DNA of 56,796 bases from Eledone cirrhosa (Eukaryota). Below, piece after piece: positions 1 to 56,796 of the stretch. The position numbers and the translations under genes are program-made. The stretch is taken from positions 1 to 56,796 of the forward strand of contig CAXHJY010001270.1 of the NCBI GenBank assembly GCA_964016885.1. The letters are read 5' to 3'. Numbering within the stretch: the first letter of the stretch is position 1; each line of letters begins with the position of its first letter. Under the pieces are notes generated by a model. That model made no database searches. It saw only the letters and a list, made by a program, of their open reading frames with translations, and was not told the DNA's origin.

Positions 1-118
1 CCGGTAATTCACCAGATCTACCTGTGAGAGTGCCAACTCTGAGCTGCGACGTCTTCATATTCTTGTTCCTTTTCCTGTAGTGCGATTGCTTGAAGACGGT
101 CGGAGGTTTCTTGCACAT
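1..118 (-). mobile_element. 5' start of an RTE LINE ORF (APE endonuclease N-terminus), running out of the window
   Basis: Minus frame reads MCKKP...MKTSQLRVGTLTGRSGELP, matching the RTE APE start LRVGTLNVGTLxGRSGE with one repeat deleted. Confidence 0.55.
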
Positions 119-899
119 GGCCGCACCAGCCACCCCACTACCGTGCACAGCCCTAACATGGTTAGTGTGTTTAGTGTTATTGCTGTTTACGCAGATATTG
201 CGATATATATTTGTTGTTGTGCTCATAATTGTTTTGGCATTAATACACTGGTTGGATGCCCTTCCTAACACCAGTGCCACTTTACAGCATGGACTGGTTG
301 CTTTTATTCATGCCACCAGCACTAGAGAGGATGTCTTACTGGACTCATGGGCTCTCTCTACCCCTCCATTTTACAGCATGGTCATAACAATAATAACAAT
401 AATAATAACACTATTAATAATTATTAATTAATGCAATCGTGCAATGCCTGTGCATGAAGAATATTTTTAAAGTTAGGAAAGACTGTGCACTGAGCCAATC
501 CCACACTCTCGAAGCGACAGTAGCTATAACCTGAAAAGAAGAAAAGATCAATATCATCGGTAACTACTGAGCCGCAGGTTTTATATCAGAGTTAACCCAG
601 TTTCCTGAGATGGCTTCTCCTAGAAGAATGCCCTGACAAGTGCTAGGTGTCCTTCAATCCCAGTGGTTTAAATGCGCGATCGGGTATCCAGCCCGATTAT
701 TTCTATGTCCCCGTGCAAAAACACACACACACACTCATGCATACAAACACACACCCCACTAACTTACACACACACACACTCACATACCAACACTCATGCA
801 TACAAACACACACGCCACTCACACACACACATATATACATATATTACCGTCATTACTGATACAAGATCATGTCAACTGTTGACTTTCGAAAGAGTTTGT

Positions 900-1070
900 A
901 TAATTGAAGCCGTGTTTTACAGCATAGAGCTACGGCCCTCCACGCTCCGGGCTCAAATCACACTGAGGTCAACCCTGTCCTTTATCCTCACGGAGCCGAA
1001 AAAACAAGGTACCAGCAATGCGCTGGGACAATCGCTGCCCTGTGCCAAAAACAGAATAATAATTATTATT
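900..1070 (+). mobile_element. SINE fragment (family also at 7950-8048 and 22165-22298)
   Basis: GGTCAACCCTGTCCTTTATCCTCACGGAGCCG...GTACCAG...CTGTGCC aligns to the reverse complement of 22165-22298; AAT-rich tail. Confidence 0.6.
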
Positions 1071-1200
1071 ATAGTTGTTGTTTTCTTAAGGACCGATCGC
1101 TGGTGATGGTGGTGGCAGTTGATGATGTTGTTTGTTGTTCCTCTTGATGTTAGTGTTCATTTCATTCTGATGCTGTAGACGTTGTTGTTGTTGTAGATGC

Positions 1201-1303
1201 TGTTGTAGACTTTGGGTTGAAATTTGGTCGTTTTGACAGTGATATATATATATATATATATATATCACTGTCAAAACGACCAAATTTCAACCCAAAGTCT
1301 ACA

Positions 1304-1306
<3 letters not shown>
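1201..1306. repeat. 106-bp perfect palindrome centred on (AT)n
   Basis: TGTTGTAGACTTTGGG...GACAGTG(AT)n CACTGTC...CCCAAAGTCTACAACA; a diverged third copy of the arm lies at ~1364-1405. Confidence 0.95.
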
Positions 1307-1336
<30 letters not shown>

Positions 1337-1409
1337 CAGCGGTGTTGTTGTTGTTGTTGTAGATGTAGACATTGGGTTGCAATTTGGTCGTTTTGACTGT
1401 GTGATATAT

Positions 1410-1715
1410 CATCATCATCATCATTTTATGTCCGCTTTTCTCTGCTTGCAAGGGTGGGACTGGAACTGATTCCTACAGCTGGATGCCCTTCCTAACACCA
1501 ACCTCATTTACAGTGAGTGCTGGGTGCTTTTTTTCCGTGGCGCCTCCATGACCACTTTGCAGTAGAATTATAGGGACTCCAGTCTTATCATCTAATTTCT
1601 ACAGCTGAGTAAACTGGAGCAATGTGACAAAGTGTCTTGCTCAAGGAAACAACACATCACCCGGTCTGAGAATTGAACTCAGAACCTTTCGATTGCAAGG
1701 CCAATGCTCTAACAC
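1410..1715 (-). mobile_element. tRNA-derived SINE with RTE-type 3' tail
   Basis: Collinear with 35345-35673; B-box GAGTTCAATTCTC, CCTTGAGCAAGACACT body, (GAT)n tail. Confidence 0.85.
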
Positions 1716-2230
1716 AGAGTAGAGAGTTTTTGGCAACAGGTCAGTGACCTTGTAAATGTGGTGGCGGGGGGGGGGGGGGGGGGGGCAGTGAGATGTATCT
1801 AGTTCATAGTTCATTTGTCCGTTTTCCTCTCTTATCAAAATTTGAATATATATATATATATAAGTATATAACTATATATACTCAACAATGAAATAAAATC
1901 ACCTATCCAAATCTGTATAATCTAACTGGATTAATGAATTAAAAAGTATTAATATGAGGGCTTACTTAACACAACATTTGTGTATTCTTTGAGAGAGATA
2001 TGACAAGACATTTTTTGAGTATGTTTTTCTCGGTGTGGGTAAAGTTAAGTAACATTACAAAATAAATTAAATTAAATTAATATTACGTTTAAAAATATAA
2101 ATAGTAATTGTACCAAATAGAATAAATAAATATAAATAAAAATGCATAAATATAGAAATTAAAATAATAACTAATGTTATAATTCACTATGGCTGCATTT
2201 GGCTACAATGATTAATAACATAGTTTAAGT

Positions 2231-2467
2231 TTAACCATTTATCATTTAAACTGGCTGAATCTGACCAGAGTTCTCTCACTTCTTTCTGTTCAAACCGGCC
2301 ATAACTGTCCACTCATACCAACATTAAGGTATTGTTCTCAAAATAAATATCAAAATCTCATAGATCCGATTTTATATGAGATATTATGTGAGATATTATG
2401 TGAGGTAAAGTCTTTACCATGAACATACAATCGTAAATATAGAGTAATGCAAATGCTAAAGGGTTAA
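2231..2467. mobile_element. piggyBac-like MITE
   Basis: TTAA at both ends; imperfect TIR CCATTTATCATTT / AAATGCTAAAGGG; paralogue at 21978-22357. Confidence 0.7.
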
Positions 2468-2556
2468 ATACTACAAATATAGTATTTGAAAAGCAGCTAT
2501 TTCAGAAAAATTTAAGAAGTTGAGAAAAGATATTAATATTTCTATATATATATATA

Positions 2557-2698
2557 TTTAGTCCAGAATTAGCCATCGAAACGGCTTGAGCTCAGCCGTC
2601 GGGGTCCTACTCGTTCCTATTACCCACTCTACTACCCTAAGTATTGAGTACTTTGGTGCGTTATGGTCCACCTGGTTCCTTACCACATTTCCCTCGTT
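2557..2698 (+). mobile_element. 3' fragment of hammerhead-bearing repeat family D (3' half of ribozyme plus tail hairpin)
   Basis: Near-identical to 50222-50372 and 5242-5304; (AT)n on both sides. Confidence 0.85.
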
Positions 2699-2932
2699 AT
2701 ATATATATATATATATTCCATTTATCAGAGAAAAGAAGAAATTATGAAACTGCTAGGGGAGGCTGCTGATATCATTGACATCGCTTGTCACAAGTTGAAA
2801 ACAAGACTATACAATAAAGAGATTTATTATCCTCTTTTAAATCTATTCCTTCATGTTTACACAGGTAGGAGGATATGATGTTGGAGCAGATATTATATAT
2901 TATCAACAACAATCTAACTTATATAATAGACA

Positions 2933-3022
2933 CAAGCATGGCTGAGTGGTTAAGATATTTGATTTGCCTTCATAAGGTCCTAGTTAGTTTCTACTGCATG
3001 GCAACCTAGGCAAGTGTTTTGA
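2933..3022 (+). mobile_element. Degraded tRNA-derived SINE head
   Basis: TGGCTGAGTGGTTAAG A-box followed by GGCAACCTAGGCAAGTGT body motif. Confidence 0.45.
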
Positions 3023-3764
3023 GTAGATGGAAACTGTATGGAAATCTATCAAGTAGACTGTACTTGTAACTGAAAAGTCCAGTCTGTGACATATTGTGTA
3101 ACACTGATTTGGCTAGACAATTTTCAATAAAAATACACTTGTCTGTGGAATAGTAACTTACACAGTAACTCATGATTTGGATGCTGAGTTTATCGTATAA
3201 CTGAAAGTTTATTGTTAATACTAACAGAAGAGCTCTCACCATAGAAGATTCAACATTAGAGTACAAATGTAGAACCCAAGGAAACTAGAGATATACTTAT
3301 TTAGCTTAGTAATATCTTATGTATGTATGTATGTAGTAGCTAATGGAAATAGCACAACCCATTCAACGAAATGTAGGTTGTCATATACTGAAAGAGATAT
3401 TCTACCTCATCGGGAGCAGCTTGTGGGTAGCAAGCTTTTTCCCAATAGTGGTGAGTAGAGAGGTGGCTTGGAGACTCAGAGCATCAGAAGTCTCCATCCC
3501 TCTAGGCTCAGGAAAAAGTTGATACTTCAGCAGCTTGCAATCTTCAGCTAGTCAGGCAATGAAACTAGGGTATGATGCTAAATTCACCAGGTTGCTGCTT
3601 AAGATAGTGTCACTGCATCATTACATATCCCATCCCAGGTAAGGGTCCTACCACCACAGAAAAGGAAGATTATGTTTTGCTTACTCATATGTATTGCCAC
3701 CAAGTACAGGGATTTCGAATTAAGAAATGCAACAAGTAAAAAGAAAATTTGAATTGTAACCAAC

Positions 3765-3891
3765 CTGAATCACTACCACTATCAGATACCCGTCTTCTTG
3801 CACGTCTAGGTCTTTGGCGCTGCGCCAAGGAACTCTTCCTGCGAAGAAGAAGCTTATGTCGGGCGGTTTCATTGTTCAATGTCTCAGTCAC
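3765..3891 (-). CDS. Probable 127-bp internal exon of a host gene (VTETLNNETARHKLLLRRKSSLAQRQRPRRARRRVSDSGSDS)
   Basis: Acceptor TCTTTCCAG at 3892-3900, donor CAG|GTTGG at 3764, open frame, GC- and CpG-richer than flanks, no TE motif. Confidence 0.6.
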
Positions 3892-4582
3892 CTGGAAAGA
3901 TGTCAATGAATGAATACTGAATGACAGAATGGATTAAATATACAATGAAAGAAAGCAGAAACGAATGAAAGAAGGAGTAAAATATGACTCAAAAGAAGAA
4001 ATAGAAGAATGAAGGAAGACTTGGTGATTCAACAAAAACAGAAACTAGTCTGACGAGCAGATACATGCTGGAGTCAGCTCCATAACTGCTATAGATAACC
4101 TTGAGCCAATCATCTGTGAAGTGAACTTAACAAGTCAATAATCAATAAAAACATAAAACAAAACTTCGTCGTTTTTTTTCTTATAATATATATCAATGAT
4201 GAATGACAATAAATATGTGTGTGAGTGTGTGTGTGCCTGTGAAAAATCAACTAGAGAAGACAATACTATACAATAATGTTATATGAGTTTCATGCTTTAT
4301 AAAGTTGGAAAAGATTCTTAATATTTCAGGTGAGAAAGGGGAAGAAGAAAAGGTGTGTAGGAGAGAAAAGAAAAAAGACAGATATGAGTAAAAAGGTAAA
4401 CAGGTGAAAAACAAGAGAGGTCAACAAGCATAATGTATTGTTAGTCAGCTATCTTGCTTGCAGTGTGTGTGCCTCTGTGGTGTGTGATGATTATATATAT
4501 CATCATATATATATAATATATATATATATAAATAATATATAATTTATATATATATATATCAATAATATATAATAATAATAAT

Positions 4583-5301
4583 AGCCGCCGCCGCCTATTT
4601 TTTTTTTGCACTGGGTGGTTGCTGGCCTTGTGCCTGGGTTAGAAACCTTTATTTCGTATTGGTCTCGGCACTCTGAATTATTATTTTGTGGTAGTTTCTT
4701 TAGTATTTTTGGCCCCCCACTTGTTGACCCGTCACCGTAAGATATACTCGGTTGATTACTTATACCTCTTAAAAGGGCCTCATTATAATTCTGTCCCACC
4801 TAGTAAACCTTTCTTTAGTCTAGCAGTACCAGTGAGAGACTTGATAGCTGTCCTTAGGTTGTAGTAACCAGAAATTGTTTTTTTTACATTTAATTGTTTT
4901 TTTTAACATTCTCGGTATTTTTCTATATATTTACCCCATATTGTTTTACTTATTGTTTCGACGTCCCGCCCCTTCCCCTCCCTAGTATACTTCTCTTGAC
5001 CTCTTATCCTTAGGATTCCGCTGTATTTGGCACTATCAACGCACGACTGGGTTTCCTCCACTCCCTCTCCCTCTTTCTTCTACTGGTAGGTTCAGCTACC
5101 CCTCCCCTCCACAAATTGTCATGATAGAATTATGTGTCTCAACAACAAACCTTTGAGCAATCCTTGTGACAATCACTTTTACCATATATGGAATTACCCC
5201 TGAGAAGCTCGGCTATTCATATACCATGATAAAAATTTTCATTTAGTCCAGAATTAGCCGTCGAAACGGCTTGAGCTCAGCCGTCGGGCTCCTACTCATT
5301 C

Positions 5302-5304
<3 letters not shown>
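4583..5304 (+). mobile_element. Non-coding island between AT tracts: SINE tail plus family D repeat (probable PLE 3'UTR/pLTR)
   Basis: 4877-5304 aligns with 49867-50284; ends in a hammerhead-like motif then (AT)n. Confidence 0.75.
5196..5290 (+). ncRNA. Type-I hammerhead-like motif, family D, non-canonical core CUGAGAA
   Basis: ACCC-CTGAGAA-G..CGGCTA..TAGCCG.C-GAAA-CGGC TTGAGCTCA GCCG-TC-GGG. Confidence 0.7.
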
Positions 5305-5350
<46 letters not shown>

Positions 5351-5555
5351 TATATAATATATATATATAATATATATATATAATATATATATAATATATA
5401 TATAATATATATATATAATATATATATATATAATATATATATAATATATATATAATATATATATATAATATATATATATATAATATATATATAATATATA
5501 TATAATATATATATATAATATATATATAATATATATATATAATATATATATATAT

Positions 5556-5623
<68 letters not shown>

Positions 5624-5698
5624 TATATAATATATATAATATATATATATAATATATATATAATATATATATAATATATATATATATAATATATATAT

Positions 5699-5732
<34 letters not shown>

Positions 5733-6535
5733 TATAATATATATATATATATATATAATATATATATAATATATATAAAATATATAATATATATATAATA
5801 TATATATAATATATATATATAATATATATATATAATATATATATATAATATATATATATAATATATATATATATAATATATATGTATAATATATATATAT
5901 AATATATATATATAATATATATATATAATATATATATATATAATATATATGTATAATATATATATATAATATATATATATAATATATATATATAATATAT
6001 ATATATAATATATATATATAATATATATATATATATAATATATATATAATATATATATATAATATATATATATATAATATATATATATATAATATATATA
6101 TATATAATATATATATAATATATATATAATATATATATATATAATATATATATAATATATATATATAATATATATATATATTATACATATATATTATATA
6201 TATATATTATATATATATTATATATATATATTATATATATATATTATATATATATATTATATATATATATTATATATATATATTATATATATATATTATA
6301 CATATATATTATACATATATATTATACATATATATTATATATATATATTATATATATATATTATATATATATATTATATATATATATTATACATATATAT
6401 TATATATATATATTATATATATATATTATATATATATATTATATATATATATTATATATATATATATATTATATATATATATTATATATATATATTATAT
6501 ATATATATTATATATATATATTATATATATAATAT

Positions 6536-6578
<43 letters not shown>

Positions 6579-6594
6579 ATATATATATATTATA

Positions 6595-6626
<32 letters not shown>

Positions 6627-6673
6627 ATATATATATATATTATATATATTATATATATATTATATATATATAT

Positions 6674-6747
<74 letters not shown>

Positions 6748-6994
6748 ATATATATATATATAATATATATATATAATATATATATATAATATATATATAA
6801 TATATATATAATATATATATATAATATATATATATAATATATATATATAATATATATATAATATATATATATAATATATATATATAATATATATATATAA
6901 TATATATATATATAATATATATATAATATATATATATAATATATATATATAATATATATATATATAATATATATATATAATATTATATATATAT

Positions 6995-7028
<34 letters not shown>

Positions 7029-7048
7029 TATAATATATATATATATAT

Positions 7049-7082
<34 letters not shown>

Positions 7083-7235
7083 TATAATATATATATATAT
7101 ATATAATATATATATAATATATATATTATAATATATATATATATATATAATATATATATAATATATATATATAATATATATATATATAATATATATATAA
7201 TATATATATAATATATATATATATAATATATATAT

Positions 7236-7269
<34 letters not shown>

Positions 7270-7291
7270 TATAATATATATATATATATAT

Positions 7292-7337
<46 letters not shown>

Positions 7338-7870
7338 TATATATATATTATATATATATATAATATATATATAATATATATATATAATATATATATATAT
7401 ATTATATATATATATAATATATATATAATATATATATATAATATATATATATATAATATATAATATATATATATAATATATATATATAATATATATATAT
7501 AATATATATATATAATATATATGTATAATATAAATATATAATATATATATATAATATATATATATAATATATATATATAATATATATATATAATATATAT
7601 ATATAATATATATATATAATATATATATATAATATATATATATAATATATATATATAATATATATATATAATATATATATAATATATATATAATATATAT
7701 ATATAATATATATATATAATATATATATATAATATATATATATAATATATATATATAATATATATATATATATAATAGATATATAATATATATATATAAT
7801 ATATATATAATATATATATATAATATATATATAATATATATATATAATATAATATAAATATATAATATAT

Positions 7871-7904
<34 letters not shown>

Positions 7905-8081
7905 ATATAATATAAATATATAATATATATATATAATATAATATATATAATTGTTTCTACTTTTGGCACAAGGCCAGCAATTACCCAGTGTATTACTGGT
8001 ACTTTATTTTATCGACCCCATAAGGATGAAAGGCAAAGTTAACCTCGATATAATATATATATATAATATATATATATATAT

Positions 8082-8112
<31 letters not shown>

Positions 8113-8845
8113 ATATATATATATATATAATATATATATATATAATATATATATATATAATATATATATATATAATATATATATATAATATATAATATAT
8201 ATATATATAAAATATATATATATAAAATATATATATATAAAATAATATATATATATAATATATATATATATAAAATATATATATATAAAATATATATATA
8301 TAAAAGATATATATATAATATATATATATATATATAAATATAATATATATATATAAAATATATATATATAATATATATATATATAATATATATATATATA
8401 ATATATATATATAAAATATATATATATAATATATATATATATATATAAATATAATATATATATATAAAATATATATATAATATATATATATAATATATAT
8501 ATATATAATATATATAATATATATATAATATATATATATAATATATATATATAATATATATATAATATATAATATATATATATATATAATATATATATAA
8601 TATATATATAATATATATATAATATATATATAATATATATAATATATATATATAATATAATATATAATATATATATATATAATATATATATAATATCATA
8701 TATATAATATATATATAATATATATAATATATATATAATATATATATAATATATATATAATATATATAATATATATAATATATATATAATATATAATAAA
8801 TATATATATAATATATATATATATATCTATATATATATAATATAT
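5305..8845. repeat. (AT)n microsatellite array with periodic AA/TT interruptions
   Basis: Direct reading; orientation flips near 6180 and ~6680-6740. Confidence 0.98.
7950..8048 (-). mobile_element. SINE 3' fragment within the AT array
   Basis: Close match to 22165-22260. Confidence 0.85.
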
Positions 8846-8969
8846 GTAGGAGGTGAGTTTTATTGTAGTACAATAAAGCAATGCAGATATCAGATAAGAA
8901 GCACTCTACAGTTTGTAGGACTGGAGTATGCATAATATAAGATCAAAAGATGGTTAAAGGAGTTCCATG

Positions 8970-9040
8970 TATTTTATTATGCGCATTTCAAAAACAAACA
9001 TCATCATGCAATAATATTTGTGTTTTTATCAGATAAAACA
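8970..9040 (-). ncRNA. Hammerhead family B, core mutated (CUGAUAA)
   Basis: Reverse complement of 10818-10888 with G8>A at 9027. Confidence 0.75.
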
Positions 9041-9806
9041 GGAGAACATGATATGAAGGCTAAAAAACACTTGTGGATAGTGCAGTTTTAAATCTACATA
9101 TGAAAAGTGGTTTTAGATTGATGTGTGATATTGGGAAAAATATTTTATTTAGAGAGAGGGGGGGTGGAAAGGATGAAAAAGGGGGAGGAGATGAGAGGGA
9201 GAGATGGGTGATAGAGAGAAAGAGATAGCTTTTATAACTGAGAGGAGATATACTGTCCCACACAGAGAGGTTGAAAACCGTTGGAAGATAATGTATAAAC
9301 CCCAAAAAAATTTTTTTTTGAAAATCAACGAAAGGAGGATATGTGCGAGGAAAAAGTATTTTATTTAAGGAGGGGGGCTGGAAAGGATGAAAAAAAGGGG
9401 GAGGAGATGAGAGTGAAGGTGGAGAGGGAGAGATGGGCGATAGAGAGAAAGAGATAGTTTTTATAACTGAGAGAAAGATACATTGCCTTACACAGAGAGG
9501 TTGAGAAACCGTTGGAAGATAATGTATAAATTAAAGGAATTTGAAAATTAACGAAGGGAATTTATGTATGAAGATAGAGAGAAGAAATAATAATTGTGGA
9601 TGAATATTCTAACGTCAAAAAAAGGGTATGTTGTGGCAATTTCAAAATTAACGAAGAGAAAAATTATTAAGGTTTGTGTGTAGAAGGATTTGAGAAAAAT
9701 AATGTGAAGTTAAAGTTTGTATATTGGAGGAATTGATAATATATGCGAATAGAGTTAATATGTATTAAGAATGAGTTCGTTGATGGGGAGAAAAAAAGAA
9801 AAAAAA

Positions 9807-9837
<31 letters not shown>

Positions 9838-10817
9838 ATTAAGGATGAAATTCAGATTAAAAAGATTTATGAGAGAGAGAAAAAAATAATGATTGCGGAT
9901 AAATATTCTAACGTCAAAAAAAACAGATGTATATGTTATGAATGATTTTACAAGGTGAAGATAGAGTGAGGGTAATGAGTAAACAAGTATTATAGAGTGT
10001 ATAAAGCCCTTTAAAGTATGGTAGGAAGATGGGTATATTTTAAAGAGATGTATGTATATGTGCCTTTGAGAAAAGATTCTAAATTGATAAAGAATTGAAT
10101 ATTAACTGTATACTTTGTGAAAAGTTCTATGGAATTTATGCAGGCAGATAGAAAACAAATCTGTGCGTCTATTTATTATAGAATCTAGGTTAGAGATAAT
10201 GGTAAATTTTGAAATTGCCACAACATACCCTTTTTTTGACGTTAGAATATTCATCCACAATTATTATTTCTTCTCTCTATCTTCATACATAAATTCCCTT
10301 CGTTAATTTTCAAATTCCTTTAATTTATACATTATCTTCCAACGGTTTCTCAACCTCTCTGTGTAAGGCAATGTATCTTTCTCTCAGTTATAAAAACTAT
10401 CTCTTTTTCTCTATCGCCCATCTCTCCCTCTCCACCTTCACTCTCATCTCCTCCCCCTTTTTTTCATCCTTTCCAGCCCCCCTCCTTAAATAAAATACTT
10501 TTTCCTCGCACATATCCTCCTTTCGTTGATTTTCAAAAAAAAAAATTTGGGGGGGGGTTTATACATTATCTTCCAACGGTTTTCAACCTCTCTGTGTGGG
10601 ACAGTATATCTCCTCTCAGTTATAAAAGCTATCTCTTTCTCTCTATCACCCATCTCTCCCTCTCATCTCCTCCCCCTTTTTCATCCTTTCCACCACCACC
10701 CTTCTCTAAACAAAATATTTTTCCCAATATCACACATCAATCTAAAACCACTTTTCATATGTAGATTTAAAACTGCACTATCCACAAGTGTTTTTTAGCC
10801 TTCATATCATGTTCTCC

Positions 10818-10888
10818 TGTTTTATCTGATGAAAACACAAATATTATTGCATGATGATGTTTGTTTTTGAAATGCGCATAATAAAATA
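10818..10888 (+). ncRNA. Type-I hammerhead ribozyme, family B
   Basis: TGTTTTAT-CTGATGA-long helix II-GAAA-TGCGCA(palindrome)-TA-ATAAAATA; 8-bp helix I. Confidence 0.88.
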
Positions 10889-10978
10889 CATGGAACTCCT
10901 TTAACCATCTTTTGATCTTATATTATATATAATATATATATATATAATATATATATATAAAATATATATATAATATAT

Positions 10979-11012
<34 letters not shown>

Positions 11013-11156
11013 AAATATATATATATATAATATATACATATATATAATATATATATATATAATATATATATATAAAATATATATATATAATATATATATA
11101 TATAATATATATATATATAATATATAAAATATATATATATATAATATATATATATA

Positions 11157-11190
<34 letters not shown>

Positions 11191-11236
11191 ATATACAATA
11201 TTAAATAAATGGAAACTATATTTATAAAACCATATT

Positions 11237-11302
11237 TATTTCATTATATATATTTCAGGGATATCATATTAACAATATGCTATGCCTTCCTCAGACAAAA
11301 TA
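11237..11302 (-). ncRNA. Hammerhead family A (inverted copy)
   Basis: Reverse complement of 12575-12640. Confidence 0.85.
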
Positions 11303-12574
11303 CAATATAAACAGTTTTATAGATAACTAGATTCGACATACCGTAACAACATCGACTTGTATTTGAAAAGGTTGATTTGGCAGTGAAAAAATTGTACACA
11401 GAGAGAAAGATGTGATTTGATAGATAATTGCTAGATGTGATTTGATAGATAATTTTTGGCTTTATCTGTTTTTCGACTCTGATGCTTATAATGAACTTGG
11501 CAATATATTGTCAATTAATTTTGAAGGGTTGATCTTTGTGGTTTATTTTTATTTTTATTATTGTAGTATTTTCTAATATTTTTATTTTTAATATTTTTAA
11601 TATGTAAATTTTTTAATATGTAATATTTTTAATATGTAATATTCTTTCGTAATATTTTTTAGTTTTCTATTTTATTATTACTTATTATTATTATTGTTAT
11701 TTTTTAGTTTTGTTTCTGATATATATTTTTATTAGTATATTGAAATCTGCTCTCTATTTCTGCTTGATAGATAATCTTGTAGAGTAAAGACAGGAATAGT
11801 AATATTGACTCTATATATATTTGTGTGTATATATATACACATATATCTATACTTAAATTTTTATACCACATTGAGAATGTTTTCCGTGAATTTAGGGTTT
11901 GCAGAGTTGATCATGTAGATTCACATAGATGTTTGTAGCTATCACATAAACATATGAATTTTTTTTTTTAAAAACTAAACATAAGATCATTAATTTTCAC
12001 ACATTATGGATACTTGTCTCATTCAGGAATACTGATATTTACAATATAGTGGCTGGTTTTTATAAATACTAATACCTCTACATTAAAACATAGGGTTTTT
12101 TACGTCTCGCCTATATCTGGTTATTTTTAAATTTTTTCTCTCTCTATATTTTTTCTCTCTCTATATAACGGCTGGTTTCTCTCCATATATCTCCCTTACA
12201 TTAATACTAGAGCTAAATAAATAAATAAATAAATAAATGTATCATTGATACGTTTACTCAACAGACGTCCCACTACCTAATTTTCTATATATATATGTAT
12301 CTATCTCTATTTCCTCTCTCTCTCTATATATATATATATCTCTTTCTGTTTCTTTACATGAAGTTCTTCTCTTTATCTATCTTTCCATCTCTCTATTTTG
12401 TTCCATGCATTTCTTCTTTTTCTTCTTTTTCTTCGTTTTCTGTCTTTCTTTCTTTTTTTCTCTCTTTCTTTCTCTCTGTGTACAATTTTTTCACTGCCAA
12501 ATCAACCTTTTCAAATACAAGTCGATGTTGTTACGGTATGTCGAATCTATTTATCTATAAAACTGTTTATATTG

Positions 12575-12640
12575 TATTTTGTCTGAGGAAGGCATAGCAT
12601 ATTGTTAATATGATATCCCTGAAATATATATAATGAAATA
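12575..12640 (+). ncRNA. Type-I hammerhead ribozyme, family A
   Basis: TATTTTGT-CTGAGGA-AGG..CATATT..AATATG..CCT-GAAA-TATATA-TA-ATGAAATA. Confidence 0.85.
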
Positions 12641-12687
12641 AATATGGTTTTATAAATATAGTTTCCATTTATTTAATATTGTAAATA

Positions 12688-12711
12688 TACTCCAAATATT
12701 TGTCGAGTGCT
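12688..12711 (+). other. Conserved PLE tail hairpin (family A)
   Basis: TACTC-CAA ATAT TTG-TC-GAGTG-CT. Confidence 0.7.
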
Positions 12712-12770
12712 TTTATATCAGTTATAAATATTTACTAGTTGTAACCCAACAATTTAAATATAACTTTCCA

Positions 12771-16771
<4,001 letters not shown>

Positions 16772-17524
16772 TAGTGAGACCTGGGCATTGTGTGCAGAGG
16801 ATATACGCAGACTGGAGAGAAACGAAGCTTGCATGCTCCGCTGGATGTGTAATAGTAATATACGTGAACGGCAAAGCATAAACGAACTAAGGGAGAAATT
16901 AGGAATAAGAGGGATCAGATGTTGTTTACTCGAGAGAAGACTACGTTGGTACGGTCACGTGATGCGCATAAAAGACGACAGCTGTATAAAAAAGTGAGGG
17001 CGATAAAAATAGACGGTAGCCACGGAGTAGGCAGACCCAGAAAAACCTGGGACGACTTGATAAATTCCGACATCATACATTTACACCTCTCCAAGGCAAT
17101 GTCACTGGACAGTCATACCGAAGACCCGCCTTGCCTAAGTACAAAGCGAAACCTACAGTCAGTAGGCACCTCTAACAAAATACACCCCGTCCCACTACCC
17201 CCACCCCATCCACACCACCCCCTTAAATGTGAAGTTATGTTGGTACCACAATATCCAGTCCGAAACAAATGAGGTCGTGTAGGTGTCACGACAAAAAAAC
17301 ACACAGTCCGCGCTGTAATGTGGCCGTGTAGGTAACACGGTAAAAACCTCCCAGTCCACACTGTAAACGTGGTTGGTGTTAGGAAGGGCATCCAGCCGTA
17401 GAAAACCCGCCAGACAGTCCTATACAAGCAGGACAACAAATCTTGCCTCAAGTGGGAAACCTCTCATCCAAACCCATGGAAGCGTGGAAGATGGACATTA
17501 AACGATGATGATGATGATGATGAT
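16772..17524 (+). mobile_element. 5'-truncated RTE LINE, subfamily 2
   Basis: [19 protein letters not shown]...[11 protein letters not shown], 3'UTR and (GAT)n tail; matches 38328-39105. Confidence 0.95.
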
Positions 17525-17572
17525 ATATACATATACACATATATATATACATATACACATATATATATATAT

Positions 17573-17876
17573 CCATGGGTACAAGCTGAAGCATATAGAT
17601 AATATGCCCCCACCGCAAGGTGGTCGTTCAAGGTGCCACGGCAAAAAAGCACCCAGCCCACACTGTAAAGTGGACGTGTAGGCGCCACGAAAAAGCACCC
17701 AACACTCACTGTAAATGAGGTTGGTGTTAGGAAGGGCATCCAGCTGTAGAAATCAAGCCAAATCAGTTCCTGTATGAGCAAGGCATGGTCAGCCGACCAG
17801 ACACTGCCCACAACAGGACAACCCGTCTAACCCATGCTAGCATGGAAGAACGGACGTAAAACGGTGATGATGATGA
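17573..17876 (+). mobile_element. RTE subfamily 1 3'UTR fragment
   Basis: Matches 20779-21088; (GAT)n tail. Confidence 0.9.
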
Positions 17877-17931
17877 TATATATATATATATATATATACA
17901 TATATATATACATATATATATATACATATAT

Positions 17932-20900
17932 TTTTCTGGGTGGGAAATGATGGTGGGATGGGTGGTGTAGGTATACTACTAGCTGACAAGTGGGTAGATA
18001 AAGTAATCTCAGTGTACAGAGTAAATGTAAGAATCATTAAGCTCAGACTAGTCCTGAATAAAACAATTACCACAATAACATCAACTTACGCACCCCAATC
18101 GGGGCTGCCAGACGAACTTAAGGATAGGTTTTACGAGTCCCTATTGCACACTACTGCTCTAACCGACGACAATGACTTCCTAATCATCGCCGGAGATTTT
18201 AACGGACACGTAGGTAAACACTGCGACGGCTTCAATAGAGTACATGGAGGCCATGGGGTTGGCACAAGAAATGAGGAAGGATTCAGACTTCTAGAATTCT
18301 GCGACGCCAATGACATGTCGATATGTAACACAAACTTTAAAAAACCCGACAACCACCTGATCACCTATAGATCAGGGGAGCACTCTAGTCAGATAGATTT
18401 TATCCTCATCAGAGGACGTGACAGATGGATGGTCGTAAACACAAAAGCATTCCCTAGTGAGGAATGTACATCCCAACATAGCTTAGTTGTCAGCGACCTC
18501 ACAGTCAGAACTAGACGAACCTGGAAACAGAGGCCAACCTGGAGAAGAAAGATCTGGAAGCTGAAAGACCCCTCAACCAGTAACAGATTTAAAGATATTT
18601 TACTCAACGCCTACGACAGTAAAGAAGAACAGATAGAGACATTCAATGTAGAAAAGAACTGGGAGTTCCTAAAAAATAACTTACTAGAGGTGACGGATGA
18701 GGTCTGTGGCTGGAGTAAGACCTCAAGCAGGAGGAGAGTGACCTGGTGGTGGAACAATAAGGTAGATGAGGCAGTTAAGGCCAAGAGACAGGCATGGAAA
18801 GAATGGAAGAATGGGGGGAGCAGGGTACATTACATAGAGACCAAGAGGGAAGCTAGGCGACAAGTATACATAGCTAGGAGGGAAGCAGAGGATAGAAAAT
18901 GCAAGCATGTTTTGCAACGTGAGGACCAGAAACAGGAGGTGTTTAAGATTGCGAGGCAGTGTGTCAGAGAGAATTGTGATGTCATTGGAGAGAAGTGTAT
19001 CCGGAATGATAAAGGTGAGCTTGCCCTCACAAGTGCTGATAAGAAAGATGCATGGAAGAGTCATTATGATAGATTACTAAATGAGGAGAATGCATGGGAA
19101 GAAGAGACCCTACCCCAAGTAGACCCTATAGAGGGACCAGCAGTACAAGTCAGCAGCAACGTAGTAAGTAAGGCAATCAAAGATATGAAGATGGGGAAGG
19201 CAACCGGTCCATCAGGTATAGCTGCCGAGATGCTGAAGGCATCTGGGTCTGTAGGTCACACTATAACCACACGTATTGTTAACCAGGTAATACTAGAAGG
19301 TGTCATACCAAAAGATTGTGTAGTAGCATCATTGTCAACTGCTACAAAGATAAAGGTGATGCACTAGATAGAGGAAACTATAGAGGTATAAAGCTGATGG
19401 ACCAGGTCATGAAATTAACAGAAAGAGTTATAGCACAGTTGATTAGGGACTGGGTGAAACTAGACGAGATGCAATTTGGGTTTGTACCAGGAAGAGGCAC
19501 CACTAATGCCCTCTTCCTTGTCAGGCAGTTACAGGAAAATTACCTAGCTAAAAGTAAGCATTTGTCGACCTTGAGAAAGCCTTTGACAGAGTTCCACGTG
19601 CTGTAATCTGGTGGGTGGGCTCTTAGAAAACTAGGAGTAGATGAATGGCTTGTGAAAGCAGTACAAGCCATGTATAGGGGAGCAGTCAGCAAAGCTAGGA
19701 TTAGCAATGAGTATAGCCAGGAATTTAGCGTACAGGTTGGGGTCCACCAGGGCTCTGTTCTTAGCCCCCTCCTGTTCATCATAGTCCTGCAGGCAATAAC
19801 GGAGGAGTTTAAGACCATGGGAACTCCTGTATGCTGATGACCTCGCACTTATAGCTGAATCTATGGTAGAACTAGAGAAGAAATTCCAAACTTGGAAGCA
19901 GGGACTAGAAAGAAAGGGTCTCAAAGTCAACATGACAAAGACTAAGGTCCTTGTAAGTAGACGAGAAAACAGAACCCAGATCCCCTCAGGGAAATGGCCT
20001 TGCTCAGTATGTAGGAAAGGTGTAGGTAGGAACTCCATTCTCTGCCCCAAATGCAAACAATGGGTACACAAGAGATGTAGCGGGATCTCAGGAAGCTTAA
20101 TTAAGAATGTAGGCTTCACATGCAGCAGCTGTGCTGGGACAGCAAGCAGCAAACAGCCACAGGAAACAAGTACCACCAATCTCTGGGAGGGCTCTGTAGA
20201 AACAGTAGACAGCTTCTGCTACCTAGGTGACCGAATTAGCAGCGGAGGTGGATGTTCAGAAAGTACAATAACTAGGGTAAGAACGGGATGGAAGAAGTTT
20301 AGGGAACTACTACCACTGCTAGCTGCAAAAGGCTTCTCCCTCAAAATGAAAGGCAGACTGTATGATGCGTGTATCTGAACAGCGATGTTGCATGGTAGTG
20401 AGACCTGGGCGCTGAAGGTGGAAGACTTACGTAGATTAGAGAGAAACGAAGCCTGCATGCTCCGATGGATGTGTAATAGTAATATGTGCGAACGACAAAG
20501 CATAAATGAATTGAGAGAGAGACTGAGCATAAGAGGAATCAAATGCTGTGTGCAGGAGAGGCGGTTGCGTTGGTATGGACATGTGATGCGTATGAAGGAT
20601 GACAGCTGCATAAAAAGGTTCAGAGCACTAGAAGTCGATGGAAACCGCGGAGTGGGGTGATCCAAGATGACCTGGGATGAGGTGATAAAAGCCAACCTTA
20701 CCCAATTACACCTCTCAAAGGCGATGACACATGACCGTGACCTCAGGCGTCACGCAGTAATACAAAGTACCCGACCTCCCATGGGTACAAGCTGAAGCAT
20801 ATAGACAATATGCCCCCACACCCCCCACTGCAAGGTGGTCGTGGAGGTGCCATGGCAAAAAAGCACCCAGCCCACACTGTAAAGTGGACGTGTAGGCGCC

Positions 20901-21088
20901 ACGAAAAAGCACCCACCACTCACTGTAAATGAGGTTGGTGTTATGAAGGGCATCCAGCTGTAGAAATCAAGCCAAATCAGTTCCTGTATGAGCAAGGCAT
21001 GGTCAGCCGACCAGACACTGCCCAAAACAGGACAACCCGTCTAGCCCATGCTAGCATGGAAGAACGGACGTAAAACGGTGATGATGAT
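17932..21088 (+). pseudogene. RTE LINE subfamily 1; APE, RT and Cys/His finger with several frameshifts and stops
   Basis: GDFNGHVG, IDFIL, NYRGIKL, QFGFVPG, GVHQGSVLSP, YADD (19850-19861 region), CSVC..CPKC..H..C; breaks near 19317, 19560-19620, 19817, 20376. Confidence 0.97.
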
Positions 21089-21271
21089 ACAAATATACAC
21101 ACATATATACATATATACACACATATATACATACACACATATACACACACACACACATTCACACACACAAACACACATATATATATATACATAGAATAAA
21201 AAAAATGCGAAGTAGTTTCAGTTGTTAAAGTCCTTTATTGATAAGGCTGTAATATATATTTCAATATATAT

Positions 21272-21490
21272 TTCAGCTGTAGAAATGAGATGATAGGGAC
21301 TGAGGTCCCTATCATTCCACTGTAAAGTGGTCGGGGAGGTGCCACGGCAAAAAAGCACCCAGCACTCACTGTAAATGAGGTTGGTGTTAGGAAGGGCATC
21401 CAGCTGTAGAAATCAAGCCAGAATCAGTTCCCGTCCCACCCTTGCAAGCAGGGAAAAGCAGACGTAAAATGAAATGATGATGATGATGAA
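21272..21490 (+). mobile_element. 3' half of the tRNA/RTE-tail SINE
   Basis: Reverse complement of 35345-35547. Confidence 0.85.
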
Positions 21491-21977
21491 TGACGATATA
21501 TATATATACACACACACACATATATATATATCATATACAGCTATAAAAGAAATTTTTTCCCCACACATGCCTCATTAAATAGCATAACTCATAATTAGAT
21601 TAGAGATCCTATCTTATCTGCACTCTGTTGAAATACCCCAAGGAAATGAAGTCATAAAATATGTGTGGCATCATCAACATTTTTCAAAAACATTACTACC
21701 AGTCATAAACTATTGTCCTAATTGTTGTGATTTTGCATACTTTCATATACAGGTATTTTCTCTACATCAATAATTAGGGTCATTTCATGATTGACTGAGT
21801 TTCAAGCATGCAGTATTATACTCACATATACAAACACAAGAATATACATACACACACACATATATATATATATACACACACATATATATATATACACATA
21901 CACACAAACAAACAAACGAATTTTGTGGGCATATATTTGGTTGTGTGTGTGTGTATCATCATCATGATACACACACA

Positions 21978-22357
21978 CCCGTTAATGTCCAAACCGGCCA
22001 AAACCGGCCAGAGTTCTCTTCTTTTTTCTGTTGAAACTGGCTGTAACTGGTCACTCAAACTGATGTTAAGGTATTTTCTCAAAATAAATACTTTCAAAAT
22101 CTCACAGATTCGATATTATGTGAGATAATTATGTGAGATAAAGCATTTACCATGAAAATATAATTGTTTCTACTTTAGGCACAAGGCCAGCAATTATCCA
22201 GTACATTACTGGTACTTTATTTTATCGACCCCGTAAGGATGAAAGGCAAAGTCAACCTTGGCGAGATTTGAACTCAGATCGTAAAGGGATGTAACTATGC
22301 ATTTACCATGAAAATATAATAGTATATATAGAGTAATGTGAATACTAAAGGCTTAAG
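21978..22357. mobile_element. piggyBac-like MITE copy carrying a SINE insertion
   Basis: Homologous to 2231-2467; ends TAAAGGCTTAA. Confidence 0.7.
22165..22298 (-). mobile_element. SINE with 22-bp target-site duplication
   Basis: GCATTTACCATGAAAATATAAT at 22143-22164 and 22299-22320. Confidence 0.9.
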
Positions 22358-22439
22358 GTATATTTTTCCATGTTAGTAAGGGTTTGATGAATTGTCCAGA
22401 TGTGAATCAAGCCAGAGAGCTGACCATCTCCAGCTCACA

Positions 22440-23040
22440 GTGGACCAATTTTGGCTTGGTTTCTACAGCTGGATGCCCTTCCTAATGTCAACCACATTTA
22501 CAGTGTGTGCTGGCTGCTTTTTGTTGTGACACCTAAATGACCACTTTACAGTGTGGACTGGGCACTTTTCTCGTGACTCCAGGGTGATCACTTTATGGTG
22601 TGGGTTGGGATTTGGGTGGGGTGGGATTTTTGAAGATCCCAGGGAATTAGAGTGGTATGTATAGGGGTGGGATGATTACAGCAAGGGAGGTGTATGGGAG
22701 AGGTGATGGGAGGGAAGGTGGTGCATACTAGATATATGCCTGAACTCGTGCATATAGGAGGGCAGGTCTTCTGTATTAGTACATAGCGCTAGAGATCACA
22801 GTCAAGTGTCATCGCCTTAATGAGGTGTAATTGTGTGGAAAGTCAGCTTTTATTACCTCCTTCCAAGTCTTCCATAAACAATGAGCACTTTGCACCTTTT
22901 CATACTGCTCTCATTCTTCATACGCATTACACGTCCATACCAACGCAATTTCCTCTCCCACACACTGCATGTGATCTCTCTTATTCCTAATTTCTCTTGC
23001 CATTTACATATATTACTATCACACATCTATTGAAGCATAT
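22440..23040 (-). mobile_element. Old degraded RTE 3' end
   Basis: RTE 3'UTR module and remnants of the RWYGRVMR region. Confidence 0.65.
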
Positions 23041-23261
23041 ATATATATATACACACACACATATAAGATATATATATACACACACGTGCATGCATATGAG
23101 AGAGAAAGAGTTGTATTTTTCACATTTGTGACCTGTTTACTGGCTGTAATTGAAGTCAAGGCATTTTTAGTTTAAATGTTTATTTATTTATTTATATATA
23201 TATCCGTCTGACCCATGCTAGCATGGAAGACAGACGTTAAACCATGATGATGGTGACGATG

Positions 23262-23296
<35 letters not shown>

Positions 23297-23872
23297 TATA
23301 TATATTATTGTTTAATGGAAATAGCAGATTGCATTACAACATACCTTATAGCATATTCCTACATTCTTTTACAATCATGATCCAAACTATCATCTAACAT
23401 GAGTGGATAAATACTTTTTTGTAAACAATTTTACAAGGGATGTGTAGAATAAAAAGTGTGTTGGACAAAATGCTTTGTAGCATTCAATTACAGCCCTTTA
23501 CATTCTGACTTCAAATCCTGCCAATGTCAACTTTTCCTTTCATTCTTCCAGAGTTGATAATATCAAGTAACAGTCACGTTTTGAGGTTTATCTAATTGAC
23601 TTTCCCCTGCCCCAAAATTGCTATTTGTACAGGCAAGAGATTGCCTGAATAGAAAGTTAGAAAATATGCATTGAAACATTTAGTCAGTCCTTAACATTCT
23701 CAGTTCAAAGCCTGCAAGGGTCACCTTTGCCTTTCATTCTTCTAGGGCTGATAAAATAAAGTACAATTCAAGTACCAGGGTGAATATAACCAACTTTCCC
23801 TTCCCCAATATATATATTTCATATATAATTCCACCCCGCCCATCCCTTCAATCTTTCTAATTTGTCATTCTT

Positions 23873-23908
23873 TCTTCTGATGAAAGACTAGAGTCTGAAA
23901 CATTAAGA
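23873..23908 (+). ncRNA. Minimal hammerhead-like motif, family G (degenerate)
   Basis: TCTT-CTGATGA-A AGAC TAGA GTCT-GAAA-CA-TT-AAGA, within a ~170-bp island between AT runs. Confidence 0.55.
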
Positions 23909-24012
23909 CCCTCTTCCTGCTATTTCAAGCTTTAACCTAATATATACCTTCCATATATTGTACTAATTGTGTTGTTATTTCTGTTTACCTTTTACATATA
24001 TATATATATATA

Positions 24013-24440
24013 CATAAAACAGGTAGTAGAAAGGAAAAAGATTTTTTCAGTAGAAAATGTTGAAGAGATTCTTTCAGTGAGATATCAAAACATTAATTTA
24101 TTTACAATACTGGTTTCAGCATTTTATGCATTGTCAATTGCGGATATGCAGAATATTGTTAAGTTGCATATTTGTACAAATAGTGATAATAATAATAATA
24201 AAAAGGGAAAGAAAAATTAATTTCCACATACATATTCATTCAGAGAAGAGAGTTCATTTATCTATCCATCCTTCTCTGTTAATAGCTATTAATAGCTATT
24301 AACCGGTTCTGTAAATAAATTAATGTTTTGATATTTCACTGAATCTCTTCAACATTTTCTACTGAAAAAAATCTTTTTTTCTTTCTACTATTTGTTTTTA
24401 TATATATATATCAACTCGTGTGTTACTTTTCTACATTCGA
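24013..24440. mobile_element. Old inverted-repeat element (arms ~24013-24115 / 24301-24400), probable PLE pLTR remnant, family H
   Basis: ~100-bp imperfect inverted arms, AT flanks, hammerhead-like motif at 24104-24141(-), truncated tail hairpin at 24414-24440. Confidence 0.65.
24104..24141 (-). ncRNA. Minimal hammerhead-like motif with U3-A8 core
   Basis: GCAA-TTGACAA-T GCA TAAAA TGC T-GAAA-CCAG-TA-TTGT; the other arm has the palindromic CCGG. Confidence 0.55.
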
Positions 24441-24451
24441 TATATATATAT

Positions 24452-24515
24452 ACAAGGGCGGTGCCCCAGCATGGCCTCAGCCGGATGGCTGAAACAAGTA
24501 AAAGAGTAAAAGAGT
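24452..24515 (+). mobile_element. SINE 3' tail
   Basis: GGCGGTGCCCCAGCATGGCC..GGCTGAAACAAG followed by tandem (TAAAAGAG)2. Confidence 0.55.
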
Positions 24516-25336
24516 ATATATATGTGTGAAGTAATTCCGTCGGAAAGGTCCACGAAAAAAGAGTGCTCTATGTAGGTTCCAGAGCTTAATAGTTGTCATA
24601 AACAACATCAGATAATTATTTCATTTACCAGTGGTTTCTTGAAAGCAAACAAAATTTGCTTTCAGTCATCAGAATGAAAAAAATCCTGGTGTATTTATTG
24701 ACAGTGGATTTTAAAAACAAAATATAATCTATATGAAAGTGAGGCTGGAAAAGGAAGAAGGAAAGGAAAAAGAATAAATATAAAAGTAGATATACACACA
24801 TGCACACACACACACACAAATACATACACACATATATACATATATATATACATCTATATATATATATACATACACACATCTATACACACATACACACATA
24901 TATATATATACACACATATATATATACACATATCCATACATACACACACACAAATACACAAACACACACACATGTATATATATACACACACACATAATCA
25001 TACATATATACACACGTACAAACACACATACATACACACATATATACATACGCACACACATATATAGATATATGTACACACACCTACATACGCACACACA
25101 ATTAATTATAAGAAAAAATAAGAAAAAATAATAATAAAAAACAAAAATAAAAAACAATGGACAACTATATATTACAAAAGGCCGTCACATCAAAATAAAA
25201 ATAAAAATAAAAAATAAAAAATATACGACTTAAGAAAATAAAACTAAAAATTATTATAAAGTTGACAGCGATTCAAGAAAGGACACAAATAAATAAATAA
25301 ACACACGTGGTAAGCAATACACACATTTACACATAC

Positions 25337-25682
25337 ATCATCATCATCACACGTCGACTACTGTCGAGATGATGGATCTCACTCTCATGCCCCAGAATCC
25401 CCTGTCCCCCATCGCTGCCCCCAGGTCCTGTCTGCTGATTCCCGTATCCCTAGAGATAACGTCAGGGAATGACAGCTTCCTACTCCTAGTCAGGCTGGAG
25501 TCAGGGTTCCAGAGCAAGAGAGCGGATATGATTTCATTGCTGGCACGGTGACAGTGGCCAGCAAATTGAGCTCTCCGGGATTTTAGACATCACAACTTGA
25601 GAGGAGATTGGATGGCACATATACCCGCCTCTTAATGAGAGTGCAAAACCTATCCTGGAAACGACATCCCACCTTGTCTATG
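25337..25682 (-). mobile_element. Divergent RTE-type LINE 3' end with inverted 5' segment
   Basis: 25337-25583(-) encodes RRAQFAGHCHRA..MGDRGFW..* plus (TGA)n; 25584-25682(+) encodes LERRLDGTYTRLLMRVQNLSWKRHPT. Confidence 0.85.
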
Positions 25683-25692
25683 ACACATACAC

Positions 25693-25751
<59 letters not shown>

Positions 25752-26010
25752 CACATATATACACATATATACATATATATATATATATACACACACACAC
25801 ATACATATACACACATATATATACACATATATATATACACACACATACATATATATATATACACACACATACACATACATATATATATATACACACACAT
25901 ACACATACATATACACACATATATATACACACACATACACATACATATACACACATATATATACACACACACATACATATATATATATACACACACACAT
26001 ACATACGCAC

Positions 26011-26041
<31 letters not shown>

Positions 26042-26052
26042 TACACATATAT

Positions 26053-26091
<39 letters not shown>

Positions 26092-26225
26092 TACACACAT
26101 ATATATATATACACACACACATACACATATATATATATATACACATATATATATATACACACACACATATATATACACACATACATATATATATACACAT
26201 ACATATATATATATATATATCATAC
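25683..26225. repeat. (CA)n/(TA)n compound microsatellite (similar tract at 24790-25100)
   Basis: Direct reading. Confidence 0.95.
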
Positions 26226-26526
26226 ACCTACAGTAGTAGGTGTATAATATTCTTAAGGTCCCATTTCGGTCACTCGCGACACCTTCAAAGCTTTGTCACT
26301 AATTCAATTTTTGATAAAATTGGATGCGGTTTTTTTCACTTTATAGGACCACAGATAAGCTACTTTTTGACATAAAAATATTGAAATTTGGTTCAGTAGA
26401 AAAAAAGTTACATAAAAATAAGTGAGGACCAAAAGAGTGTAAGGAACTACATACATAAGTAACGCTTAGTTTGTTTCTAATTTCTAATACATTAAAATAG
26501 TGATAGATTGTGCAATAGCGAATTGT

Positions 26527-26599
26527 GGTCAGGTAGCTCAGTCGGTAGAGCAGCGGACCGGCAATCCAAAGGTGGTGGGTTCGATTCCCACCCTGATTA
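26527..26599 (+). tRNA. tRNA-like sequence, probably a pseudogene or SINE head; nominal anticodon GGC
   Basis: 73 nt; acceptor GGTCAGG/CCTGATT, D-arm GCTC/GAGC, T-arm GTGGG-TTCGATT-CCCAC; anticodon stem has 2 mismatches and C33. Confidence 0.65.
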
Positions 26600-26712
26600 C
26601 TTTTCCTATCTGCACTTCTTCCTATTCATTATTATTTATTTAACTTATTTGTTGATAAATATTTTTAATATTAATATAATATCCTTGCATTGCCTGGAAA
26701 AAAAGTGGATTA

Positions 26713-27915
26713 CAGGGAAAAATGCGGGCGCATGTAAAGAAATATTCTTAAATTAATAAACCTAGAAAAGTAAAGGACAAGTTATTACACCTGGAAAAGT
26801 AAAGGACAAGAAAACTTCTTAAAACTTCTTAAAATATTGCAGCTAAAGTCTAAATTTGAAAAAAAATATTTAGATTATAAAACTAAAAATAAATAATTAT
26901 AAGTTAATTGTTAAAAAAATATCACTTTAAAGGACTGGAAAAATGACTGTCTTATAGGGAGAGTTGACTACTGTATACTTAATTTTTTTCTTGGTGTATA
27001 CAAATTAATCTTTTTAAAATAAAATTTGTACAATAATTTGTACAATAATTAATTAATAATAATAATAATTAATATGTACAATTTATTAATTTATGTTATA
27101 AGATATTTAAAAATTTTCACTCTTAATCAAATTATATTTTTAAAAATTTAGTTATAAAATAATGCAGTAAAATAAATCAAAAACAATGCATCATATAATT
27201 GCATTTTTTATGAGTATTACAGATTTTTTTTATAATATAGTAAAATTCAACATCTCAAGGGGCAAAATTAGGTAAAAGTCAATTCATCAATTATTCATTT
27301 ATAGTGAATCAATCAATTTTAGTGAATTCATCAATTCATTAGATGAACTGTTGAATTAGACAATGTTTAATTTTTAATTGTAGTCTAATTTTACTCTACC
27401 TAAAAATGTAGATTGGTTATTTTGATCTCTGACAGGTCTTAAATTTCATTATTAAACAATTATAATTTGTTATTATTTATCATTACAGTTGGCTCCCTAA
27501 TTAATTATTAATTAATTGTTAGTGTCATTTACACGCCAAAATTTTGTTTTATTTGATGTTTATAATTGTCACTCATTTTTTCAGTCCCATTTAGTAAAGT
27601 AAAATAAAGTATATTTATTTAATGACCCAACCACTATGGTGTAAATTAGGATCACAAAATTAAATAAATGATCATAAATTAGTATTATTATCAATTAGAG
27701 AGTCAACTGTATTATTAGAATTTATCACTTTCTATGTATATTTAAATCAAATATTTTTTATTATTCAAATTTATACTATAGCTGCAATATTTTAAGAAGT
27801 TTTAAGAAGAAGTTTTCTTGTCCTTTACTTTTCCAGGTGTAATAACTTGTCCTTTACTTTTCTAAGTTTATTAATTTAAGAATATTTCTTTACATGCGCC
27901 CGCATTTTTTCCCTG
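26713..27915. mobile_element. Non-autonomous DNA transposon (Tc1/mariner-like) with ~135-bp TIRs and TA TSD
   Basis: TA|CAGGGAAAAATGCGGGCG... and ...CGCCCGCATTTTTTCCCTG|TA; internal direct repeats GAAAAGTAAAGGACAAG in each TIR. Confidence 0.88.
27486..27709. mobile_element. Nested 224-bp pogo/mariner-like MITE
   Basis: TA|CAGTTGGCTCCCTAATT ... AATTAGAGAGTCAACTG|TA. Confidence 0.75.
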
Positions 27916-27955
27916 TAATATATATATATATATATATAAGAAAATACATAATTAT

Positions 27956-27979
<24 letters not shown>

Positions 27980-27986
<7 letters not shown>

Positions 27987-28169
27987 AAAGGTGGAAGGGG
28001 TAAACAAATAGTTGGGAATACGACAAATAATAAATAAATAGATAAAGGTATCAATGTTTATAGCTGATTTAGAGCACTCAACAAGTTCCTGGAACAAATA
28101 ATCAATGAAAATAAACATTAAATCACTCTGTATGTAATTATGCATACAGATATATATATAATTATATAC

Positions 28170-28204
<35 letters not shown>

Positions 28205-30542
28205 CACATATACACAACACATACATACACACAGAAATAAATATCTATAAATAAAAAAGCTGGGTAAGGGTAAGGTAGAAAATATGGGGGAATAAGGAAA
28301 ATAAATAACATAGAAAAAAGTTTAAATATAAAGGGAGATAAGGGAGAAAAAGAATAGAGTACAGAAAGTGAGTTCAGAGAGTAATAAAAATCATAGTGGA
28401 TGTAGAGAGCAGAGAAGAAGTTCAAGGTGGTTGAGTCATCGTAGGAATGTCAATCCAGTTACAGATCAGATGTGATTTCAGGTGAGGACAACATCTGAAG
28501 ATCTCGGTCTTGGAGTTCAGATAAGTTGAAGTGGCTTTCAACTTTTGTAGAATCCTAAATTTTTCAGTGGTACACAAAGAACAATTCTTTGTGCCCCTTT
28601 GGTATTCCCTCGAATGGTCTAAAATAGACCAATCGATAGAGTACAGGATGTTTTTATCTTTGAATTCCCACACCTTATTTGCGAGAGCCATTGCTGTTCT
28701 TTTATCAGAGTGTTTAAAAGAAGCGACATGTGCATAAAACCTGGTTTTGAACCTGTCCTGAGTCATGCCAACATATCGTTCACTCCTGGCTGGCTGGTTG
28801 TTAATTAAAGGTGTCACTTTGGCCTCATATACAATGGATTTGGTATTACATTTGCCCTGTAATGGGCATTCATCCTGCTTCCTGCAACTGCATCCTGGAT
28901 TTATTCTCGTACGATTAGAATTGGTGATTTTAGACTTCATTGATGGGCAGCAAGAGTAACTGATTTTAACTACATTTCTATTAAATATCTTATAATATCT
29001 ATGATTAGGAGGAAAATGTTTGTCTAAGAGGTCAAGGAATTTCCTTCCTACATTAGTTTTGACAGTTAGAGAGAAGGGGGGGGTGTAAACCAAATAATTT
29101 TCCTTTTCCTATTATTGTGGTTAGTTTTAGGGGGAGGAGTAGGTAAATATTTAATGTGTTCTGTAAAACCGCTGTTATTAAGGACTTTATTATGATAAGG
29201 GGCGGCTTTGTTAAAAATGTCTAGAGACGAAGATAAGGTAGAAACCCTACGGCTAATGTTGGGAATAAAATTTTTAAAAACTATAGGGAGATGGCAAGAC
29301 TCTTTGTGTATATATCTAAGATTTTCGTTAGGTTTCTGATAAGGTTTAAAAGAGGCAGTAAGTAGATCAAGAAAGTTAACATTGGTAAGGTTCGTATCTA
29401 TAGTAATTTTAAGGTTAAGATTAGCAAAAGTATTGATTAAATCTTTACGGAATTTATCAAGGTTATGGCCGCTGTGGTATGAGAAACTGCCAATCCGTCG
29501 TCATGGTATAAACTGATATTATGGGAAGGAAATTTCTCTTTAAGGGTGTGGAGAAGGAATAATCATACTAAGTCACATGCATCCACACTGTCATATGAAC
29601 CCATTGCAATATCAAAAGAGTTTTCAGGGTTTGACTTTTTAACCCAAATACTTTCATTAGTAAAGAGTAGAGTTTTCCTAGCATGAAAGATAATGTCTTC
29701 TTCTAATTTAAAAATATTAATGAACGTCTTGCAAAATCTAAGGCTTTAGTTAATAGGGAAACAGTAATAGAGGGGTAAAAATCAACAATATCAAATTGGG
29801 TAAATCTACACTTATTTTTACCTTGTATATTATTAAACCAAGAAATAACAGAGGATGTATTTAGCCACTGTGATAACTCAGTCTTAGTTCTAATTTGGAG
29901 AATTATTTTTCTTAAGATTTTTTACTTGCAAGGCCAACTTCGGATTTAGCCGGGTTAATCAGTCTACAGCTAGATCGATTAGTAAAGTCTAATTTATGGT
30001 CTTTAAGGGTAATATATTCTTTACATTTAGCTAGGCTTTCTATCTGGTTGTCTATTTTAAAAAAACCAGCTAGTTCTTTAGCTTCTTTATTAATAGTATT
30101 GTAAGTGTTATTATTAGTTAATTGATATTTGTTGGTGATACTATTAGTTAAAAGTTGGTTATACAAAATACTATTAACTTCAAAGAGATTTTTAGTTTTA
30201 TCGGAAAGAACAAAAGTGTTCGTAGAATTTTTAAAATTAGAAATATCGTTAGACAGTTTAGTTTGAAAATTATTATTGTACTTACGAAATTTGATATCAC
30301 TAATTAAATTAACAAGGTCTAATTCGAAGTTGGCCATGTCTTTAATTCTAGGTGGGTATTTACGGGATTTTATGTCAAAACAATCATTTGTATCAGCACT
30401 GAATAGTCCATCGTTAAACCATTGCCTTCCATCTCATTCTTTTAACGACTTGTTCGATTTTATCTATAAGCTGTTTGGTATAAGTTGTGTTGGAAGGAGT
30501 AGGTATATTTTTGATTGAATAATCCAATTCATAAAGGTCCAT
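27980..30542 (-). mobile_element. Penelope-like element, family C, with full-length but disrupted ORF
   Basis: ORF remnants from 30542 to 28422; 3'UTR ending in an AT tract; tail hairpin at 28073-28096. Confidence 0.93.
28422..30542 (-). pseudogene. PLE RT plus GIY-YIG endonuclease, frameshifted
   Basis: MDLYELDYSIKNIP..KRMRWKA, SDKTKN, RLINPAKSE, AMGSYDS, YHDD, CSCRKQDEC, IVY..YVG, CSLC, RCCPH; in-frame stop at 29563-29565. Confidence 0.92.
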
Positions 30543-31399
30543 GGAACTATATTATTTATTTATGTTCATACACAACAAAAGCGTTACCAAAAGTTTCAAG
30601 GCCCAATATTGACCATATCTGCAGATTTTACGGGGGATCAAAATTGTGACCTAATTTTCAGGTGCTTAAATTAAGAAAATACATTGATCCAACTTTTTGC
30701 CAAACATATGTATACAAAAAAGATAATTTACCTTAATTTCGGAAAAGTCAGGCTGTGACATCTCTTTATCATTTGACACCTGAAATGAATGAAACATCAA
30801 AATATAAACAAACTATGAACAACTTATCACTTTTTAAATAAACATGAATTCTGAGATTCTTAAAATATAGAGGGATATTCTAATGTTGTATTATTCATAC
30901 CTTTACCAAGAGTTTTAAATAAAACTTTAGTTGAAAATTAAAAGCATCTTTTAATTTCATTCACTAAGAACATGCCATCACACTATCATTATCATCATCA
31001 ACATTATTCTATGATTTTTTTTCATTTGAATGGTGAGAGAGAGAGAGACTAGTTGTTCTTCATGAATGGTCCACAGCACATTTTTAAATAGCAGACTTCA
31101 AGTAGCATACACTGCCCATTCACAGCACATCACATCACACTAACATATTTTTCCCACTTGTATGCATTGATGGTACTTTTAATACCCAGCATTGCACTCA
31201 GATCACTTGTGCTTTACCATTCATGCAGGTAAACTTCATTCATATCCAACAATTCATACTCACCTCATTTCTCTCCAACCTTCTCAAATCCAGATTCAGT
31301 GTCCTTATCATATCACAATGTTGCATTATATTTTGTAAACAGGATTCATTTATTACTCTTATATATGGATACATGATCATTGAGTGAAGAAGCGCCAAA

Positions 31400-31592
31400 T
31401 AATCCCAGTGGAAGGAAACCACACTAGAGGAAGACCAAGGTGAACCTGGATGGAAGTGGTGAAAGCTGATCTCAGATTGCTAAGGCTCACAGAGGAGATG
31501 ACAAAAGAATGTGGCAAATGGAGAGATGCTGTAGTGAGAAGGACCCATCCAACTCATGCACGCATGGAACAACAGACATATGATGGTGATGA
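31400..31592 (+). mobile_element. RTE 3' end with short 3'UTR (subfamily 3-like); older minus-strand RTE remnant at ~30985-31300
   Basis: RGRPR*TWMEVVKADLRLLRLTEEMTKEC.KWRDAV followed by a GAT tail. Confidence 0.75.
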
Positions 31593-33154
31593 GAGGTACT
31601 ATATTATTTTAAGCCATCACAAAACTGGAAAATCCACAAAATACTTGTTGGCACATCTCAGTAAAACAAGCCAAGAATAAGTTAATATAGTAGAAATTAT
31701 TTCTACTTAAAACTTGAAGTATGAAGTGCAAGGGAAATTACATCTATTACATGTATCACCTGTATCATAAGCTTTACTTATTGGGAGTATACCAGCATAG
31801 ATATATGTGTAAATAAGTTAAATACTTCTCTTAGCTATCCCTTCAGTCTAGTGTTTGAGTGTAGTTCCTCACCAAGCTTTACTCAGATAAGAAATAATAT
31901 CCACCCCATCCTAAATAGGACACTGCCTTATTGCATATGACATAGATATAATTTGACAGCTATTCCCTACAGTCAGGTGAACAGAGATGCATAGAATTAA
32001 GTGTACTAAGAATCTTATATTTCACAAACCTACAACAGCCCAAATACAAACATTTCATATATCACAAGGCTCTTTCAAGGATTGGTATTTCATTTCAATA
32101 AAAAATGGATTCTATTTTCAACATCTACTTTTCTATATTAGCATGGTCATTTGCATACTGTTAGAGCAAGTGGTATTTAAAGCCAACTGCTTTTCCTACC
32201 AGTAACCAATCACTGAACTTTTTAATAAAAATAGATTGGAATTTAAATATCAACCAGGCATAACGAGATAAGCAGATATATATATGACTTGCAGGCAAGA
32301 CATAATACAATGTTTTTTTTACTGTTTAGTAACAAAAGGAATGTCAGTCTTCATAACCCTTTTCAGGGCCTCAAAGACTGGCAGGTAAGGAGGAGGAAAG
32401 TATCCTCAAACCAAAGTCCTGACCCAAATACTTTCCACTCAAAGGATGATGGTGTTGAACCAGGAGATGTAAGTAAACTACAATGAGATTTAAACTTTTC
32501 CACTAAAGGATGGTAATGTTGAACCAAGGGATGAATTAAGTAAACCACAACAAGATTTAAACTTAAAATGATACAAAGAAAGAACTGGAGCAAATACCAG
32601 AAAAATATTATATCCAACATATCACTCTGAACTGATAATTAGCAACTCTGACAGGATGAAAACACAGTTGAACCTAGTAAGATTTGAATTCAGAGTACAA
32701 AGAGCCAGAACAAATACTGTAAGTCATTTTATTTTATGCTCCAGTGACACTGCCAAGTTGCCATTCTAGTCAAACTCCTAGCCATGTTATCAGTCATCTA
32801 ACATTTTAATTTCAAAGGTATTGTACTTCATTTGTTGAATTTTTGTCATGTAGTATGAGTGGAAATCCACAGTACGAGCGAGTTTCAAACAATTAATAAA
32901 AGCAGTTTACATATTTCTTTTGCATTCTCTTTTATTATGTTTTTGTAATTCTCATTTTCCTTGTAACTGCAACTTTTCTGTTTTAAAACCCATAAAGAAT
33001 GAATTTTTGGTGGTTTTGTTGGGCCGGAATGGATTATTTATATTTTCATTAATTTCAATGAGGAAAATTGATTTGTAAGACAAGTAAATTGTAAAATGAG
33101 CTCAGTTATAGAATGAATTAAACATGCACTGCGAGGTATCACTGTGTGTGTGTA

Positions 33155-33341
33155 TCATCATTTTACGTCCACTTTTCCCTGCTTGCAAGAGTGGGACAGG
33201 TCCTATTCAGTACAGCCTCTATTCACTTGTCACAGTCCTTCATCATCTCTTCCGTGAGTTTCAGCGATCTGAGGTCCGCTCTCACCACCTCTGCCCATGT
33301 TTTTCGTGCTCTTCCTCTACTGCGTTTTCCTTCTACTGGGA
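33155..33341 (-). mobile_element. RTE 3' end, subfamily 3
   Basis: VEGKRSRGRARKTWAEVVRADLRSLKLTEEMMKDC, then CTTGCAAGCAGGGAAAAGTGGACGTAAAATGATG. Confidence 0.85.
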
Positions 33342-33372
33342 TTTATATATATATGTATATATATATACATAT

Positions 33373-34657
33373 GAAGAAATTCCAAACATGGAAGCATGGC
33401 CTAGAATCAAAAAGCCTTAAAGTTAACTTGATTAAAGTCCTAATATGTAGGAAAGAGAATAGGGCACTGGTCCCATCTGAGAAATGGCCATCCTCGGTGT
33501 GTAGGAAAGGAGTAGGCAGAAACTCCATTTTATGTCCCAAATGCAAAGTATGGGTGCATAAAAGATGTAGTGGGATCACAGGTAAGCTAACTAAGAATAT
33601 AGATTTTATATGTGGCTGGTGCTCTGGTGCAAGTAGCAGCAAATGCCCACAGAATACTAGCTCATTCCATTGCCCAGATGGTTCTATAGAAATAGTGGAC
33701 ACCCTCCGTTACCTGGGTGACAAAATCAGTAGTGGTGGAGGGTGCTCCGAAAGTACTGTAGCTAGAGTCCAAACAGGATGGAAAAAGTTCAGAGAGCTTA
33801 TACCACTATTGGCCACTAAAGGTTTCTCTCTAAAAATAAAAGGCAGGCTGTATGATGCCTGCCTACGAACAATGATGTTACATGGCAGTGAGACATGGGC
33901 CTTGTGTGCAGAGGATCTACGCAGACTGGGGAGGAACGAAGCTTGCATGCTCCGTTGGATGTGTAATAGTAATATACGCGAACAGGAAAGCATAAATGAA
34001 CTAAGTGAGAAATTAGGAATAAGAGGGTTCAGATGCTGTTTACTCAAGAGAAGACTACGTTGGTATGGTCACGTGATGCGCATGAAAGATGACAGCTGTA
34101 TAAAAAAATGCAGGGCAATCAAAATAGACGGTAGCTACGGAGTAGGTGGACCCGGAAAATCCTGGGACAACTTGATAAAATCCGACCTCACACACACCTC
34201 TCCAAGACAATGTCACTGGACCGAGATCTTTGGCGCTACATAGTAATACAGAAGACCCGCCTTGGCTAAGTACAAAGCGAAACCTACAGTCAGTAGGCAC
34301 CTCTTAACCAAAACACACCCCCGTCCCACTAACCCTACCCCACCGCCATCTACACCACCCCTTTCGATGTAAAGCTATGTTGGTACCACAACATCCAGTC
34401 CTAAATAAATGAGGTCGTGTAGGTGTCATGACAAAAAAACACACAGTCCACGCTGCAATGTGGCCATGTAGGTAACACAGTAAAAAGCTCCTAGTCCACA
34501 CTGTAAACGTGGTTGGTGTTAGGAAGGGCATCCAGCCGTAGAAAACCCGCCAGACAGTCCTGAGCAAGAAAACCAATCTTGCCTCAAGTGGGACAATTCT
34601 CGTCCAGACCTATGCTAGCGAGGAAAATGGATGTTAAACAATGATGATGATGATGAT
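33373..34657 (+). mobile_element. 5'-truncated RTE LINE, subfamily 2
   Basis: [24 protein letters not shown], 3'UTR and (GAT)n tail. Confidence 0.96.
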
Positions 34658-34666
34658 ATATATATA

Positions 34667-34732
34667 GTGTAGGTGATTCAGGGATTTACTAGTGGTGGTA
34701 CCAAAACAAGCACTCTATGCACAGGCAGAGTA
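34667..34732 (-). other. 66-bp tail-only fragment starting exactly at the conserved hairpin
   Basis: TACTC-TGC CTGT GCA-TA-GAGTG-CT; TA repeats on both sides. Confidence 0.6.
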
Positions 34733-35344
34733 TATATAATCATCATTTAACAATCATTTTCTTTTGTACCCATATTGACATCAATGATGGCTAATATAAG
34801 TCTTGTACTTATATATTAAAGAAAATAAACTACAAAATCAATCAAATATGCCATTGAAAGTTCATATACTTCCATCACAAAACAAGATTTGTCATAATTA
34901 TAAGCAGTTCACTTCACTTCACTGTATGCTCCTAGATTAGGTCTATGGAGTATCTGAGAGTTGATAAATAGAAACGAAACTGTTTTATTCAAAAGTCAAT
35001 TCAGGTTCAAATCTCATTGAAGCTACAGTCTTGTTTCAATCATACTTCTCATTTCCATCTTTGCTTGATTAAGTTAGAGGTCACTATTTTGTTCAGAATA
35101 AACATTGATGTTTTAAAATTAAATAAACTGCAAGATGAAATATGTTGATATATATTTGTATCATCAGCATGTCAAAAATGTAAGTTTTTTCCCCTTTTCA
35201 TACATTTGTTTACATTGACAGATATATTACAAAATTCACACACATGCTGATACTGGCAAAAATATGTCTAGAGAGCAGCTTTCTACTAGTATCAAATGAA
35301 ATAAATAGAAAATATTGCATATGTGTGTGTATATTCATTTCATT

Positions 35345-35673
35345 TTCATTTTTACGTCCGCTTTTTCCCTGCTTGCAAGGGTGGGACAGGAACTGATGCT
35401 GGCTTGATTTCTACAGCTGGATGCCCTTCCTAACACCAACCTCATTTACAGTGAGTGCTGGGTGCTTTTTTGCCGTGGCACCTCCACGACCACTTTGCAG
35501 TGGAATGATAGGGACCCCAGTCCCTATCATCTCATTTCTACAGCTGAGTAAACTGGAGCAATGTGAAATAAAGTGTCTTGCTCAAGGAAACAACGCATCA
35601 CCCGGTCTGAGAATTGAACTCACAACCTTTAGATTGCAAGGCCAATGCTCTAACCACTAAGCCATGTGCCTCC
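35345..35673 (-). mobile_element. Full-length tRNA-derived SINE
   Basis: GGAGGCACATGGCTTAGTGG (A box), GAGTTCAATTCTC (B box), conserved body, RTE-shared 3' modules. Confidence 0.92.
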
Positions 35674-37624
35674 TATATATATATATATCATCAGATATAT
35701 ATATATATATGGACCACCCAGGTCCAAACTGTAAAGGTGGTTCGTATTAAGAAGGGTATCCAACTGAAAATAACGAAAATGCAGTTCCAGTTGAGCAAGT
35801 TTCAATGCGGCCAACTGGCCAGATTTGCCTGACCCATACAATCGTGGAAAATAAGATGATGATGGTATATATATATAAATATATATATTCATATGACAGG
35901 CTTCTGCACATTTTACATCTAACAAATTCTTCTCACAAGGTATTGGTCATCCTCAAGCTATATGTATAGAAAGCACTGTCATGCAGTGATATCAATATCA
36001 AACATAGAACTACATCTTTGTTAAAAATAAATGTTGAACAAAATATCATAACAGTTGACTAGATATGTTGTATAAGTATATAATACAGTATTAGAAGTAT
36101 CTAAAATTGTATGAGCTTGATTTTGTTGTTTTATTCATTTATTGTAGGAATGTTTGTTTATTTTAGTAGTATAAACTATATGTGTGTATGTGTTTTTATT
36201 TTATATATTGCATCGTAATGTGTGTTTCTGGTATTAGGAAATTGTTAGCTTCAGGTGAAAATGTGTTTGTAAACTGTAAGAATTATTTGCTTTGGAGTGG
36301 GAAGGGTAATGTTGTGGTGTGCGAGTTGTAGAACATTTTTGCTTAGAATGTGTATGACAGTATGTGGCATAAAAAATGTTTTGTTTTGATAAAAGATGTA
36401 TGAGTAAGTGTGAGTAAGCCTGTGTATGAGTGTCTGCATGCTTGTGTGTATAGTACTTAGATGCAAGCAGAGCTGATTAGTTAACAAGTTTGCTTTCAAT
36501 TTTGAGGTCCTGGGTTCAATACCTGTCTCTTTTACCATAAATTTGGATTGACTCAAGCCTTGTGAGTATGAGTAGATGGATACAAAATGGAAGCCAGAAG
36601 GACTATCTGCCATTCAAATATCACACACTGCATCATCATGATTCTACTTGAGTTATGAGGAAACATATTTGAAGAATACTCAACCATTTATTTGATTAAA
36701 CAATACTTTTCACAGAAATCAACAGAGATCTATTTACTTTATTTTTCAACTGCATTTCTGCCGGTAGTTGTGACCAGTAGACAGTATCAGCAATGGAAAG
36801 ACCAATGGAAACATTGTTTCTTTCATCAGATTTTAGATTTATTTTGATTTGATTTTTTTTTTCAGAAACACATGTCAGCATTTGTTGCATTTTATTGATG
36901 TTCCTTTGGTATTCAACCGTTCAAGGTTCATAAATTAAATTTCAGTTAAATACTGACTAGATGCTAGAGTGGAAAATGGACTAGAAAGTGTCTCATACCC
37001 ATGCATACACACACACATGAACTACCAGTGCATAAGTTGTGAAGGCATTTTTCTGTAGGCATTTTGTTGTATTTCTCTGAGTGAAATATTTATATCTTGC
37101 CTTTATTTTAAAAAATAACTACTTCTTGGAAACACAATCCTCCAGTCTACTAATAACAGCCTCACAAATAGACAGTTCCACTGTGATTAAAAACTCATTT
37201 GAAGCCTTTTCAAACTTACATACAATCTTCTATATACACTTTACTATCTAAACGTTAACCCAACATACAATTGTATATGCATCTTAGAAATACACAACCA
37301 TTTCCTCCATATTTGGCATGGTTTCTACAGCTGGATGCACTTCTTAACACCAATCACACGTCACAGAATGTACTGGGTGCATTTATCATGGCACCGGCTT
37401 TAACTTCCTCCACTCAATAATCAACCATCTTACAGTGTTTATTTGGTGCATTTTAATGAGAAACCGGTACTACTACCTTACAGAGTTTACTGAGTGGACA
37501 TTATGTGTGTGTGTATATATATATATATATATGCAAACATATGATTACACACTCGCATGCACACACATAGATATATGATATGTATAGATATGTATATATA
37601 TATATATATACATGTATAGATATG

Positions 37625-37681
<57 letters not shown>

Positions 37682-38250
37682 ACACATATATTTGCAGGTA
37701 TTAAAAGATGAAGATGATATTCACACACACACACACAATGTTATTTAATATCAACACTTTCAACATCATTAATACTGTTTTATGTATTTATTTATTTTAT
37801 TTATTTTATTTTTTTGTTTAGTTATTTCCTTCAAGGAAATATTCCCCAGACGTAATATTAATAATGTGAAATTATAAACGCTTTTGTAACTGAAACCATT
37901 CTTCTTTCATAATCGAATAGTTTGTGATATCATCTTCACTTCTATTACACCAAACTTTTGTATATTCTGTATGTTTTATTTTCATTCTAATTTTCTTTTT
38001 AGTTTTGTTTTGTTTTCTTATTATTCTTCAAATGCCAATGAAAGCCAAGTTTCTAGAAAATATATAGTCAAAGAATACTGTATGTGGTTCATACAAAATG
38101 AATTGTAAATAAGTTTTTATGGTGGTGTTGGTGTATGGCTTTGTATATATATACATATATTCACATAATATGTATATATATATACACATATATTCACATA
38201 TATATATATATATTCAGATATATTCACATATATATATATACACATATATT

Positions 38251-38306
<56 letters not shown>

Positions 38307-38327
38307 TTCACATATATATATATATAT

Positions 38328-41300
38328 CATCATCATCATCAACGTTTAACGTCCGTGTTCCACGCTTGCATGGGTTTGGACGGGGGTAGTCCCACTTGAG
38401 GCAAGAGTGATTGTCTTGCTCGCATAGGACTGTCTGGCAGGTTTTCTACAGTTGGATGCCCTTCCTAACACCAACCACATTTACAGTGTGGGTCTGGGAG
38501 GTTTTTACCGTGTTGCCTACACGGCCACATTACAGCGTGGACTGTGTGTTTTTTTGTCGTGACACCTACACGATCTCATTTGTTTCGGCCTCGATGGCGC
38601 GGCACCAACATAACTTTACATAGAACGGGGTGGTGTGGATGGGGTGGGGGTGGTGGTGGTGGGACGGGGTGTATTTTGTTAGAGATGCCTACTGGCTGGA
38701 GTAGGTTTTACTATATATTTAGGTAAGGCGGGTCTTCTCTGTTACTGAGTACCGCCAAAGGTCTCGGTCCAGTGACATTGTCTTGGAGAGGTGTAAGTGT
38801 GTGATGTCGGAGTTTATCAGCTCGTCCCCGGTTTTTCTAGGTCTGCCTATTCCGTGACTACCGTCTATCTTTATTGCCCTGCACTTTGTTATACAGCTAT
38901 CGACTTTCATGCGCATCACGTGTCCATACCAACGTAGCCTTCTCTCGAGTAAACAACATCTGATCCCTCTTATCTCTAATTTTTTCCTTAGTTCGTTTAT
39001 GCTTTGCCGTTCACGTATATTACTGTTACACATGCAGCGGAGCATGCAAGCTTCGTTCCTCTCTAGTCTGCGTATATCCTCTGCACACAATGCCCAGGTC
39101 TCACTGCCATGCAGCATTGCTGTTCGTATGCAGGCATCGTACAACCTGCCTTTCATTTTTAGGGAGAACCCTTTAGCAGCTAATAGTGGTATAAGCTCTC
39201 TGAACTTTTTCCAACCAGTTCTGACTCTAGCTACAGTACTTTCAGAGCACCCTCCCCCACTGCTGATTTTATCGCCCAGGTAACGGAAGCTGTCCACTAT
39301 TTCTATAGAACCCTTTGCACAATTGAAAGAGCTAGTATTTTGTGGGCACTTGCTGCTGCTTATTGCACCAGAGCACCGGCCACATGTAAAATCTATGTTC
39401 TTAGTTAGCTTACCTGTGATCCCACTACATCTTTTATGCACCCATACTTTGCATTTAGGACATAAAATGGAGTTTCTACCTACGCCTTTCCTACACACTG
39501 AGCACGACCATTTCCCAGAAGGGACCGCCGCCTTGTTTTCTTTCCTACAAACTAGTACTTTGGTCTTAGCCAAGTTAATTTTAAGTCCTTTTGACTCTAG
39601 GCCGTGCTTCCATGTTTGGAATTTCTTCTCTAGCTCGGCCATTGATTCCGCTATGAGTGTCAGGTCGTCTGCGTATAGGAGTTCCCATGGGCAGCCTGTC
39701 TTGAACTCCTCTGAACTGCCCTGAAGGGCAATAATAAATAGTAGTGGGCTGAGAACAGAGCCCTGATGGACGCCAACTTTTACGCTAAACTCTTCACTAT
39801 ATTCGTTGTTAATTCTAACCTTGCTGACTGTTTCTTTATACATGGCTTGTATAGCCCTCACAAGCCATTCGTCAACGCCTAGTTTTCTAAGAGCCCACCA
39901 GATAATGGAGCGGGGGACTCTGTCGAAGGCTTTCTCCAAGTCGACAAAAGCTAAGTAGAGGGGTTTACCTTTAGCTAGGTACTTCTCCTGTAGTTGTCGT
40001 ACTATGAAAAGAGCGTCTGTGGTACTTTTGCCTGACACAAACCCGAACTGCATTTCATCTAGGTCAATTCTCTCTCTGATTAGTTGCGCTATTACTTTTT
40101 CCGTGACCTTCATGACCTGGTCGATTAATTTAATGCCTCTATAGTTACTCCTATCTAGGGCGTCTCCTTTACCCTTATAACAGTTAACGATGATGCTGCT
40201 ATGCCAGTCCTTCGGAACAACCCCATTCTGTACGACTTGGTTAACTATGCGGGTGACCATGGTGTGTCCCACCGTGCCAGATGCCTTCAGCATCTCAGCA
40301 ACTATTTCCGAAGGCCCAGCCGCCTTACCCGTCTTCATATCCTTGATTGCCTTACTTATTATACTCCCCTCGACTAACACTGCTGGTCCCTCTATTGGGT
40401 CGATATGGGGGAGACTGTCTTTCTCCCATTTATTCTCCTCATTTAGTAGCCTTTCATAGTGACACTTCCAAGCTACCTTATCAGCGTCGGTGATGGCAAG
40501 TGTGCCATCATCGTTTAGTACACACTTCTCCCCGACAATATCACGGTTTTCCTTGACGCATTGCCTAGCAATCCTGAACACCTCACATTTTTGGTCATCG
40601 CGTTGTAGAACATGCTTGAACTTTCTTTCCTCAGCTTCCCTTCTTGCTAAGTACACTTGTCTCCTAGCTTCCCTCCTGGCCACTTGATAGTCTTCTCTAC
40701 TTCCCCCATCCCGCCATACTTTCCAAGCCTGCTTTTTGGCCTTAATTGACCCCTCCACCTTACTGTTCCACCACCATGTTACTTTCCTCCTGCCTACAGG
40801 CCTGCTCCAGCCACAGACTTCGTCTGTCGCCAACAGCAGGTTTACTTTCAGAAATTCCCACTCTCCCTCTATATTGTCCGACTCTAAATGTTCTTCCTTA
40901 CTGTCGAAAGCATCAAGTAATATGCTTTGAAATTTATTCCTGGCTGTGGGGTCCTTTAGCTTCCATATTTTTCTCCTGAGGATAGTCCTCTTCTGCTGTC
41001 GAGTACGTCTCGTCCTGACTATGAGGTCGCTAATTATCAGTCTATGTTGGGAGGTGCATTCTTCATGGGGGAGGGATTTAGTGTTTACAACAGACACTCT
41101 GTCACGTCTTCTGGTAAGGATATAATCTACCTGGCTTGTGTGTTCCCCGGATCTATAGGTGATCAGGTGATTGTCACGTTTTTTGAAGTTAGTGTTACAG
41201 ATAGTTAGGTTATTCGCATCACAGAATTCCAGGATTCTGGAGCCTTCCTCATTTCTAGTACCAAACCCATAGCCTCCATGGATTTCGTCGTAGCCGTCAC

Positions 41301-41596
41301 AATGTTGTCCAACGTGACCATTTAGGTCGCCTGCGATAATTATATAGTCACTGTCGGATATTTGGGAGGTAGTTAGCATCAGTGTCTCATAGAATCTGTC
41401 TTTTATAGTGCCGGGCAGTCCGGATTGGGGTGCGTACGCAGATATTACTGTCACCGTAGTTCTATTGAGGACAAGTCGTATTTTAATTATTCTGTCGTTC
41501 ACTCTATTTACGTCTATTATCTTATCTGCCCACTTTTCTGCTACCATGATTCCTACTCCACCCAGCCCATCGTCGTTTCCCACCCAGAAAAGCTTT
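38328..41596 (-). mobile_element. RTE LINE subfamily 2, slightly 5'-truncated
   Basis: Long ORF, ~390-bp 3'UTR and (GAT)n tail; the same TTCAC(AT)n array flanks both sides. Confidence 0.98.
38719..41583 (-). CDS. RTE polyprotein: APE endonuclease (N-terminus missing), reverse transcriptase, PHD-like Cys/His finger
   Basis: 954 aa open; GDLNGH, VDYIL, SQH, FVDLEKAFD, QGSVLSP, YADD, CSVC..CPKC..H..C..CGRC, FRYLG. Confidence 0.95.
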   Translation of the reverse strand: MGNDDGLGGVGIMVAEKWADKIIDVNRVNDRIIKIRLVLNRTTVTVISAYAPQSGLPGTIKDRFYETLMLTTSQISDSDYIIIAGDLNGHVGQHCDGYDEIHGGYGFGTRNEEGSRILEFCDANNLTICNTNFKKRDNHLITYRSGEHTSQVDYILTRRRDRVSVVNTKSLPHEECTSQHRLIISDLIVRTRRTRQQKRTILRRKIWKLKDPTARNKFQSILLDAFDSKEEHLESDNIEGEWEFLKVNLLLATDEVCGWSRPVGRRKVTWWWNSKVEGSIKAKKQAWKVWRDGGSREDYQVARREARRQVYLARREAEERKFKHVLQRDDQKCEVFRIARQCVKENRDIVGEKCVLNDDGTLAITDADKVAWKCHYERLLNEENKWEKDSLPHIDPIEGPAVLVEGSIISKAIKDMKTGKAAGPSEIVAEMLKASGTVGHTMVTRIVNQVVQNGVVPKDWHSSIIVNCYKGKGDALDRSNYRGIKLIDQVMKVTEKVIAQLIRERIDLDEMQFGFVSGKSTTDALFIVRQLQEKYLAKGKPLYLAFVDLEKAFDRVPRSIIWWALRKLGVDEWLVRAIQAMYKETVSKVRINNEYSEEFSVKVGVHQGSVLSPLLFIIALQGSSEEFKTGCPWELLYADDLTLIAESMAELEKKFQTWKHGLESKGLKINLAKTKVLVCRKENKAAVPSGKWSCSVCRKGVGRNSILCPKCKVWVHKRCSGITGKLTKNIDFTCGRCSGAISSSKCPQNTSSFNCAKGSIEIVDSFRYLGDKISSGGGCSESTVARVRTGWKKFRELIPLLAAKGFSLKMKGRLYDACIRTAMLHGSETWALCAEDIRRLERNEACMLRCMCNSNIRERQSINELRKKLEIRGIRCCLLERRLRWYGHVMRMKVDSCITKCRAIKIDGSHGIGRPRKTGDELINSDITHLHLSKTMSLDRDLWRYSVTEKTRLT

Positions 41597-42328
41597 TAAC
41601 ATATATATATACACATATATTCACATATATATATATAAACACATATATTCACATATATATATATATATGTGAATATATGTGAATATATATATATATGTGA
41701 ATATATATATATATATTCACATATATATATATAAACACATATATTCACATATATATATATATATGTGAATATATGTGAATATATATATATATGTGAATAT
41801 ATATATATATATTCACATATATATATATATATATTCACATATATATATATATATATTCACATATATATATATATATATATTCACATATATATATATATAT
41901 ATATTCACATATATATATATATATATATTCACATATATATATATATATATATTCACATAAATATATATATATATTCACATAAATATATATATATATATTC
42001 ACATATATATATATATATTCACATATATATATATATATATATTCACATAAATATATATATATATATTCACATATATATATATATATATATTCACATATAT
42101 ATATATATATATATTCATATATATATATATATATATTCATATATATATATATATATATTCACATATATATATATATATATATTCACATATATATATATAT
42201 ATATATTCACATATATATATATATATATATATATTCACATATATATATATATATATTCATATATATATATATATATTCACATATATATATATATATATAT
42301 ATATTCACATATATATATATATATATTC

Positions 42329-42388
<60 letters not shown>

Positions 42389-42434
42389 ATATTCATATAT
42401 ATTTATATATATATATATATTCATATATATATTC

Positions 42435-42492
<58 letters not shown>

Positions 42493-42495
42493 ATA

Positions 42496-42533
<38 letters not shown>

Positions 42534-42753
42534 TATATATATATATTCATATATATATATTCATATATATATATATTCATATATATATATATATTCATAT
42601 ATATATATATATTCATATATATATATATATATTCATATATATATATATTCATATATATATATATATTCATATATATATATATATTCATATATATATATAT
42701 ATTCATATATATATATATATTCATATATATATATATTTATATATATATATATT

Positions 42754-42789
<36 letters not shown>

Positions 42790-42817
42790 CATATATATAT
42801 ATTTATATATATATATA

Positions 42818-42851
<34 letters not shown>

Positions 42852-42893
42852 CATATATATATATATATATATATATATTCACATATATATATT

Positions 42894-42933
<40 letters not shown>

Positions 42934-42983
42934 CATATATATATTCACGTATATATATATATATATATTCACATATATATATT

Positions 42984-43071
<88 letters not shown>

Positions 43072-43229
43072 CATATATATATTCACGTATATATATATAT
43101 ATATATTCACATATATATATATATATTCACATATATATATATATACACATATATATATATATATATTCACATATATATATATATTCACATATATATATAT
43201 ATATATTCACATATATATATATATATATT

Positions 43230-43265
<36 letters not shown>

Positions 43266-43679
43266 CATATATATATATATATATACACATATATTCACAT
43301 ATATATTCACATATATATATTCACATATATATTCACATATATATATACACACATATATTCACATATATATTCATATATATATATATATACACACATTTAT
43401 TCACATATATATTCATATATATATATATATACACATATATTCACATATATATATATATTCACATATATATATATATTCACATATATTCACATATATGTAT
43501 ATATATATATTCACATATATATATATATTCACATATATTCACATATATGTATATATATATTCACATATATATATATTCACATATATTCACATATATGTAT
43601 ATATATATTCACATATATATATATATATTCACATATATATATATTCACATATAATAATATATATATATATTCACATATA

Positions 43680-45593
43680 ACATTGAGAGCTTAGAGAAAA
43701 CTGAGAAGATCTTGGTGAAATCTGACAAGACCAACAACCTCTATGGAGTGCAGAAAGACATGTATAATGGCCTCATACTGAAAGAGCTGAGGAAAAAGTA
43801 CAAGGTAGCAGATAAGGCCGAACTTGAGAAAATGAATGTCGAAGCATCTTGTATAATGCACGAGTTGGAAATTGAGAACAGAACACAACCTTTCGTGCCC
43901 AGGAAACCGAAGATCAATATGAAGGATCACAAGAGGAATTTTGAAAATGACCTGCCAGTTAGATTGATCGCACCTTCAAAATCGGACCTGGGCAAATTAA
44001 GCAAAAACATTCTTGACAGGGTGATACAGCAAATTAAGAACTTGGATTGTGTATCTAACCTGAGCTTGTGGAAGGGAACTGGAGAGGTTGTTGAGTGGTT
44101 TAAGCAAATTAAATATAACAATAATAATAGGTTTATTCAACTTGATATAGCTAACTATTATTCTTCTATTACCCCTAGTCTACTAAATAAGGCACTAAAT
44201 TACGCATTCAAACATACTGACCTAACTAGCAAAGAAATGCATATTATATTATCGGCTAGGAAAACTTTGATAGAATTTAATGACAAATTATGGACCAGAG
44301 CAGATAGAGATAGCAATTTTGACATAACTATGGGATCATCTGACTCAGCTCAGGTAACTGACCTTGTGGGCTTATTTTTAATCAATTCGCTACATAGGAA
44401 AATACCTGGTACTACCGGAGGTTTATATAGAGATGACATGCTTTTACTTATTAATAATAATAACCCTGAACTAAATAGAAAATGTAAACAAATTACAAAA
44501 TTTTTTAAATTACTTTAATCTTAAAATAGAAATTGAGAACAACCATAGAATAGTCAATTTCCTAGATATAACATTAAATCTCAACACATGTCTCCACTAT
44601 CCTTTTCACAAGTTGAATGAAAACTTAAACTATGTCAACTTTAACTCTAACCACCCCAGATCTGTCAAAAACACTATAGTAAGCTCTGTTCAAAAACGTA
44701 TCTCTAGGATCTCGTCGAATAGAAAGATTTTCGACGAAAAGGCCCAATACTATAATGAAGCATTAGCTAGAGCAGGATATGCTGATAAGATTGTGTACAT
44801 AGATAATGATAGACAAACTAAACAAAGTAACAACTTTTTTAATTACGGCAACAACCTTAACAACTATAATAGAAAGCATTACAATAATTCCAAAGGCCAA
44901 AAAAGAAATAGAACTAGGAACATAATTTGGTTTGCCCCCCCCCCCCCTTTCTCACTAAACATTAAAACCCACATCGCTAAACTATTTTTCAAAGCTCTTG
45001 ATAATCGCTTCCCTAGAACACATAGGTATCACTCAATTTTCAATAGGCATACAATTAAATTAACCTACTCATCCACCAAAAATTTAGCACAAAATATTAA
45101 TAGAATAAATAATAGGAACTTAAAACCTAGTGATAATAGCATAAATAGTATACAAGTTAACAAATGTAACTGTAGAGATAGATCTAAATGTCCGTTAAAT
45201 AACAACTGCTTAGTTAAAAATATAGTATACAATTGTAATGTTAATACTGACTCTAATTCTTTTAACTACGTCGGTTCCACATCGACGGAATTTAAACTTC
45301 GCTATAATAACCACAAGAATTCTTTCACAGATCCAAGCAAAAAATCTTCAACGGCACTATCAGGCGTACTCTGGCAACTTAAGCTAGATAACGTTAGATA
45401 TTCGACGGCTTGGAATATAGTCTCAAGAGGGATTCCTTTTAATTCATCCTCTGAGACATGTGACCTCTGCGCAGAGGAGATATTCTTTATACTAAAATCT
45501 AAAAATTCCCTTAATCTACGGACAAATTTATTCAGTTGTTGCAAACATAGATTAAACTCAACGTTTAAATATAAATTTAAATTTAAAATGTAG
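43680..45593 (+). pseudogene. PLE RT plus GIY-YIG endonuclease with a single frameshift near 44510
   Basis: SDKTNN, QLDIANYYSSI, TMGSSDSAQ, YRDD, NFLDITL, SNHP, CNCRDRSKC, IVY..YVGST, CDLC, SCCKHR. Confidence 0.95.
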
Positions 45594-46915
45594 TATATTT
45601 AGTTTGATTTATATTTATATGGGAAACTAGCCGATAAATCTTTGATTCCTTCTTTTTATTCTTTTTTTATTGTTTATTTTTATTTTATTTTTATTTAAAC
45701 ATTCCTCATGAAAAATTAAGCTACCCTAAAAGCTGATGCTCCAAATATTTTGAATAAACCTTACACTAGATAAACTTCTATATTAAATATAAGAACACAT
45801 GTAGACCAAATTGGGCATCATAAACTTTTTGAAATGATCTTTGCTAGATGTGATTTGATAGATAATTTTTGGCTTTGTCTGTTTTTCGACTCTGATGCTT
45901 ATAATGAACTTGGCAATATATTGTCAATTAATTTTGAAGGGTTGATCTTTGTGGTTTATTTTTATTTTTTATTATTGTAGTATTTTCTAATATTTTTTAT
46001 TTTTTTTAATATGTAATATTTTTAATATGTAATATTCTTTCGTAATATTTTTTTAGTTTTCTATTTTATTATTACTTATTATTATTATTGTTATTTTTTA
46101 GTTTTGTTTCTGATATATATTTTTATTAGTATATTGAAATCTGCTCTCTTTTTTCTGCTTGATAGATAATCTTGTAGAATAAAGACAGGAATAATAATAC
46201 ACATATATGTATACTCAAATTTTTATACCACATTGAGAATGTTTTCCGTGAACTAAGAGTTTGCAGAGTTGATCATGTGGATTCACATGGATGTTTGTAG
46301 CTATCACATAAACATATGAATTTTTTAAAAAAACTAAACATAAGATAATTAATTTTCACACACTATGGATACTTGTCTCATTCAGGAATACTGATATTTA
46401 CAATATAGTGGAAGTTTTATAAATACTAATACATTAAAACATAGGGTTTTTACGCCTCGAATATATCTGGCTATTTTTAAATTTTTTCTCTCGCTATTTT
46501 TTTCTCTCTCTATATTTTTTTCTCTCTATATATATCTCCCTTACATTAATACTAGAGCTAAATAAATAAATAAATAAATAAATGTATCATTGATACATTT
46601 ACTCAACTGACCTCCCACTACCTAATTTTCTATATATATATGTATCTATCTCTATTTCCTCTCTCTCTATATATATATATATCTCTTTCTGTTTTTTACA
46701 TGAAGTTCTTCTCTTTATCTATCTTTCCATCTCTCTATTTTGTTCCATGCATTTCTTCTTTTTCTTCCTTTTCTTCGTTTTCTGTCTTTCTTTCTTTTTT
46801 CTCTCTTTCTTTCTCTCTGTGTAAAATTTTTTCACTGCCAGCTCAACCTCTTCAAATGCAAGTCGGTGTTGTTACGGTATGTCGAATCTATTTATCTATA
46901 AAACTGTTTATATTG

Positions 46916-46980
46916 TATTTTGTCTGAGGAAGGCATAGCATATTTTAATATGATATCCCCGAAATATATATAATGAAATA
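46916..46980 (+). ncRNA. Hammerhead family A
   Basis: TATTTTGT-CTGAGGA-..CCC-GAAA-TATATA-TA-ATGAAATA. Confidence 0.85.
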
Positions 46981-47527
46981 GATATGGTTTTATAAATATA
47001 GTTTCCATTTATTTAATATTGTATATTCACATATATATATATATATTTATATTCACATATATATATATATATATATATATTCACATATATATATATATAT
47101 ATATATTCACATATATATATATATATATTCACATATATATATATATATTCACATATATATATATATATTCACATATATATATATATATATATTCACATAT
47201 ATATATATATATATATATACACTATATATATATATATATTCACATATATATATATATATTCACATATATATATATATTCACATATATATATATTCACATA
47301 TATATATATATATTCACATATATATATATATATTCACATATATATATATATATTCACATATATATATATATATATATTCACATATATATATATATTCACA
47401 TATATATATATTCACATATATATATATATATTCACATATATATATATTCACGTATATATATATATTCACGTATATATATATATTCACATATATATATATA
47501 TTCACATATATATATATATTCACATAT

Positions 47528-48450
47528 AGTAGCAAACAGCCACAGGAAACAAGTACCACCAATCTCTGGCAGGGCCCTGTAGAAACAGTAGACAGCTTCT
47601 GCTACCTAGGTGAGCGAATTAGCAACGGAGGTGGGTGTTCAGAAAGTACAATAACTAGGGTAAGAACGGGATGGAAGAAGTTTAGGGAACTACTACCACT
47701 GCTAGCTGCAAAAGGCTTCTCCCTCAGAATGAAAGGCAGACTGTATGATGCGTGTATCCGAACAGCGATGTTGCATGGTAGTGAGACCTGGGCGCTGAAG
47801 GTGGAAGACTTACGTAGATTAGAGAGAAATGAAGCCTGCATGCTCCGATGGATGTGTAACAGTAATATACGTGAACGACAAAGCATAAATGAATTGAGAG
47901 AGAGACTGAGCATAAGAGGAATCAAATGCTGTGTGCAGGAGAGGCGGTTGCGCTGGTATGGACATGTGATGCGTATGAAGGATGTCAGCTACATAAAAAG
48001 TTGATGGAAACCGCGGAGTGGGGGAGACACAAGATGACCTGGGATGGGGTGATAAAAGCCGACCTTACCCAACTACACCTCTCAAAGACAATGACACACG
48101 ACCGTGACTTCTGGCGTCACGCAGTAATACAGAGTACCCGACCTCCCATGGGTACATGCTGAAGCATATAAACAATATGCCCCCACACCCCCCACCGCAA
48201 GGTGGTCGTGGAGGTGCCACGGCAAAAAAAACACCCAGCCCACACTGTAAAGTGGACGTGTAGGCGCCACGAAAACGCACCCAGCACTCACTGTAAATGA
48301 GGTTTGTGTTAGGAAGGGCATCCAGCTGTAGAAATCAAGCCAGATCAGTTCCTGTATGAACAAGGCATGGTCAGCCGACCAGACACTGCACACAACAGGA
48401 CAACCCGTCTAACCCATGCTAGCGGGGAAGAACGGACGTAAAACGGTGAT
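47528..48450 (+). mobile_element. 5'-truncated RTE LINE, subfamily 1
   Basis: Collinear with 20146-21083. Confidence 0.96.
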
Positions 48451-48669
48451 ATATATATATATATTCACATATATATATATATTCACATATATATATATTC
48501 ACATATATATATATTCACATATATATATATTCACATATATATATATATATTCACATATATATATATATATTCACATATATATATATATATTCACATATAT
48601 ATATATATATATTCACATATATATATATATATATATATATTCACATATATATATATATATATATATATT

Positions 48670-48741
<72 letters not shown>

Positions 48742-48767
48742 CATATATATATATATATATATATATT

Positions 48768-48801
<34 letters not shown>

Positions 48802-48829
48802 CATATATATATATATATATATATATATT

Positions 48830-48863
<34 letters not shown>

Positions 48864-48987
48864 CATATATATATATTCACATATATATATATATATATTC
48901 ACATATATATATATATATATTCACACATATATATATATGTGAATATATATATATATATATGTGAGTATATATATATATATATATATG

Positions 48988-49035
<48 letters not shown>

Positions 49036-49323
49036 CATATATATATATATATATATTCACATATATATATATATATATATTCACATATATATATATATAT
49101 ATATATTCACATATATATATATATATATATATTCACATATATATATATTCACATATATATATATATATTCACATATATATATATATATATATTCACATAT
49201 ATATATATATATATATATATTCACATATATATATATATATATATATTCACATATATATATATATATATATATTCACAGATATATATATATATATATATTC
49301 ACAGATATATATATATATATATT

Positions 49324-49367
<44 letters not shown>

Positions 49368-49419
49368 CATATATATATATATATTCACATATATATATAT
49401 ATTCACATATATATATATT

Positions 49420-49465
<46 letters not shown>

Positions 49466-49866
49466 CATATATATATATATATATTCACATATATATTTAT
49501 ATATATATATTCACATATATATATATATATATATATTCAGATATATATATATATATATTCACATATATATATGTGAATATATATATATATATATATGTGA
49601 ATATATATATATATATATATCTGAATATATATATATATATATATATATGTGAATATATATATATATATATGTGAATATATATGTGAATATATATATATAT
49701 ATATATGTTAATATATATGTGAATATATATATATATATATATATATTCACATATATATATATATTCACATATATATATATAAATTCATATATATATATAT
49801 AAATTCACATATATATATATATATTCACATATATATACATATATAAATTCACATATATATATATAG

Positions 49867-50372
49867 TTTTTTTTTTTTACATTTAATAGTTTTTTAACTT
49901 TCTCTGTATTTTTCTATATATTTACCCTATATTGCTTTACTTATTGTTTCGACTTCATCCCCCCCCCCTCCCTAGTATACTTCTTTGACCTCCTGCCCAG
50001 CTGTAGTTGGCAGTATCAACGCACGACTGGGTTACTCCACCCCCTCTCCCTCTTTCTTCTACTGGTAGGTTCAGCTACCCCTTCCCTCCACAAATTGCCA
50101 TGATAGAATTATATGTCTCAACAACAAACTTTTGACCAATCCTTGTGACAATCACTTTTACCATATATGGAATTACCCCCTGAGAAGCTCGGCTATTCAT
50201 ATACCAGGATAAAAATATTCATTTAGTCCAGAATTAGCTGTCGAAACGGATTGAGCTCAGCCGTTGGGGTCCTACTCGTTCCTATTACCCACTCTACTAC
50301 CCTAAGTATTGAGTACTTTGGTGTGTTATGGTCCACCTTACTTTATGGTTCCTTACCACATTTCCTTCGGTA
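49867..50372 (+). mobile_element. Family D repeat with hammerhead-like motif (50175-50270) and tail hairpin (50291-50317)
   Basis: Aligns to 4877-5304 and 2557-2698; ACCCC-CTGAGAA..GAAA..GTT-GGGGT. Confidence 0.85.
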
Positions 50373-50721
50373 TTCACATATATATATATATATATATTCA
50401 CACATATATATATAATATATATTCACACATATATATATATTCACACATATATATATATTCACACATATATATATATTCACACATATATATATATATATAT
50501 ATTCACATATATATATATATATTCACATATATATATATATTCACATATATATATATATTCACATATATATATATATTCACACACATATATATATTCACAC
50601 ACATATATATATTCACACATATATATATATTCACACACATATATATATTCACACATATATATATTCACACACATATATATATTCACACACACATATATAT
50701 ATTCACACACATATATATATT

Positions 50722-50897
<176 letters not shown>

Positions 50898-50926
50898 CAT
50901 ACATATATATATATATATATATATTC

Positions 50927-51199
<273 letters not shown>

Positions 51200-51416
51200 C
51201 ACATATATATATATATATATTCACATATATATATATAGATATATTCACACACATATATATCTATATATATATATATATATATTCACATACATATATATAT
51301 AGATATATTCACACACATATATATCTATATATATATATATATATATATTCACATACATATATATATAGATATATTCACACACATATATATCTATATATAT
51401 ATATATATATATATTC

Positions 51417-51463
<47 letters not shown>

Positions 51464-51677
51464 CACAAATATATATATATATATTCACATATATATATAT
51501 AGATATATTCACACACATATATATCTATATATATATATATATATATTCACACATATATATATATATATATATGTTGACATATATATATTCACACATATAT
51601 ATATATATATATATTCACATATATATATATATATATTCACATATATATATTCACACATATATATATATATATATATT

Positions 51678-51741
<64 letters not shown>

Positions 51742-51745
<4 letters not shown>

Positions 51746-52288
51746 GATAAATCTACCAAGAGTTTACGGTAGTGTCCAATCCGTATGAAGAACTCAATGT
51801 AATCCGGATATCATGGAAAGAAGAGATGCAATGAAATATCACTTACGGTGAAAGATAAACGGAATACAGAGTCAAGATAAAATATTAAAAAAATAATGAA
51901 TAAAACAATGAAACAGTTCCTTATATTAAACAAAAAAAGTTCATTATTTAACGATCGTTTCTAGGATATATATGTGTTAGAATTGGCATGCATATTCAAC
52001 AGATCTATGTACAAAATTATACAAAATTATACAAACTATCAAAATTAAATATACATACCAACACATATATATGCCGTCTTCAGGAAGACGGCATATATAT
52101 GTGTTGGTATGTATATTTAATTTTGATAGTTTGTATAATTTTGTATAATTTTGTACATAGATCTGTTGAATATGCATGCCAATTCTAACACATATATATC
52201 CTAGAAACGATCGTTAAATAATGAACTTTTTTTGTTTAATATAAGGAACTGTTTCATTGTTTTATTCATTATTTTTTTAATATTTTAT
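51742..52288 (-). mobile_element. PLE-type 3' end, family E, folded back into a 412-bp palindrome (51877-52288)
   Basis: 205-bp arms with no mismatch seen and a 2-nt spacer at 52082-52083; hammerhead core at the centre; tail hairpin at 51789-51873. Confidence 0.85.
51950..52083 (-). ncRNA. Hammerhead family E with ~115-nt helix II; 5' strand of helix I lost
   Basis: CTGAAGA-CGGCATATATATGTGTTGG..CTAACACATATATATCCTA-GAAA-CGATCG(palindrome)-TT. Confidence 0.7.
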
Positions 52289-52355
52289 ATATATATATAT
52301 ATATTCACATATATATATATATATATTCACATATATATATATATATATATATATT

Positions 52356-52393
<38 letters not shown>

Positions 52394-52408
52394 CATATAT
52401 ATTCACAT

Positions 52409-52439
<31 letters not shown>

Positions 52440-52452
52440 TCACATATATATT

Positions 52453-52486
<34 letters not shown>

Positions 52487-53586
52487 CATATATATTCACA
52501 TATATATATATATATTCACATATATATTCACATATATATATATATATATATTCACATATATATATATATATATATTCAAATATATATATATATATATATT
52601 CACATATATATATATATATATATTCACATATATATATATATATTCACATATATATATATATATATTCAAATATATATATATATATTCACATATATATATA
52701 TATATATATATATATTCAAATATATATATATATATTCACATATATATATATATATATATTCAAATATATATATATATATATTCAAATATATATATATATA
52801 TATTCACATATATATATATATATATATTCATATATATATATATATATATATTCATATATATATATATATATATTCACATATATATATATTCACATATATA
52901 TATATATTCACATATATATATATATTCACATATATATATATTCACACATATATATATATATATATATATTCACATATATATATATATTCACATATATATA
53001 TATATATTCACATATATTATATATATATTCACATATATATATATATATTCACATATATATATATATATTCACATATATATATATAAATTCACATATATAT
53101 ATATAAATTCACATATATATATATAAATTCACATATATATGTATAAATTCACATATATATGTATAAATTCACATATATATATATATATATTCACATATAT
53201 ATTCACATATATGTGAATATATATATATATATGTGAATATATATATATATATATGTGAATATATATATATATATATATTCACATATATATATATATATAT
53301 ATTCACATATATATATATAAATTCACAAATATATATATATATATTCACATATATATATATAAATTCACATATATATATATATATTCACATATATATATTC
53401 CCATATATATATATATTCACATATATATATATATATATTCACATATATATATATATATATATTCATATATATATATATATATATATTCATATATATATAT
53501 ATATTCATATATATATATATATATATATATTCATATATATACATATATTCATATATATATATATATATATATATTCATATATATAC

Positions 53587-53622
<36 letters not shown>

Positions 53623-53841
53623 TCATATATATAAATACAAATATATATATATACATATATATTCATATATATATATATATATATTCATATATATACATAT
53701 ATATATATATATATTCATATATATACATATATATATATATTCACATATATATATATATTCATATATATACATATATATATTCACATATATATATATATAT
53801 ATATATATATTCACACATATATATATATATATATATATATT

Positions 53842-53883
<42 letters not shown>

Positions 53884-53907
53884 CATATATATATATATAT
53901 ATATATT

Positions 53908-53982
<75 letters not shown>

Positions 53983-54159
53983 ATATATATATATATATAT
54001 ATATATATTCACATATATATATATATATATATATATTCACATATATATATATATATATATATATATTCACATATATATATATATATTCACATATATATAT
54101 ATATATTCACATATATATATATATATATATATTCACATATATATATATATATATATATT

Positions 54160-54203
<44 letters not shown>

Positions 54204-54267
54204 CATATATATATATATATATTCACATATATATAATATATATATATATATATTCACATATATATAT

Positions 54268-54311
<44 letters not shown>

Positions 54312-54403
54312 TATATATATATATATATATTCATATATATATATATATATATTCACATATATATATATATATATTCACATATATATATATATATTCACAT
54401 ATA

Positions 54404-56117
54404 TGCAAAAGTTTTATTTAAAATTGTTGGGTTACAACGAGTAAATATTTATAACTGATATAAAGCACTCAACAAGTTTTGGAGTAGATATACGATATTA
54501 AACAAATGGAAACTATATTTATAAAACCATATTTATTTCATTATACATATTTCAGGGATACCATATTAAAAATATGGCATGCCTTCTTCAGATAAAATAC
54601 AATATATAAGCAGTTTTATAAATAAATTTGACGTACCATAAATATTGTTCAACTTCCATTTAAAAAAGTTGGTTTGGTAGTGAAATGTTTGTAAATATTT
54701 AGTATTAAGCACAGTTAAAAAGAAAGACGGAGAGAAGGAATAAATGTATGTAAAGAAAAACAGAGAGAGATAGAGAGAGATATGGGAGAGAGAAATAGTG
54801 AGGGGGTGAAAATGAGAGGCAGCTGAGACAACAGATGAATAATAATAATAATTCATCATACAAATTGAGAGATTGAGAGATTTAGGAGGGAGGGAGTACT
54901 GAAATTATTTATTCATTTATTTATTTAGTTATAGTGTTAAGGAGACGGAGAGAAATAAAAATAAATAAAGAGAAAACAGCGATACTTAAATTTCATCATG
55001 TATAGAGGGTGGAGAAGAAAGAGTTATATCTAGAGAGAAGGATGACAGATTTATAACTTTACGTTATGTCCTATCAGTTTGAATTATCAATTCATATGAA
55101 TTGGGTATTATAATGCAAATATCAACATTCATGAATGAGACATAGATACATAATGTGTGAAAAATAATGACCATATGTTTAGTTTTAAAATTCTTAGGTC
55201 GATATATCAAAAACTGAGATAAAACTTCAAAAATACATAAGTATATATGTACTTTCCGGAAAAAAGAAAGAAAGAGAAAAAGAAAAAGAGAAGGTCATCT
55301 CAAGTTCTAGTTGACACTATAGATATACACGTGAACTTACGTGATCAGCTCTGTAATTTCTTATTTCACATGAAAAAATTTTCCCTTGCGTTATAAAAGA
55401 TTTTACTATATATATATATATACATACATACACATACATAAAAATATATATTAATATTAATATTCCTGCCCTCACATACATGATTATCGTTCATGTATAG
55501 AATAGACAACAGATATTAATATATCAAAACGCTAAGAATACTTTCATCACTCCCTAGAGTATCTAGGGCCTTAAAAAAACACAGTATGCGCCCCATATCA
55601 ACCACAGAAATCAACCCTTCCAATTTATCTGACAATATATTGCCAGGTTCATTAGAAGCAATCAGAATAAAAAAACAAACAAAAAACCAAAATTATTCAA
55701 CAAGACTTATTTAGCAGAAATCATTTAAAAAAAAGATTTAGGAGACCCTGTTGTTCTACAGATGCTCTTATATTTAGTATAGAAGTTTATCTAGCGTAAA
55801 ATTTATTCAATAGATTGGGAGCATCAACATTTTAGGATAGTTTAATTACATCATTAGTATATATTTATGAAGAAGGTTTAAAAAGAAAAAGTTGAAGGAA
55901 TCGAAAGATTTATCGTCAGGTTTCATAATTAATTAAATATCTTAACTAAATATACTACATTTTAAATTTATATTTATATTTAAACGTTGAGTTCAATCTA
56001 TGTCTGCAGCAACTGAATAAATTGCTCCTTAGATTAAGGGAATTTTTAGATTTTAATATAAAGAATATCTCCTCCACGCAGAGGTCACACGTCTCAGATG
56101 AGGAATTAAAAGGAATC
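54404..56117 (-). mobile_element. 5'-truncated PLE, diverged subfamily of family A
   Basis: 55955-56116 encodes IPFNSSSETCDLCVEE..FSCCRHR..FKM*; 3' end matches 12540-12770. Confidence 0.93.
54534..54599 (-). ncRNA. Hammerhead family A variant
   Basis: TATTTTAT-CTGAAGA-AGG C ATGCCATATT TTT AATATGGTAT C CCT-GAAA-TATGTA-TA-ATGAAATA. Confidence 0.87.
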
Positions 56118-56796
56118 GAATAATTAAGCTGAGATTAGTTGTAGGTAGGAGACTACTGACAATCATCTCGGCTTATGCTCCCCAAGCAGGCCTAGGCAAA
56201 GATGAGAAAGACTGCTTTTATGAGCAACCTTTGCAAACAACCGCAATGACAGAGGACGGAGACATCGTTATGCTAACAGGAGACTTCAATGGTCATGTTG
56301 GACAGCTCCAGGATGATTACACTGGGGTACATGGTGGGCACGGTTACGGTTCAAGAAATGAAGAAGGAGTGAGACTTCTTGAATTTTGTGATGCAGGTAC
56401 ATTGACTATTTGCAACACTAACTTCCAGAAACCTGCCAAACCACCTAATAACCTACAAATCTGGTGAGCACCTAAGCCAGATTGACTTCTTACTAGTTAG
56501 GCAGCGGGACAGGCAGATAGTGTCTAATACCAAGGCATACCCTGGGGAAGAATGTACCCCACAGCATAGGTTAGTTATTAGTGATATCTCAGTAAGCAAG
56601 AGATGGAATGATACATATAGGAAGGTGTGGAGAAGAACGGTCTGGAAGCTAAAAGACCTTTCACTAAAATACAAATTTAGGAAAGCCCTTCAAGATGTAT
56701 ATGACGAAAAAGAAGACGATTTAGAGACGTATGACATAGATAATAACTGGAATTTCTTACGTGACAACTTGCTGCAGACTACTGATGAAACTTGTG
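56117..56796 (+). mobile_element. RTE LINE APE region (further subfamily, frameshifted), running off the window
   Basis: RIIKLRL..ISAYAPQ..GDFNGHVG..LLEFCDA..QIDFLL..PQHRLV. Confidence 0.93.

Follow-up and report, generated by a model that had tools for sequence, protein, structure and literature searches.

Penelope-like elements (PLEs) are the sister group of the telomerase reverse transcriptase (RT), and the origin of their optional tail and inverted ends is a decades-old question. In LINE-1 twin priming, two target 3' ends prime on one RNA, yielding an inversion joined by microhomology; the arms do not overlap there, and the second site is unprogrammed, whereas in the elements described here, both arms repeat one stretch of sequence, with a motif fixing the two sites. 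Penelope of D. virilis and the Pen families of Adineta vaga likewise comprise partial tandems with an inverted pLTR, an optional 31-37 bp tail at one end and palindromic inverted junctions, but the tails are shorter, and the available parts of the respective reports describe no conserved, duplicated hairpin (PMC2377424, PMC3846280).

So far, a single PLE has been assayed in vitro, with its RNA signal undefined, namely, the Poseidon element PAc of Anolis carolinensis (Frangieh et al. 2024), in which two internal RT start sites bound the tail and both target strands are cut and extended (PMC11167929). The elements analyzed here resemble PAc in that the tail is the interval between two sites, a hammerhead lies upstream and the target is AT-rich; a dimer has been predicted for PAc. 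The PAc sites, however, lie 111-118 nt inside the open reading frame (ORF), in a stem-loop that is AC-rich and has no homology to the target, and show no difference between strands (PMC11167929), which counts against the mechanism proposed below. By contrast, the Hydra-type sites precede the ATG and are found 5' of a bulged hairpin present in duplicate, where a conserved TA/AT step corresponds to the target sequence, and PAc belongs to another clade. The Hydra clade itself, of which the elements considered here come from marine animals, was delineated by Craig et al. 2021, where neither the main nor the supplementary text mentions a hairpin or stem-loop although the motif is present in the consensus sequences (PMC8557442). 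Compared to the Hydra-clade elements of that study, the tails described here are longer (about 55-130 versus 30-40 nt), and most families of the Eledone cirrhosa DNA carry ACTC/GAGT in place of GCTC/GAGC. A search of the literature, covering article text as opposed to figures and Repbase entries, found no description of this hairpin. Within the limits of these searches, the duplicated bulged hairpin that marks both classes of ends appears to be new, whereas two tail-bounding start sites are already known from PAc (PMC11167929). The idea of two classes of 3' ends, raised in an earlier note on this DNA, is supported.

The window, that is, the entire 56,796-nt stretch of the Eledone cirrhosa contig CAXHJY010001270.1 that was analyzed, contains multiple PLE families. 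Judging from its motifs, family A encodes a Hydra-clade PLE protein. The frameshifted ORFs of families A (43658-44518 and 44475-45593, plus strand) and C align with PLE-like proteins and encode, in a single ORF, an RT followed by a GIY-YIG-type domain at the C-terminus; Pfam yielded no match for the four ORF pieces of the two families. Both families contain the CxCX5C linker, which is also present in 71 of the 78 related loci (see below), and DKT instead of DKG (DKT in 42 of the 78, DKG in none). The N-terminal RWK motif is found in family C, a decayed, near-full-length, tailed element recognized by protein motifs (27980..30560, minus strand), and in 36 of the 78 loci; family A is truncated before that point. 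A regular expression search detected CxxC..CxH in the family A endonuclease, and reading of the alignment revealed no CCHH motif inside this domain. Assignment to the Neptune or Nematis clades was rejected given the absence of the CX2-5CxxC linker, CCHH and DKG, as was the non-LTR retrozyme alternative, because the copies in the window are single or head-to-head rather than tandem arrays of short hammerhead units. Type I hammerhead motifs were identified by a script in families A, A2 (a diverged form of A), B (both arms), G and H, and by eye only in D and E; none was found in family C, and no hammerhead or hairpin family was among the best 150 of 189 Rfam matches. Families B, D, E, G, H and I, which share the hammerhead and/or the hairpin as well as the TA target but have no coding sequence attached in the window, are candidate members of the Hydra clade. 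Insertion into (TA)n is observed for all listed window ends and in reads. The collection of viral sequences that was searched contained no relative.

The structure of the insertions was derived from self-BLAST of the window and comparison of the arms and copies at each junction. Families A, B and E each include a 5'-truncated inverted copy and an optional tail on one side. In family B, the main arm is a tailed, 5'-truncated PLE 3' region (8846..10201, minus strand; tail 8846-8931), with hairpin 1 at 8903..8927 (ACTC, upper stem CAG..CTG, bulge TA, GAGTGCT) and a hammerhead motif at 8972..9038, in which the core at 9032 is altered to CTGATAA and the predicted cut follows 8978. The inverted tail-less arm (10202..10926, plus strand; core at 10826, predicted cut after 10880) runs into (TA)n and matches the main arm at 708 of 718 positions. 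In family A, the inverted tail-less arm (11191..11410, minus strand; core at 11294) is identical to the main arm at 216 of 217 positions, and its end, 11194-11191, is equivalent to 12683-12686. The two arms meet at a 20-nt duplicated piece with AGA microhomology, and the main arm (11411..12769, plus strand), whose tail spans about 12684-12769, carries a hammerhead at 12577..12640 (core at 12583, predicted cut after 12632) and hairpin 1 at 12689..12711 (ACTC, CAAA..TTTG, bulge TC, GAGTGCT). A long, 5'-truncated family A copy (43671..47026, plus strand) has a tail-less end at 47023-47026, and the A2 copy (54408..56117, minus strand; hammerhead core at 54591, hairpin at 54485) is tailed.

Family D consists of a short tailed copy (2557..2697, plus strand) with a hairpin at 2626-2649 (ACTC, TAC..GTA, TT, GAGTACT), a tail-less copy (4875..5304, plus strand; hammerhead-like by eye, with the core at about 5200 and GAAA at 5263) and another tailed copy (49868..50372, plus strand; hairpin at 50291). 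The two arms of family E form a near-perfect palindrome around a 2-nt center; the tailed arm (51743..52083, minus strand), delimited by its junctions, contains a long-loop hairpin at 51872-51792 (ACTC, TGTA..TACA, TT, GAGTTCT) and a hammerhead core at 52083, seen by eye; its inverted tail-less arm (52084..52288, plus strand) is identical in all 205 aligned bases. Family H, which was absent from the evidence of the earlier note, combines a hammerhead core at 24672 with the canonical GCTC..GAGCACT hairpin at 24585 (24528..24685, minus strand), and family I is a solo tail in a TA tract that begins at its ACTC..GAGTGCT hairpin (34666..34731, minus strand). The tailed end of family C (minus strand) reads as a GTTC..GAGT variant of the hairpin at 28095; a possible decayed second hairpin before the family C ATG is too weak to count. 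Family G (14746..15022, plus strand; hammerhead core at 14872) ends in (TA)n without a hairpin, as expected for a tail-less copy; the window holds no tailed G reference. Two other inverted repeats, 26711-27917 and 24017-24397, were considered as PLE arms and rejected since, on reading the sequence, they look like DNA elements with terminal inverted repeats.

The tail-less ends cluster immediately upstream of the hairpin. ACTC starts at 12689 (plus strand), 8927 (minus), 2626 (plus) and 51872 (minus) in families A, B, D and E, respectively. By strict matching, the last shared base is equivalent to 12683 in both the family A inverted arm and the copy ending at 47023 (gap of 5), to 8932 in the family B arm (gap of 4), to 51877 in the family E arm (gap of 4) and to 2619 in the family D copy ending at 5304 (gap of 6, or 3 with one mismatch allowed). 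All these ends are joined to (TA)n. The original observation of five ends located 4-6 nt before ACTC and fused to (TA)n holds and is accurate in its coordinates, with the offsets being lower bounds that are blurred by TA microhomology. In particular, the base at 12684 of the tailed family A copy is private, whereas reads have T (15574 of 16230 and 790 of 887); accordingly, the match of the two tail-less A copies extends through 12686, and with reads aligning to 12689, the family A gap is 0-5 nt. Although the untranslated regions (UTRs) of the window families contain 81-385 TA/AT steps, the ends use those adjoining the hairpin. If ends were distributed over the TA/AT steps of the shared extent, finding each of the five within 2-8 nt ahead of ACTC would have a probability of about 3e-9, a value uncorrected for the post hoc choice of motif and window.

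Because two of these ends belong to family A, the window provides five ends in four families, as previously counted. The description of these families as unrelated is harder to sustain: they do not align with each other by blastn, but having the type I hammerhead and the same hairpin in common, they are likely to have inherited one signal rather than to have acquired it independently.

Comparison with 78 Hydra-relative loci (median protein identity of 46.5%) identifies the ACTC..GAGT element as one form of a conserved hairpin with a bulge, GCTC-stem/loop-TN-GAGCACT, which appears to be new. The strict motif yields 83 sense matches in 47 of the 78 loci, compared to 6 antisense matches and 0-3 in 20 local shuffles, with the orientation fixed on the hammerhead strand; it is missing in the other 31 loci, a count that includes any loci lacking the region. 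Among 62 non-redundant hairpins, the first upper-stem pair is Watson-Crick in 60 (41 C-G and 19 T-A), the second in 44 of 62 and the third in 36 of 56, counts that are uncorrected for phylogeny and are reached in none of 5000 shuffles. No comparable upper-stem signal is seen when the bulge is set to 0, 1 or 3 nt. The upper stem covaries, and the lower stem displays compensations as well (ACTC/GAGT, TCTC/GAGA and GCAC/GTGC), but a few lower stems are mismatched. Folding energies are uninformative and the hairpins weak: z-scores are +1.3, -1.2, +0.1 and +0.3 in four of five segments, with family H alone reaching -3.0, and in the family D and locus L018 segments, the minimum-energy fold pairs differently from the motif hairpin. 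Upstream of the hairpins, the frequency of TA/AT steps is 0.68, 0.59 and 0.49 at gaps of 4, 5 and 6, respectively, against 0.10-0.36 at other gaps, in agreement with the 4-6 nt offset seen in the window.

In the relatives, the hairpin is usually present in two copies, 48-83 nt apart, between the pLTR hammerhead and the start codon; in 25 loci, the two copies are 55-83 nt apart, and an ATG follows the start of the second by 23-74 nt. Terminal copies end just before a hairpin in 13 of 16 cases (7 tailed and 6 tail-less), representing 11 of 13 families (p about 6e-8 against the TA-step null), and in 5 of 6 cases in a second set; L016, L007, L004 and L081 end elsewhere. Tail-less ends lie before hairpin 1 and tailed ends before hairpin 2, and therefore, the tail equals the interval that separates the two copies of a single signal. 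The proposal that the tail hairpin marks a second site is borne out as far as hairpin-fixed ends are concerned, with the amendment that, in the relatives, the second hairpin copy marks the tailed end, too. None of the window families retains an intact pLTR-ORF junction and, accordingly, hairpin 2 is not seen in them, so that its role there is extrapolated from the relatives. The published Hydra-1_Ajap consensus starts 2 nt before hairpin 1, with both hairpins preceding its ATG; in Hydra-1_Obim, no clear hairpin pair is visible by eye at the 5' end. In all five head-to-head units (A, B, E and two in L093), one arm is tailed and the other is not, and in A, B and E, the length of the tail-less arm never exceeds that of its partner.

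The ends are probably 3' ends of Hydra-type PLEs that stop a few bases before the hairpin, which would anchor the RT on the RNA such that cut (TA)n primes at the upstream TA step. Specifically, the template would be a read-through tandem RNA; the GIY-YIG domain would cut (TA)n, and the target 3' end would pair with a UA/AU step of the template. A start before hairpin 2 would copy hairpin 1 and thus yield a tail, whereas a start before hairpin 1 would not. If both target strands were extended, one from each site, and the cDNAs joined by microhomology, a head-to-head unit with one tail would result. More tentatively, and with the balance somewhat against it, the twin hairpins could be a clade-wide RNA signal of Hydra PLEs, both bound on one RNA by a dimeric RT-endonuclease that primes both strands of cut (TA)n at two TA steps in one event, in which case hairpin spacing would account for the tail and its presence on one side, as well as for the head-to-head repeats and solo tails. 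As a start signal, the twin hairpins would explain the long-puzzling optional tail of PLEs. A short, strongly covarying motif predicts both ends across families with about 45-55% protein identity. The hairpin can mark boundaries and orientation when Hydra elements and their ORF-less stubs are annotated, and it is a candidate for a cis signal in RNA-templated insertion with internal priming. It also offers a direct experimental handle: moving, deleting or repairing one hairpin should shift, abolish or restore one class of ends.

It is rather unlikely that the hairpin is read as DNA, in single-stranded cDNA, the second strand or a cruciform, with the GIY-YIG endonuclease cutting a few bases 5' of each copy to resolve a longer intermediate. 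The strand test on upper-stem cells does not favor RNA (13 G-U versus 10 A-C), wobble pairs account for only 13 of 221 cells, and an AT-cutting nuclease would also suit the conserved TA step. Moreover, Craig et al. 2021 ascribed the tail to endonuclease-mediated resolution (PMC8557442), and the D. virilis Penelope endonuclease, as cited in PMC11167929, depended for recognition and cleavage on the presence of the tail in plasmid DNA. However, PAc starts RT at both tail boundaries on an RNA template (PMC11167929), and the fixed orientation of the motif (83 versus 6 matches) also speaks against a DNA signal.

The near-perfect palindrome of family E, with its 2-nt center, the 98.6-100% identity between arms and the consistently shorter or equal tail-less arm in A, B and E would fit a cDNA that snaps back and copies itself until it stops or is resolved at hairpin 1, the inverted tail-less end then being a stop rather than a start; palindromic junctions were interpreted as self-priming in PMC3846280. 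Such fold-back is nevertheless improbable, given that partnerless, direct tail-less copies end at the same place (47023 and 5304 in the window; L026, L052 and L074 among the relatives) and that tailed ends behave likewise at hairpin 2, an observation not explained by a stop at hairpin 1. We assign still lower likelihood to the possibility that the hairpin directs RNA cleavage or termination just upstream, generating two RNA 3' ends for ordinary end-primed target-primed reverse transcription (TPRT). The elements already harbor a self-cleaving motif nearby, and in PAc, the ends of RNA-seq reads fall on the start sites (PMC11167929), but extension of the PAc template 3' end left the dominant product unchanged, indicative of internal initiation (PMC11167929), and no Rfam family among the best 150 of 189 matches corresponds to the hairpin.

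Outside the window, reads and contigs were aligned to family A only, and its end hotspot recurs both in another study and in another organism. Among the loose ends listed, those reading (TA)n behind 12689 include 5322 raw reads of that other study (X12) as well as 25 contigs from X1 and, for the second organism (X5), 3 contigs. In X12, read depth drops from 17117 at 12684 to 11206 at 12687; because X12 is a RAD-seq data set, read numbers are not copy counts. Together with the distant relatives, the family A reads bear out the original claim of two classes of 3' ends at fixed positions relative to the hairpin. It is very unlikely, then, that (TA)n primers, microsatellite expansion or assembly errors simply join at an AT-rich patch while the hairpin serves another purpose, such as translation control: the 10 nt before the hairpins are indeed 78% A+T and the second hairpin lies close to the ATG, but the ends select the steps beside the hairpin among the many TA/AT steps of the UTRs, the same junction appears in raw reads and other organisms, and some relatives (L010, L012 and L043) end there in non-TA flanks. 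Rare joints were also noticed, in which reads end at 12679-12683 and restart upstream (each seen in no more than 6 reads or in a single contig), along with an opposite-strand joint, 12670/12689, represented by 21 reads with 3 starts.

Copies of the Penelope-like elements (PLEs) in the window were delimited by self-BLAST with simple repeats masked, and their ends were then compared base by base. This comparison confirmed the coordinates of an earlier note, which had claimed that copies lacking the extra 3' stretch, or tail, stop 4-6 nt before the ACTC that starts a hairpin: on a strict count, the final matching base is separated from the hairpin by 5 nt in the inverted arm of family A, 5 nt in the copy ending at 47023, 4 nt in family B, 6 nt in family D and 4 nt in family E, with (TA)n directly after each of the five ends. 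Of the 81-385 TA/AT steps in the shared extents, 2-4 are found 2-8 nt before ACTC, and the probability that all five ends would fall in this interval together is ~3e-9, uncorrected for the post hoc choice of motif and interval. The positioning of ends near the hairpin is real.

The ORFs of family A (frameshifted) and family C encode the CxCX5C linker and DKT, with RWK in family C and CxxC..CxH in family A, all given as diagnostics of the Hydra clade in the accessible part of PMC8557442. No ORF accompanies families B, D and E in the window, so we infer their clade. Hammerheads in the PLE terminal repeat (pLTR) are already known (PMC4209133, as far as accessible); a script located type I hammerheads in families A and B, ~45-50 nt upstream of their breakpoints, as well as in family G at 14872 and family H at 24672, and hammerhead-like motifs were seen by eye in D and E.

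The A and C proteins were aligned with 18 of 20 database relatives, and this alignment was used to retrieve 78 related metagenome loci, from the best 80 of 478 confirmed. Their median pairwise identity is 46.5%, and they form 72 clusters at 80%. Downstream of the relatives' hammerheads lies the motif GCTC-N-GAGCACT, which in strict form yields 83 sense matches in 47 of the 78 loci, against 6 antisense ones; the 20 local shuffles gave 0-3. All 62 non-redundant hairpins have a 2-nt 3' bulge with T as its first base, and the stem above it covaries, with several pair types: pair 1 is Watson-Crick in 60/62, pair 2 in 44/62 and pair 3 in 36/56, counts that, taken without phylogenetic correction, were reached in none of 5000 shuffles. 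The same pairing signal is absent from the other bulge registers of these 62 copies. The window's families A, A2, B, D, E, H and I share this anatomy, with ACTC/GAGT replacing GCTC/GAGC in each except H, which keeps the latter; TCTC/GAGA and GCAC/GTGC lower stems occur elsewhere, and three of the 6 unpaired lower-stem cases represent an alternative register in one family.

At intact pLTR-ORF junctions, the motif occurs twice (hairpins 1 and 2) ahead of the ORF's ATG, with a spacing of 55-83 nt in 25 loci; a looser pattern gives a spacing of 48-83 nt plus one overlapping 16-nt artefact. TA/AT steps before the hairpins peak at gaps of 4-6 nt, and 45 of 60 cases have TAT or ATA within the final 10 nt, versus 17-24 of 59 further upstream. 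Among the published Hydra consensus sequences, Hydra-1_Ajap begins 2 nt before hairpin 1 and carries both hairpins ahead of the ATG, and the ends of Hydra-2_Ajap and Hydra-2_Amil are a tail with one motif copy; by eye, Hydra-1_Crog contains degenerate forms only and Hydra-1_Obim no clear hairpin pair. After the 3' arm, the sequence in the 95 related loci is often the nearly palindromic GAG-NN-CTC, the centre of which in the window's A, B, C and I is the reverse complement, TG, not CA. A possible decayed second hairpin, too degenerate to count, lies at 30545-30590 (-), ~20-40 nt before the family C start codon.

Among the relatives, 29 of 52 alignments with internal 3' divergence were examined, leaving out minus/minus duplicates; they provide 15 distinct copies ending at or after the hammerhead, which together with one minus-strand pair make 16 terminal copies. 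Thirteen of the 16 end just before a hairpin, seven with exact gaps of 2-4 nt and six, with mismatches near the end, with gaps of 0-7, 1-4, 0-5, 3-12, 3-12 and -4 to 8 nt; the exceptions (L016, L007, L004) end elsewhere. Seven of the 13 stop before hairpin 2, so that hairpin 1 forms their tail; the other six stop before hairpin 1. Counted by family, 11/13 fit (null expectation from TA/AT steps, 0.154; p ~6e-8). In a second set of 17 loci, which to the eye shares some families with the first, five of six copies with their own reference fit, with gaps of 4, 4, 5, 5 and 6 nt (exception, L081), and the first upper pair is Watson-Crick in 11/11 sense hairpins. To judge by these sequences, the ends point to a cis signal that is conserved and duplicated in Hydra PLEs. 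Loci L079-L095 are Hydra PLEs with (TA)n tracts within bacterial genome records, several titled symbionts or MAGs, and are likely host-animal contamination of the assemblies. A shared TA tract holds different Hydra families, either nested or arranged tail to tail, in L063 (2272-2567), L088, L093 and L095.

Reads aligned to 11411-12769 (family A; 4 of 14 runs used) bear on the end histogram called for in the note: they reveal a hotspot behind 12689 but not a full histogram, because run X12 is RAD-seq, loose ends were counted only among those listed and 29 at repeats were left out. Loose (TA)n ends behind 12689 number at least 5322 raw reads in X12, at least 25 contigs in X1, possibly the window's own source, and at least 3 contigs in X5 (organism B); depth in X12, 17117 at 12684, is down to 11206 at 12687. 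At 12689, one X6 contig (organism C) departs into sequence other than TA; another X6 contig departs at 12767 into TA. Most reads have T at position 12684, so that the family A sequence here is GTATAT(A/C)T-ACTC and its break can be placed no closer than 12683-12689. Depth is up to ~100-fold higher over the hammerhead-plus-tail module (12515-12769) than over the UTR preceding it, and many reads continue upstream of 12620 into a different stem II; this 3' module seems to be shared or exchanged between subfamilies. Rare opposite-strand (12670/12689) and go-back (12679-12683) joints, close to the tail-less site, may represent template jumps or very small inverted units.

Among the standard features of PLEs are a one-sided tail of 30-40 bp and a truncated copy lying inverted next to the element (accessible parts of PMC8557442, PMC3846280 and PMC2377424). 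The Poseidon element of Anolis carolinensis, PAc, has two internal RT start sites, the tail being the interval between them (PMC11167929, accessible part); hence the two 3' end classes from a second precise site, suggested in the earlier note, are published in principle. The Hydra signal would work like this two-site initiation, but the signal itself differs. We found no description of it in the literature covered, which included part of the older papers and the accessible part of bioRxiv 10.64898/2026.07.22.740005; "hairpin" and "stem-loop" are absent from the main text and the searched supplementary text of PMC8557442, whose consensus file contains the motif.

In the mechanism we propose, the hairpin would anchor the RT on a read-through RNA, and the cut (TA)n end would pair with a UA/AU step 4-6 nt upstream of it; a start before hairpin 2 would yield a tail and one before hairpin 1 none, with no hairpin 2 visible for the window's families. 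All five head-to-head units (A, B, E and two in L093; three pre-selected in the note) have one tailed and one tail-less arm, and the window's paired arms are 98.6-100% identical, versus 88.7% between A copies. A solo tail at 34666-34731 (-), in a TA tract, starts at its hairpin (34731) and would fit cDNA synthesis from site 2 that ended at site 1. One-tailed units, arm identity and the solo tail fit the priming of both target strands on one RNA. Two points may weigh against this mechanism: no tail-less arm in the window exceeds its tailed partner in length, and the PAc start sites, in the accessible part of PMC11167929, show neither strand difference nor target homology. Hairpin folding energies are mostly unremarkable, and the strand comparison (G-U 13 vs A-C 10) does not tell RNA from DNA folds.

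The window itself is animal DNA of high A+T content, in which long (TA)n-type tracts, LINEs and several PLE remnants make up a repeat landscape that we take to resemble that of cephalopods. The LINEs, presumably RTE-like, have a 958-aa ORF with Pfam RT and endonuclease matches; copies at 17932-21092, 38327-41598, 33374-34656 and 47519-48448 contain an internal PHD-finger match and sit in (TA)n tracts interleaved with PLEs. The TA tracts at 41601-43670 and 47031-54394 share a recurring TTCAC interruption and differ from the TAA-type/TAC-type tracts at 5305-16773. An element at 26710-27917, with ~170-bp terminal inverted repeats and TA on its flanks, adjoins a tRNA match (26527-26599) and is, we assume, akin to a Tc1/mariner-type MITE. 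A short MITE-like element at 24017-24397, with ~100-bp inverted ends, lies between TA runs with equivalent stop points at both ends, and 1204-1303 and 1340-1401 hold a perfect 100-bp palindrome with (TA)n at its centre and a diverged third copy of one arm.
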